Source of the DNA: Deltaproteobacteria bacterium
Lineage (GTDB): Bacteria > Desulfobacterota > GWC2-55-46 > S146-73
DNA: 25,150 nt
Reading direction: 5' to 3'
NCBI GenBank assembly: GCA_015492355.1
Contig: WGFF01000222.1
Span: 1-25,150 of the forward strand
In this document: one piece after another, positions 1 to 25,150 of the stretch
How the letters are laid out: each line of letters begins with the position of its first letter
Numbering within the stretch: the first letter of the stretch is position 1
Position numbers and translations under genes: made by a program
The notes under the pieces: model-generated
Database searches by the model: none
What the model was told of the DNA's origin: nothing
The model's input: only the letters and a program-made list of their open reading frames with translations

Positions 1-1
1 C

Positions 2-91
2 GATATATGTCGTTCGTGCAACATAGAAAGAGAGATGACCAGGGAGGAGATAATAAGCGTAATCAGGTTTATAAGGACCGTTGCTGATTAG
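2..91 (+). CDS. 3' end of an upstream gene (partial), possibly a c-type cytochrome
   Basis: Frame 2 is open from the window edge to TAG at 89-91 and reads DICRSCNIEREMTREEIISVIRFIRTVAD*. The T-x-EEI-x-x-VI-x-FIR ending resembles the C-terminal helix of class I cytochromes c, but only 29 residues are visible. Confidence 0.4.
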   Translation, partial: DICRSCNIEREMTREEIISVIRFIRTVAD

Positions 92-296
92 GGGAAGTCT
101 GGGTATAGGCTTGTGCTGTAACCTCAAAGCTTCACCCTATGAGAACACGTGATAGGGAAGACCCCTGTTCATGGAGGGTTGTGGTGTAGATCGCTCGGTG
201 TGGTGATATCAAAAAAGCCTTTCCACCCTGGAATGATGAAATAAAAACCAGTGTGAGCGTATCCTATAAGATAAAAACAACTTCGCCGGAGTGAAG

Positions 297-2498
297 ATGA
301 TGGTAGATGACAGAAAAACCCCTTGCCGGTACAGACCTTCAATGTACATTGTGTTGGCCTTCGTACTCCTTGCATGTGCTGTAGCCATTCCATCCACTGC
401 ACATGCCCTTGAGGTGAACGAGTACAGACAGTTCATGGACCTGGATTCGAGGAAGGTTGTCTGGTTTCTTGCCCAGATGCATCTTTTCTTCGGTGCATTC
501 GTGCTGGGTGTGCCCATCTTTGCTGTGATAATAGAGATAGTGGGATGGAAAAGCGGGGATAAAAAGTTCGACCGCCTCGCCTACGAATTTACAAGCCTTC
601 TCAGTGTTGCCTACGCCACTACCGCTGCCTTTGGAGGTCTTCTTGCCTTTGCCCTTTTCACACTCTATCCCACCTTCATGGGCTACATGGCAGGGTTGTT
701 TAAGAACGTGTTTTTCATCTATGCGATTATGTTCTTCGGGGAGACCTTCTGCCTTTACCTCTACTACTATGGATGGGAGTGGCTCAAGGGTGGTGGTACC
801 TTCAACAGGAGGATACAGTGGGTGCTGAAGGGGGCTGGCACAGTGGGGCTTGTCTTTACGGTGCTATTCTTCCTCGGTGGTATAGGACCGGAGATGAGAA
901 CAGATACGAGAGTTTTTATGACGGTCCTGTACTTCCTTCCCATAAGTGCTGGGCTTATACTCATAAAAGACAGGAAGAGTGTCCACATATTTATAGGCAT
1001 ACTCCTCAATGTGTTCGGTACAGCCATAATGCAGTTGGCTAACAGCTGGGCTGGATTCATGATGAGCCCTGCGGGTGTCAACGAAAGGGGCGATATGGTA
1101 GGTACATCCTGGCAGGTGTTCGAGAACATACTTGCCACCCCTATTGCCATACACCGTATGCTCGGCAATCTCGCCTTTGGCGGGTTCGTTGCAGGTGCAT
1201 ACGCAGCTATCAAGTTCATCGGTGCAACCACACCAGAGGAAAAGGCTCACTACGACTGGATGGGATACATAGCAAACTTCGTCGCCATCATAGGGCTCAT
1301 CCCCCTTCCCTTTGCAGGTTACTACCTTGGCAGAGAGGTGTACTCCACGAGCGCTGTCATGGGTAACAACATGATGGGAGGGGATTTCTCATGGACATTT
1401 ATCATACAGGCTATGCTCGTGGGCTCACTCTTTCTTATAAGCAACTACTATCTGTGGTGCGGGATGACAAGGATACCAGGTGCAGAGAGGTATTACGGGT
1501 ATATAAAGTACATCCTTGCAGCCATAGTGATATCCTTTGCCATCTGGCTCACACCACACAACCTCCCCCTCACAGGCAGGGAGGTATCCCAGATGGGAGG
1601 TAGCCAGTACCATCCAACACTAAAGTTCCTCGGGCTCATGCCGGCAAAGAATGCGGTCGTAAACCTCATCATCCTGTCCACGTTCTTCAGTTTTCTTCTC
1701 TACAGGAGGGGAAACAAATCCGAAAGGGTGCCCATAACCCAGCAGGGGAGTCTTCCCAGGATAGTCATTTCCATTGCCGGGCTTGTTGCAGTAGGTATAG
1801 TCGGGCAGTATGCCATATATCTTCTCGGTCTCGATCCCAAGGTGCTCGACCTCCCTGTGGATCGTGCCCATTACTTCAGGACAGTGGGCTACCTTCTCCT
1901 TGCAGAGTGTGTCATGGCAGTGATTGCGGTGGGGCTAACACTCAGGGACAGGGGCATACTTGCCCAAGCCCTATACCTCGGATTTACCGCATTCAGCGTG
2001 GTTGTATTTCTCGGTGTCTATGGATTTGTGGTGATGGAGAAGGCATCACCATTTCTCAGGAATATAGCCGTAAGCCAGTTCCTTCAGCTCATAAGCTGTA
2101 TAGTCCTTGTGACGACGATAGATATATTTCTTTTCAGGGGTGCCAGGGAGATAGGCTCCCTTAGGTGGGGAAGGATGACCGTACGAAGCCAGTACGCACT
2201 CTTACTCCTTACCATCGTCATAACAATGAACATGGGGCTTATGGGATTCATAAGATCAGGGCTCAGGAGCGACTGGCATATATTCGGCATCATGCGGGAT
2301 ACATCCATGTGGTCGTACACACCGAGCAACTACACCATGACGCAGATGGTGAGCCTCTGTGTGCTTCTCTTCCTCACAGGTGTTGCATTCATGTTCTGGC
2401 TCAGCGGTATATTCTCGCATAAAAAGGAGAAGGAAAAAGAGATGGAGAAGGCTGAATACATGGAAGAACTATACCTGAAGGAGAGGGAAAGGACATGA
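297..2498 (+). CDS. Cytochrome bd-like terminal oxidase subunit I (CydA homolog of the Nitrospira/Nitrospina type)
   Basis: Very hydrophobic ~733 aa protein with CydA-like segments: MHLFFGAFVLGVP (His19 equivalent, codon 480-482), FFGETF (Glu107 equivalent), ANSWAGFMMSPAG, IHRMLG (His186 equivalent, 1152-1154) and C-terminal LRSDWHIFGIMRDT (aligns with GRQPWxVxGxxxT). No QPxKLAAxE Q-loop motif. GGAG at 288-291 favours ATG 297 (ORF track starts at GTG 291). Confidence 0.85.
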   Translation: MMVDDRKTPCRYRPSMYIVLAFVLLACAVAIPSTAHALEVNEYRQFMDLDSRKVVWFLAQMHLFFGAFVLGVPIFAVIIEIVGWKSGDKKFDRLAYEFTSLLSVAYATTAAFGGLLAFALFTLYPTFMGYMAGLFKNVFFIYAIMFFGETFCLYLYYYGWEWLKGGGTFNRRIQWVLKGAGTVGLVFTVLFFLGGIGPEMRTDTRVFMTVLYFLPISAGLILIKDRKSVHIFIGILLNVFGTAIMQLANSWAGFMMSPAGVNERGDMVGTSWQVFENILATPIAIHRMLGNLAFGGFVAGAYAAIKFIGATTPEEKAHYDWMGYIANFVAIIGLIPLPFAGYYLGREVYSTSAVMGNNMMGGDFSWTFIIQAMLVGSLFLISNYYLWCGMTRIPGAERYYGYIKYILAAIVISFAIWLTPHNLPLTGREVSQMGGSQYHPTLKFLGLMPAKNAVVNLIILSTFFSFLLYRRGNKSERVPITQQGSLPRIVISIAGLVAVGIVGQYAIYLLGLDPKVLDLPVDRAHYFRTVGYLLLAECVMAVIAVGLTLRDRGILAQALYLGFTAFSVVVFLGVYGFVVMEKASPFLRNIAVSQFLQLISCIVLVTTIDIFLFRGAREIGSLRWGRMTVRSQYALLLLTIVITMNMGLMGFIRSGLRSDWHIFGIMRDTSMWSYTPSNYTMTQMVSLCVLLFLTGVAFMFWLSGIFSHKKEKEKEMEKAEYMEELYLKERERT

Positions 2499-3502
2499 CA
2501 GAGGTTGTCGGAAAGGTTTTTGTCTTTCTCCTTGTTGTTCTTGTAACATTCCTGTGGGTTGGACATGCCATAACCAGGCTCACAGGTGGTGAGAAGAAGG
2601 CTACAGGTAGTGTGGAGATAAGTCCAGAGGGTGGAGAGGCTATATTCTGGGGAAAGGGGAGGTGTTTTACCTGTCACAGTCTTGGTGAGAGGGGCAGTGC
2701 TGTTAGGTGTCCAAACCTCGGTGTATGGGGGGAGAAGTTCCCCTTACCCATAGGACTCAGGGCAGTGGAGCGGGCAAAGGAAAGGAGCGAGGAGACAGGT
2801 ATGGAGTATACAGCAACAGACTATCTCGTAGAATCCCTTGCCAATCCGAGTGCCTATATTGTGGAGGGTTACAAGGATGAGATGGCTGTTGTGTACGCAC
2901 CACCCATATCCCTTACCCTGGATGAGATAAAGGCTGTTGTGTCCTATCTTCAGAGTCAGGGTGGGGATGTGGATATAGAGGCACTGAACAACCCCACCGA
3001 GGTCTCCAAAAAGTTCTATGACAGGATAAAGGCAGCTTCTGCAGCAGGTGGAGGAGACCCCGGCAACGGAGAGATGGTGTTCTTTGAGAGTGCTGGATGT
3101 AACGAGTGTCATGCAATAAGAGGTGAGGGTGGAAGGATAGGTCCAGACCTGAGCGCCATCGCAAAGAAAGGGATAAAGTACATCTCAGAGTCCATACTCC
3201 AGCCTGCCGCATCCTTTACACCAGGGTATGAGACCTACACGGTCATTAAGAAGGACGGCAAGGAGATGTACGATGAGGAGGGAAGGAAGGTCTCGGGTGT
3301 AAAGGTAAAGGAGACAGATGAGTACGTGGAGATAGCACTCGATCCAGAGTCCATAGTAAGGATACAGAAGAGCGAGATAAAGGAACTCGTAATAGATAAG
3401 AACAAGAGCATAATGCCAGAAGAGCTCATAGAGGCACTTACTGTAAAGGAGTACCAGGACCTTCTTGCCTTCTTGCTCCTTCAGAAAGGTGAGAAGGACT
3501 GA
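2495..3502 (+). CDS. Membrane-anchored diheme cytochrome c
   Basis: N-terminal TM helix; CFTCH and CNECH motifs. The second domain (GPDLS...SILQP...GYE...SIMPE) resembles the heme-binding domain associated with membrane-bound dehydrogenases. ATGA overlap with the cydA-like stop codon. Confidence 0.9.
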   Translation: MTEVVGKVFVFLLVVLVTFLWVGHAITRLTGGEKKATGSVEISPEGGEAIFWGKGRCFTCHSLGERGSAVRCPNLGVWGEKFPLPIGLRAVERAKERSEETGMEYTATDYLVESLANPSAYIVEGYKDEMAVVYAPPISLTLDEIKAVVSYLQSQGGDVDIEALNNPTEVSKKFYDRIKAASAAGGGDPGNGEMVFFESAGCNECHAIRGEGGRIGPDLSAIAKKGIKYISESILQPAASFTPGYETYTVIKKDGKEMYDEEGRKVSGVKVKETDEYVEIALDPESIVRIQKSEIKELVIDKNKSIMPEELIEALTVKEYQDLLAFLLLQKGEKD

Positions 3503-3727
3503 TGCCCCAGCCTCAAAGACCGTGTGGTTTCACATCCTGAGGGGATCCCATCCCTTAAACACAAAAGACTTTTAAGGTGTGGACTAAGGGATGGACCTTG
3601 AGGATATAATCGGGAGCCTCTTAAAAGGGTTGACCTGGGCTCACCACTTGAGGGTTCAAAGGGGTGTGGCTTATCGGGGTTTCATCCATCCTGTCTTTCA
3701 TCCTCGGACAGGATGGGTGAGTAAGTA

Positions 3728-4735
3728 ATGGATAAAACACCACAGGAGGTAGAGGTGGGTAGATTCAGGATAGGATTTTTTTGGACCTCTCTTGTATCCT
3801 TCATCATCATCTATGGGCTCATAAAGTGGTCGATACCGTTCATATCAAGGAAGATAACAGGGATGCCCTTTCCACTGCCTGTGCCAGGTACATTGATGTT
3901 CATGTACATGGTACTGGCTGTGGTTGCCATGTTTCTCTACATCACCTTTTCTGAGGATGGGCTTGAGGATTTTCTCTATCCTGTAAGGAGGTTCCTTAAG
4001 GGCGAGTACGGTACTGTTCCGAGGGGTGTTGTGCTTGCTATAGTTCCCCTTGTTGTGGGATGGCAGATATACGATATAAGTATACCCAAGATAAGCGCCC
4101 CTGTCTCTTTGAGGATTCAGCACCCATCGAGTAACTTCCCCAAGAAGATGGAGGCACTTAAAAACCCGGTAGAGAACCCAACGGATGAGGAGATAGAGGA
4201 GTTCATAGAGCAGGCAAAAAGTGGCGAGGTGGGGTTCATCCCCCAGGTCATGGCTGATATAGAGAGGTGGAGGGAGGAGAACCCTGATGTACATATACTC
4301 TCCTTCATTCCCACAGAACCTGTAAAGAGGTTTCTGGAAGAACTTAGAACAGGCAGGGTGGACAGGGAGACCGCAAGGTCTGCCCTCAGGGAGAAGAATC
4401 TCTTTGAGGGCAGAGCCCTCTATGCCATGAACTGTAGACCCTGTCATGGTGACAGTGTGGGTGGGGATGGACCGATGGCAGACGGATTCAAACTCAGACC
4501 GATAAACTTCACTGATAACGGCACCATCGAGACCATAGTGGAGGGTTATACCTTCTGGAGGGTATCCAATGGGGGACCTGGTCTACCCATTGAGGCGACC
4601 CCATGGGATTCAGCCATGCCCATGTGGAGGCTCAATCTCACAGAGGAGGAGATGTGGAAGATAATCATGGCTGAGTACGACCTTGCGCAGAAGACCCCCA
4701 GGATACCTGAAAAACACGAGGCAGAAAAAGAATAA
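3728..4735 (+). CDS. Membrane-bound monoheme cytochrome c
   Basis: About three N-terminal hydrophobic helices, one CRPCH motif, and a distal SAMPMW segment supplying a likely Met axial ligand. Confidence 0.88.
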   Translation: MDKTPQEVEVGRFRIGFFWTSLVSFIIIYGLIKWSIPFISRKITGMPFPLPVPGTLMFMYMVLAVVAMFLYITFSEDGLEDFLYPVRRFLKGEYGTVPRGVVLAIVPLVVGWQIYDISIPKISAPVSLRIQHPSSNFPKKMEALKNPVENPTDEEIEEFIEQAKSGEVGFIPQVMADIERWREENPDVHILSFIPTEPVKRFLEELRTGRVDRETARSALREKNLFEGRALYAMNCRPCHGDSVGGDGPMADGFKLRPINFTDNGTIETIVEGYTFWRVSNGGPGLPIEATPWDSAMPMWRLNLTEEEMWKIIMAEYDLAQKTPRIPEKHEAEKE

Positions 4736-4757
4736 AGGACGAGGTGGATTCTGGAGT

Positions 4758-6383
4758 ATGAGGTATACGTCTACAACCACAAGGACGGTCATAACGGTAC
4801 TTTTCCTGTGCACTGTGGCGTACAACACATGGGCTGGTGACAAGCCTACAAAACCAAGGCCACCTGTAACAGAGGAGGCTATTGAGAAAGGGAGGGTGAT
4901 ATACTTCAAGAGGTGTAGTTTCTGTCACGGGCTCCTCGGTGACGGTAATGGTCCTGCTGCGGATTTTATGGACCCCAGGCCAAGGGATTTTACACTCGGT
5001 ATATTCAAGTTTCGCACCACCCAGAGCGGTGAGTTGCCAACGGATGAGGACCTTTTCAGGACCATAAGCAGGGGACTGCCTGGAACACCCATGCAGGGAT
5101 TCGACAACGAACTTATAAAGAACGGTCTCACAGAGGAAGAGAGGTGGCAGGTTATATACTATATCAAGACCCTTGCCCCGGAATTTTCCAATCCTGAATT
5201 CGACCCATCTGACAAGGTCGTGAGTCTGCCAGCTACAAGACCACCCTACAACGAGGAGACGATTGCCAAGGGTAGAGAGGTATTCAAGAAGGCAAAGTGC
5301 TGGGAGTGTCATGGTGAACTCGGAAGAGGGGATGGGCAGAAGGCATTCGACAGAACGGATGACTGGGGTTTCCCCATACGTATAAGGAACCTCACCCATT
5401 CATGGAAGATAAAGGGTGGAACAGATGTGGAGGACATATACATGCGTTTTTCCACAGGGATAAACGGCACCCCCATGCCATCCTTTGTGGATTCCCTTAC
5501 AGAAGAGGAGAGATGGTACCTCGCCAATTTCATAAAATCCCTTCAACATAGACCAACAGAACACACCGTCCTGAAGGTGAAATTCATCGAGGGGGAGATA
5601 CCCCTCGATCCAGAGAGCCCTGAATGGCAGGAGGCAGAACCAATGGATGTCCGTATGGCAGGACAGGTGATATTTGCGCCAAGGTGGCAGAATCCAAGTA
5701 TAGAACTCGTAACACTCAGGGCACTCTATAACGAAAAGGAGATAGGCTTCCTTGTGGAATGGGACGACCCGTTCAAGGACGTGGTACACATAGAGGACAG
5801 GGAGTTCGATGCCAGGGAGATAAGCAGAGTCGGTGCGTACAACTCCTATGTCAACCCCTTTGAGATGGTACCACGGGAGCTTGAGACCTTCAGGGACTCT
5901 GTTGCACTCCAGTTCCCTGTAAAGATACCAGAGGGCACAAAGAAGCCACACTTTTTGAGGGGAGACCCGAGTAATCCCGTAAATCTCTGGATATGGAAGT
6001 CCGACCTCCACAACCAGGGGAAGCCCGCTGTAGAGGAGGTGAATGCCAGGGGACCACAGCAACCTCTCAAGGTGCAGGACCCAGATAGCCAGCAGGTACA
6101 GTCAAAGGCTATCTGGAAGAAGGGACGGTGGAGTGTGGTAATGAAGAGACCCCTTATAACAGAGGACAGAAAGGATATACAGTTTGTGAGTGGAAGGTTC
6201 ATACCGATAGCTGTAAATGCGTGGGATGGGTCCAACGGTGAACACGATCTTATAATGAGCCTTTCATCATGGCACTATGTGTTCCTGGAGTCTGCCACAC
6301 CTGTTAAGGTGTATGTCTATGCCCTTCTGGGCGTGATACTGACCGGGCTCGGTGAGTTCTGGCTTGTAAGGAGGTATAGATAG
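4758..6383 (+). CDS. Diheme cytochrome c fused to an ethylbenzene-dehydrogenase-gamma/NxrC-type heme-b domain, C-terminal TM anchor
   Basis: Signal-peptide-like N-terminus; CSFCH and CWECH each followed by GT(P)M(P/Q); C-terminal domain with LYNEKEIGFLVEWDD, FRDSVALQFP, WIWKSD and NAWDGSNGE typical of EB_dh domains; terminal TM helix. GAGGTGG at 4741-4747 favours ATG 4758 over the track start 4683. Confidence 0.85.
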   Translation: MRYTSTTTRTVITVLFLCTVAYNTWAGDKPTKPRPPVTEEAIEKGRVIYFKRCSFCHGLLGDGNGPAADFMDPRPRDFTLGIFKFRTTQSGELPTDEDLFRTISRGLPGTPMQGFDNELIKNGLTEEERWQVIYYIKTLAPEFSNPEFDPSDKVVSLPATRPPYNEETIAKGREVFKKAKCWECHGELGRGDGQKAFDRTDDWGFPIRIRNLTHSWKIKGGTDVEDIYMRFSTGINGTPMPSFVDSLTEEERWYLANFIKSLQHRPTEHTVLKVKFIEGEIPLDPESPEWQEAEPMDVRMAGQVIFAPRWQNPSIELVTLRALYNEKEIGFLVEWDDPFKDVVHIEDREFDAREISRVGAYNSYVNPFEMVPRELETFRDSVALQFPVKIPEGTKKPHFLRGDPSNPVNLWIWKSDLHNQGKPAVEEVNARGPQQPLKVQDPDSQQVQSKAIWKKGRWSVVMKRPLITEDRKDIQFVSGRFIPIAVNAWDGSNGEHDLIMSLSSWHYVFLESATPVKVYVYALLGVILTGLGEFWLVRRYR

Positions 6384-6485
6384 AGGAGATTGAGCCTGCC
6401 CCTTTAGAAAGGGTACTACCCTGAATACCTGCATAAGACCCCATCAGGGTCTCTTGAGAACTGGAGGTTATGGAGGAGGCAATAG

Positions 6486-7691
6486 ATGTACAAGAGGATA
6501 CTCGTTTGTTTGGACAATTCCAGATATTCCCGTTATGGAATGGATATAGCCATAAGGCTCGGTAGTTTTTTTAATGCGGAGGTGACCGGTCTGCACGTAT
6601 ATGCAGCACGACTGCATGAGTCGAGATTCATGGACCTTGAGACAGGTCTTCCAGAACGTTATCGATCAGAGGCTATTCTGAAAAGACAGCGTGACATACA
6701 CATGGACCTCATAGAAAAGGGACTGGGTCTCATATCGTGTTCCTACCTCGATGGGTTTAGAGTTATGGCTGAGAAAGAGGGTGTGGTCTGCAGGTGCAGG
6801 AGCAGGGAGGGGAGAAACTATGTGGAGATTATAAGGGAGATTGAGGAAGGTGATTATGACCTACTGGTTATGGGTGGGATGGGCCTTGGAGAGGTTGAGT
6901 ACAGCATTATCGGTGGTGTATGCGAACGTGTGGTAAGGCAGGTAAGAAAGGATGTACTCATTGTAAAGGAAGGCTTTACAGGTGGGAGGATAATGGTGGG
7001 AATAGATGGGAGTAGATACTCATACGGTGCCCTTATGTGTGCCATCGGGCTTAAGAAGGTATCTGGATGTGATGTTGAGGCTATAAGTGTGTACGATCCC
7101 TATTTCCATAAGATCGCATTCAGGAATATAGCAGAGGTATTGACAGACGATGCATCATCTGTATTCAGGTTCAAGGAACAGGAACAACTCCATGATGAGG
7201 TTATAGACAGAGGGCTTGCAAGCCTGTATCAGTCCTATCTCGATATAGCCCATAGTATCGCAGAAAGGCAAGGCGTGGAGATCAAAACGACCCTATTGGC
7301 TGGGAAGGCATTCAATGAAATGCTCAAGGCCGCCCAGAATACCTCCACTCCCTTCATCATAACTGTAGGGCGTTTTGGTCTCCACAAAACACCACTCTCA
7401 TCCATAGGCAATACAAGTGAAAATATCCTGAGGATGGCAACCACAAACGTCCTCATAACTAATCGTGAGTTCAACGAGGTGGTGGATAAAACAGATATGG
7501 CATTCGAGGATATGGAGTGGAGCGAAGGTGCTGTAAAACGGATAGAAAGGGTGCCTGATTTTGTAAGAGCCATGGTCAGAAAAACCATCATGGAGCTCGC
7601 CATGGAAAAGGGATGTAGAGAGATAACAGAGGATCTGGTGGATGAAGCCAGAAGGTATTTTACAAAACACAGGACGGTGAACAACAGATGA
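6486..7691 (+). CDS. Tandem universal stress protein (two USP domains) with C-terminal PCP_red-like helical domain
   Basis: YKRILVCLDNS...DLLVMGGMG...GGVCERVVR and IMVGIDGS...TVGRFG...GNTSENILR are two USP repeats. The tail MEWSEGAVKRIERVPDFVRAMVRKTIMELAMEKGCREITEDLVDEAR matches the BchB C-terminal (PCP_red) pattern. Confidence 0.88.
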   Translation: MYKRILVCLDNSRYSRYGMDIAIRLGSFFNAEVTGLHVYAARLHESRFMDLETGLPERYRSEAILKRQRDIHMDLIEKGLGLISCSYLDGFRVMAEKEGVVCRCRSREGRNYVEIIREIEEGDYDLLVMGGMGLGEVEYSIIGGVCERVVRQVRKDVLIVKEGFTGGRIMVGIDGSRYSYGALMCAIGLKKVSGCDVEAISVYDPYFHKIAFRNIAEVLTDDASSVFRFKEQEQLHDEVIDRGLASLYQSYLDIAHSIAERQGVEIKTTLLAGKAFNEMLKAAQNTSTPFIITVGRFGLHKTPLSSIGNTSENILRMATTNVLITNREFNEVVDKTDMAFEDMEWSEGAVKRIERVPDFVRAMVRKTIMELAMEKGCREITEDLVDEARRYFTKHRTVNNR

Positions 7692-7978
7692 AGTATTTTA
7701 GGATACTACTTGAATGTGGTCATGTTGGTGCGGGTAATCGTTATGATGTGGTCAGGTATTTTGCAGCAAAAGACCTGATAACCATAATCGACAGACTCAA
7801 GAGCCTACCGAGACTCAAAAACAGGGAGAGGTTTACATCTATAAAATCCATAGAGGTTATAGACAGAAAGACCTTCATGAATGGTAAGAGCATGGAGAGG
7901 CAGGACCCCTATTTGAGGAGCAGAAAGAAGATACTGAAGAGGCTTATAAAAGATACTGATGCTCATAGATGTAACTAA
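7688..7978 (+). CDS. Small basic hypothetical protein with CGHVGAGN motif (paralog of 15711-15989)
   Basis: ATGA overlap with the upstream stop. Shares FxxxLECGHVGAGN and downstream residues with the ORF at 15711, with synonymous codon differences, which indicates real coding. Confidence 0.75.
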   Translation: MKYFRILLECGHVGAGNRYDVVRYFAAKDLITIIDRLKSLPRLKNRERFTSIKSIEVIDRKTFMNGKSMERQDPYLRSRKKILKRLIKDTDAHRCN

Positions 7979-9356
7979 GGGAGGGTTTTTCCTTCTGCTC
8001 CTTTTAGGTCTCCATATATGGGGTTTGCCCGGTACTCTCCTGGCAGATGACAGGATGGATAACCTTGAGGCAAGGGTTACAAGGCTTGAGGCGATAGTGG
8101 ATAGTCTTTCGATCGAGGGTAGAATAAGGATAAGGGGCAATTCGTATAACAATCTCGATCTCAACAAGGGAGACAGAAAGGACAACCGTAATGACTTTGT
8201 AGACCTGCGGAGTTATATCATACTCAGGGCAGGGAGGGATAACTGGTCGGGTGTTGCTGGACTGGACCTTGCCGGTGATGACTTCAATGATGGTGTTGTG
8301 CTCGGGAATGACGATCCTGGCAAGAATAGACAGATAGATGTAGGGGTAAGGTACCTCTATCTCGACTACAGGAACCATTTCATCCTTCGTATAGGTAGAC
8401 AGCCTGCCAGAGTCGGTCATGGTATAGCATCCAATATCATACGGGATATGTTCAAGGTGGGATGGGATTTTGGGCGCTTTGATATCGTATTGGTGTGGGT
8501 CAAGGGTGCAGAAGGGGATAGTCAGGCTGGAGATGTCCCCACAACAAGAAGGATACTGGGTGGTGGCACAGGGGATGACCAGGACCTGGATGCCTTTGGC
8601 GTGGTGATGAATACCTCCCTTTCTGAAGGAGGGAATCTACAATTCTATCTTATCCGTAAGTTCGATACCACAGAGGAGAAGAAACACACCGAGCATATGC
8701 TTGCAGGGCTTTCTGGCTCTGGTGTGGTCTTAAGGAATCTCCTCCTTAAATTTGAATTCAACTACCTCGGTGGTCGAACACCAAAGGGGATGGAGGGCAG
8801 TCCACCTGACAGGAGGGCTGATATAGAGGCTCTTATGCTCTATCTCGATGGCACCTACAGTTACAACCACCTCAGCGGTGGAATCGCATTTGGGTACGGC
8901 AGTGGGGATAACAACCCATCGGATGGTGTACTCAGGAATTTTCAGAACTTCTTTATAGATGAGACAGGCTTCCATTATACGTACCTTTTCAGTGATGATA
9001 TCCATGGATACGATGGAAGATCGGCTGACACAGGCAGGGGCTCTGGTTTCGCCAATATTACATGGTTGGGGTTTCGTCTCGGATATAGCATCCGTGGTCT
9101 TAAGATAGGTGGCTCCTACACCTATTTGATGGCTACAAGGTGCCAGAAGGAGGGTTCTGGTCCACTCGGGGATGGCTCTCCTCTGTCATCGTCCATGACA
9201 AGGGATGTGGGATATGAGATGGACGGAGACATTTACTACACTGTGAACGATACGGTGAATATCGGTCTCAGGGGCGGGGTCTTCTTCCCGGGGAGGATCT
9301 ATAGATACAGGGATGTGGCATCAAAGATGGAGCTTACGGTTGAGTATAGATTCTAA
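7959..9356 (+). CDS. Outer-membrane beta-barrel porin (alginate-export-like)
   Basis: Signal peptide ending GTLLA, short coiled coil (LEARVTRLEAIVDSL), alternating amphipathic beta strands, RIGRQ and C-terminal ELTVEYRF ending in Phe (BAM-type signal). Confidence 0.8.
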   Translation: MLIDVTKGGFFLLLLLGLHIWGLPGTLLADDRMDNLEARVTRLEAIVDSLSIEGRIRIRGNSYNNLDLNKGDRKDNRNDFVDLRSYIILRAGRDNWSGVAGLDLAGDDFNDGVVLGNDDPGKNRQIDVGVRYLYLDYRNHFILRIGRQPARVGHGIASNIIRDMFKVGWDFGRFDIVLVWVKGAEGDSQAGDVPTTRRILGGGTGDDQDLDAFGVVMNTSLSEGGNLQFYLIRKFDTTEEKKHTEHMLAGLSGSGVVLRNLLLKFEFNYLGGRTPKGMEGSPPDRRADIEALMLYLDGTYSYNHLSGGIAFGYGSGDNNPSDGVLRNFQNFFIDETGFHYTYLFSDDIHGYDGRSADTGRGSGFANITWLGFRLGYSIRGLKIGGSYTYLMATRCQKEGSGPLGDGSPLSSSMTRDVGYEMDGDIYYTVNDTVNIGLRGGVFFPGRIYRYRDVASKMELTVEYRF

Positions 9357-9547
9357 AGGTGAAACGAAAACCGAAGGCTGAGCCTTTTCATAGGGTTTGA
9401 TTGCAGAAAAAGAGTCTGTGGGGAGGTGAGCCACTGTGTGGCTAACAGTGGTCTTCCCTTTTGAGGGTTCATCCCGGGAGTTCAAATCCCTCTCTTGCGA
9501 AGGATGGTGTAACAAAAGACGAAACTATGAAAACCAAAAGGAGGTAG

Positions 9548-10108
9548 ATGATGAGTGCAAGGAAGATGCTGATACTTGCGTCTGTGTTTGTTCTTTGTAT
9601 ACTTCTGAGCCCCTATGAGGTGAGGGCAGGAGAAAATCATCCATGTGGCAAGAATCCATGCGGGATGAAGGTGAAGAAGATAAGGAAGTATCCCTTGAAG
9701 GATATGGAAAAGGCGATGAAGGAGGCTGAAAGGCTGTGGAAGGATCCATCACTCGGTAGTGCTGGTGTATCGTGCTCCACATGCCATCCGAATGGCAGGG
9801 GGCTTAAACAAGAGCCCTTCCCTAAGTACATAAAGATGGCAGGTGATATACTCACACTCGATCAGATGATAAACTTCTGTATCACAAACCCCATGAAGGG
9901 TAAGCCCCTGAGCTGGAACCATCAGAAGCTCACAGCCCTTTCCCTCTATATAAAGATGAAAACACACGGGGTCCATCCCTGTGGTATGAAGCATCCCTGT
10001 GGCATGAAACATCCATGCGGGATGAAACACCCATGTGCTAAACATCCGTGTGCAAAGAATCCATGTGCGGGTAATCCATGTGCCATGAAGCATCCATGCG
10101 GGATGTAG
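9548..10108 (+). CDS. Periplasmic monoheme cytochrome c with probable His/Cys ligation and [H/N]PC repeat arms
   Basis: Signal peptide ending EVRA; CSTCH at 9773-9787; TLDQMINFCITNPMKG resembles the TsdA/SoxA segment carrying the axial Cys; two N-terminal and eight C-terminal [H/N]PC[G/A] units; AAGGAGG ribosome-binding site. Confidence 0.85.
   Translation: MMSARKMLILASVFVLCILLSPYEVRAGENHPCGKNPCGMKVKKIRKYPLKDMEKAMKEAERLWKDPSLGSAGVSCSTCHPNGRGLKQEPFPKYIKMAGDILTLDQMINFCITNPMKGKPLSWNHQKLTALSLYIKMKTHGVHPCGMKHPCGMKHPCGMKHPCAKHPCAKNPCAGNPCAMKHPCGM
9974..10105 (+). repeat. Coding tandem repeat, 8 imperfect 15-18 bp units encoding HPCGMK/HPCAK/NPCAG
   Basis: catccctgtggtatgaag, catccctgtggcatgaaa, catccatgcgggatgaaa and so on; units vary mostly at third codon positions. 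Confidence 0.9.
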
Positions 10109-11196
10109 TCCTTCTCTGGATGGTCTTATTCCTTGTGCCTGGTTATGTTGTGGCAGATGACATAACCCTTTTTGAATACTGGTCAAGACCCCTGAGCATA
10201 GGGGAAAAAACCCCCTATCCAGAGAACTGCGGTGAATGTCATAAAAGACAGTACACGGACTGGATAGGCTCACTACATCGAAGAAGCGTTGGTCCAGGGC
10301 TCCTGAGCCAGTTAAAGCCAGAAGAGTACCCTGATTATGCACTTTCCTGTTACTACTGCCATGCCCCAGCAGTGGAACAGAACGAAATGGTAAGACGGGG
10401 TGATGGGTATGTACGGAACGATTCATTCGACAGGAGGCTCAAGCATTCTGGAATATCCTGTGTCATCTGCCATGTAAGGAAGGGCAGGATATATGGTCCT
10501 GTACCTTCGGGTGATAGGGAAGGGGGACATCCCTTCACAGTAAAGGATTTTTTCTCAAGTGCCGAGTTCTGCAGGGTGTGTCATCAGCTGGATGGAGGAT
10601 ACGAGCTTAATGGCAAGGTGCTCGTCAACACATACAGGGAATGGAAGGAAAGTCCCTATGGAAAGAATAACATAACCTGTCAGCACTGTCACATGCCAGA
10701 TAGAAGGCACCTGTTCAGGGGTATACACGATCCAGAGATGGTAAGAAATGGTGTGGACTTTGAGGTAAGAGGAGGGAAGGAGAAGATAACACTCCTGATC
10801 AAGAATACCGGTGTGGGGCACAACTTTCCTACCTATGTAACACCCCTCGTTGTTGTAAGGGGTTTTGTGGTGGATGGCAGTGGAACGGTGGTTGGTGGCA
10901 CACTCAGGGAGTCGTTCGTGGGGAGAAAGGTTACACTGGACCTTACAGAGGAACTCTTCGATACCCGTATCCCCCCGGGTGGGGAGTTTGGCTTCGAATA
11001 TCCTGTTGATGGTGCAAAAGGAAAGAAGATAGTGCTTGAGGTATGGGTGTATCCAGACGAGTTCTACAACCGCTTCTTTCACTCCGCACTGGAGGATACC
11101 AACTCAGAGGACATAAAGGAGGCATTGGATATAACAGAGAATTCCTTTTATCTTCTTTTTAGAGAGGAGGTGCGTATCCCGGAAAGACCTATGTGA
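10096..11196 (+). CDS. Pentaheme cytochrome c (c554/c552-like multiheme domain plus beta-rich C-terminal domain)
   Basis: CGECH, CYYCH, CVICH, CRVCH, CQHCH; NTGVGHNFPT motif; signal peptide from ATG 10096 (MRDVVLLWMVLFLVPGYVVA), overlapping the upstream stop. Confidence 0.88.
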   Translation: MRDVVLLWMVLFLVPGYVVADDITLFEYWSRPLSIGEKTPYPENCGECHKRQYTDWIGSLHRRSVGPGLLSQLKPEEYPDYALSCYYCHAPAVEQNEMVRRGDGYVRNDSFDRRLKHSGISCVICHVRKGRIYGPVPSGDREGGHPFTVKDFFSSAEFCRVCHQLDGGYELNGKVLVNTYREWKESPYGKNNITCQHCHMPDRRHLFRGIHDPEMVRNGVDFEVRGGKEKITLLIKNTGVGHNFPTYVTPLVVVRGFVVDGSGTVVGGTLRESFVGRKVTLDLTEELFDTRIPPGGEFGFEYPVDGAKGKKIVLEVWVYPDEFYNRFFHSALEDTNSEDIKEALDITENSFYLLFREEVRIPERPM

Positions 11197-11235
11197 GGGT
11201 ATCTACCGAAAAGACTGTACACCTCAAGCCCGTAT

Positions 11236-11263
11236 GGAATAAATCGTACCTGATCCGTATCTA
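11236..11263 (+). promoter_or_regulatory. Candidate ECF-sigma promoter (GGAAT-N16-GTATCTA)
   Basis: Intergenic and upstream of the run of genes that includes the ECF sigma itself; same -35/-10 geometry as the site at 14556. Confidence 0.35.
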
Positions 11264-11445
11264 TAATAACAAAAGGTAATGGCTCATCAAAGAAGGCTGG
11301 TTCCAGAGGAGGGAGAGGGGAGGAGAGGAGACCTTTCCCTTTCTAAGAGACCTTGAGCCCAGGTTTTTTGAAAAGGGTTTTAGTGAGGTCCCACTCTGTG
11401 GGTGGGGGGCTTTACCTGAATAAAATCAAAGAAGGAGGGTAATAG

Positions 11446-11913
11446 ATGTTCAGGAAAGGGATACTAACCATCGTGGTGGTCCTTCTTGCATCGACCATGG
11501 TATGGGCAGGAGGATGGGACAAGAACAAGGGGCTGGACAAGATAACCATCACAGGGGAACTCGTCTGTATCGGCTGTAGCCTTAAGAAGATGAGTGGTGC
11601 CAATGCCCAGTGCAATCTCTACGCTCATCATGCCATAGGTTTTAAGGCACAGGACGGAACACTCTGGTCTATAGTGGATAACGAGAAAGGACACGATATA
11701 ATCAGGGCACACAAACTCCTCGAAAAGAAAAAGGCTACCATAACAGGCTGGCTCTATCCCCTTGCCCACTATATCGAGATAGATACCATAACGGTCGAGG
11801 GCGTGAGCATGGATGAGATACAGGAAGAGGCACTCAGGGAGGATAAACTCCTTGCCAAGAGGCTCCTTACAAGGGAGAAAGGAAAGGTGCCTACAATGGC
11901 ACACGAACACTGA
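11446..11913 (+). CDS. Exported hypothetical protein with CxxC...C...HH motif
   Basis: Signal peptide ending MVWA; ITITGELVCIGC...QCNLYAHH; C-terminal HEH; strong AAGGAGG ribosome-binding site. CIGC lacks the following His, so it is not a heme-c site. Confidence 0.8.
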   Translation: MFRKGILTIVVVLLASTMVWAGGWDKNKGLDKITITGELVCIGCSLKKMSGANAQCNLYAHHAIGFKAQDGTLWSIVDNEKGHDIIRAHKLLEKKKATITGWLYPLAHYIEIDTITVEGVSMDEIQEEALREDKLLAKRLLTREKGKVPTMAHEH

Positions 11914-11942
11914 ACCAGCGAACATAAGGATAGTTCAAAAGG

Positions 11943-12644
11943 ATGGAAGCCTTTGTCAACAACATGGAAGTCTACATCGAGTCTTCCATGTTGTTATCCT
12001 TTATTTCTGCCTTTGTTGGAGGAGTGCTTACGAGTTTTACACCATGCGTATATCCCATGATACCCATTACAGCGAGCTTTGTATGCGCGGGTAATATAGG
12101 TGGTTCAAAACTCAGGGGATTTGTCCTCTCCCTTGCCTATGTGTTTGGCATGGCGGTTGTATATTCATCGCTCGGTATATTTGCAGCCCTTACAGGACGC
12201 TTTTTTGGTGAGGTGAGTACAAATCCCTATGCCTATTTCATAGTGGCAAATATTATCATAGCGTGCGGACTCGCCATGCTCGATGTAATCCCCATACCTG
12301 TCCTTGGTGGCAGGGCTGGTGCGACACAGGGGAGGGGAGTGGCAGGTGCTTTTCTTATAGGTATGGCATCTGGTTTTGTCGCTGCACCGTGTACAGCCCC
12401 TGTGCTTGGTGTGCTCCTTGCCTATGTGGCAACAACGCAGAATGTACCATTTGGAGGGGCACTGCTTTTCTTCTTCTCACTCGGGCTCGGTACACTCCTT
12501 GTTCTTGTGGGTACCTTTTCTGGTATACTCGCTACCCTTCCAAGGAGTGGAGAATGGATGTTGAGGCTCAAAAAGGTAATGGGATTCTTCATGATAGCAC
12601 TGGGTGAGTATTTTCTTATAAAGATGGGGGAATTGATAGTCTGA
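11943..12644 (+). CDS. ccdA: Cytochrome c biogenesis protein CcdA (DsbD transmembrane domain)
   Basis: Multi-TM protein with the two catalytic motifs SFTPCVYPMIP and AAPCTAP, plus LPRSGEWM. Confidence 0.92.
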   Translation: MEAFVNNMEVYIESSMLLSFISAFVGGVLTSFTPCVYPMIPITASFVCAGNIGGSKLRGFVLSLAYVFGMAVVYSSLGIFAALTGRFFGEVSTNPYAYFIVANIIIACGLAMLDVIPIPVLGGRAGATQGRGVAGAFLIGMASGFVAAPCTAPVLGVLLAYVATTQNVPFGGALLFFFSLGLGTLLVLVGTFSGILATLPRSGEWMLRLKKVMGFFMIALGEYFLIKMGELIV

Positions 12645-12667
12645 TAGTATGGATGATTGAGGAGGTT

Positions 12668-13162
12668 ATGGTGAGAAAGGGGACTTATACGAGGATTATA
12701 GTGTTATTTCTTTTGTTACTGCCTGTGACAGCAGGTGCAGTGGACGTGGAGGATAGTGCCCCAGATTTTACCCTCAAGACCATGGACAATGGGGAGATAA
12801 GATACAGCGATATCCGTGGCAGGGCGCCACTTTTTGTTGTCTTCTGGGCTACATGGTGTCCGGTATGTAAGGAGGAGATACCGAGGCTCAAGGAGATATA
12901 CTCCAAGTTCAAACCAAAGGGATTAGAATTTATCGCCATAAATGTAGGTGTTAACGATTCGGTCAATAAGGTACGGAGGTACATGAAAAAGTACGCCATC
13001 CATTACCCGGTTGCCTTTGATAAGGGCAGTACTGTTACACGTCTGTACGGTGTGCAGGGAACACCAACCATTGTAATTATAGACCGCAGGGGAACAGTCC
13101 GCTACCGTTCTGCAACGATCCCAGGAGATATTGCAGAACACCTGGATATGCTCATGCGGTAG
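12668..13162 (+). CDS. TlpA/ResA-family thiol-disulfide oxidoreductase
   Basis: Signal/anchor helix, APDFTL, FWATWCPVC active site, YGVQGTPT cis-Pro loop. GAGGAGG precedes ATG 12668 (track start 12653). Directly follows ccdA. Confidence 0.92.
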   Translation: MVRKGTYTRIIVLFLLLLPVTAGAVDVEDSAPDFTLKTMDNGEIRYSDIRGRAPLFVVFWATWCPVCKEEIPRLKEIYSKFKPKGLEFIAINVGVNDSVNKVRRYMKKYAIHYPVAFDKGSTVTRLYGVQGTPTIVIIDRRGTVRYRSATIPGDIAEHLDMLMR

Positions 13163-13197
13163 GGCAACCAAAGGTTACATTAGAGAGGCCGATTCAA

Positions 13198-13797
13198 TTG
13201 ATGCCCCTTAAAAGAGGACGTGATAAAAAGAGATTCAGGGAATTGACCTTTCCGCATCTTAAGTTCCTGTACAATCTGGCTTTGAAGTATACAGGTAAGA
13301 ACCATAGCGCCGAAGACCTTGTGCAGGAGACCATGTATACTGCCTTTAAAAACTTCCATCAACTCAGGCATGATAAAAAGGTCAAGGGATGGCTTGTCTC
13401 TATCCTGAGGAACATATATCTGCGGGAGATTGAGAAGAATGCCAGAAAAGACGAGGTGGACATCGAAGATACACCTGGCATGTACATGGAAAGGCTCAGG
13501 AACCTTTCAGGCTATGCCGATCCAGAAGAGAGTTTTTTGAGAAAGACAGAAGCCCTGGAGATCCAGGCAATTATAGATAAACTTCCAGAGAGATACAAAA
13601 CCCCCCTTCTTCTTTTTTACATGCAGGGGGCATCGTACAGGGAGATCTCTTCTGTACTCAATATACCCATAGGTACTGTCATGTCGAGCATTTCGAGGGC
13701 AAAGGCTTTTGTTAAAAGAGAACTTTTGAGACTCTATGAAGAGAAGAACATGAAGGTTATTAATCTCTACACCATTCGCAAAATAGAAGGAAAATAG
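13198..13797 (+). CDS. ECF-family RNA polymerase sigma factor
   Basis: Region 2 (AEDLVQET...WLVSILRN) and region 4 (LPERYKTPLLL...SYREISSVLNIPIGTVMSSISRAK). Confidence 0.95.
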   Translation: MMPLKRGRDKKRFRELTFPHLKFLYNLALKYTGKNHSAEDLVQETMYTAFKNFHQLRHDKKVKGWLVSILRNIYLREIEKNARKDEVDIEDTPGMYMERLRNLSGYADPEESFLRKTEALEIQAIIDKLPERYKTPLLLFYMQGASYREISSVLNIPIGTVMSSISRAKAFVKRELLRLYEEKNMKVINLYTIRKIEGK

Positions 13798-13800
13798 ACC

Positions 13801-14499
13801 ATGAAATGCGATGAATTCAGGGAGTGGCTTCTGAGAAGGGAGGAATTTCAGGATATATCCGAAAAAGAGGTGGACTACCATATAAGGGATTGTTCCGACT
13901 GCAGGAGGTTGTACAGTATAGATTCTGCACTCGAAGACCTCATAGGGCAGGCATTGAAAAAGGAAGCCCCCATCCCTGATGGTCTTGTAAGGAGAATAGA
14001 ACTCGATCTCAATGAGGTAGGGTCTGTAAAGAAAGATTACCCATTCCTAAATATCCTCTACAGGATAGCAGTCCCAGTCAGTGTGGTAGCGGTGATTCTT
14101 TTTCTTGTTATCTTCTATCCTTCAAGGGATTTCCACAGTGTCGAAGAGATAGGCAGACTTGCGATTAAAAGCCATCTGTCAGACTTCCCCATGGAATTCA
14201 GGGTAGAGGATACGATGGATATATCCGCTTGGTTCAGGGATAGGTTGAGCTACCAGGTATCACCACCCGATATAAAGGGGCTCAAACTCATGGGCGGAAG
14301 GAAATGTAGCCTCGGTAGTAATGAAGTGGCGTATCTGTTCTACAATAACAGTAAAAACGAAAAGGTCTCGGTCTTTGTTATAGACCCTGATAGGGTCGAT
14401 TTCGATATACAGGAGACAAAGGATTATCAGCTGTTCTTCGGGAACAGGGCAGTAAAGGTATGGAAGAAAAACGGGCTCGTCTATGCCATGGTGGAATGA
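13801..14499 (+). CDS. Transmembrane anti-sigma factor with zinc-binding (zf-HC2/ZAS) N-terminus
   Basis: MKC...HIRDCSDC (HxxxCxxC), one central TM helix and a periplasmic C-terminal domain; lies 3 bp after the sigma gene. Confidence 0.88.
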   Translation: MKCDEFREWLLRREEFQDISEKEVDYHIRDCSDCRRLYSIDSALEDLIGQALKKEAPIPDGLVRRIELDLNEVGSVKKDYPFLNILYRIAVPVSVVAVILFLVIFYPSRDFHSVEEIGRLAIKSHLSDFPMEFRVEDTMDISAWFRDRLSYQVSPPDIKGLKLMGGRKCSLGSNEVAYLFYNNSKNEKVSVFVIDPDRVDFDIQETKDYQLFFGNRAVKVWKKNGLVYAMVE

Positions 14500-14555
14500 G
14501 TATATAAAATCCTAAACTGACCCAATGGGATGGCACACAAAAAAACCATTCCTCC

Positions 14556-14580
14556 GGAACAGAGGTTTTTTCCCCTGTAA
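14556..14580 (+). promoter_or_regulatory. Candidate ECF-sigma promoter (GGAAC-N16-GTAA)
   Basis: Intergenic, between the anti-sigma gene and ORF 14641; matches the generic GGAAC -35 of ECF promoters. Confidence 0.35.
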
Positions 14581-14600
14581 GAACACATCAAATTTTACCC

Positions 14601-14631
14601 TTGACACAGAGGCGACTTTTGGGCATAAAAT
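14601..14631 (+). promoter_or_regulatory. Candidate sigma70 promoter
   Basis: Perfect TTGACA at 14601-14606, followed by CATAAA (17 bp spacer) or TAAAAT (19 bp spacer). The start codon is only about 10 bp further on, implying a nearly leaderless mRNA. Confidence 0.5.
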
Positions 14632-14640
14632 ATAAGAACA

Positions 14641-15054
14641 GTGATGGCGCTTAGAAAGGTAACCATACTTCTCACAATCCTTTTATTCATCACACCAGTA
14701 TTCAAGCCTTTAACATATGGTGTGGCAGGAGGGCAAATGTGTCCGCTCTCCATGGACAGATGCGATAATATGACCATGTGTAAGATTAAAAAATCCACTG
14801 ATTCAAATACCGTAAGATGCCTCCACGGTGATTCGATGGATGAAGACAAAAACCATGGATGTACCACCTTTTTTATGTGTGATACAGGTAAGGATTCCCA
14901 CGGTTATGTCAACTCGATCAATGAGATACCGCTTGTTGTAAGTTCTGTGAATATATACACCTGGAACAATTCTGTGACCTTCAAATCAGAGGATTCCTTT
15001 CTCTACATAGATCCCTTTATATCTGCCGTCTTTAAACCACCTGCCTCTGTTTGA
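14641..15054 (+). CDS. Small Cys-rich exported/membrane protein with C-terminal KPP (DUF2946-like architecture)
   Basis: N-terminal hydrophobic helix, six Cys and several His/Met in the middle, ends VFKPPASV. Confidence 0.6.
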   Translation: MMALRKVTILLTILLFITPVFKPLTYGVAGGQMCPLSMDRCDNMTMCKIKKSTDSNTVRCLHGDSMDEDKNHGCTTFFMCDTGKDSHGYVNSINEIPLVVSSVNIYTWNNSVTFKSEDSFLYIDPFISAVFKPPASV

Positions 15055-15224
15055 TATCCTTCGCTTATCAACCCGAGCAAGGCAAAAGAAGCGGATAATA
15101 TTACCCTTGTAACACTGATGGGGTAGTATATCCATGGCACACAGTGGCAGGAAAGGTGCCATTCTGTTGTGTTGTCTACAGTGGTGTATCCAGATATAAA
15201 GTTTTTAGGTAAATCTTAAAGGGC

Positions 15225-15623
15225 ATGATCTATTCTAATAGAAAGAATGCATTCTATACCATAAGTGTTTTATTCTGTGCTGTAATCATCCAGTGGGGTA
15301 TTCTGTACAATACCATCTACAGATACGGTGTTGCAGATAGTGTTGAACATATCCATAAAGATACGGATATGTGTCTTTTGATGGATGGCTGTCCACACAG
15401 ATGTCCACACCATGGGGTGGATGAATCTGCGCATAAGGATTCACAAATAAAGTGTGGCTGTGACCATCACTATTCCTTTTATTCTGTAGAGATGCCTTTT
15501 CTATCTTATATAGGATCGAAACTCATTCCACATCTCTTACTATCCAGCAGGATGAGGGATATCTTCAATCCTTACAATAACAACATCTCAGACCCACCTG
15601 ACAAACCTCCCAGGATATTTTAA
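15225..15623 (+). CDS. Small Cys/His-rich membrane protein ending PPDKPPRIF (DUF2946-like architecture)
   Basis: N-terminal TM helix; HIH, CPHRCPHH and CGCDHH clusters (6 Cys, 9 His); Pro-Pro-rich C-terminus. Confidence 0.65.
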   Translation: MIYSNRKNAFYTISVLFCAVIIQWGILYNTIYRYGVADSVEHIHKDTDMCLLMDGCPHRCPHHGVDESAHKDSQIKCGCDHHYSFYSVEMPFLSYIGSKLIPHLLLSSRMRDIFNPYNNNISDPPDKPPRIF

Positions 15624-15710
15624 TCCCAGAATAATCTTTCTCTACACAACCGTCAGTCCCTCGGTAGAGGGTATCGTATAACTGCACATTCCTTTAGAAA
15701 GGAGGCGTCT

Positions 15711-15989
15711 ATGTTCTTCAAGGTAATACTGGAGTGTGGGCATGTAGGTGCGGGGAATTGCCATGAGATAACGAAATTTATAGAGAGTAAAGATCCTGTT
15801 ACAGCCTTTCAAATAGCGGGTCGCATGGGAATGGTGAAGAAAAAGAAAGGCTTAAGAGGGGTAAAACTCCTGAAAAGGATAAGCCCTGAAGAATACATGT
15901 ACGGAAAAGGACTACATCCGAATACCGAAGGTTTTTCCACGATTCGATGGAAAGACCTTAAAAGTAAGAGGTCTGCACCAACGGCATAA
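15711..15989 (+). CDS. Small basic hypothetical protein with CGHVGAGN motif (paralog of 7688-7978)
   Basis: AAAGGAGG ribosome-binding site; motif shared with 7688-7978. Confidence 0.75.
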   Translation: MFFKVILECGHVGAGNCHEITKFIESKDPVTAFQIAGRMGMVKKKKGLRGVKLLKRISPEEYMYGKGLHPNTEGFSTIRWKDLKSKRSAPTA

Positions 15990-16088
15990 TTGAATTCGCG
16001 GTGAAGTATGGCTGATGCGATAGAGTGTATTTCATACTATATCAATGATTGCCGGTCCATCTTTCAGAAGAAAGGAGGTTTGATAGAG

Positions 16089-19000
16089 ATGATAAGGGAT
16101 AGAGAACCTGTTGGCATTATGTGTTTCATGTGGTTTTTGGTCGTTTCTTTTTTCTCAATTCTCATCTTTCTGCCGTACAGGGTGATGGCTAAAGAAGAGG
16201 TGGTAGTACATCCGCCTATACCACTTCTCGATGAGGATGGAGAGCATGTACTTACAAGTGGGCGTCCCTATTCATCGAGAAAAAGTTGTGGTAACAACGA
16301 GGGCAGTGGTTGCCACAACTATGACTCCATAACCCATGCCTATCACTTCGAGATGGGAAGGAACGAGGCAAGGGATTGGTTTGGAAAGGTACGCAAGCTA
16401 CCCCATCTCGTCTCTCCAGGCTATTTTGGTGGTTACGCCTGCATGGGAGGTAACAATCCAGAGGTACTCGCAAAGAAGGTCAATACAACCGAAGATAGGT
16501 TTGCGGATAGGGGTTCACCTGGATGGGTACTTCGTTGTAGTGGTTGTCACCCAGGTGGTGGATGGATGGAAAGGGATAGGGAAGGCATAAGGTACGACAG
16601 GAGAGACCCAACAACAATACCATACCTTGATGGTGACTACTACAACAGGGGTACAACAGATTCCAATGAACCAGCAGGGTCTGATGTTGTATCCCTGTGG
16701 GACTGGAGGAAAAGTGGCGTTGCAGAGGCAGATTGTCTTATGTGTCATGTGGATCTGAGCAGGCTCAAGAAGTTCGATCCACAACTTTTAGGTAGTGGTA
16801 CAAGCAGTGCCCTGGATCACTTCAGAACACTGAGGAGGACCTATCTTGCAGGGCAGGGTTTTTTCCGTTTTATGGGTACAGCCATACTGGAATTTATAAA
16901 CCTCAACACAACGGATGACAACTCAAAGGACGAGTCAGCTGTAACATTCAGACGTACCTTGAATGGAGAACACAATGTACATACCAGGACAAAACCCCTC
17001 TACAGCCTTGTACTGAACGATGACGGAGAGCCCATACTCGACTGGAATGAATCAGCCTTCGATGGAGATAGAAAGATAGCCATCCCTATGCTTCGTTTTC
17101 CCGATAATGATAACTGTATGCTGTGTCACAGAACAAGCCCTGGTAGAAGAGGGTTTTACGGCTTCGGAGATGATGCAGAACCTACCTATGACGAAGATGG
17201 CATCCTTATAGATGAAAACTACAAGTATGACATTCACAAGGGCAAACCCTGGACAGAGAACGGCGTTACAAAGAAGATAGACAACTGTAATGCTTGCCAT
17301 TCAAGGCTTTATTTCAGACCAACATGGCAGAGCACAGACCTTGATGCAGACCATAACATTCTCAAAGGAAACTCTGATATGGACTGTGCAAACTATCTCG
17401 ATTATAGACCCAATGCAAGATCGTGCGAGTACTGCCATAATGATGCACCAAATCCTGCCATCCCATCGGGTCATAGCGATATGCTCTCTGCCCATACTGA
17501 GAGATGGAGGGCAAAGGGGGACCTCAAGGGGTATCCAAAGGACTCACTCCCAAGGATAGTCAAGGCACATCTGGATTCCATCTCATGCCAGGCATGTCAT
17601 ATAACCGGCAAGAAGGACAGACGGGGTAAACCCATACAGATTATGTATCGCTACCGTATAGGTCCAAAGGGTGGGCTACAGATTATACCCTACAATCCCA
17701 GGATACGGTACTACTGGAAGGACAGAAACAGCGGATACATACTGAACAGGACAGAACGAAACAGTGTGTTCATGCTTGCAAGGGATGATGAGGGTAAAGA
17801 TATAGGTGTAATAGTGGATCCAGTAAGTGGAGAGTCCTTTGGTGTCAGTGTATCCGCAAGGATGTCTCACGGTTCGTGGCGTTTTGGTGAACCAGACAGT
17901 TACGAAGGATACATCGCCCTTAAAAAGGCATACGACAGACTCCTTATGAAAAAGGGTTTTAATAACCCCGATTGTGTAATGGTCTGGATAGAATCCAATG
18001 AATATGTGATGTCTCATAACACAAGGAGTGCCACTGCATCACTTCAGTGTGCGGATTGCCATAGTAAGAAGCAGGACGGCTCATTTAGTGCCATTCTCTC
18101 ACCAGATGGCCTCCTCGGGACAGGGAATGTCAAGACCGTTACTACCCTGCCCACAAAAAGACTCGTTGAGGAGGGCATAGTTGAACTCGGAATGCCGTAC
18201 ATGAAGATAGATGCGGATGGAGTGGTTACGGAGAATGTATCCGACATACTCTATGCAACAAAGATAAATCCGTCTCTGTCGATACTGAATTCAGCGGTGC
18301 TAAATACAATAGCCCTTCCACCAAGGCTCCTTACACAAACCGAGGCTTTATCAGAGGCTAATATACACGATCATGAGGATATGCAGATGGTAAAGAGCCT
18401 TCTTTCCACAGAAAAGATATTCATCTTCAGATCCAATTACGGTAGCGACGAGGTAAGAAAGGTTGTAATCCTTGCAAGTGCAGATACATACACAAGGTTG
18501 TTATTTCCAACCTATACCGCAGAGATATCACTCGCAGATGAGAGGATAGTTAAGGATCTATCCAATCTTGGTATAGGCAACGTGGTTGGTGATGTTTTTT
18601 CGATGAGGGCATTCAATGCCTCTGGAGAGGAGATTAGCAGTTTCCCCGGTGATGGAGTGGTTGTAAAGATACCTTACAGAGGAACCAGTATCAGCAAAGA
18701 AAGGATAAAGATAATAACATCGCAGGATGGGACAGACTGGAATCTACTTGATCCAGAAAGGATACTCTCCATAAGAGTGGGTGATAACGGAACAGAAGGT
18801 TATGTCCTCTTCCGTACCGAGCACTTCAGTTACTATGGCATTGTGGATACATCCAGGTACATATCAGGCAGTGACCTTGTAGACTCGGTGCAGACCAAGG
18901 AAGGTGGTTGCTTCATTGCAACTGCTGTATACGGCTCATACAGTGATCCCCATGTGAAGGTACTAAGGAAGTTCAGGGACAGGGTGCTTCTCTCTTTTGA

Positions 19001-19235
19001 TGTGGGTAGAAGACTCGTTGAATTTTACTATACCTATAGCCCTTCATTTGCCACATGGCTTAAGGATAGTACAGTTGTAAAGGGTCTTGTAAGAGGAGCA
19101 CTCCTACCGGTCTACTGGCTGGCATACTTCATGGTGGGGATTACCCTTACAGAGCAGATACTGATAGCCACACCTGTGATATCTGCCGGTGTGATCTATA
19201 TCGTCATGAGAAGAAGGTCTGAGAAGACCGCATAG
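16089..19235 (+). CDS. Large exported octaheme cytochrome c (octaheme tetrathionate reductase-like heme pattern) with beta-rich surface domain and CFI-box-CTERM
   Basis: Seven CxxCH (CSGCH, CLMCH, CMLCH, CNACH, CEYCH, CQACH, CADCH) plus CGNNEGSGCH (CX7CH). C-terminal GGCFIATAVYGS...VLRKFRD...YYxYSP followed by hydrophobic helices. AAAGGAGG at 16071-16078 favours ATG 16089 (track start 16008). Confidence 0.82.
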   Translation: MIRDREPVGIMCFMWFLVVSFFSILIFLPYRVMAKEEVVVHPPIPLLDEDGEHVLTSGRPYSSRKSCGNNEGSGCHNYDSITHAYHFEMGRNEARDWFGKVRKLPHLVSPGYFGGYACMGGNNPEVLAKKVNTTEDRFADRGSPGWVLRCSGCHPGGGWMERDREGIRYDRRDPTTIPYLDGDYYNRGTTDSNEPAGSDVVSLWDWRKSGVAEADCLMCHVDLSRLKKFDPQLLGSGTSSALDHFRTLRRTYLAGQGFFRFMGTAILEFINLNTTDDNSKDESAVTFRRTLNGEHNVHTRTKPLYSLVLNDDGEPILDWNESAFDGDRKIAIPMLRFPDNDNCMLCHRTSPGRRGFYGFGDDAEPTYDEDGILIDENYKYDIHKGKPWTENGVTKKIDNCNACHSRLYFRPTWQSTDLDADHNILKGNSDMDCANYLDYRPNARSCEYCHNDAPNPAIPSGHSDMLSAHTERWRAKGDLKGYPKDSLPRIVKAHLDSISCQACHITGKKDRRGKPIQIMYRYRIGPKGGLQIIPYNPRIRYYWKDRNSGYILNRTERNSVFMLARDDEGKDIGVIVDPVSGESFGVSVSARMSHGSWRFGEPDSYEGYIALKKAYDRLLMKKGFNNPDCVMVWIESNEYVMSHNTRSATASLQCADCHSKKQDGSFSAILSPDGLLGTGNVKTVTTLPTKRLVEEGIVELGMPYMKIDADGVVTENVSDILYATKINPSLSILNSAVLNTIALPPRLLTQTEALSEANIHDHEDMQMVKSLLSTEKIFIFRSNYGSDEVRKVVILASADTYTRLLFPTYTAEISLADERIVKDLSNLGIGNVVGDVFSMRAFNASGEEISSFPGDGVVVKIPYRGTSISKERIKIITSQDGTDWNLLDPERILSIRVGDNGTEGYVLFRTEHFSYYGIVDTSRYISGSDLVDSVQTKEGGCFIATAVYGSYSDPHVKVLRKFRDRVLLSFDVGRRLVEFYYTYSPSFATWLKDSTVVKGLVRGALLPVYWLAYFMVGITLTEQILIATPVISAGVIYIVMRRRSEKTA

Positions 19236-19242
19236 AATGGAT

Positions 19243-19279
19243 AAAAACGGGCAGGTACTGTTTTTATGCCTGCCCGTTT
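19243..19279. terminator. GC-rich stem-loop after the octaheme gene (terminator or processing/stability hairpin)
   Basis: aaacgggcagg (19245-19255) and cctgcccgttt (19269-19279) form a perfect 11-bp inverted repeat. The U-tract is better on the minus strand than on the plus strand. Confidence 0.55.
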
Positions 19280-19302
19280 CGTTCTTTCTCAAGGAGGTCT
19301 TT

Positions 19303-19530
19303 ATGGAGGGGATAAGGCAGAAGGGTTTTAAGATACTTGAGAGATTGATCCCATGGATCGCTGGAGGAGGGATGTCAGCAGGCAGTGGATTGTTTTCGAT
19401 CTACTGCACTGTCCCGAGAGCAGGCAGTTGTTCCTTCTGCGGGGGCTGTGCGGTTGCGATCTTTTCCCTTGCAGGATGGGCTATTCTCAAGGGTGGATTG
19501 ACCAGAAGGTGCTACAGAGAAGACAGGTGA
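19303..19530 (+). CDS. Small (75 aa) membrane protein with C-X7-C-X2-C-X2-C motif
   Basis: AAGGAGG at 19291-19297 precedes ATG 19303; two hydrophobic segments flank CTVPRAGSCSFCGGC; GTGA overlap with the porin start. Confidence 0.65.
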   Translation: MEGIRQKGFKILERLIPWIAGGGMSAGSGLFSIYCTVPRAGSCSFCGGCAVAIFSLAGWAILKGGLTRRCYREDR

Positions 19531-20759
19531 GATACGGTCTGGTATTTTTCTACACGGTGGTATTCTTTTTCTGGCTCTTAAGTGATGTGTACGCAGGTAC
19601 AGAGATAAGACTCGATACCCTCTTTATGATGGACAATCGTTTTTTTAAAAAGAGGGTGATAATAGAGGAATGGATAGATATTACATACACGAACAGGAGA
19701 AAGGATATATCAAGCAACTTAAGTGTTGCTGGAAGGCTATGTGAAGATGGATGGTATGACAGTATCTATAAATTGTATGTAGAAGGAGGTTTCAACCTTA
19801 TAGATACATCTATAAGGTTTGGAAGGTTCGAGCATATAGGTCCATCAGGCTATCTCATACTCGATGGTGCCTCAATAAAGACCACAATGGATGGTATCCA
19901 TGTGGAGTTCTATGGTGGCAGTACCAGAAGGATAGAGGACTACATAGAAGCAGTGGATACCAGATGGATAGGAGGAATCGATCTTTTCTTCTCAGGAAGG
20001 GAGAGATATATCCCAGTATGGCTCAATACTGTAGAAGGTAGGATAGGATATTACAGAATAGATCCATTCGATACAGGAGAGGATGGATTTACATGGAGCG
20101 GATTTATATCTGGTGGGAGGGACGATGAAGGTGGATGGTTTGTGGTGTCTGAAGGCAATGTTGTTGCAGAGGGTATGAGAGCCGAAAGGGTATCTATGGA
20201 ATTGGGGCTTTCTCTTTTTAAGAAGGGAGAGATAAGGACAATCTATGAGATGTACAACCCTGACTCTGGCTATCTCACCCTTCGGGATAGATTCTACCTC
20301 CGTTACACTAAGGGATACGAGAGGACCTACGGAGTGGACATACATTATCCATTGAAAAGCCTTACATTCTACTGGAAAGGAAGAAGGGGATTTCACGGTA
20401 TCGGTAAAGACGGATACTCTACCCTTGCTGGCTTGGAGAAGGGCTTACGGGATGGCATGCGTATGGGTGCTGAGGCAGTTTACATCAAGATGGAAGAGGA
20501 TACATCATTCAGTATGTTTACCAAGTCCAGGATACCACTTTCTGAGCGGAGTACCATCAAGGTGGATGGAATGTGGCAGTTACAGAGAAAAGAGACAACA
20601 GGCAAAAACATAGGTGCGGGATTTTATTCCACCCTCGAGATGATGTTACAGGGGGATATCTTTGTTTCCATATATGCCATGCATGTATGGAACGATAATC
20701 TGGATGACGAATACATGGCAGGTGTACGGGTTACGAAATTTTTGAACTATTCTTATTGA
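19527..20759 (+). CDS. Outer-membrane beta-barrel porin of a porin-cytochrome complex
   Basis: GTG 19527 gives a signal peptide ending DVYA. Amphipathic beta-strand pattern throughout, aromatic C-terminus (EYMAGVRVTKFLNYSY), RFGRF motif, and it lies immediately upstream of three multiheme cytochromes. Confidence 0.75.
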   Translation: MRYGLVFFYTVVFFFWLLSDVYAGTEIRLDTLFMMDNRFFKKRVIIEEWIDITYTNRRKDISSNLSVAGRLCEDGWYDSIYKLYVEGGFNLIDTSIRFGRFEHIGPSGYLILDGASIKTTMDGIHVEFYGGSTRRIEDYIEAVDTRWIGGIDLFFSGRERYIPVWLNTVEGRIGYYRIDPFDTGEDGFTWSGFISGGRDDEGGWFVVSEGNVVAEGMRAERVSMELGLSLFKKGEIRTIYEMYNPDSGYLTLRDRFYLRYTKGYERTYGVDIHYPLKSLTFYWKGRRGFHGIGKDGYSTLAGLEKGLRDGMRMGAEAVYIKMEEDTSFSMFTKSRIPLSERSTIKVDGMWQLQRKETTGKNIGAGFYSTLEMMLQGDIFVSIYAMHVWNDNLDDEYMAGVRVTKFLNYSY

Positions 20760-20763
20760 GACG

Positions 20764-21363
20764 ATGGGGATAAGGGTTTTACGGATAGTATCTATTATTG
20801 TATTCATCGTTTGTTTTCAAAGCCTTCATGCCATTGGTGAGGATAAAAAGGGAATATGGTGGAAGAAAAAAAGGGAAAGTCTTTATTTCCCGCACAATGT
20901 ACATTTCAGAATACTGAAGGATAGGGGGGATCCATGTATGAGGTGTCATCCCTTTCTTCCAAACCAGGTGAGAGAACCAGGGCTTATACGAGAGATAACA
21001 CGTATTGTTAACGAACCACTTAAAGGTATCTGTCACAGCTGTCATGTGGTAGACAGGACTGCCTCTTCTGAATGCACTATATGTCATTTGAATCCAGAGG
21101 CCATACGTCCAGAAGGTCATGGTAAGGATTATACCTATCTTCACGGATATGATGCACTGAAGGATAGACCCAGATGTAGTGATTGTCACGTAAACACTGG
21201 ATTCTGCACGGGGTGTCATTTCAGAAGGGATACGGCAAGAAAGGTACTCCATGGGATAGGCTATCGCAAAAGGCACGGTATAGACGCAAGACTATCCACT
21301 GGTAGATGCGCCAGGTGTCATAGCAATCCATTCTGCAATAGATGTCACACAGGTACAAGATAA
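20764..21363 (+). CDS. Periplasmic heptaheme cytochrome c
   Basis: Signal peptide ending LHA; FPHNVH; CMRCH, CHSCH, CTICH, CSDCH, CTGCH, CARCH, CNRCH in 199 aa. Confidence 0.9.
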   Translation: MGIRVLRIVSIIVFIVCFQSLHAIGEDKKGIWWKKKRESLYFPHNVHFRILKDRGDPCMRCHPFLPNQVREPGLIREITRIVNEPLKGICHSCHVVDRTASSECTICHLNPEAIRPEGHGKDYTYLHGYDALKDRPRCSDCHVNTGFCTGCHFRRDTARKVLHGIGYRKRHGIDARLSTGRCARCHSNPFCNRCHTGTR

Positions 21364-22310
21364 TACTCATAGCCACATTATTTCTGTTATGCATAGGATG
21401 TGGTGCTGGAACAGATGAAGAAAGACGTTCCAGTATATCATCCGTACAGTCCTCAAGCCTTTTACTTACCCCATCCCACACAGGCTGGGGACTTCGGGAC
21501 TGCAAGGCATGTCACCCTCTATCTGTTATACACAGGGATAGAGGGGTCATAAAGGATATGGTCTCTGTGAAGGGTTTCACAACGTGTATGGGCTGTCATG
21601 GCGATAACGGTACAGATGGAGAGAGAAGATGTACCGTGTGTCATAACAAAAATGACATGCCTCTTAAACCCTATCAACATGGTGGGCATGTACACGGCTT
21701 TAGTGGGGATAATGGTCTTGAGGATTCAGAATGTATCATCTGCCACGATTCATCCAACATGAATGGTGTGTTCACCCCTTACAATGACCTTACCATCTTT
21801 ATGGATGAACATGGCACCTACTCAGAGTATACCAGTATATTTGAGTTCTGCCTCAGATGCCACAACAGATATCATCAGCAACCTGGTTTTGAAATCACAG
21901 GATATGAGTACACTAACCCACTTGTTGCGATGGAGGATAATTACAGATTTATCGACAGGCATGGCACTGTGGATGGTACAGGCGATGGTATATACAGGGG
22001 GCTACGGGAAGGCTATGAATACGGAACCTCTCTTGAGTGTACAGAGTGCCATAATGTACACGGAACCACCAACCCGTTCCTCCTGATAGACAGTACGGTT
22101 GCTGGTGTGAGGGGCCTTGACAGCAGTATAAGACTCCGTCCATACAGTATCGAGATAGATGGAGGTAATCTGTCTCAGCTATGTGTCATCTGCCACAAGA
22201 TGGATACGGTTCTGGATGATGGTGACAGGGATACGGGTAACGGACTTTCAGGTGTTCATTATGTGGAGTCCGATTGCACGGACTGTCATACCCACGGGGC
22301 TGGCTTATGA
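21342..22310 (+). CDS. Octaheme cytochrome c lipoprotein
   Basis: Lipobox-like LLCIG-C at residue 20 followed by a Ser-rich linker; CKACH, CMGCH, CTVCH, CIICH, CLRCH, CTECH, CVICH, CTDCH. Confidence 0.88.
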   Translation: MSHRYKIILIATLFLLCIGCGAGTDEERRSSISSVQSSSLLLTPSHTGWGLRDCKACHPLSVIHRDRGVIKDMVSVKGFTTCMGCHGDNGTDGERRCTVCHNKNDMPLKPYQHGGHVHGFSGDNGLEDSECIICHDSSNMNGVFTPYNDLTIFMDEHGTYSEYTSIFEFCLRCHNRYHQQPGFEITGYEYTNPLVAMEDNYRFIDRHGTVDGTGDGIYRGLREGYEYGTSLECTECHNVHGTTNPFLLIDSTVAGVRGLDSSIRLRPYSIEIDGGNLSQLCVICHKMDTVLDDGDRDTGNGLSGVHYVESDCTDCHTHGAGL

Positions 22311-23191
22311 AGATTATACCTGCATATATTACGTTCTTTACCATGATGTCTCTTTTATCCTTTACATCCCTGTGTGTCGGAGAGGAGGGAACAATCCATC
22401 CCCATCCTGTAGATGTAACGATTCCAGACGATATGGATGTACCTGAAAATTTCCCTTTGGGAGAGAACAGGACACTTCTGTGTGATACGTGCCATGGTGT
22501 AAGAGGGCTTGAGAACATAAGGAAGGCTAAATTGGATTCAGATTCAAAAGACTTTCTCAGGGGTGGACCCTATGAGGACCTCAAGGAGTTCTGTTATAGA
22601 TGTCATATAAAGAGGTATTACAGAAAGAGGCCCTTTCACAGGATGATAGGAAAGGACGGACGTATTATCAAAGAGAGGTGCATTTACTGCCATGTGGATG
22701 TGCCTGAACCAAGGTCAGCACATACTACCCGGGATGTAAGATTTCGCCTGCCACCAGAGAAGTTATGTATCGGTTGTCATCTACTTTCGCCACATTTCAA
22801 TTCCATGAATCATCTGGTAGAACCATCTGAAAGTGTAAGGAAGGCTATAAAAGGCTCTGAAAGAAAATACAATGTGAAATTGCCACTCGACTCACAGGGA
22901 CGGATTATGTGTGCAACATGTCATACTCCACACCAAAAAGGTGTGCTGAAACCAGATAATCCATCTGCAACACAGGTTGCGGATACAGATATCGAAGAAG
23001 GTATCGTTTATGTGGAATCTCCCTGGAACAGTATCTTTATGGATGACAAGGGAAAAAGGTTCAAGGAATTCTCATCTAATACAGGTATATCTTTGAACAT
23101 CGAATACAAGGAGGTGAAAAAGGAGGTCCTTTTGAGACTTCCGGCAAAGGATGGCACCCTCTGTACTGCATGTCATACATTCAGGGAATAA
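22307..23191 (+). CDS. Periplasmic hexaheme cytochrome c (doubled-CxxCH type)
   Basis: ATG 22307 overlaps the upstream TGA and gives a signal peptide; CDTCH, CYRCH, CIYCH, CIGCH, CATCH, CTACH; MCATCHTPH...LLR...LCTACH pattern. Confidence 0.88.
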   Translation: MKIIPAYITFFTMMSLLSFTSLCVGEEGTIHPHPVDVTIPDDMDVPENFPLGENRTLLCDTCHGVRGLENIRKAKLDSDSKDFLRGGPYEDLKEFCYRCHIKRYYRKRPFHRMIGKDGRIIKERCIYCHVDVPEPRSAHTTRDVRFRLPPEKLCIGCHLLSPHFNSMNHLVEPSESVRKAIKGSERKYNVKLPLDSQGRIMCATCHTPHQKGVLKPDNPSATQVADTDIEEGIVYVESPWNSIFMDDKGKRFKEFSSNTGISLNIEYKEVKKEVLLRLPAKDGTLCTACHTFRE

Positions 23192-23194
23192 GCC

Positions 23195-25150
23195 ATGAAC
23201 ATACCAAAGTGGCAGAAGATACGTTACGGGCTTATAGGGTTATCCTGTGTACTCTTCTTTGCTCCACTTTCTTTTATACCTGGTCTATTCGGTAGCAGGG
23301 ATTTCTGCGGCATTCTGTGTATGAGGCGCTTTTATCTTTATTGGCCCGGTATGAGTGTAGAGGACCTCACCTTTCAGGTGATGGTATCCATAGGCGGTGT
23401 AATACTACTCTGTGTGATACTGGTTGTAACATTCCTTTTTGGACGCCTGTGGTGCGGGTATGTCTGTCCTGTAGGAGGTTTCCCTGAACTTGTGAGCCGT
23501 ATGCTCGGTGAAAGGATAAAGATAGATTACCGTGTGCTTCCGCAGGCTCCCATCAGGTACGGTTATCTCGGCTTTTATCTTGTAACGATGCCAGTGCTCG
23601 GGATAAGCGCATGCACACTGTGTAACTTTATTGTCCTTCCGCGTATTTTCGATGCATTAAGTGGGGGGAGGGAAGGTATCATGTATCTACTTACCTCTGT
23701 AGGTCTTACAAACCTTGCCCTTGTATTTCTTCTTGGTTTCTTTGCACACAAGGGAAGGGCATACTGTTCGTTTCTGTGTCCCATCGGTGCAATAGATGGC
23801 ATCGTTAACAGGATAGGCGCATCTTTCGGTTTTACAAGACGTATCCGTGTTTCCATGAGTAGATGCAATGGATGCGGAGTATGTGCAATCACCTGTATGT
23901 GTGGAGCGATAAGTATCCACAGAGACAAGGCTGTGGTGGATCAACTCTCGTGCATGTCCTGTCATGAATGTGTGGATGTGTGTGCTGCAGATGCAATAGA
24001 ATATCTTGTAATACCACCGGCTGGAAGAACACAGAGATCCCCCCGCTGTAGGGAGATAGAACCTGTATGGACAGGTGTATATAGCAAAACAGGCATAAAC
24101 GTAAAAAGGATATTCCTCATGTCCCTGACAGCAGTGGTTATTGCCTTCATATTCGTTACCCAGGTCTATGCAGGGAAGAGGAGAACCGATCCAGAAGGAT
24201 GCCTTACATGCCATGCTATCAAGGGGCTTCAATATATAGATAATAACGGACTTTTAAGAGATGCCACCATAGATGAATCCCACTACTATTCATCCATACA
24301 CGGAGGCATTCCTTGCAGGGATTGTCATGCCGGGATTGAACGCTTTCCCCATGATGCCAAAAAGGGAGGGGTGGATTGTGCGAACCGATGCCACATAAAC
24401 GAACCATCGAGCAACGCAAGATATTCACACAAGGATATAGTGGATGAATTCAAGGATTCCGTACACGGTAATGGTGCTACCAGCGGGTTTACCGGTAGAA
24501 ATCGCCTTGATGAGACCGTTTCACTTCTTCCATCATGTCGTAGATGTCACAGTAATACCCTGTATGTGGATGATAAGAGAATAGATGAGTTCAAAGAGGT
24601 TTTTAAAGACTGCGAGCGTGAATGTGGCAGATGCCACAGGGGAAGGGCATGGCGTTCACAATCGGCAGGACATATTATCAGAAGGCTTCTCGGTGCAAGA
24701 CGGACAAAGAAGGAAGAGATAGCACTATGTAACGGATGTCATGGCGATGTGGAGATGATGAAGGAGGTGGAACTCGAGGATAAAAAGACGGGAAAGAAAA
24801 AGAGAGCCGATGAGAGGTTTATCATGGCTGGTACAAGTTACTTACTTACCCTCCACGGGAGGCTCCTTGAAAGGAATAACCAGTACGGTACATCCTGTAT
24901 GGACTGTCACGCACCACAGGATTACAGGCACAGAATACTCCGCTCAGACAATCCCCTTTCATCGACCCACATAAAAAATCTCCCACACACCTGTGGTAGC
25001 GTATGTCATGACTATGCGGACATACCCCTCAACACCGCTTTTTTAACTACTGATATGCACCCACTGGATCTCACCCCCCTTGATACGAAGGATATATTTA
25101 GAGCCATGTGGAGAGAACCATCAGGATGGTTTGTATCTGTACTTATACTC
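23195..25150 (+). CDS. NapH/MauN-like 4Fe-4S membrane protein fused to a CbcL-like multiheme cytochrome c domain (3' partial; absent from ORF track)
   Basis: Manual translation: open from ATG 23195 for 652 codons to the window edge with no stop. Contains GRLWCGYVCP, RAYCSFLCP, CNGCGVCAITC and CMSCHECVDVC, a TM helix, then CLTCH, CRDCH, CANRCH, CRRCH, CGRCH, CNGCH, CMDCH, CGSVCH with S(I/V)HG spacers; a new hydrophobic stretch starts at the edge. Confidence 0.85.
   Translation, partial: MNIPKWQKIRYGLIGLSCVLFFAPLSFIPGLFGSRDFCGILCMRRFYLYWPGMSVEDLTFQVMVSIGGVILLCVILVVTFLFGRLWCGYVCPVGGFPELVSRMLGERIKIDYRVLPQAPIRYGYLGFYLVTMPVLGISACTLCNFIVLPRIFDALSGGREGIMYLLTSVGLTNLALVFLLGFFAHKGRAYCSFLCPIGAIDGIVNRIGASFGFTRRIRVSMSRCNGCGVCAITCMCGAISIHRDKAVVDQLSCMSCHECVDVCAADAIEYLVIPPAGRTQRSPRCREIEPVWTGVYSKTGINVKRIFLMSLTAVVIAFIFVTQVYAGKRRTDPEGCLTCHAIKGLQYIDNNGLLRDATIDESHYYSSIHGGIPCRDCHAGIERFPHDAKKGGVDCANRCHINEPSSNARYSHKDIVDEFKDSVHGNGATSGFTGRNRLDETVSLLPSCRRCHSNTLYVDDKRIDEFKEVFKDCERECGRCHRGRAWRSQSAGHIIRRLLGARRTKKEEIALCNGCHGDVEMMKEVELEDKKTGKKKRADERFIMAGTSYLLTLHGRLLERNNQYGTSCMDCHAPQDYRHRILRSDNPLSSTHIKNLPHTCGSVCHDYADIPLNTAFLTTDMHPLDLTPLDTKDIFRAMWREPSGWFVSVLIL

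Follow-up and report, generated by a model that had tools for sequence, protein, structure and literature searches.

The first gene module of the analysed window (25,150 nt from a Deltaproteobacteria bacterium, GCA_015492355.1, WGFF01000222.1:1-25150) encodes a CydA homologue and three membrane-anchored c-type cytochromes. Judged from sequence, the four genes fit a single membrane complex belonging to the OR-N2 ("bd-like") branch within the cytochrome bd superfamily, because they are collinear across related loci and their haem motifs and Met ligands are conserved. The most likely reading of its function, which we hold tentatively, is a cytochrome c-fed reductase of O2 (or ROS). The module is already catalogued as OR-N2 and is not a new kind of oxidase. 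The first-pass annotation was right in likening it to the CydB-less bd-like proteins of Nitrospira and Nitrospina, a likeness seen in both the OR-N2 signature and the gene content, but it took the family to be less well catalogued than it is. The genes at this end of the window are as follows.

2..91, + strand: 3' end of a 178-aa monohaem cytochrome c gene (last 29 codons and stop); the gene body is on contig C340
291/297-2498, + strand: bd-like CydA homologue, OR-N2 long form (ATG 297, GGAG 6 nt upstream)
2495..3502, + strand: dihaem cytochrome c with N-terminal TM helix 4-22 (Pfam Cytochrom_C, TIGR02603; CxxCH at residues 57 and 202)
3728..4735, + strand: membrane cytochrome c with three N-terminal TM helices, a linker and one class-I haem c domain (CxxCH at residue 236)
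4758..6383, + strand: alt-NxrC-like subunit with signal peptide, dihaem cytochrome c domain, EB_dh haem-b domain and C-terminal TM helix 543-561
6486..7691, + strand: protein with Usp and PCP_red domains (Pfam)

It should be mentioned that the EB_dh haem-b domain, a CydA-like paralogue elsewhere in the genome and the cytochrome c end in the first 91 nt had been overlooked in the first-pass annotation.

The four-gene cassette is collinear in nearly all of the 80 related loci (those long enough to show all four), which span Pseudomonadota, "Deltaproteobacteria", Nitrospinota and Nitrospirota. Its proteins are 55-80% identical across phyla, with the haem motifs and Met ligands invariant, and the cassette is often tandemly duplicated. 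More than 4600 close homologues of the CydA-like protein were found, in at least 457 GTDB species. In the tree, the Nitrospinota and Nitrospirota loci with the collinear cassette form a sister clade, and a very long branch separates the CydA homologue from E. coli CydA.

The CydA homologue is 733 aa long from ATG 297 and 735 aa from GTG 291, the start from which residues are numbered here. Pfam PF01654 (Cyt_bd_oxida_I) matches only its N-terminal part (E 4.5e-10), in an alignment that jumps residues 167-229, and hhalign pairs it with E. coli CydA (prob 94.7), including a periplasmic ANSW loop motif common to both. The AF2 model (pLDDT 89.6, pTM 0.88) has ~17 TM helices plus a signal-like helix; the nine-helix CydA core is predicted to be complete, with about eight further membrane helices. 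A structural search with this model gave CydA chains only at Z 28-33 over residues 48-712, with 14-18% identity to canonical CydA at structurally aligned positions. The best match is AppC (7ose_A; Z 33.2, 351 residues, rmsd 3.5, model 48-712, VIA-align). A haem-copper oxidase (COX1 fold, CuB His triad) was rejected on this CydA fold and the absence of a PF00115 match on the protein; a copper site has been suggested for NIDE0901 (cited in PMC6606698). The OR-C type, a haem c-bearing CydA of about 8 TM helices with CxxCH within it, was likewise rejected, as the 735-aa protein has no CxxCH motif. The N-terminus does look like a signal peptide, as first noted: residues 18-41 comprise a hydrophobic core and A-H-A followed by LEV, and the model places a helix at 16-37 before a linker with pLDDT <50 at 39-43.

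Residue equivalences were drawn from alignments to Geobacillus CydA (5doq_A, phmmer) and E. coli CydA (hhalign), and conservation was counted among 32 diverse family members. The relevant positions are given below.

480..482, + strand: codon of H64, equivalent to H19 of E. coli CydA, the O2-binding haem ligand (phmmer, hhalign; His in 29/32)
720..743, + strand: Y144 to E151, equivalent to E99 to E107 of the CydA proton channel (hhalign; Tyr in 28/32, Glu in 23/32)
789..968, + strand: insertion 1, two clade-specific TM helices (residues ~167-226) between CydA TM3 and TM4
984..1154, + strand: H232 (H126-equivalent region) to H288 (hhalign; 31/32 and 30/32)
1638..1652, + strand: M450-P-A-K-N454, the M393-equivalent position per Murali et al. 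(M430/N434 in the OR-N2 reference)
1758..1970, + strand: insertion 2, clade-specific, ~72 residues (~490-560), about two TM helices
2256..2279, + strand: S656 to W662-H663, with Ser replacing the haem b595 ligand E445 (phmmer domain 2, low confidence; spacing)

The equivalents of His19, Glu107 and His186 said earlier to be kept are indeed present as H64, E151 and H288, the last aligned by hhalign with the haem b558 ligand H186; H232 is no more than a helical turn away from H126. Tyr stands at the E99 position and E107 is kept, with six residues between them, matching Y183/E190 in the OR-N2 reference row, whose H19 equivalent is H99. The spacing from H232 to H288 is 56 residues, the same as in the reference, and that from H288 to M450 is 162, compared with 161 both in the reference and in the paralogue on contig C220. 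M450 is conserved in 78% and K453 in 94% of the 32 members, and M450 is the probable partner ligand of H288 on haem b558. S656 (24/32) is the Ser reported where E-x-GRQPW has its Glu; its alignment is of low confidence, and W662 follows six residues later at a spacing identical to that of the reference (S563/W569). The added histidines of WLTPH and DWH, also reported earlier, are H423 (21/32) and H663 (27/32), and a further His, H441, is kept in 25/32. Nearly invariant beside the lost E445, H663 may be a ligand of the third haem. By helix parity in the AF2 model, the conserved His and Met residues all lie on the periplasmic side and H232 on the cytoplasmic side, as in CydA.

The Q-loop, described as missing, has no alignable counterpart in the comparison with E. 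coli CydA. In the model its position is occupied by membrane helices, with 367-394 and 398-419 among those that follow the TM6 equivalent. Insertion 1 (helices 173-194 and 204-224 in the model) adds 58 residues relative to the OR-N2 reference and is missing from many family representatives and from the C220 paralogue. Insertion 2 lengthens the spacing from the M393 equivalent to the Ser to 206 residues, versus 134 in the paralogue and 133 in the reference; the column of H527, within this insertion, is a gap in 24/32 members. The ~17+1 TM helices here, versus 14 in the reference, result from these two clade-specific insertions.

These observations reproduce the OR-N2 type defined by Murali, Gennis & Hemp 2021 (bioRxiv 10.1101/2021.01.16.426971; signature row in Table S6): a CydA fold with H19, E107 and H186 kept, E99 changed to Tyr, E445 changed to Ser or Ala (Ser here) with Trp six residues later, M/N at the M393 position and no Q-loop, in an operon with several cytochromes c and an ebdC (EB_dh) homologue. 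The typical operon was described as "multiple cytochromes c plus an ebdC homologue", and cytochrome c was the suggested donor (Murali et al. 2021). OR-N1, with E107 changed to Gly and a petA/petB/petD operon, was rejected, since E151 is kept and the operon has cytochromes c and EB_dh where OR-N1 has pet genes. In the literature searched, no purification or assay of any OR-N enzyme was found.

The three cytochromes together would carry five c-haems and one EB_dh-type b-haem, and all five CxxCH motifs are invariant in ~70 homologues. In the dihaem protein the motifs and M130/M307 are invariant among 70 sequences; in the three-TM protein H132 and the CxxCH are invariant, and M61 is kept in at least 90% of 71 sequences. 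The alt-NxrC-like frame is open from TTG 4683 with a probable start at ATG 4758. Its EB_dh domain (PF09459, E 2e-22; also TIGR03477) matches NxrC (7b04_C, E 1e-10) and EbdC (2ivf_C), and alignment points to H423/M525 of this subunit as the probable His/Met ligands of its haem. Its dihaem domain matches 6h5l_B (E 2e-59), the partner of a Kuenenia nitrite/NO-active HAO-like enzyme.

Domain and TM calls agree with the earlier statement that these cytochromes follow the CydA homologue in place of cydB, and the search of the genome that had been named as a check gave no PF02322 match in the whole MAG (85% complete). An ordinary quinol-oxidising cytochrome bd with cydB elsewhere is thus barely credible. 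It would agree only with how Pfam names the family and with automatic database annotation as "cytochrome ubiquinol oxidase subunit I", but besides the missing PF02322 it conflicts with the lack of a Q-loop, the replacement of E99 and E445 by Y144 and S656, the long branch from E. coli CydA and the conserved cytochrome c partners. The canonical quinol:O2 types (qOR1-4, with a CydB or CydA' partner) were rejected on the lack of PF02322 in the 85% complete MAG, of a Q-loop and of E99 and E445. The MAG does hold a second CydA-like paralogue, in a classic-length cassette with its own cytochrome set (contigs C220 and C158) and spacing exactly as in the OR-N2 reference.

A role as dedicated membrane anchor and electron outlet for NXR, raised initially for Nitrospira, Nitrospina and anammox bacteria, is very improbable here. 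The fourth subunit is NxrC-like and the cluster adjoins nxr in those organisms. However, an NxrA-type enzyme (type II DMSO-reductase alpha) was not found in the 85% complete MAG, whose molybdoenzymes are NuoG, a NasA/Fdh-like enzyme, an Fdh/Nap-like fragment and an AioA/IdrA-like enzyme, and four of five other cassette-bearing genomes, one a Nitrospinota MAG, gave no strong TIGR03479 match.

In the favoured reading as a cytochrome c-fed O2 (or ROS) reductase, the periplasmic cytochrome c pool would deliver electrons to the c-haems and the EB_dh b-haem; in this genome, either the neighbouring AioA/IdrA-like molybdoenzyme or the multiple bc-type complexes could feed that pool. The electrons would pass to a b558-like haem near the periplasmic face and then to a high-spin haem on H64, where O2 would be reduced with cytoplasmic protons. 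The same site might also reduce H2O2 or some other reactive by-product formed by the adjacent oxyanion enzyme. The outcome would be charge separation without quinol. Retention of the O2-site and proton-channel residues (H19, E107 and H126 equivalents) argues for this reading, as does the predicted CydA-like placement of the His/Met residues and H232; with no cydB in the 85% complete MAG and no alignable Q-loop, no quinol oxidase partner is evident. OR-N enzymes are the sole oxidases in some aerobic Nitrospira (PMC12342949), peroxidase genes are neighbours, and many carriers come from oxygen-minimum-zone samples, according to database record titles. Against it, the two canonical haem-site carboxylates E99 and E445 are lost, the cluster also occurs in anaerobic anammox bacteria (PMC3578206, PMC6606698), and the host MAG already has six haem-copper-oxidase-family genes, so that there is no obvious need for another oxidase.

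The same abundance of oxidases speaks for the main rival, to which we give a substantial minority share of the probability: a reversible cytochrome c:quinone oxidoreductase without O2 chemistry, acting as an alternative-complex-III-like hub that joins the quinone pool to periplasmic molybdoenzymes of high potential. In the forward direction it would supply an IdrAB-like reductase; in nitrite oxidisers and anammox bacteria the proton-motive force would drive it in reverse. For this cluster, earlier work proposed reverse electron transport to quinone, or an NXR anchor (Lucker 2013, Mundinger 2019; PMC3578206, PMC6606698), and one role would cover three contexts: aerobic NXR, anammox NXR and AioA/IdrA-like enzymes (40/56 loci). 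The model also aligns over ~320 residues to ActF/ActC, the quinol-interacting subunits of alternative complex III (Z 16-20), but this likeness may only reflect a shared pair of four-helix bundles. Moreover, the protein shows no recognisable quinone-binding motif and has lost the canonical Q-loop site, the residues it does retain belong to the O2 site and proton channel, and five bc-type cytochrome b genes are already present in the MAG.

The genomic surroundings were traced by contig overlap. The reverse complement of contig C340 overlaps window positions 1-156 (157 nt, 96.8%), and the frame-2 translation of the window differs by one substitution from the C-terminus of the C340 cytochrome c (Pfam Cytochrome_CBB3/Cytochrom_C). 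The upstream island thus contains two dihaem cytochrome c peroxidases, a small Rieske subunit, a large AioA/IdrA-like molybdoenzyme subunit (AioA-family, with a 3Fe-4S Rieske_3 domain), a HEAT protein and the cytochrome c, a layout shared by 40 of the 56 long related loci. The two peroxidase genes adjoin the cassette here and in 38-40 of these 56 loci, which fits an oxidant-handling island. Downstream, homologues of the Usp + PCP_red protein adjoin the cassette at only four of the 80 related loci (L011, L021, L015 and L061), the two closest "Deltaproteobacteria" loci and two further ones; this protein is probably not part of the complex. The island here additionally continues into an outer-membrane cytochrome conduit. 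The link to extracellular electron transfer drawn in the first-pass annotation found no support as a conserved feature, as no downstream porin or multihaem gene recurs beside the cassette in the 80 related loci; the conserved neighbours are the AioA/IdrA-like molybdoenzyme and the two peroxidases.

Another, rather unlikely alternative is a cytochrome c-fed reductase of NO, H2O2 or a halogen/nitrogen oxyanion intermediate that would serve mainly in detoxification, not in respiration. The two dihaem peroxidases and the oxyanion-type molybdoenzyme are consistent with it, as is the homology of the fourth-subunit dihaem domain to 6h5l_B. A part in detoxifying O2 and NO has been discussed for canonical bd oxidases (PMC10839748), and iodate-type molybdoenzyme chemistry has been proposed to release H2O2 and HIO (PMC8692401). 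However, four conserved dedicated subunits, often tandemly duplicated, resemble a core respiratory complex more than a scavenger.

It is also conceivable, at a substantial minority probability, that the OR-N2 complex is no free-standing oxidase but the dedicated membrane partner of periplasmic oxyanion molybdoenzymes of high potential. In nitrifiers and anammox bacteria that enzyme would be NXR; in this MAG and in dozens of Pseudomonadota it would be of the AioA/IdrA-like kind. If so, it would represent a new reversible cytochrome c:quinone coupling site, or alternatively an oxidase consuming O2 or H2O2 from iodate-type chemistry.

Compared with CydABX (E. coli 6rko/6rx4, AppCB 7ose, Geobacillus 5doq), the CydA homologue shares the nine-helix fold, the H19/H186 ligands, E107 and ANSW, but CydB, the Q-loop quinol site, E99 and E445 are missing, about eight helices are extra and the partners are c-type cytochromes. 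The upstream contigs have the same gene content as the iodate reductase island idrABP1P2 (Yamazaki 2020; Reyes-Umana 2021, PMC8692401), but the gene order here is P, P, B, A and the bd-like module is absent from the published idr description. This idr-like island is a neighbour of the bd-like module, separate from it. Agreement with the OR-N2 reference TKS59798.1 (Nitrospira sp.) extends to the four kept equivalents (H19, E107, H126, H186), the E99 to Tyr and E445 to Ser changes, Trp six residues after the Ser, Y/Y at +7 and +9 from E107, a one-residue deletion between the channel positions, the lack of Q-loop and CydB, and an operon with cytochromes c and an ebdC homologue. Unlike the reference, for which 14 TM helices are quoted, the present copy has two two-helix insertions (+58 and +72 residues) and belongs to an uncultured Deltaproteobacteria/Thermodesulfobacteriota-type vent MAG. 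The clusters of the Nitrospira moscoviensis type differ in their neighbours: here an AioA/IdrA-like enzyme is found, nxrAB is not adjacent and NXR was not found in the MAG (85% complete). Even so, the N. moscoviensis "bd-like_3 + alt_NxrC_2 + two c-type cytochromes" cluster encodes the same four gene products, namely a bd-like protein, dihaem and monohaem membrane cytochromes c and a ~62 kDa alt-NxrC with haem-b domain and membrane anchor. Equivalent clusters are present in Nitrospina gracilis, Kuenenia (kustd1705-1712; PMC6606698, PMC3578206) and Ca. Manganitrophus (TO_1; PMC9040806).

Four co-directional genes, at 291/297-6383 of the window, encode a bd-like CydA homologue and three membrane-anchored c-type cytochromes:

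297-2498, + strand: gene 1, bd-like CydA homologue, a membrane protein of 733 aa (735 aa from an upstream GTG)
2495-3502, + strand: gene 2, dihaem cytochrome c with a single N-terminal membrane helix
3728-4735, + strand: gene 3, three membrane helices and one class-I haem c domain
4758-6383, + strand: gene 4, dihaem cytochrome c domain, EB_dh haem-b domain and C-terminal membrane anchor

Residues of the gene 1 product are numbered by the 735-aa count throughout. The gene 4 reading frame is open from 4683, and a signal peptide directly follows the ATG at 4758, the probable start of this gene.

When the gene 1 product was compared with solved structures by phmmer, only CydA chains were matched (5doq_A, 9r2g_A). 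The Pfam model Cyt_bd_oxida_I covers only residues 54-166, plus a weak second stretch. Alignment by hhalign of a profile of 41 family members with E. coli CydA (probability 94.7) equates H64, Y144, E151 and H288 with H19, E99, E107 and H186, respectively; Y144 and E151, both channel positions, stand one residue closer together than their E. coli counterparts. In the same alignment, N251 falls in a periplasmic ANSW motif and H232 lies within one helical turn of H126. The weaker C-terminal phmmer alignment places S656 at the position of E445, which ligates haem b595, with R659, W662 and H663 further along. The Q-loop is absent. Every residue-level statement of the first-pass annotation is borne out; it had reported retained equivalents of H19, E107 and H186, loss of the Q-loop K/E motif, serine in place of the glutamate of E-x-GRQPW, additional histidines in WLTPH and DWH, and a signal-peptide-like start.

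An AlphaFold2 model built on the family alignment (pLDDT 89.6, pTM 0.88) has a signal-like helix at residues 16-37, a low-confidence linker past the A-H-A motif and then about 17 further membrane helices. VIA-align matched this model to every solved CydA with Z of 28-33 over about 350 residues (rmsd 3.1-3.9). Since the match runs across model residues 48-712, the predicted fold contains a complete nine-helix CydA core that is interrupted by insertions. Based on helix parity and the secondary-structure string, H64, H288, H423, H441, M450, S656 and H663 are predicted to be on the periplasmic side and H232 on the cytoplasmic side, a pattern that would correspond to the canonical arrangement of haem sites and proton channel. 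It should be mentioned that the model can also be aligned with ActF/ActC, NrfD-like quinol subunits in alternative complex III (Z 16-20, about 320 residues), a likeness that may be generic.

The bd superfamily has been split into qOR, OR-C and OR-N (Murali, Gennis and Hemp, bioRxiv 10.1101/2021.01.16.426971). The OR-N2 row in Table S6 of that work lists H99, Y183, E190, Y197, Y199, H213, H269, M430/N434, S563 and W569 with 14 TM helices, and cytochrome c is named there as a possible donor of OR-N2. At each listed position the window protein carries an identical residue. Its spacings depart from those of the OR-N2 reference, a Nitrospira sp. protein (TKS59798.1), only by two insertions, one of +58 residues between TM3 and TM4 and one of +72 residues between M450 and S656. 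With the OR-N2 residues matched and these two insertions added, the window gene is a long-form OR-N2. An OR-C identity is ruled out because the gene 1 product has no CxxCH, and an OR-N1 identity because E107 is kept (as E151) and pet neighbours are absent. A paralogue on another contig of the same MAG, C220, follows the reference almost to the residue: its spacings between the equivalents of E107 and H126, H126 and H186, H186 and M393, and H186 and the serine are 23, 56, 161 and 295, compared to 23, 56, 161 and 294.

The first-pass annotation had correctly counted three c-cytochromes but overlooked the EB_dh domain of the third (PF09459, E 2e-22; TIGR03477). Across about 70 homologues of each cytochrome, all five CxxCH motifs and the candidate Met ligands show little or no variation. 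In the EB_dh domain, the positions of the canonical Met and Lys haem-b ligands of EbdC/NxrC align to R426 and M525. Of 73 sequences, 64 keep H423 and 60 keep M525 of the gene 4 product (H423-R426 at window 5949-5960, M525 at 6255-6257), and this joint conservation suggests His/Met ligation of the EB_dh haem and hence a higher potential. The gene 3 cytochrome model is of moderate quality only (pLDDT 69.4), and a Foldseek search with it returned nothing beyond cytochrome c6-like domains. Its H132 (window 4121-4123), just past the third membrane helix, is invariant in about 70 homologues, and M61 in the second helix (3908-3910) is conserved in at least 90% of them. These two residues may be extra haem ligands or contacts to the bd-like subunit.

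The family is large. More than 4600 relatives of the gene 1 product were scored in a word-indexed search, the best 120 being 72-79% identical; an exhaustive search yielded 938 representatives at 50% clustering, and at least 457 stretches encoding a relative were found in GTDB species genomes. In the 80 loci kept for comparison, genes 2, 3 and 4 follow gene 1 in unchanged order wherever the contig is long enough, with a single rearranged exception (locus L047). A FastTree tree of 54 rows, in which many deep forks lack support, unites the window protein with three "Deltaproteobacteria" MAGs from groundwater and a large group of Pseudomonadota. This clade is fully supported, and its sister group consists of the Nitrospinota/Nitrospirota cassettes. 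The C220 paralogue belongs to another clade, and the branch to E. coli CydA is very long, at 4.6 substitutions per site.

The window spans contig C222 from end to end and belongs to a 2.07-Mb MAG (373 contigs, 85% complete), the RpoB of which is at most 86% identical to those of uncultured "Deltaproteobacteria/Thermodesulfobacteriota" MAGs such as GWC2_55_46 and GWC2_42_11. The module had been described as CydB-less, and PF02322 has indeed no match in this 85%-complete MAG. Six COX1-family genes and five cytochrome b genes make an unusually dense respiratory repertoire for 2 Mb; three of the COX1-family genes stand in tandem on one 8.4-kb contig (C301; loci L005, L006 and L008). Searches of the MAG for RuBisCO and SoxB gave no match, which is weak evidence because the genome is incomplete. 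Its molybdoenzymes are NuoG, a NasA/Fdh-like enzyme, an Fdh/Nap-like fragment and an AioA/IdrA-like enzyme, and no type II DMSO reductase of the NxrA kind was found. A strong TIGR03479 match is likewise absent from four of the five other cassette-bearing genomes examined. Taken together, these gene contents argue that the module is independent of nitrite oxidoreductase (NXR).

Contigs C220 (L001) and C158 (L104), joined by a 200-nt overlap at 97.5%, together hold a second complete cassette. Its CydA homologue is a short form of 609 aa, 45-46% identical to the window protein. Part of a third bd-like cassette is found on C209 (L105). The last ~90 nt of another contig, C194, carry a ~87-nt repeat with matches of 88-100% identity in over 100 further contigs, frequently at their ends; it is probably a REP/MITE-like element fragmenting the assembly.

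The first-pass annotation had also placed the module in a host with extracellular electron transfer genes, an implied link that is local rather than conserved. The downstream genes compared were those for the small protein, porin, SoxA/TsdA-like cytochrome, multihaem cytochromes, DsbD, TlpA-like protein and ECF sigma factor. Among the 80 loci, the only downstream gene that is again seen next to the cassette is the Usp-PCP_red gene, which adjoins it in four, including the two closest relatives; the extracellular electron transfer genes were accordingly rejected as conserved partners. Within the window, the first + strand non-coding terminator-like hairpin downstream of the cassette, identified by consensus scan only, lies at 9430-9452, after the porin-like gene at 7959-9356, and the cassette, the Usp gene, the gene for a small CGHVGAGN protein and the porin gene may thus form one transcription unit.

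Clustering of all flanking ORFs of the 56 long loci revealed the conserved neighbours.

Conserved gene order around the cassette, with the number of long loci
1: two dihaem cytochrome c peroxidase/MauG-family genes, 38/56
2: 890-aa AioA-family molybdoenzyme (TIGR02693, 389 bits, just above the cut-off), 40/56
3: HEAT-repeat protein, 40/56
4: small beta-sandwich protein, 41/56
5: cassette 1
6: 223-aa dihaem cytochrome c, 45/56
7: second, short-form cassette, 44/56

Twin cassettes stand in tandem in 44 of the 56 loci, a possible sign that the long form acts with the short one in a CydAA'-like pair.

The same island is present in this MAG, broken by the assembly over C138, C340 and the window. 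The end of C138 (L109) encodes a porin, a beta-sandwich protein, two CCP_MauG proteins, a Rieske protein of 181 aa and the molybdoenzyme's N-terminal 300 residues, with Rieske_3 3Fe-4S and Molybdopterin domains. A sensor kinase, a sigma-54 regulator and the porin precede this idrP-P-B-A-like set (C138 5588-10241, continued on C340). C340 (L110), reversed, carries the C-terminal 332 residues of the molybdoenzyme, then a HEAT protein of 742 aa and a cytochrome c of 178 aa. Its last 157 nt overlap window 1-156 (96.8%; a single indel region lies close to nt 95), and window 2-91 is the end of the same cytochrome c gene; C340 therefore joins the window. The break inside this gene is probably due to strain variation. 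The two halves of one molybdoenzyme gene point to a join between C138 and C340 as well.

A cytochrome c-fed reductase, as the first-pass annotation had proposed, is the standard, unproven hypothesis for the catalogued family, and the observation of a bd-like module in that annotation is confirmed. Electrons from periplasmic cytochromes would pass to the five c-haems and the EB_dh b-haem, then to a b558-like haem (H288/M450) and on to a high-spin haem on H64, where O2 would be reduced with cytoplasmic protons delivered via E151 and H232. This oxidase reading draws on the residues that survive, which are those of the O2 site, on some aerobic Nitrospira having no oxidase other than OR-N enzymes (PMC12342949), and on the peroxidases encoded in the island; we hold it tentatively as the leading reading, somewhat short of probable. 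Its main rival, a reversible cytochrome c:quinone coupling site, would account for a cluster that anaerobic anammox bacteria also have and that lies next to NXR as well as Idr-like enzymes. No quinone site is visible and the likeness to ActF/ActC, at Z 16-20, may be generic; we consider such a coupling site less likely than an oxidase.

In Nitrospira and Nitrospina, key nitrifiers, OR-N/bd-like enzymes are presumed to be the main terminal oxidases, and the module is a "known unknown" of respiration. What is added here is that the four-gene module is self-contained and found without NXR, that one genome contains both its long and its classic form, and that outside nitrifiers it is usually partnered in the genome by an iodate-reductase-like cluster. 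For experiments, this linkage to Idr-like genes offers the most useful lead. If a cultured bacterium with the island exists, the choice between oxidase and quinone coupling becomes open to knockout and purification.

The window cassette is a long-form variant of an already catalogued family. In Nitrospira moscoviensis the same gene set forms the "bd-like_3 + alt_NxrC_2 + two membrane cytochromes c" cluster, which is conserved in Nitrospina and anammox bacteria (PMC6606698, PMC3578206); it is also TO_1 of Ca. Manganitrophus (PMC9040806). A copper-site proposal (Lucker 2010) is cited in PMC6606698. Among the papers searched, none names both IdrA/iodate and a bd-like protein. The upstream island shares its gene content, a large subunit, a Rieske subunit and two peroxidases, with the iodate reductase cluster idrABP1P2, which is told apart from arsenite oxidase neighbourhoods by exactly this content (Reyes-Umana et al., PMC8692401), and it is by this gene content that we term the molybdoenzyme, putatively, "IdrA-like".

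What the first reader, a model, noticed from the sequence alone, without database searches (positions are those of the whole stretch)
16089..25150. Apparent complete quinone-to-cell-surface electron conduit with an unusual parts list
Seen: seven contiguous co-directional genes, several with overlapping stop/start codons. They encode a putatively surface-anchored octaheme cytochrome, a Cys-cluster membrane peptide, a porin, a 7-heme periplasmic cytochrome, an 8-heme lipoprotein, a 6-heme cytochrome and an inner-membrane Fe-S/multiheme fusion, with 34 CxxCH plus 3 atypical heme motifs. Established: porin + periplasmic multiheme + lipoprotein multiheme is the porin-cytochrome architecture (MtrCAB, Geobacter Ext/Omb-Oma-Omc). 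Inference: this locus encodes every stage from the quinone pool to an extracellular catalytic enzyme. The heme counts (7/8/6) and the inner-membrane and terminal components do not match the MtrCAB or CymA layouts I know, so it may be an undescribed extracellular electron transfer system.
Basis: partly seen in the sequence, partly recalled or inferred. Interest (0 to 1): 0.88.

Follow-up and report, generated by a model that had tools for sequence, protein, structure and literature searches.

The report
Conserved uncharacterised porin-cytochrome electron conduit
This hydrothermal-vent bacterium carries one end-truncated copy of a widely conserved but unstudied gene set that probably wires the cell's inner membrane to its outer surface with about 37 haem groups, and the same set occurs in sulfur-oxidising symbionts, giant sulfur bacteria, methane oxidisers and nitrifiers.

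Summary
Seven tightly packed co-directional genes encode:
- a sorted octahaem surface cytochrome;
- a 75-aa four-Cys membrane hairpin;
- a 22-strand plugless outer-membrane barrel (pLDDT 90.7);
- a 7-haem periplasmic cytochrome;
- an 8-haem lipoprotein;
- a 6-haem cytochrome;
- a NapH-type Fe-S membrane protein fused to an octahaem domain.

The locus is not unique. The same genes, in the same order and with the same 7/8/6 haem counts, occur in about 65 fetched loci. Most are Gammaproteobacteria (Beggiatoaceae, Thiodiazotropha, Sedimenticola, tubeworm symbionts, Methylococcales), plus Nitrosomonas and three genomes of this MAG's own phylum.

The conserved module has nine genes. A 3-haem membrane cytochrome and an NHL-propeller/12-16-haem cytochrome follow the seven, and here the contig end cuts them off.

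It fits none of the described layouts I could test or compare: MtrCAB, PCC3/PCC4, Uet or the D. ferrophilus clusters. I found no paper that describes it.

All eight haems of the surface protein can be bis-His, and its profile matches no solved octahaem enzyme.

Best reading: a new variant of the porin-cytochrome conduit whose direction of electron flow is unknown. This scan had already met the same family on other DNA (e1-4802168, e1-4827837).

The parts
16089..19235 (+). g1: 1048-aa secreted octahaem cytochrome with a beta-rich C-terminal region and a CFI-box-CTERM sorting/anchor domain
   Evidence: Seven CxxCH motifs are invariant in 46 homologues, and a conserved first site has variable Cys spacing. 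The MtrC/MtrF II-IV domain scores 33.4 bits against a cut-off of 30. CFI_box_CTERM scores 87.4 bits against a cut-off of 40. RBS AGGAGG precedes the start.
16287..16316 (+). Atypical first haem site of g1 (CX7CH here)
   Evidence: The Cys...Cys-His columns are invariant. Spacing is CX2, CX3, CX4 or CX7 in different homologues.
18909..19112 (+). CFI-box-CTERM domain of g1, followed by a hydrophobic helix and a basic tail
   Evidence: 92.8 bits; helix at residues 1022-1040. Orthologues carry JDVT-CTERM, GlyGly-CTERM or MYXO-type signals instead, or none.
19303..19530 (+). g2: 75-aa two-helix membrane hairpin with invariant C-x7-C-x2-C-x2-C
   Evidence: Homologues found between g1 and g3 in about 55 of the fetched loci; 54 sequences, the window's included, were aligned. 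Invariant residues G21, C35, G41, C43, C46, C49 and W59. RBS AAGGAGG. No family match, apart from one member with a weak FeoB-associated Cys-rich hit.
19527..20759 (+). g3: 410-aa outer-membrane 22-strand beta-barrel without a plug
   Evidence: AlphaFold2 on 48 homologues gives pLDDT 90.7, pTM 0.81 and 22 strands. The best structural matches are barrels of TonB-dependent transporters (Z 20.8 and 20.2); MtrB scores Z 16.6. No Pfam, NCBIfam or PDB sequence match.
20764..21363 (+). g4: 199-aa heptahaem periplasmic cytochrome (28 aa per haem), the likely barrel insert
   Evidence: Signal peptide and 7 CxxCH. Seven haems in every one of 64 homologues.
21342..22310 (+). g5: 322-aa octahaem lipoprotein
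   Evidence: Lipobox L-C-I-G-C followed by Gly at +2, and 8 CxxCH. Eight haems in almost all homologues, with 16 or 24 in three. A lipobox-like motif recurs in the family: a strict pattern is met by 33 of 65 over-extended ORF calls.
22307..23191 (+). g6: 294-aa hexahaem periplasmic cytochrome
   Evidence: Signal peptide and 6 CxxCH. Six haems in all full-length homologues.
23195..25150 (+). g7, truncated by the contig end: NapH-type 4-TM polyferredoxin, then a fifth TM helix, a periplasmic octahaem domain, a sixth TM helix and a basic tail
   Evidence: NapH/MauN 71 bits and Fer4_5 59 bits. Two CX3CP motifs and two CxxCxxCxxxC motifs are conserved in 56 homologues, and eight haem sites are conserved, one CX3CH and one of variable spacing. 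Helices at residues 13-31, 64-82, 125-149, 165-183, 306-324 and 647-665.

Best explanation
The locus is the first seven genes of a conserved nine-gene porin-cytochrome module. It links the quinone pool, or a cytoplasmic donor, to the outside of the outer membrane.

Inferred path:
1. g7 is a NapH-type membrane polyferredoxin. It exchanges electrons at the inner membrane and passes them directly to its own fused periplasmic octahaem domain.
2. The hexahaem g6 bridges the periplasm.
3. The very haem-dense heptahaem g4 sits inside the plugless 22-strand barrel g3.
4. The octahaem lipoprotein g5 caps the barrel on the outer face.
5. The octahaem g1 is exported and held at the surface through a C-terminal sorting signal. 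It is the contact to an insoluble or extracellular redox partner.

The four-Cys hairpin g2 is an obligatory accessory of unknown role. The two missing downstream genes add further haems: a 3-haem membrane cytochrome and an NHL-propeller cytochrome with 12-16 haems.

What is shown: the gene content, the motifs, the barrel fold, and the conservation of order and haem numbers. What is inferred: the locations, the contacts between proteins and the electron path.

The direction of flow is unresolved. In this host I lean slightly to outward flow. The host has a [NiFeSe] hydrogenase and a type II secretin, and no RuBisCO or DsrA was found in the 85%-complete MAG. Outward flow would mean respiration of extracellular Fe(III), Mn(IV), sulfur or a partner.
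For: - The genes are packed like an operon, and three junctions overlap.
- The barrel is predicted with high confidence. It matches the 22-strand barrels of TonB-dependent transporters over the barrel part only, so the lumen that a plug of about 150 aa fills in those proteins is empty here. Mature g4 has about 175 aa.
- A barrel gene sits next to a dense periplasmic multihaem cytochrome and a multihaem lipoprotein. That is the defining layout of MtrCAB and of the Geobacter Pcc/Ext conduits (established knowledge; PMC6148476).
- Same order and same 7/8/6 haem counts in about 65 loci, at only 22-55% identity.
- g1 orthologues carry four different C-terminal sorting domains at the same position: CFI-box, JDVT-CTERM, GlyGly-CTERM and MYXO-type. 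This is typical of exported, surface-attached proteins.
- The only other CFI-box protein in this genome is an M6 secreted-type protease.
- A GspD secretin is present.
- g7 keeps every NapH hallmark and all eight haem sites.
- Contigs from two marine-sediment metatranscriptome runs, mostly at least 99% identical, lie on a Thiodiazotropha-type copy. They cover g1, g3, g5, g6 and g7 and cross the g5/g6 and g6/g7 junctions.
Against: - There is no experimental datum for any member of the family.
- No complex model was run, so a barrel-cytochrome fit is argued from size alone.
- A C-terminal helix could simply anchor g1 in the inner membrane.
- The sorting machinery for CFI-box domains is unknown to me.
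- The RNA-library contigs may include contaminating DNA.
- The locus is incomplete here. The two d1/d2-like gene pairs on short contigs C335 and C242 cannot be linked to it.
Confidence: 0.7

Rival explanations
1. Same conduit, run inward. It would take electrons from extracellular Fe(II), reduced sulfur minerals, a cathode-like surface or a partner cell, and deliver them to the quinone pool or to the c-type cytochrome/oxidase chain.
For: - Nearly all other carriers are lithotrophs that oxidise reduced compounds: sulfur oxidisers, symbionts, methanotrophs and Nitrosomonas.
- The window also encodes a bd-like oxidase with three c-type cytochromes, and a second porin with cytochromes.
- The conduits proposed for iron oxidisers and electroautotrophs (MtoAB, PCC3, Uet) have the same general build.
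Against: - NapH-type modules are known as quinol dehydrogenases that feed periplasmic acceptors (established knowledge of NapGH).
- No RuBisCO was found in this 85%-complete MAG, and the host has a hydrogenase as a ready electron donor.
- Nothing in the sequence fixes a direction.
Confidence: 0.3
2. A respiratory enzyme system confined to the periplasm. g1 would be a membrane-anchored octahaem reductase or oxidase for a soluble N or S compound (nitrite, hydroxylamine, tetrathionate, polysulfide), fed by a NapH-type quinol dehydrogenase. The barrel would be only a substrate porin.
For: - g1 is very strongly conserved: 143 positions are at least 95% conserved across 46 sequences.
- There are weak motif-level hits to the octahaem tetrathionate reductase family.
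- By default, a C-terminal helix anchors a protein in the inner membrane.
- In Desulfurivibrio dismutans a differently built multihaem locus with a terminal octahaem protein is strongly differentially expressed between sulfur-disproportionating and nitrate-ammonifying (DNRA) growth, and the authors read it as upregulated under DNRA (PMC12142623).
- Many carriers respire nitrate.
Against: - Eight conserved non-motif His serve eight haems, and there is no CxxCK.
- A 23-sequence profile finds no solved octahaem enzyme at E up to 1. The hit to the tetrathionate reductase model is 24.8 bits against a cut-off of 375.
- Interchangeable sorting signals point to export.
- A plugless 22-strand barrel is far wider than a small-solute porin needs to be.
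- The lipoprotein and the wire-like cytochrome have no role in this reading.
Confidence: 0.15
3. The barrel and its neighbours export or anchor a polymerising cytochrome, a nanowire-type filament, rather than forming a static conduit.
For: - NHL-propeller proteins and large multihaem proteins accompany the cluster.
- Ushers with 24-strand barrels are among the structural matches.
Against: - No similarity to OmcS, OmcE or OmcZ was found in the PDB sequence searches with g1, g5 or their profiles.
- g3 has no usher plug or periplasmic domains.
- The fixed small haem counts fit a stoichiometric complex.
Confidence: 0.05

Closest known systems
Geobacter porin-cytochrome conduits (OmaB-OmbB-OmcB; ExtABCD, ExtEFG, ExtHIJKL; PMC6148476)
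   Same: A barrel gene flanked by a periplasmic multihaem cytochrome and one or more multihaem lipoproteins. Haem numbers are modest, and the module works without MtrB-type proteins.
   Different: The haem counts differ: 7/8/6 here, against 8/12 in OmaB/OmcB and 12/5/5 in ExtACD (from memory). Those clusters have no NapH-type fusion, no four-Cys hairpin and no sorted octahaem protein. Sequence homology to ExtB or OmbB could not be tested here.
MtrCAB / MtoAB / PioAB
   Same: The architecture: a cytochrome threaded through a barrel with a surface lipoprotein cytochrome. The model of g3 superposes on MtrB at Z 16.6.
   Different: - g3 has 22 strands and about 410 aa, against 26 strands and about 650-700 aa.
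- No MtrB_PioB match in any of 48 family members.
- DmsE/MtrA and OmcA/MtrC models score far below their cut-offs: 41 against 192 bits and 23 against 209 bits.
- The inner-membrane entry is NapH-type, not CymA.
PCC3 / PCC4 of neutrophilic iron oxidisers (He et al. 2017, PMC5566968)
   Same: Bioinformatically defined porin-cytochrome clusters. Some of the hosts are the same, such as tubeworm symbionts and Methylococcaceae. Each has its own inner-membrane component.
   Different: PCC3 cytochromes have a median of 34 and 21 haems and low-complexity repeats. The PCC3/PCC4 inner-membrane proteins have 5 TM helices with two WX3HX13H motifs and are presumed b-type. Here the haem counts are 7/8/6/8 and the membrane protein is an Fe-S polyferredoxin.
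Uet cluster of Tenderiales (bioRxiv 10.1101/2022.05.06.490989)
   Same: A conserved multi-gene module in gammaproteobacterial lithotrophs with a barrel, several small cytochromes and NHL-propeller proteins.
   Different: Uet has a tetrahaem cytochrome, a prolyl isomerase, a 28-strand barrel, three trihaem c7 proteins, a cupredoxin and an undecahaem cytochrome. It has no inner-membrane Fe-S/haem fusion.
NapH of NapGH (quinol dehydrogenase of periplasmic nitrate reductase), and its relatives MauN, NosH and CcoG
   Same: The N-terminal 300 aa of g7 have four TM helices, two CX3CP motifs and two cytoplasmic CxxCxxCxxxC clusters.
   Different: g7 scores 71 bits against the family cut-off of 213. 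It is fused through an extra helix to an octahaem domain and a second anchor. In Methylococcales and Nitrosomonas copies the two halves are separate genes.

Membership tests
Porin-cytochrome conduit (functional class) | An outer-membrane beta-barrel gene adjacent to a periplasmic multihaem cytochrome gene | tested here: met
   g3 is a 22-strand barrel at pLDDT 90.7. g4, with 7 haems and a signal peptide, starts 4 nt downstream.
Porin-cytochrome conduit (functional class) | A multihaem lipoprotein for the outer face | tested here: met
   g5 has a lipobox with Gly at +2 and 8 haems. A lipobox-like motif recurs among homologues (33 of 65 by a strict pattern). Surface exposure itself was not tested.
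Porin-cytochrome conduit (functional class) | Physical insertion of the cytochrome in the barrel and electron transfer across the membrane | not testable with these tools
MtrCAB/MtoAB/PioAB | MtrB/PioB-family barrel (PF11854, TIGR03509) | tested here: not met
   No hit for g3 or for any of 48 family members. The family profile does not find MtrB among PDB sequences.
MtrCAB/MtoAB/PioAB | DmsE/MtrA decahaem and OmcA/MtrC decahaem cytochromes | tested here: not met
   TIGR03508 scores 41.3 bits against a cut-off of 192. TIGR03507 scores 22.9 bits against 209. Haem counts are 7, 8, 6 and 8.
PCC3/PCC4 (He et al. 2017) | A 5-TM inner-membrane protein with two WX3HX13H motifs, and very haem-rich repeat cytochromes | tested here: not met
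   g7 is a NapH-type Fe-S protein with 6 helices. Haem counts are small and fixed. The definition was read.
Uet (Tenderiales) | The uetA-J parts list: undecahaem cytochrome, three c7 trihaem proteins, cupredoxin, prolyl isomerase and a 28-strand barrel | tested here: not met
   The parts lists differ. Only the NHL-propeller theme is shared, through the downstream gene d2.
Geobacter Omb/Oma/Omc and Ext conduits | Sequence homology of the barrel and cytochromes to OmbB/ExtB and OmaB/ExtA | not tested
   The libraries used hold no such models, and I fetched no reference sequences. This gap is the main one in the novelty claim.
NapH/MauN ferredoxin-type membrane proteins (for g7 residues 1-300) | Four TM helices, two CX3CP motifs and two 4Fe-4S CxxCxxCxxxC motifs | tested here: met
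   All are present and conserved in 56 homologues. The score against TIGR02163 is 71 bits, below the cut-off of 213, so g7 is a divergent relative and not an equivalog.
Octahaem tetrathionate reductase (OTR) family (for g1) | A match to TIGR04315 or to solved OTR, and an active-site haem with a Lys ligand | tested here: not met
   24.8 bits against a cut-off of 375. The single sequence and a 23-sequence profile find nothing in the PDB at E up to 1. Eight non-motif His are conserved.
CFI-box-CTERM proteins (for the g1 C-terminus) | A match to NF041770 at the extreme C-terminus, followed by a hydrophobic helix | tested here: met
   87.4 bits and 92.8 bits against a cut-off of 40. Helix at residues 1022-1040.

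The most novel reading that the evidence does not exclude
This is a fourth, independent family of outer-membrane electron conduits. Its features are its own barrel family, a NapH-type Fe-S/octahaem inner-membrane entry, a four-Cys mini-subunit and a surface octahaem protein that uses interchangeable sorting signals. It would give major chemolithotroph groups (lucinid and tubeworm symbionts, giant sulfur bacteria, methanotrophs, nitrifiers and this vent hydrogen oxidiser) a so far unrecognised ability to exchange electrons with minerals or partner cells. It has moved between phyla as a unit.
Probability: 0.45. Interest if true: 0.8.

Novelty: new variant of a known kind. Interest (0 to 1): 0.62.

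Why it matters
If the module works as inferred, extracellular electron transfer is not confined to the classic metal reducers and iron oxidisers. It would also be a standard option for sulfur-oxidising animal symbionts, Beggiatoaceae, marine and freshwater methanotrophs, and some nitrifiers. That bears on how these organisms survive anoxia at redox interfaces, and on sulfur, methane and iron budgets in sediments and at vents.

The family also offers compact, well-conserved parts for mechanistic and synthetic work: a 410-aa barrel, a 175-aa heptahaem insert and a one-polypeptide membrane entry. The variable Cys spacing at one haem site in each of the two terminal proteins raises a tractable question about haem attachment.

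Tried and rejected
- The single-sequence fold of the barrel failed (pLDDT 34.5). It was replaced by a fold on a 48-sequence alignment.
- The word-index search of 5.8 billion proteins found only the barrel protein itself. Full phmmer found 63 relatives.
- Literature. Eight full-text searches and seven papers were read for a description of this cluster. All of these differ in parts:
  - the Methylobacter MtrAB-like cluster;
  - PCC3/PCC4;
  - Desulfobacterota Mtr/Omc/Pcc and peat EET systems;
  - Uet;
  - the D. ferrophilus DFE clusters, which have no porin;
  - the D. dismutans RS02815-02855 locus, whose membrane protein is of the cytochrome b type.
- Searches for the accession and sample codes and for 'CFI-box' returned nothing useful.
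- OTR-like catalytic reading of g1: rejected on profile searches and on the count of His ligands.
- ESM Atlas look-up of g1 gave only a generic MtrC-domain cytochrome cluster at 0.88.
- I tried to link the short own-genome contigs C335 and C242, which carry d1/d2-like pairs, to the window end. No sequence overlap was found.
- Taxonomy. The rpoB scan gave at best 67% identity, to Myxococcota and Syntrophales-type records. The phylum is therefore only loosely placed as 'deltaproteobacterial-type', not Gammaproteobacteria.

Full report
**What is in the sequence.**
The window is one whole 25,150-bp contig of a 2.07-Mb, 85%-complete MAG. The MAG comes from hydrothermal-vent metagenomes. From 16089 to the contig end, seven + strand genes follow each other with gaps of +67, -4, +4, -22, -4 and +3 nt. 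No convincing internal + strand terminator was found.

Start codons:
- g1 starts at 16089, behind AGGAGG.
- g2 starts most plausibly at 19303, behind AAGGAGG, which gives 75 aa.
- g3 starts at the GTG at 19527, which overlaps the g2 stop.
- Public gene callers chose an upstream ATG for g3 (468 aa) and so missed g2.

The five cytochrome genes hold 35 CxxCH motifs, against 0.22 expected from residue shuffles. One lies in a ferredoxin motif. With CX7CH in g1 and two CX3CH in g7, the count is 37 haem sites: 8 in g1, 7 in g4, 8 in g5, 6 in g6 and 8 in g7.

**The parts.**

*g3 (barrel).* g3 has no Pfam, NCBIfam or PDB sequence match. A single-sequence fold failed. Full phmmer against 1.8 billion representatives found 63 relatives. 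With 47 of them as alignment, AlphaFold2 gives a 22-strand barrel at pLDDT 90.7 and pTM 0.81. An exhaustive structural comparison puts the barrels of TonB-dependent transporters first (Z 20.8 and 20.2, aligned to the barrel part only). Usher pores follow, and MtrB scores Z 16.6. g3 therefore has the calibre of a transporter barrel but lacks the roughly 150-aa plug. Its neighbour g4 is a secreted protein of about 175 aa with seven haems, 28 aa per haem, which is wire-like density.

*g5 and g6.* g5 has a lipobox with Gly at +2 and eight haems. g6 is a secreted hexahaem protein.

*g7 (inner-membrane entry).* The first 300 residues of g7 have four helices, two invariant CX3CP motifs and two CxxCxxCxxxC motifs. 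This is the NapH/MauN build, at 71 bits and below the equivalog cut-off. A fifth helix leads to a periplasmic domain with eight conserved haem sites and nine conserved extra His. A sixth helix and a Lys-rich tail are visible only on the longer ENA contig.

*g1 (surface octahaem).* g1 has a signal peptide and eight haem sites, all conserved. The first site varies from CX2CH to CX7CH among homologues. It also has an MtrC/MtrF-type pentahaem domain just above threshold, a beta-rich C-terminal region and a CFI-box-CTERM domain.

*g2 (Cys hairpin).* g2 is a two-helix hairpin whose short loop and second helix carry an invariant C-x7-C-x2-C-x2-C. It matches no family. One member has a weak hit to FeoB-associated Cys-rich membrane proteins.

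**Conservation.**
A scan of species-representative genomes with g7 returned 80 loci. tblastn with all seven proteins shows the whole block, in the same order, wherever the contig is long enough.

Across these loci the haem counts are fixed:
- g4 has 7.
- g5 has 8, with three expansions to 16 or 24.
- g6 has 6.
- g1 has 7 or 8 canonical motifs, depending on how the first site is spaced.

Identities to the window are about 50% for g1, g5 and g7, about 40% for g4 and g6, and 22-30% for the barrel.

The carriers are Beggiatoaceae, Ca. Thiodiazotropha, Sedimenticola, tubeworm endosymbionts, Chromatiales-type MAGs, Methylococcales including Methyloprofundus, and Nitrosomonas. In the Methylococcales/Nitrosomonas branch g7 is two genes, NapH-like plus cytochrome.

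Two more genes follow g7 in 65-68 of the loci. d1 is a membrane-anchored 3-haem protein. d2 is an NHL beta-propeller fused to 12-16 haems. The conserved unit is thus nine genes, and the window lacks the last two because the contig ends. Every public assembly of this DNA breaks in or just after g7. Two short contigs of the same MAG carry d1/d2-like pairs, but they could not be joined to the window.

**Distribution and history.**
The host's rpoB is at most 67% identical to anything the scan found, and the nearest records are Myxococcota- and Syntrophales-type. The host is not a gammaproteobacterium.
- In its own order the barrel was found in 1 of 60 other genomes.
- In a 400-genome sample of its phylum, g5 homologues were found in 3. 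One of them (G109) carries the full g1-g7 block, again with a CFI-box g1.
- In a 400-genome sample of the class of a gammaproteobacterial carrier, 6 had it.
- A concatenated g4-g5-g6 tree (FastTree, midpoint-rooted, supports not inspected) puts the four copies from the host's phylum in one clade, nested among gammaproteobacterial branches.

This fits one inter-phylum transfer of the whole module. Without an outgroup the direction of transfer stays open.

**Where g1 sits.**
At the same C-terminal position, orthologues carry different sorting signals or none:
- CFI-box-CTERM in the host's phylum;
- JDVT-CTERM (47.7 and 39.9 bits against a cut-off of 27);
- GlyGly-CTERM (18.7 bits against 15.5);
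- a MYXO/GC-RRR-type signal;
- no signal in Methylococcales and Nitrosomonas.

Swapping of sorting tags on one orthologue is what one expects for a protein that each lineage exports and tethers with its own machinery. The only other CFI-box protein in this genome is an M6 immune-inhibitor-A-type protease with an InlB B-repeat domain, a typical secreted protein. A GspD secretin is present. This supports surface location but does not prove it.

**Is g1 an enzyme?**
Three results argue against that:
- The OTR model scores 24.8 bits against a cut-off of 375.
- Neither g1 nor a 23-sequence profile finds any solved structure at E up to 1, although OTR, ONR, NrfA, HAO, MtrC and OcwA are all in the PDB.
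- There are eight conserved non-motif His for eight haems, and no CxxCK.

Its very high conservation remains unexplained. It keeps the catalytic reading alive at low probability.

**Mechanism and direction.**
The best-supported reading is a porin-cytochrome conduit running g7, g6, g4 inside g3, g5, then g1. d1 and d2 would act as a further membrane entry and a large periplasmic or surface haem store.

Only the parts and their conservation are shown. Contacts and direction are inferred. The host has a [NiFeSe]-type hydrogenase with an in-frame TGA, a haem-copper-oxidase-like gene and the bd-like oxidase in this window. No DsrA or RuBisCO was found. I therefore lean slightly to outward flow here. 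The lithotrophic habits of most carriers keep inward flow a serious rival.

Expression evidence is thin. Contigs from two marine-sediment metatranscriptome libraries, mostly at least 99% identical, cover g1, g3, g5, g6 and g7 of a Thiodiazotropha-type copy. They cross two gene junctions. DNA carry-over is not excluded. No RNA run holds the window itself.

**Comparison with known systems.**
- It works like MtrCAB and the Geobacter Pcc/Ext conduits, but it fails the testable membership features of the Mtr family.
- It differs in parts from PCC3/PCC4, Uet, the porin-less D. ferrophilus clusters and the cytochrome-b-based D. dismutans locus.
- Homology to Geobacter OmbB or ExtB could not be tested. 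This is the main caveat.
- I found no paper that describes this module.
- Earlier follow-ups in this scan reached the same family through g7 homologues in two other genomes and called it a conserved, unstudied nine-gene system. My independent synteny and downstream-gene analysis agrees.

**Verdict.**
The locus is a 3'-truncated member of a conserved, uncharacterised variant of the porin-cytochrome conduit. It is notable here for lying outside the Gammaproteobacteria, for its CFI-box tag and for the CX7CH site.

Noticed in passing
window 7688-7978 and 15711-15989: Two paralogous basic proteins of about 92-96 aa share an N-terminal LECGHVGAGN motif and have no signal peptide. One lies directly before a porin gene, the other directly before g1. 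No Pfam family matches. They are not conserved next to the cluster in other genomes.
   Followed up: partly
window 7959-11196: A possible second outer-membrane redox module: an Alginate_exp-like 465-aa barrel, a SoxA/TsdA-type monohaem cytochrome, and a 5-haem c554/MtrC-domain cytochrome.
   Followed up: no
window 291-6383: A 735-aa protein with only the N-terminal part of cytochrome bd subunit I. It is followed by three membrane-anchored c-type cytochromes, one of which has an ethylbenzene-dehydrogenase-like haem b domain.
   Followed up: no
window 11943-14499: CcdA/DsbD-type thiol transporter plus a thioredoxin-like protein (accessory factors of cytochrome c maturation), then an ECF sigma factor with a probable anti-sigma factor. 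They lie just upstream of the cluster and could serve or regulate it.
   Followed up: no
window 19353-19526, and loci L004/L005: Public gene calls extend the barrel gene 58 codons upstream, across g2 in another frame. As a result the conserved 75-aa g2 is not annotated in any public record of this DNA.
   Followed up: yes
L050, L069, L070 (Methylococcales loci): The octahaem lipoprotein g5 is expanded to 16 or 24 CxxCH, apparently by tandem duplication of the whole 8-haem unit, while g4 and g6 keep 7 and 6.
   Followed up: no
L179 13381-16287 (genome G109, same phylum): g7 and the downstream 3-haem protein d1 appear fused into one 968-aa reading frame with 10 CxxCH plus 2 CxxxCH. In L003 d1 may instead be joined to the NHL-cytochrome.
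   Followed up: partly
own genome, contig C360 2160-3620: A [NiFe] hydrogenase large subunit with one in-frame TGA, as expected for a selenocysteine-containing [NiFeSe] enzyme.
   Followed up: no
own genome, contigs C335 and C242: Two short contigs each carry a gene pair: a d1-like 3-haem membrane cytochrome, then an NHL propeller. On C335 the propeller protein ends after 341 aa without a haem domain. They are either the missing 3' end or paralogues.
   Followed up: partly
g7 residue 600 (window about 24992-25009) and g1 residue 67: In both terminal cytochromes one conserved haem site has a Cys-Cys spacing that varies among orthologues: CX2 to CX4 in g7 and CX2 to CX7 in g1. All other sites are rigid.
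   Followed up: partly

Follow-up and report, generated by a model that had tools for sequence, protein, structure and literature searches.

An OTR-like octaheme cytochrome with a ZU5/GAIN-like domain and a CFI-box tail: a candidate tethered redox enzyme at the head of a putative bacterial electron-conduit operon

To our knowledge, the octaheme tetrathionate reductases (OTRs) known at present are soluble periplasmic enzymes whose physiological role is uncertain, and the cytochromes known so far from the outer surface are either lipoproteins or filament subunits. Several described systems are relevant to the gene considered here. All OTRs contain eight heme motifs and a conserved lysine that ligates heme 2, and OTR is located in the periplasm; the related protein MmcA has seven hemes, has lost heme 2 together with its lysine, and is wire-like (PMC10153276). 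The OTR lysine, Lys56, is located 18 amino acids before Cys74 of heme 2, which is C74xxC77H78 (PMC3769277). A second type of system is autoproteolytic. ZU5, GPS and Nup98 domains constitute one autopeptidase superfamily, and ZU5 autoprocessing has been predicted in bacteria for toxins and for surface proteins of the hydrolase/adhesin type (Zhang et al. 2012; PMC3482391). In NLRP1, cleavage occurs between F1212 and S1213 (PMC9700037). A third type consists of sorted cargo proteins, of which those with GlyGly-CTERM and MYXO-CTERM tails depend on the T2SS for delivery to the surface (Haft preprint, 10.1101/2023.06.07.544157).

The gene, P0001, was found in a 25,150-nt stretch of DNA (hereafter the window; positions 1-25,150, forward strand) of contig WGFF01000222.1 from a Deltaproteobacteria bacterium (assembly GCA_015492355.1). 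It occupies positions 16089-19235 of the forward strand and encodes 1048 amino acids, arranged as a signal peptide, an OTR-like octaheme domain, a ZU5/GAIN-like domain, a linker, a CFI-box-CTERM, a TM helix and the sequence RRR. The elements that a first-pass annotation had listed for this interval were all found where it had placed them. Its start codon was also correct, because a strong RBS (AAAGGAGGT) lies 9 nt 5′ of the ATG at 16089 and the N-termini of homologues agree with this start; the same evidence makes a longer ORF from 16008 superfluous. Residues 1-34 (16089-16190) form a predicted Sec-type signal peptide, equivalent to the N-termini of homologues, with a hydrophobic segment at residues 10-28 and probable cleavage after V-M-A (VMA|KEE). 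Judged by sequence comparison, the motif pattern is no chance arrangement, since it is shared by at least 288 homologues detected at E≤0.001. The full architecture is common to more than 130 relatives, among which the C-terminal tail is exchanged. On balance, and with modest confidence, we favour the view that P0001 is a Sec-exported multidomain redox protein, with an OTR-homologous octaheme domain, a ZU5/GAIN domain of the self-cleaving type and a CFI-box anchor, and that it heads a conduit operon.

The octaheme domain (residues ~38-735; 16200-18293) had been likened to OTR from the order and context of its heme motifs, and comparison of its AF2 model (pLDDT 87.7, pTM 0.88) with known structures bears this out. 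A Foldseek search of the PDB returned OTR of Shewanella oneidensis (SO_4144; 1SP3) as the sole match at E≤0.001 (E 2.5e-4, prob 0.99), and VIA-align likewise gave 1SP3_A with Z 8.0 over 316/436 aligned residues, the next match having Z 3.8; neither aligner gave any other significant match in the PDB. Insertions totalling ~270 aa keep the TM-scores to 1SP3 low (0.19/0.29). When aligned with bona fide OTR genes by hhalign, the domain gave probabilities of 95-99% (98.7% in global mode with E 2e-15, 95.3% in local mode), and the global alignment put all eight heme sites in register with OTR. A sequence search of the PDB yielded no match for P0001, and among AFDB clusters 'Octaheme tetrathionate reductase' and MmcA ranked after a graded series of unnamed multiheme cytochromes.

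P0001 and the S. oneidensis enzyme have their eight c-heme sites in a common order and share R-C-x-x-C-H-x-G-x-G-W as the signature of heme 2, with a conserved lysine ~18-20 residues upstream of that heme. They differ in that P0001 has the ~270 aa of insertions, a variable CX2-8CH heme 1, and an added ZU5-like domain and membrane tail; in addition, the P0001 family lacks a conserved Cys64/Sec position and has an invariant Cys118 elsewhere, and the gene is situated in a conduit-type operon. Membership in the OTR family proper was considered and rejected. The TIGR04315 (octaheme_Shew) HMM gave only a partial match (profile positions 142-241) of 24.8 bits vs a cut-off of 375, the protein is 2.4 times the length of OTR, and the residue aligned with OTR Cys64 (residue 139) varies among family members (A, G, N, K, L, M or S). 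Bona fide TIGR04315 members of the same phylum score 480-641 bits. Some OTRs have Sec in place of Cys64, a residue adjacent to the active site, and precisely this codon is an in-frame TGA in three OTR-family genes. Profile alignment and predicted fold thus make the heme domain distantly related to OTR, OTR-like rather than an OTR-family member. It also has parallels with MmcA of Methanosarcina (TIGR04314), an OTR-superfamily cytochrome that was recruited to membrane-associated electron transfer, is used for extracellular electron transfer, and is weakly detected by the same profiles and by the AFDB fold search; unlike MmcA, the P0001 family has retained heme 2 with its lysine and has gained the tail and the ZU5-like domain.

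A total of eight hemes is correct with a qualification: seven sites are CxxCH motifs, and the eighth is reached only if a non-canonical CX7CH (C67...C75-H76; 16287-16316), which aligns with OTR heme 1, is included. The C...CH of this heme-1 site is invariant in 130 relatives and takes the canonical CxxCH form in 14, the spacer being 2 (14 sequences), 3 (8), 4 (94), 5 (3), 6 (1), 7 (8) or 8 (1) residues long. Heme 2 (CSGCH followed by GGGW; 16536-16550) has the C-x-x-C-H-x-G-x-G-W signature of the OTR active-site heme. The remaining sites, assigned by motif and profile alignment, are heme 3 (CLMCH, 16734-16748), heme 4 (CMLCH, 17115-17129), heme 5 (CNACH, 17286-17300), heme 6 (CEYCH, 17424-17438), heme 7 (CQACH, 17586-17600) and heme 8 (CADCH, 18048-18062). 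The family alignment reveals two further invariant residues. Lys130 (16476-16478), the apparent equivalent of OTR Lys56, may be an axial ligand to heme 2: it precedes the heme-2 cysteine by 20 aa in 110/130 sequences and by 21 aa in 16, and hhalign sets the OTR 'LGK' on 'LAKK', which places Lys130 within one residue of the OTR motif, although the model itself is heme-free. Cys118 (16440-16442), in a GGY-x-C-M-GG motif, is the only invariant cysteine outside the heme motifs and may be an active-site or ligand residue. Eight hemes in OTR order together with a lysine positioned for heme 2 imply a substrate-accessible catalytic heme, and the domain, having kept these OTR hallmarks, would be an enzyme rather than purely a wire.

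The heme domain is followed by a ZU5/FIIND/GAIN-like domain (residues ~735-926; 18291-18866), modelled by AF2 with pLDDT 88.3. The first-pass annotation had described ~250 aa of beta-rich sequence before an H-F-S motif; the length is about right (~254 aa), whereas the composition is alpha/beta plus beta and not purely beta. Foldseek matched the model to the FIIND of rNLRP1 (E 5.9e-4), the GAIN domain of BAI2 (2e-3) and the ZU5 domain of ankyrin-B (3e-3), with prob 0.99-1.00. VIA-align gave Z-scores of 10.1, 9.8 and 9.5 for ankyrin ZU5 domains, 8.6 for CARD8 FIIND, 8.3 for CD97 GAIN, 7.8 for NLRP1, 7.1 for UNC5b and 4.0 for Nup98; its top 15 matches (Z 6.1-10.1; model residues ~21-212) were all ZU5, FIIND, GAIN or axonemal doublet-microtubule chains. 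The motif, H912-F913-S914 (18822-18830), is located in the turn before the last beta-strand, and Phe913 (model residue 199) aligns in VIA-align with residue 1212, at which the ZU5 chain of cleaved NLRP1 ends. H-F-S is also the triad of PIDD, UNC5CL and Nup98. In general, the domain resembles those of NLRP1, CARD8, PIDD, UNC5, adhesion GPCRs and Nup98 in its fold (Z 7-10) and in having an H-[FL]-[ST] triad at the turn that leads into the final strand, and it resembles adhesion GPCRs in the membrane-anchoring segment directly after it. It is different in being bacterial, periplasmic or extracellular, attached to a redox enzyme, and without a sequence-level match.

Both the fold and the register of Phe with the NLRP1 P1 residue support the earlier proposal that HFS is a GPS/ZU5-type site, and since the phenylalanine is aligned with P1 of a cleaved protein, self-cleavage at HF|S is plausible from the model. 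The probable reaction would be an N-to-O acyl shift, after which the cytochrome would be held non-covalently by the last beta-strand. There is a competing possibility, which we regard as somewhat doubtful but serious, that the domain is not cleaved at all and serves in structure or binding, like its counterparts in ankyrin or ZO-1. The HFS would then have a role in folding or interaction, and the protein would persist as a single covalent chain. Ankyrin ZU5 domains, which have the top structural scores, are indeed non-self-cleaving; moreover, Pfam ZU5 and GPS have no match at E≤10 to residues 735-925, nor to any of 49 relatives. The pattern of conservation bears on the question from both sides. 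H-[FL]-[ST] is kept in 100/112 tail-bearing relatives vs 0/18 tail-less ones, which are the basal members, but this association rests on 2 independent events only. In the other 12/112 tail-bearing relatives H-x-S is replaced (by KFA, QFG, QLG and others), at least six losses having occurred in tail-bearing lineages, and it is therefore dispensable there. Against an uncleaved domain are also the position of HFS in the same turn as the NLRP1 scissile bond, with P1 in register, and the autoprocessing of bacterial surface-protein ZU5 domains predicted by Zhang et al. (2012).

Beyond the last strand, a Ser/Gly-rich linker (residues 927-940; 18867-18908), modelled with low confidence (pLDDT <50 at model residues 214-226), leads into the CFI-box-CTERM (residues 941-1008; 18909-19112), for which helices are predicted. 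This tail, previously recognized by its motif, was identified independently by the NF041770 HMM, which scored 87.4 to 92.8 bits vs a cut-off of 40 over 68/69 profile positions, beginning with GGCFIATA; the codon for the CFI cysteine is at 18909. Of the TM helices reported after the CFI box, one is clear in a hydropathy scan (residues ~1022-1040, with RRR at 1041-1043; 19152-19217), whereas a second that precedes it is less hydrophobic. Other CFI-box proteins also have the layout of TM helix and RRR. In the favoured scheme, the last strand would continue through the short linker into the helical CFI-box module, the TM helix and the Arg cluster, and this tail would either stay in the membrane or be processed there.

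A literature search found no study of CFI-box processing or destination. Indirect support for a sorting or anchoring role comes from the exported types of cargo, from the TM helix with its basic end, and from exchange with tails that are known sorting signals. At the same position, relatives have GlyGly, MYXO, JDVT-type or CFI-box tails, with no tail in the 18 basal members, and GlyGly-CTERM tails are found in Gammaproteobacteria with rhombosortase (158.6 bits in one gammaproteobacterial MAG that has a GlyGly-tailed homologue); the kind of tail follows the sorting machinery. The GlyGly-CTERM/rhombosortase system (e.g., VesB of V. cholerae) and the MYXO/JDVT-CTERM/myxosortase systems (Haft 2023) resemble the P0001 tail in that a signature motif is combined with a TM helix and an Arg cluster at the C-terminus of exported proteins, and P0001 orthologues carry their tails in the same place; the CFI box is unlike them in that its Cys motif is separated from the TM helix by a folded helical module of ~65 aa. 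P0001 itself was rejected as GlyGly-CTERM/rhombosortase cargo, as TIGR03501 does not match its tail and the best rhombosortase score in the source genome is 32 bits vs a cut-off of 84 (the assembly being 85% complete). CFI boxes above the cut-off occur in 49/151 genomes of the phylum, on cargo of exported types: M6 and S8 peptidases, GDSL lipases, and PKD/Ig, beta-helix and Kelch/BNR proteins. The source genome also encodes a GspD secretin (544 bits vs a cut-off of 351). Display on, or release from, the surface, with catalysis at the end of the conduit, would agree with the exchange of tails, the conserved gene order, the presence of the secretin and the types of cargo that carry CFI boxes.

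It is unlikely, in our estimation, that P0001 is instead a periplasm-facing enzyme for which the TM helix and RRR are a permanent inner-membrane anchor, with no transport to the surface. The known location of OTR is periplasmic (PMC10153276), positive-inside topology would leave the cargo on the periplasmic side and RRR on the cytoplasmic one, and a CFI-box processing enzyme is without any known example; but the GlyGly, MYXO and JDVT-type tails that relatives have at this position are of kinds that are removed, their cargo being exported by the T2SS, and CFI-box cargo consists typically of extracellular enzymes and adhesin-type proteins. Furthermore, a putative barrel and three more exported multiheme cytochromes are already encoded in the operon, a porin-cytochrome layout that needs an outer partner. 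With an inner-membrane enzyme, a soluble N- or S-oxyanion would enter via the neighbouring barrel, and electrons would come from the NapH-like quinol-side subunit.

The operon in question has seven genes, of which P0001 is the first, and its order is kept across classes. Its downstream part (19237-25150, forward strand), characterized by Pfam, heme counts and synteny, runs off the window and encodes, in order, a 97-aa small protein, a ~420-aa putative OM beta-barrel, 7-heme, 8-heme and 6-heme cytochromes, and a NapH-like fusion of a Fer4_5 polyferredoxin with a multiheme domain. The barrel candidate ends in an aromatic residue, and its nearest Atlas clusters (score 0.97-0.98) comprise unnamed ones and one called 'Beta-barrel porin 2 family protein'; it showed no homology to MtrB or to any other porin known from conduits. 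As in MtrCAB-type conduits, multiheme cytochromes predicted to be periplasmic are encoded together with a putative OM barrel and with a large exported cytochrome, which would need the T2SS. In contrast to MtrCAB, homology to MtrA, MtrB and MtrC does not extend past generic heme motifs, the proposed outer cytochrome is related to OTR and probably has a catalytic heme, and a NapH-like fusion of polyferredoxin and cytochrome takes the place of the inner module. We envisage that P0001, the small protein, the putative OM barrel, the three multiheme cytochromes (periplasmic or lipoproteins) and the quinol-side polyferredoxin-cytochrome would act as one module; we infer, rather than observe, the direction of electron flow and the substrate. 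Because its gene heads a conserved operon of probable electron-conduit type, P0001 would probably serve as an outer redox catalyst that is tethered and may be releasable. The improbable alternative of a non-catalytic outer electron-transfer cytochrome, analogous to MtrC, OmcA or MmcA and passing electrons to minerals, electrodes or partner cells, is suggested by a weak Pfam MtrC/MtrF II-IV match (33.4 bits vs a cut-off of 30), the conduit-type operon and the precedent of MmcA as an OTR relative turned electron conduit (PMC10153276), but the heme-2 motif and lysine that MmcA lost are invariant in the P0001 family, and no MtrC or OmcA structure is among the fold matches of Foldseek or VIA.

As a tethered outer catalyst, P0001 would be an enzyme of the OTR type, probably with a catalytic heme, attached via a type of domain that self-cleaves in eukaryotic receptors and inflammasome sensors. 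An implication is that catalysis in the envelope or outside the cell could occur at the end of a conduit, beyond electron hopping, and that redox proteins could be tethered and released in a new way. The OTR superfamily would acquire a physiological context, and the natural tail swaps on one orthologous cargo (CFI-box, GlyGly-CTERM or none) would make the function of the CFI box directly testable. A more specific scenario, which we put forward as speculative and rather unlikely, is that the enzyme is held at the surface by a self-cleaved, GAIN-like non-covalent joint, docked on a beta-strand that is anchored via membrane or lipid through interchangeable tails (CFI-box, GlyGly, MYXO or JDVT), and that it is sheddable or exchangeable. 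Docking on a single anchored beta-strand would make shedding or exchange possible, for example by force at a mineral, a sulfur particle or a partner cell. Such a joint would be a bacterial counterpart of adhesion-GPCR mechanics in extracellular respiration, and would give the CFI box its first functional context.

Finally, we note that a deltaproteobacterial and a gammaproteobacterial MAG have the same gene order, with 27-56% identity, and that the operon ranges from Desulfobacterota-type MAGs to sulfur-oxidising Gammaproteobacteria, namely Thiodiazotropha, Sedimenticola, Beggiatoa relatives and tubeworm symbionts.

The product of the gene at 16089-19235 (+), P0001, brings together known kinds of module in a new combination: a cytochrome of the octaheme tetrathionate reductase (OTR) superfamily, a domain of the ZU5/GAIN type and a CFI-box tail. 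The frame is open from 16008 to 19235; the ATG at 16089 has AAAGGAGGT upstream at a spacing of 9 nt, and the N-termini of homologues agree with a start there, which bears out the start chosen in the first-pass annotation and gives a protein of 1048 aa. Its N-terminus is a Sec-type signal peptide that ends V-M-A/K. The elements that the annotation had noted in the gene are confirmed: the seven CxxCH motifs lie precisely where it had placed them, HFS is encoded at 18822-18830 (+), and the codon of the CFI-box Cys lies at 18909 (+). Its interpretation, a redox enzyme displayed on or released from the envelope, is supported, with localisation and cleavage as predictions.

Two assignments of the heme domain were rejected. 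P0001 does not belong to the MtrC/OmcA cytochromes, because its Pfam match to MtrC/MtrF II-IV is marginal and local (33 bits, cut-off 30) and there is no MtrC-type structure among the fold matches. Membership of the OTR family itself is excluded by HMM, since the score with the NCBIfam OTR model is 24.8 bits where 375 is the cut-off. PDB sequence searches with P0001 and with the family profiles found no match, nor did a fold search of AFDB Swiss-Prot.

The relationship to OTR comes from structure and profile comparisons. For an AlphaFold2 model of the heme domain (aa 30-740, 86 homologues; pLDDT 87.7, pTM 0.88), Shewanella OTR (1SP3) is the only PDB match at E<=0.001 (E 2.5e-4, probability 0.99), and 1sp3_A also leads an all-against-all structural alignment made independently, with Z 8.0 over 316 of 436 residues and the runner-up at 3.8; two aligners agree with the OTR-like reading of the annotation. 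TM-scores against 1SP3 are low because of about 270 residues of insertions. AFDB clusters are ordered from the family's own members through graded unnamed multiheme cytochromes to MmcA, an OTR-related cytochrome of Methanosarcina, and proteins named octaheme tetrathionate reductase. When the family was compared by hhalign with bona fide OTR-family genes from genomes of the same phylum (480-641 bits), the local alignment reached 95.3% probability (E 2.4e-8, hemes 4-8) and the global alignment 98.7% (E 2e-15), in which the eight heme sites all line up and both sides show the heme-2 signature R-C-x-x-C-H-x-G-x-G-W. P0001 represents a distinct family inside the OTR/MmcA superfamily.

What defines an OTR is a set of eight heme motifs together with a conserved Lys as ligand of heme 2, and MmcA has lost both (PMC10153276). 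The S. oneidensis enzyme uses Lys56 as this ligand and binds its heme 2 through C74xxC77H78 (PMC3769277). The OTR genes compared here have K at 56 within L-G-K and C at 64 within N-N-F-C. In the P0001 family an invariant Lys, K130, precedes the heme-2 Cys by 20 residues in 110 of 130 sequences and by 21 in another 16, and hhalign places the L-G-K of OTR on the family's L-A-K-K. From this spacing and alignment, the family appears to keep the catalytic-heme hallmark of OTR, with K130 as the putative heme-2 ligand. The surroundings differ, however: Cys64 of the OTR genes corresponds to a variable position, whereas the family's only invariant Cys outside the heme motifs, Cys118 (16440-16442; G-G-Y-x-C-M-G-G), sits in a segment absent from OTR, 12 residues N-terminal to the putative Lys ligand. 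The active heme of the family is probably of OTR type, and its pocket a different one.

The candidate heme-1 site of P0001 is C67-x7-C75-H76 (16287-16316), and both Cys and the His are invariant across the family. The spacer of this CXnCH motif is Gly-rich and variable in length: n is 4 in 94 sequences, 2 (the canonical CxxCH) in 14, 3 in eight, 5 in three, 6 in one, 7 in eight and 8 in one, and the nine with n=7-8 are all seven CFI-tailed members and two tail-less ones. The source genome, G000 (2.07 Mb), contains four separate CcsA/CcmC-type genes (PF01578; 260-315 aa) on contigs C341, C291, C265 and C136. As in Wolinella, a set of paralogous cytochrome c synthases could deal with non-canonical heme motifs.

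C-terminal to the heme domain, a model of aa 715-1048 (49 homologues, pLDDT 88.3) has residues ~735-926 as a single alpha/beta plus beta-sandwich domain; the annotation's "~250 aa beta-rich" region was right as to the beta-sandwich and had missed the alpha/beta part. Foldseek matches in the PDB are led by the rNLRP1 FIIND (E 5.9e-4), the BAI2 GAIN domain (2e-3) and the ankyrin-B ZU5 tandem (3e-3), followed by CD97, CELSR1, BAI3 and UNC5b. A search independent of Foldseek gave ankyrin ZU5 (Z 10.1, 9.8, 9.5), the CARD8 FIIND (8.6), CD97 GAIN (8.3), the NLRP1 FIIND (7.8), CELSR1 (7.3), UNC5b (7.1), BAI3 (6.8) and several more GAIN domains, with the Nup98 autoproteolytic domain at 4.0.

H912-F913-S914, residues 198-200 of this model, lie in the turn between the penultimate and last strands, and H-F-S is also the triad of PIDD, UNC5CL and Nup98. 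Alignments to chains that end at the cleavage site stop at model residue 199, as for the human NLRP1 chain (range 1090-1212) and likewise for the GPR56 chain, which ends at 382. Because NLRP1 is cleaved between F1212 and S1213 (PMC9700037), HFS has its Phe in the register of P1 in established autoproteolytic sites, and the fold and this register both favour the GPS/ZU5-type site that had been proposed, with cleavage a prediction. Zhang et al. (2012) united ZU5, GPS and Nup98 in one autopeptidase superfamily and predicted that ZU5 domains in surface proteins of bacteria process themselves (PMC3482391). Pfam ZU5 and GPS models found no match in the ~735-926 domain, even at E<=10, or in 49 relatives. 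Ankyrin ZU5 domains, the top structural matches here, do not cleave; for these two reasons we regard self-cleavage of P0001 at HF/S as a well-founded hypothesis and not as a result.

The CFI-box-CTERM assignment of the annotation holds, in that NF041770 covers aa 941-1008 at 87-93 bits (cut-off 40). A helical structure is predicted for the module, after which come a TM helix and RRR. A literature search on CFI-box-CTERM found no paper. The box scores above cut-off in 49 of 151 genomes of the phylum, at 1 to 22 copies each, and the sampled proteins have a uniform layout of G-rich linker, CFIATAA, ~65 aa, TM helix and basic tail. Their cargo (beta-helix, PKD and He_PIG Ig proteins, GDSL lipases, M6 and S8 peptidases, Kelch/BNR proteins) is of exported type, typically extracellular or surface-associated. 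A ZU5-type domain with HFS is ruled out as a general companion of the CFI box, being found in one of 14 sampled CFI-box proteins (13 of them from other genomes, plus the second of G000). That second protein, the only other one in G000, is an M6 metallopeptidase resembling InhA (immune inhibitor A) that also carries an InlB B-repeat domain (L001 28-1806, contig C349), and has no ZU5-like domain or HFS upstream of its CFI box. A non-cytochrome protein with an open frame of 1062 aa (L022, G144:C60) ends ...W-Y-N-P-S-T-G-Q-W...V-N-H-F-S-I-F-G-L ~37 residues before a CFI box, a second instance of an HFS strand of ZU5 type immediately preceding this tail.

The family comprises at least 288 clusters (90% identity) at E<=0.001 and 74 representatives at 50% identity and E<=1e-30, many of which are fragments of family members; where a source is named, it is a Deltaproteobacteria MAG or belongs to the sulfur-oxidising Gammaproteobacteria, with Sedimenticola, Thiodiazotropha, Halobeggiatoa, a Seepiophila symbiont and vent metagenomes listed. 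Among 130 full-length members, seven end in a CFI box, 105 in a short G-rich, TM and basic tail, and 18 have no tail. NCBIfam models at E<=1 gave hits to GlyGly-CTERM in nine of 49 C-terminal regions, MYXO-CTERM in ten, SVAGG in four and JDVT-CTERM in one (1.6e-10). A Gamma MAG with a GlyGly-tailed orthologue encodes a rhombosortase (158.6 bits, cut-off 84), and the same search of G000 (85% complete) found a generic rhomboid only, at 32 bits; the tail type follows the sorting machinery of the host. Rhombosortase and MYXO-CTERM cargo is processed and requires T2SS to reach the surface (Haft preprint 10.1101/2023.06.07.544157). G000 has a GspD secretin (544 bits, cut-off 351). A literature search for GlyGly-CTERM with multiheme proteins found nothing. 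H-x-S/T occurs in 100 of 112 tail-bearing members versus none of the 18 tail-less; on the heme-domain tree tail presence changes only twice and H-x-S eight times, so that a test of the association with control for phylogeny is underpowered and supports no claim of significance, and we consider the association suggestive.

The P0001 gene heads a module whose order is kept in a Delta MAG (L003, CFI tail) and a Gamma MAG (L005, GlyGly tail), at 27-56% identity per gene. It includes a ~420-aa putative barrel protein, which belongs to no Pfam family and has an aromatic C-terminal residue, and whose nearest Atlas clusters (0.97-0.98) are unnamed except for one "Beta-barrel porin 2 family protein"; cytochromes with seven, eight and six hemes; and a NapH-like Fer4_5 polyferredoxin fused to a multiheme domain. 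The operons of relatives run on into an NHL-repeat multiheme protein, a position beyond the window here. The 8-heme cytochrome (21342-22310, 322 aa) has a lipoprotein-like N-terminus, L-L-C-I-G-C-G, and the operon may therefore hold a second membrane-tethered outer cytochrome. Between the P0001 and barrel genes lies a small protein (19237-19530, 97 aa; 78-97 aa across the compared operons) with no Pfam family, whose ORF overlaps the barrel gene start. It has a C-S-F-C-G-G-C motif in a hydrophobic segment and 44-46% identity over the C-terminal ~60 aa in both compared operons. A search of the D. ferrophilus, Tenderiales and SEEP-SRB literature found no description of this operon; the clusters which those papers report, from D. 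ferrophilus, Tenderiales (Uet) and SEEP-SRB1, are other ones.

Beyond the identification of domains, we infer the following scenario. P0001 would be exported by Sec and receive its hemes in the periplasm, with the C-terminal TM helix keeping the chain at the inner membrane. In the main rival explanation, P0001 would be a periplasmic enzyme anchored permanently in that membrane. In the scenario of surface display, the ZU5-like domain would fold and then cleave itself at HF/S, and the CFI-box module would be processed or retained by a partner. The protein would be transferred to the cell surface in a T2SS-dependent manner, the OTR-like domain would get or give electrons via the barrel-cytochrome module, and an extracellular or envelope substrate would be turned over at a Lys-ligated heme.

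Two observations concern OTR-like proteins at large. Three OTR-family genes (L009, L014 and L015, from genomes G010, G089 and G139; TIGR04315 590-619 bits) have one in-frame TGA precisely at Cys64, in the context N-[NS]-F-U-I, 10 residues before the heme-2 CxxCH, and a "1 TGA" flag falls on seven of 19 above-cut-off TIGR04315 matches in same-phylum genomes. The TGA-bearing genes probably encode selenocysteine OTRs; given the exact placement, true OTRs probably have a catalytic Cys/Sec at this position, and selenocysteine OTRs, if such they are, would imply a catalytic Cys64. Finally, a wider set of multiheme proteins of 600-1450 aa (P0164-P0203 and others) has only the first ~200 residues in common with the P0001 family, a stretch that takes in hemes 1-3 and the Lys region (E 1e-45 to 1e-29). 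Weak matches to TIGR04315 and TIGR04314 recur among these proteins, which make up an unexplored OTR-like superfamily.

Follow-up and report, generated by a model that had tools for sequence, protein, structure and literature searches.

Of all the steps of extracellular electron transfer, the passage of electrons out of or into the cytoplasmic membrane is understood least outside Shewanella and Geobacter. The known inner-membrane modules belong to the NapC/NirT type (CymA, ImcH) or to the cytochrome-b type (CbcL, CbcBA). CcoG, a membrane polyferredoxin, is a cupric reductase. In Geobacter CbcL (GSU0274), nine bis-His CXXCH hemes occupy 250 residues at the N-terminus (PMC9129911). The membrane segments of NapH have been proposed to form the quinol-oxidising domain that feeds NapG (PMC5928378), and the extracytoplasmic domain of NosR and PceC (RdhC) serves a periplasmic redox partner (PMC5928378; bioRxiv 10.1101/2021.01.07.425746). 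In Methylococcus capsulatus Bath, the MCA0424–MCA0433 operon is induced by Cu limitation, with a predicted FUR box, and its two 917-aa cytochromes, MCA0424 and MCA0426, were detected at the cell surface; the locus was treated as cytochromes plus a porin, leaving its NapH-like gene undiscussed (PMC4831470). M. capsulatus also produces an anodic current and reduces Fe oxide, and does so more strongly in Cu-limited cells (PMC6281684). Our literature search found no description of a NapH-like/octaheme fusion.

The window analysed here, a stretch of 25,150 nucleotides, is an entire contig and carries such a fusion at its 3′ end (Table 1). The initial annotation had pointed to a 652-codon open frame with ferredoxin and heme motifs that runs off the window edge, and our ORF and motif scans confirmed it. 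The frame is open at its 3′ end because the end of the contig is reached first.

Table 1. Coordinates of the fusion gene, its predicted domains and the genes upstream of it in the window.
Feature	Position	Strand	Basis or comparison
Multiheme cytochrome, 1075 aa, 7 CxxCH	16008..19235	+	43-44% identity to two 917-aa Methylococcus cytochromes
468-aa protein, no Pfam match	19353..20759	+	Methylococcus operon comparison (PMC4831470)
7-heme c7-like cytochrome, 199 aa	20764..21363	+	41% identity to Methylococcus counterpart
8-heme cytochrome, lipoprotein-like signal, 322 aa	21342..22310	+	44% identity to Methylococcus counterpart
6-heme cytochrome, 305 aa	22274..23191	+	43% identity to gene 7 of Methylococcus operon
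Whole ORF, NapH-like polyferredoxin + octaheme cytochrome	23195..25150	+	ATG start, 652 codons, no stop
Fer4_5/NapH-like membrane module, aa 1-200	23195..23794	+	Pfam PF12801 4e-16; E. coli NapH alignment
Cytoplasmic 2x[4Fe-4S] ferredoxin domain, aa 215-270	23837..24004	+	CxxCxxCxxxC at aa 224, 253
Basic cytoplasmic linker, aa 271-304	24005..24106	+	Near-invariant R281, P290, W292 (alignment)
TM5, junction helix to periplasm, aa 305-325	24107..24169	+	Hydropathy, alignment, split loci
Periplasmic octaheme domain, aa 326-642	24170..25120	+	6 CxxCH + 2 CxxxCH; 8 invariant candidate distal His
Start of TM6, aa 643-652, cut by contig end	25121..25150	+	Hydropathy, full-length homologs

A scripted motif scan of the fusion ORF located CxxxCP at aa 87 and 191, a further CxxxC at aa 38, the two ferredoxin motifs, six CxxCH (aa 336, 374, 448, 477, 512 and 568), two CxxxCH (aa 395 and 600) and S(I/V)HG at aa 367 and 422, and the heme domain ends in CMDCH...H.I....NPLSS...TCGSVCH. 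A seventh CxxCH (CMSCH, aa 253) was rejected as a heme site, as it is part of the second ferredoxin motif. Hydropathy placed four TM helices at about residues 9–34, 60–85, 124–150 and 161–185, followed by TM5 and by a TM6 that starts at about residue 643. The resulting topology agrees with the positive-inside rule, which we count in favour of an inner-membrane entry function. The membrane module bears the two CxxxCP sites on its cytoplasmic side (C87/C91/P92 and C191/C195/P196) and two subfamily-specific pairs, C38xxxC42 in periplasmic loop 1 and C140xxC143 in TM3; these four cysteines are kept in 195 of 195 subfamily members and are missing from E. coli NapH. Among 39 homologs with 48–60% identity, the eight heme motifs, the eight ferredoxin Cys and both CxxxCP are invariant, together with eight further His residues (369, 386, 412, 424, 493, 554, 579 and 622). 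These extra His, along with the lack of a conserved Met, suggest bis-His ligation at all of the octaheme sites. Judged by its sequence, the ORF holds a set of motifs that is far beyond chance. The hydrophobic stretch at the window edge, which according to the initial annotation might begin a further membrane domain, is a membrane segment consisting of one helix (TM6), but not a new membrane domain. What comes after TM6 varies among relatives: a short basic tail in some, TM7 and a triheme module in others, and a CysJ-like reductase in Methylococcus.

The description of the N-terminal half as NapH-like was borne out by its alignment with E. coli NapH (b2204; 24% identity over about 256 aa, E 3e-11), in which both CxxxCP and both ferredoxin motifs are common. 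It has the NapH/MauN layout of four TM helices, two CxxxCP and two C-terminal [4Fe-4S] motifs. The scores against the NapH/MauN model TIGR02163 (71.2 bits, cut-off 213) and the NapH equivalog model NF007013 (61.1 bits, cut-off 234) are below cut-off, and we count them against a quinol-fed entry subunit. The NosR family was matched only at E 3e-7 and the CcoG family at E 9e-4, and in sequence and profile searches of the PDB with the fusion only the ferredoxin part was matched, with no solved Fer4_5 membrane domain. The nearest relatives outside the cluster form a sister group with 40–45% identity and the same eight Cys. All three of their loci examined are TonB-dependent receptor/ExbB/ExbD/TonB operons, one with a nearby YHS metal-binding gene and one with a nearby FtrD-like gene, and this setting is likewise counted against quinol-fed entry. 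Elsewhere in the genome of the window, on contig C221, there is a NapG/NapH-like pair of canonical size.

Over its whole length, the octaheme domain can be aligned with octahemes that form the N-terminal part of fusions with a PF01292 cytochrome b; identity is 28–33%, all eight heme sites are colinear and seven distal His are invariant. It shares the features of this superfamily, namely CxxxCH at site 3, a variable CX2-4CH at site 8 and conserved distal His, and a profile search retrieved 4757 relatives. The octaheme–PF01292 fusions are common to many other bacteria, and in the same genome a paralogous octaheme gene adjoins a cytochrome-b-like gene. The AF2 model of the heme domain reached a pLDDT of 80 and that of the full-length protein a poor mean pLDDT of 59, both models lacking cofactor geometry. 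Foldseek with the two models found no significant match in the PDB, and VIA-align gave weak matches to HAO, NrfA, ONR and MtrA, the best of which (HAO, Z 5.2) is under the noise guide of about 8. The octaheme domain gave no evidence for the CxxCK or the Tyr cross-link of the HAO/NrfA/ONR enzymes, and among the AlphaFold DB clusters the matches were confined to family members and unnamed multihemes.

The fusion gene belongs to a cluster with the order large surface multiheme cytochrome, small ORF, β-barrel, three periplasmic multiheme cytochromes, NapH-like, octaheme, triheme module and NHL-multiheme protein. Of these, the window includes the first seven before the contig stops, the fusion gene being the seventh, and the stop codon of the 6-heme cytochrome lies 3 nt ahead of the fusion-gene ATG. 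This synteny was seen at six loci, among them deltaproteobacterial, symbiont, methanotroph and Methylococcus ones; in MCA0424–0433, we counted 58 CxxCH in eight cytochromes, reproducing the published heme number. The neighbours contain no Fe-S or molybdopterin gene and are all c-type cytochromes. A NapG-like partner is absent from the cluster and the heme domain stands in its place, as the initial annotation had proposed. Its idea of a complete single-chain unit had to be abandoned, since in relatives the triheme C-module, fused or separate, and the NHL-multiheme protein always follow. A CcdA/thioredoxin pair for cytochrome maturation is near the cluster, which, like the topology, we count in favour of the entry function, and the cluster loci compared hold no other conserved membrane redox gene. 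The missing 3′ end was sought on contigs C335, C242 and C204 of the same genome and was not found there; all that C335 and C242 offer are stand-alone paralogs of the TM-TM-triheme type, each with an NHL protein behind it, and C204 is unrelated to the fusion gene. Of the clusters already described, three were candidates for the same system but were rejected: Uet of Tenderiales, which has cupredoxin and triheme c7 proteins and no NapH-like gene, PCC3 of Gallionellaceae, and the Methylobacter bioanode cluster, which is of the four-gene MtoAB type.

On balance, and with modest confidence, we lean towards the ORF being the inner-membrane subunit through which electrons from quinol enter a trans-envelope multiheme conduit. 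This reading is supported by the conserved synteny across deltaproteobacterial, symbiont, methanotroph and Methylococcus loci, by the homology of the N-terminal half to NapH, by the fusion of the same octaheme elsewhere to PF01292 cytochrome b, a quinone-interacting module, and by the orthology to an operon that is induced by Cu limitation and has surface products, in an organism with Cu-limited anodic current. On the model proposed for NapGH, the NapH-like module would take electrons from membrane quinol and pass them on, via heme 1, to an octaheme wire of its own, which would replace the separate NapG. TM5 leads the chain out to the periplasmic octaheme, and TM6 re-anchors it in the membrane. 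From the wire, electrons could reach the outer-membrane porin-cytochrome by way of the periplasmic cytochromes, allowing a hydrothermal-vent aerobe or microaerophile to dump electrons on extracellular acceptors, in a flow that is possibly reversible. The four extra Cys lie near the periplasmic face and probably make up a further redox centre, which would bridge the membrane module and the hemes. A quinol:cytochrome c oxidoreductase role, as initially annotated, is a plausible one. We know of no quinone site in any NapH-like protein, which we count against quinol as the donor. It is hard to see what the cytoplasmic di-cluster domain would do in a path from quinol to the periplasm; this, too, is counted against it, as is the flavodoxin–FAD–NAD(P)H module on the octaheme ortholog of Methylococcus. 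The truncation of the gene at its 3′ end and the structure models, which gave no cofactor geometry, also weigh against the entry-subunit reading.

These observations leave some room for a different, more tentative reading, in which the protein is a quinone-independent transmembrane reductase. Electrons would enter from the cytoplasm at the di-[4Fe-4S] domain and cross the membrane through centres formed by the eight conserved Cys to the octaheme, possibly so that Cu and Fe outside the cell or in the periplasm can be mobilised by reduction and taken up, rather than for respiration. The electrons would be supplied by a protein of the ferredoxin or flavodoxin type or, where a CysJ-like module is fused, by NAD(P)H. 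Directly after the split NapH-like gene, Methylococcus and several metagenomic lineages have an octaheme–TM–flavodoxin/FAD/NAD(P)H fusion, and we found four independent sequences of this octaheme–CysJ type, one of them on a 147-kb contig. However, only about two to three of some 20 resolved split loci have the CysJ extension, it is absent from all 51 fused loci, including the clade of the window, and the cluster lacks a conserved gene for a cytoplasmic donor. The universal retention of C38, C42, C140 and C143 and their absence from E. coli NapH are in keeping with membrane centres, although periplasm-facing Fe-S centres would be unusual for a Sec-inserted protein, and the at most eight Fe reported for NosR make clusters at the CxxxCP positions less likely (PMC5928378). 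A link to metal acquisition is suggested by the TonB/ExbB/ExbD operons of the sister group, as well as by the Cu regulation and predicted FUR box of the Methylococcus operon and the ExbBD genes that come next after it (PMC4831470). It is conceivable, if rather doubtful, that the NapH-like half is a transmembrane Fe-S relay built from the eight Cys and the di-cluster domain, and not a quinol dehydrogenase, carrying electrons from a cytoplasmic reductant to the periplasmic hemes and on to the cell surface, with NAD(P)H as the donor through the fused CysJ-like module in Methylococcus and soluble ferredoxin-type donors elsewhere. Such a relay would be a bacterial Fe-S/heme-c analogue of the eukaryotic NADPH-driven ferric/cupric reductases, and it would serve extracellular Cu/Fe mobilisation, or an electron overflow that bypasses the quinone pool.

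It is improbable that the NapH-like half mainly maintains the assembly or the proper redox state of the periplasmic cytochromes, as NosR does for NosZ or as in CxxxCP-dependent NapG docking. The bulk of the electrons would then come from bc1, cytochrome b or other quinol oxidases, and variants of NosR and NapH indeed alter partner activation and membrane association (PMC5928378). The genome offers a candidate source in its second octaheme beside the cytochrome-b-like gene, and it also holds the NapG/NapH-like pair. Nevertheless, the strict synteny and the repeated covalent fusion to an eight-heme wire favour a direct in-line path, and no other conserved membrane redox gene is available within the cluster.

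The fusion itself is genuine and conserved. In a public run of a hydrothermal vent metagenome, a 2902-nt contig that was assembled separately covers positions 23800–25150 with one substitution and zero indels, and a second sample matches the window at ≥99% up to 24101; the independent assembly spans the junction at 24000–24200, where the initial annotation had asked for a lost stop codon to be excluded. That contig extends about 620 nt beyond the window, and a look-up of the exact product found nothing. Over 100 protein clusters match the query along its entire length (44–59% identity), and a relative is encoded in about 175 species-level genomes. The fused frame is present in 51 of about 80 species-level loci, so that about two thirds of the species have the fused form rather than always two genes as had been considered; the remaining third, mostly methanotrophs, have the split form of separate adjacent genes. 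At the split loci, the NapH-like gene ends in a TM5-type helix, and the cytochrome gene begins with its own signal peptide or anchor. The occurrence of fused, split and triple-fused forms among the relatives indicates that the halves work together. In a quick FastTree tree with long-branch warnings, the closest relatives of the window protein are all fused, and at least six fusion or fission events are indicated. The full-length clusters, the number of genomes, the invariant cofactor ligands and the independent contig show the fusion to be natural and under selection. An assembly or sequencing error that deleted a stop codon between two neighbouring genes, to which the separate versions in other lineages could lend some credit, is effectively refuted by the indel-free contig, the second sample, the fused frame kept across loci and clusters, and the uniformly fused closest relatives, leaving it a negligible probability.

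The family is widespread among giant sulfur bacteria, Sedimenticola, the symbionts of lucinids and tubeworms, and marine methanotrophs; to our knowledge, these carriers are not usually considered electroactive. If electrons do enter from quinol, it would add an iron-sulfur, NapH-type module to the known inner-membrane entry modules. Since the orthologous Cu-regulated operon belongs to the genetically tractable M. capsulatus Bath, whose current has already been measured, the roles of the NapH-like and octaheme proteins are directly testable, and the result could clarify the role of CxxxCP modules in NapH, NosR and RdhC.

Compared with the known systems, the window protein shares with E. coli NapH the four TM helices, a CxxxCP after TM2 and TM4, and the C-terminal cytoplasmic CxxCxxCxxxC(P) pair. 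In contrast to NapH, it has neither a nap gene context nor NapG, and it adds the four invariant Cys, a TM helix and the octaheme domain. With NosR and PceC (RdhC), it has in common that a four-TM/CxxxCP core of the Fer4_5 type is covalently attached to a cofactor domain outside the cytoplasm, but theirs is N-terminal and contains FMN, whereas that of the window protein is C-terminal and contains eight c-type hemes. The polyferredoxins of the FtrD/CcoG type share the Fer4_5 membrane architecture without a fused cytochrome. The label CbcL-like, given to the heme half in the initial annotation, stands for the layout, a membrane quinone-pool module covalently tied to a bis-His multiheme domain that feeds periplasmic cytochromes, and for a remote homology through the octaheme–PF01292 fusions. 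With these unnamed fusions, rather than with GSU0274, we compared the domain, and they share the CxxxCH at site 3 and the ending ...CxDCHAP..H.I....D..S..H..N...TC...CH. The label does not extend to the cytochrome b, the N-terminal placement or the nine hemes: the CbcL type has a HydC/FdnI-type diheme cytochrome b (PF01292), whereas the window protein has a Fe-S, NapH-like Fer4_5 module and no PF01292 match; the heme domain precedes the membrane module in CbcL and follows it here; and eight hemes are spread over about 317 aa, as compared to nine over 250 aa in CbcL (PMC9129911). The closest counterpart is the MCA0424–MCA0433 operon, orthologous gene for gene at 41–54% identity (23% for the porin-like protein). 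The N-terminal half of the window protein corresponds to the Methylococcus NapH-like gene, which by position is MCA0430, and the C-terminal half to residues 1–355 encoded by the gene that follows, MCA0431; in Methylococcus the halves are separate, and the octaheme subunit bears a cytoplasmic CysJ-like diflavin reductase.

The fusion gene occupies the end of the window, which is an entire contig of a 2.07-Mb MAG (85% complete, hydrothermal vent sample). Its ATG lies 3 nt downstream of the stop codon of the preceding cytochrome gene. A motif script recovered every motif claimed in the initial annotation (see the table), while an additional CxxCH (CMSCH, residue 253) is part of a ferredoxin motif and does not represent a heme site.

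Features of the fusion protein and of other genes in the window (nt, window positions; aa, fusion protein residues)
Feature	Position	Strand	Remark
Fusion ORF	nt 23195-25150	+	652 codons open from ATG, exits contig end
CxxxCP motifs	aa 87 and 191		motif script
CxxCxxCxxxC motifs	aa 224 and 253		motif script
N-terminal hydrophobic helices			four, script
Fifth helix (TM5)	aa 305-325		script
Heme motifs	aa 336 to 605		6 CxxCH + 2 CxxxCH, script
S(I/V)HG	aa 367 and 422		script
Ending of heme domain			CMDCH...NPLSS...TCGSVCH, script
Hydrophobic run	from aa 643		script
Cytochrome bd-like gene and three cytochrome c genes	nt 291-6383		735-aa protein, sole match N-terminal cytochrome bd subunit I (E 4.5e-10); downstream, three c-type cytochromes, the third with an EB_dh (ethylbenzene-dehydrogenase-like heme) domain
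Universal stress protein fusion	nt 6486-7691		universal stress protein domain fused to C-terminal PCP_red (protochlorophyllide reductase 57 kD subunit) domain
SoxA/TsdA-type cytochrome c domain protein	nt 9548-10108		followed by next row
c554/MtrC-like multiheme protein	nt 10078-11196
CcdA/DsbD-type membrane protein and AhpC/TSA-thioredoxin-like protein	nt 11943-13162		adjoining

The in-frame fusion of the NapH-like and octaheme halves is genuine. In a word-indexed search, more than 100 protein clusters covered the full query at 44-59% identity, and a genome scan revealed relatives in 175 species-level genomes. A 39-sequence alignment shows no variation in the eight heme motifs, eight further His, the eight ferredoxin Cys or either CxxxCP motif. 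A 2902-nt contig, assembled independently from a public run, covers 23800-25150 with one substitution (T566A) and no indels, and a sample from another study matches the window at ≥99% as far as 24101. Given this independent contig across the junction and the match in a second sample, an assembly artefact is excluded for practical purposes. The substitution (A in the window, G in the contigs of two public runs, position 24890) replaces Thr566 by Ala, two residues ahead of the seventh heme motif. Since Ala is the family consensus at this residue, Thr566Ala is a strain-level variant.

Homologs encoded always as two genes would have spoken against the fusion, but about 51 of about 80 species-level loci carry the two parts as a single gene. 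Two adjacent genes are found in about 20-29 loci, mostly of Methylococcales and Methylothermaceae, where the NapH-like protein keeps a TM5-like C-terminal helix and the cytochrome bears a signal peptide. The occurrence of the halves in nature both as one gene and as two neighbours shows that they work together. The surrounding cluster has a constant order: a multiheme cytochrome of ~900-1075 aa, a small ORF, a 420-494-aa protein without Pfam match, three small multiheme cytochromes, the NapH-like and octaheme unit, a triheme module, and finally a ~810-930-aa protein with NHL repeats and multiple hemes. The CcdA/DsbD-type and AhpC/TSA pair elsewhere in the window probably serves the reduction of apocytochrome CxxCH sites. 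At loci L010 and L104, too, the homologous clusters are flanked by an AhpC/TSA-like gene.

The hydrophobic stretch at the window edge, proposed earlier as a possible start of a further membrane domain, is a single helix (TM6) in full-length homologs. Three forms follow it: most commonly a short basic tail (~705-760 aa in total); a basic loop, TM7 and a three-heme module (~960-990 aa); or, in Methylococcus, a cytoplasmic CysJ-like reductase. The closest relatives (P0001-P0006) have the second form, and in a quick tree the N-half of the window protein clusters with this three-part clade. The gene's own 3' end was sought and not recovered, the public contig continuing for at least ~620 nt beyond the window.

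By sequence, the N-half is NapH-like and not NapH itself. Its alignment with E. coli NapH extends over ~256 residues at 24% identity (E 3e-11), with both CxxxCP and both ferredoxin motifs shared. Its scores fall far short of the curated NapH cut-offs, and no nap context surrounds the gene. Four further Cys, C38xxxC42 in the first periplasmic loop and C140xxC143 in TM3, are invariant in all 195 subfamily members, whereas E. coli NapH lacks equivalents. No function has been assigned to the CxxxCP motifs that occur in NapH, NosR and RdhC (PMC5928378), and PDB sequence and profile searches found no solved structure of the Fer4_5 membrane domain. A canonical-size NapG/NapH-like pair is located elsewhere in the genome. 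There, contig C221 (L098:498-3218) encodes a separate NapGH-type unit: first a NapG-like protein, which has four Fe-S motifs and a twin-arginine-like leader, then a 308-aa NapH-like protein, a 208-aa membrane-anchored protein and another polyferredoxin. The nearest NapH-like relatives outside the cluster (L106, L111 and the P0382 locus; 271-295 aa) retain the same eight Cys and sit within TonB-dependent receptor/ExbB/ExbD/TonB operons, with a YHS-domain gene near one and an FtrD-like gene near one.

For the octaheme domain, a 65-sequence alignment led to a usable model (pLDDT 80, pTM 0.76), which has no significant match among solved structures. An exhaustive profile search yielded 4757 related representatives. 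Among the best 150, about 60 consist of a signal peptide and 7-22 hemes followed by several C-terminal TM helices (up to six), and all nine tested proteins of this kind contain a PF01292 cytochrome b. Four PF01292-type octaheme members are colinear with the window's heme domain at 28-33% identity, matching at 8/8 heme sites, including the unusual CxxxCH at site 3, with seven distal His conserved. Thus, one periplasmic module is joined to two different membrane modules in nature. The genome also encodes a stand-alone octaheme paralog (34% identity, E 2e-47) adjoining a cytochrome-b-like gene. On its contig, C131 (L108:26-2659), a 344-aa multiheme cytochrome, the 373-aa octaheme protein and the start of the cytochrome-b-like gene (weak PF01292/DUF4405) are found. 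Contig C242 (L004) carries a cytochrome-b-like C-terminal part, a 366-aa TM-TM-triheme protein and an NHL-repeat protein, the latter two nearly duplicated on C335 (L005). C131 and C242 may be adjoining pieces of one locus, and the genes of the three contigs are a paralogous system within the same genome.

The split NapH-like gene is present in cultured Methylococcus and Methylomonas. The Methylococcus locus, an eleven-gene array with eight cytochromes (CxxCH 7+7+7+8+6+6+3+14 = 58), is precisely the 'MCA0424 system' that Larsen and Karlsen reported from M. capsulatus Bath. This system is induced by copper limitation and has a predicted FUR box; MCA0424 and MCA0426 were detected at the cell surface, MCA0427 is a beta-barrel protein, and the function is without biochemical evidence (PMC4831470). 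Anodic current and Fe oxide reduction have been measured in M. capsulatus, both greater in Cu-limited cells (PMC6281684). All cluster proteins of the window have orthologs in this locus at 41-54% identity (beta-barrel candidate, 23%). The NapH-like gene, MCA0430 by position, is the operon's sole non-cytochrome redox gene and is not discussed in PMC4831470; our literature search found no paper on it or on the fusion. The cluster was noticed earlier but never dissected. Uet, PCC3 and the Methylobacter MtoAB-type cluster were rejected as different systems. In Methylococcus and a few MAGs (L104:11103-14021, L103:4625-7582, L094), the octaheme subunit, 972-1007 aa long, extends past TM6 into a CysJ-like part composed of flavodoxin, FAD-binding and NAD(P)H-binding domains. 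In one transcriptome paper, this gene is called merely a 'multiheme c-type cytochrome'.

The great majority of family members come from Gammaproteobacteria: Chromatiales, Thiotrichales (giant sulfur bacteria among them), Methylococcales, Sedimenticola, Thiodiazotropha and tubeworm symbionts. A few matches lie elsewhere. Of 40 relatives from the same order as the window's genome, only one carries a member, which suggests horizontal spread. As the genome encodes several heme-copper oxidases, the fusion system sits in an oxygen-respiring organism.

Domain order, ligand conservation and operon partners are established, and hydropathy and the positive-inside rule place the Fe-S clusters inside and the hemes outside. 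Electrons would pass through the fusion protein between the inner membrane and periplasmic cytochromes. Quinol is the favoured source, because of the NapGH precedent, the interchangeability with cytochrome b and the analogy to CymA, ImcH and CbcL. In the main rival, electrons would enter on the cytoplasmic side, via the di-cluster domain, and cross the membrane by a cysteine-based relay. This rival draws on the reductase module at the cytoplasmic end of Methylococcus-type octaheme subunits (four independent sequences), the gene neighbourhoods (TonB, YHS, FtrD-like) in which the sister NapH-like group lies (all three loci examined) and the copper and FUR regulation of the Methylococcus operon. 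However, only a minority carries the CysJ extension, and no fused form does.

The initial annotation's observation is borne out, and its interpretation is partly supported. Its term 'CbcL-like' is supported for the layout and, by comparison with the cytochrome-b-fused octahemes, for remote homology; Geobacter CbcL itself has nine hemes in residues 30-279 (PMC9129911). The fusion is a new domain architecture that unites two known kinds, namely fusions of NapH-like proteins with periplasmic redox domains and fusions of a membrane module with a multiheme wire.
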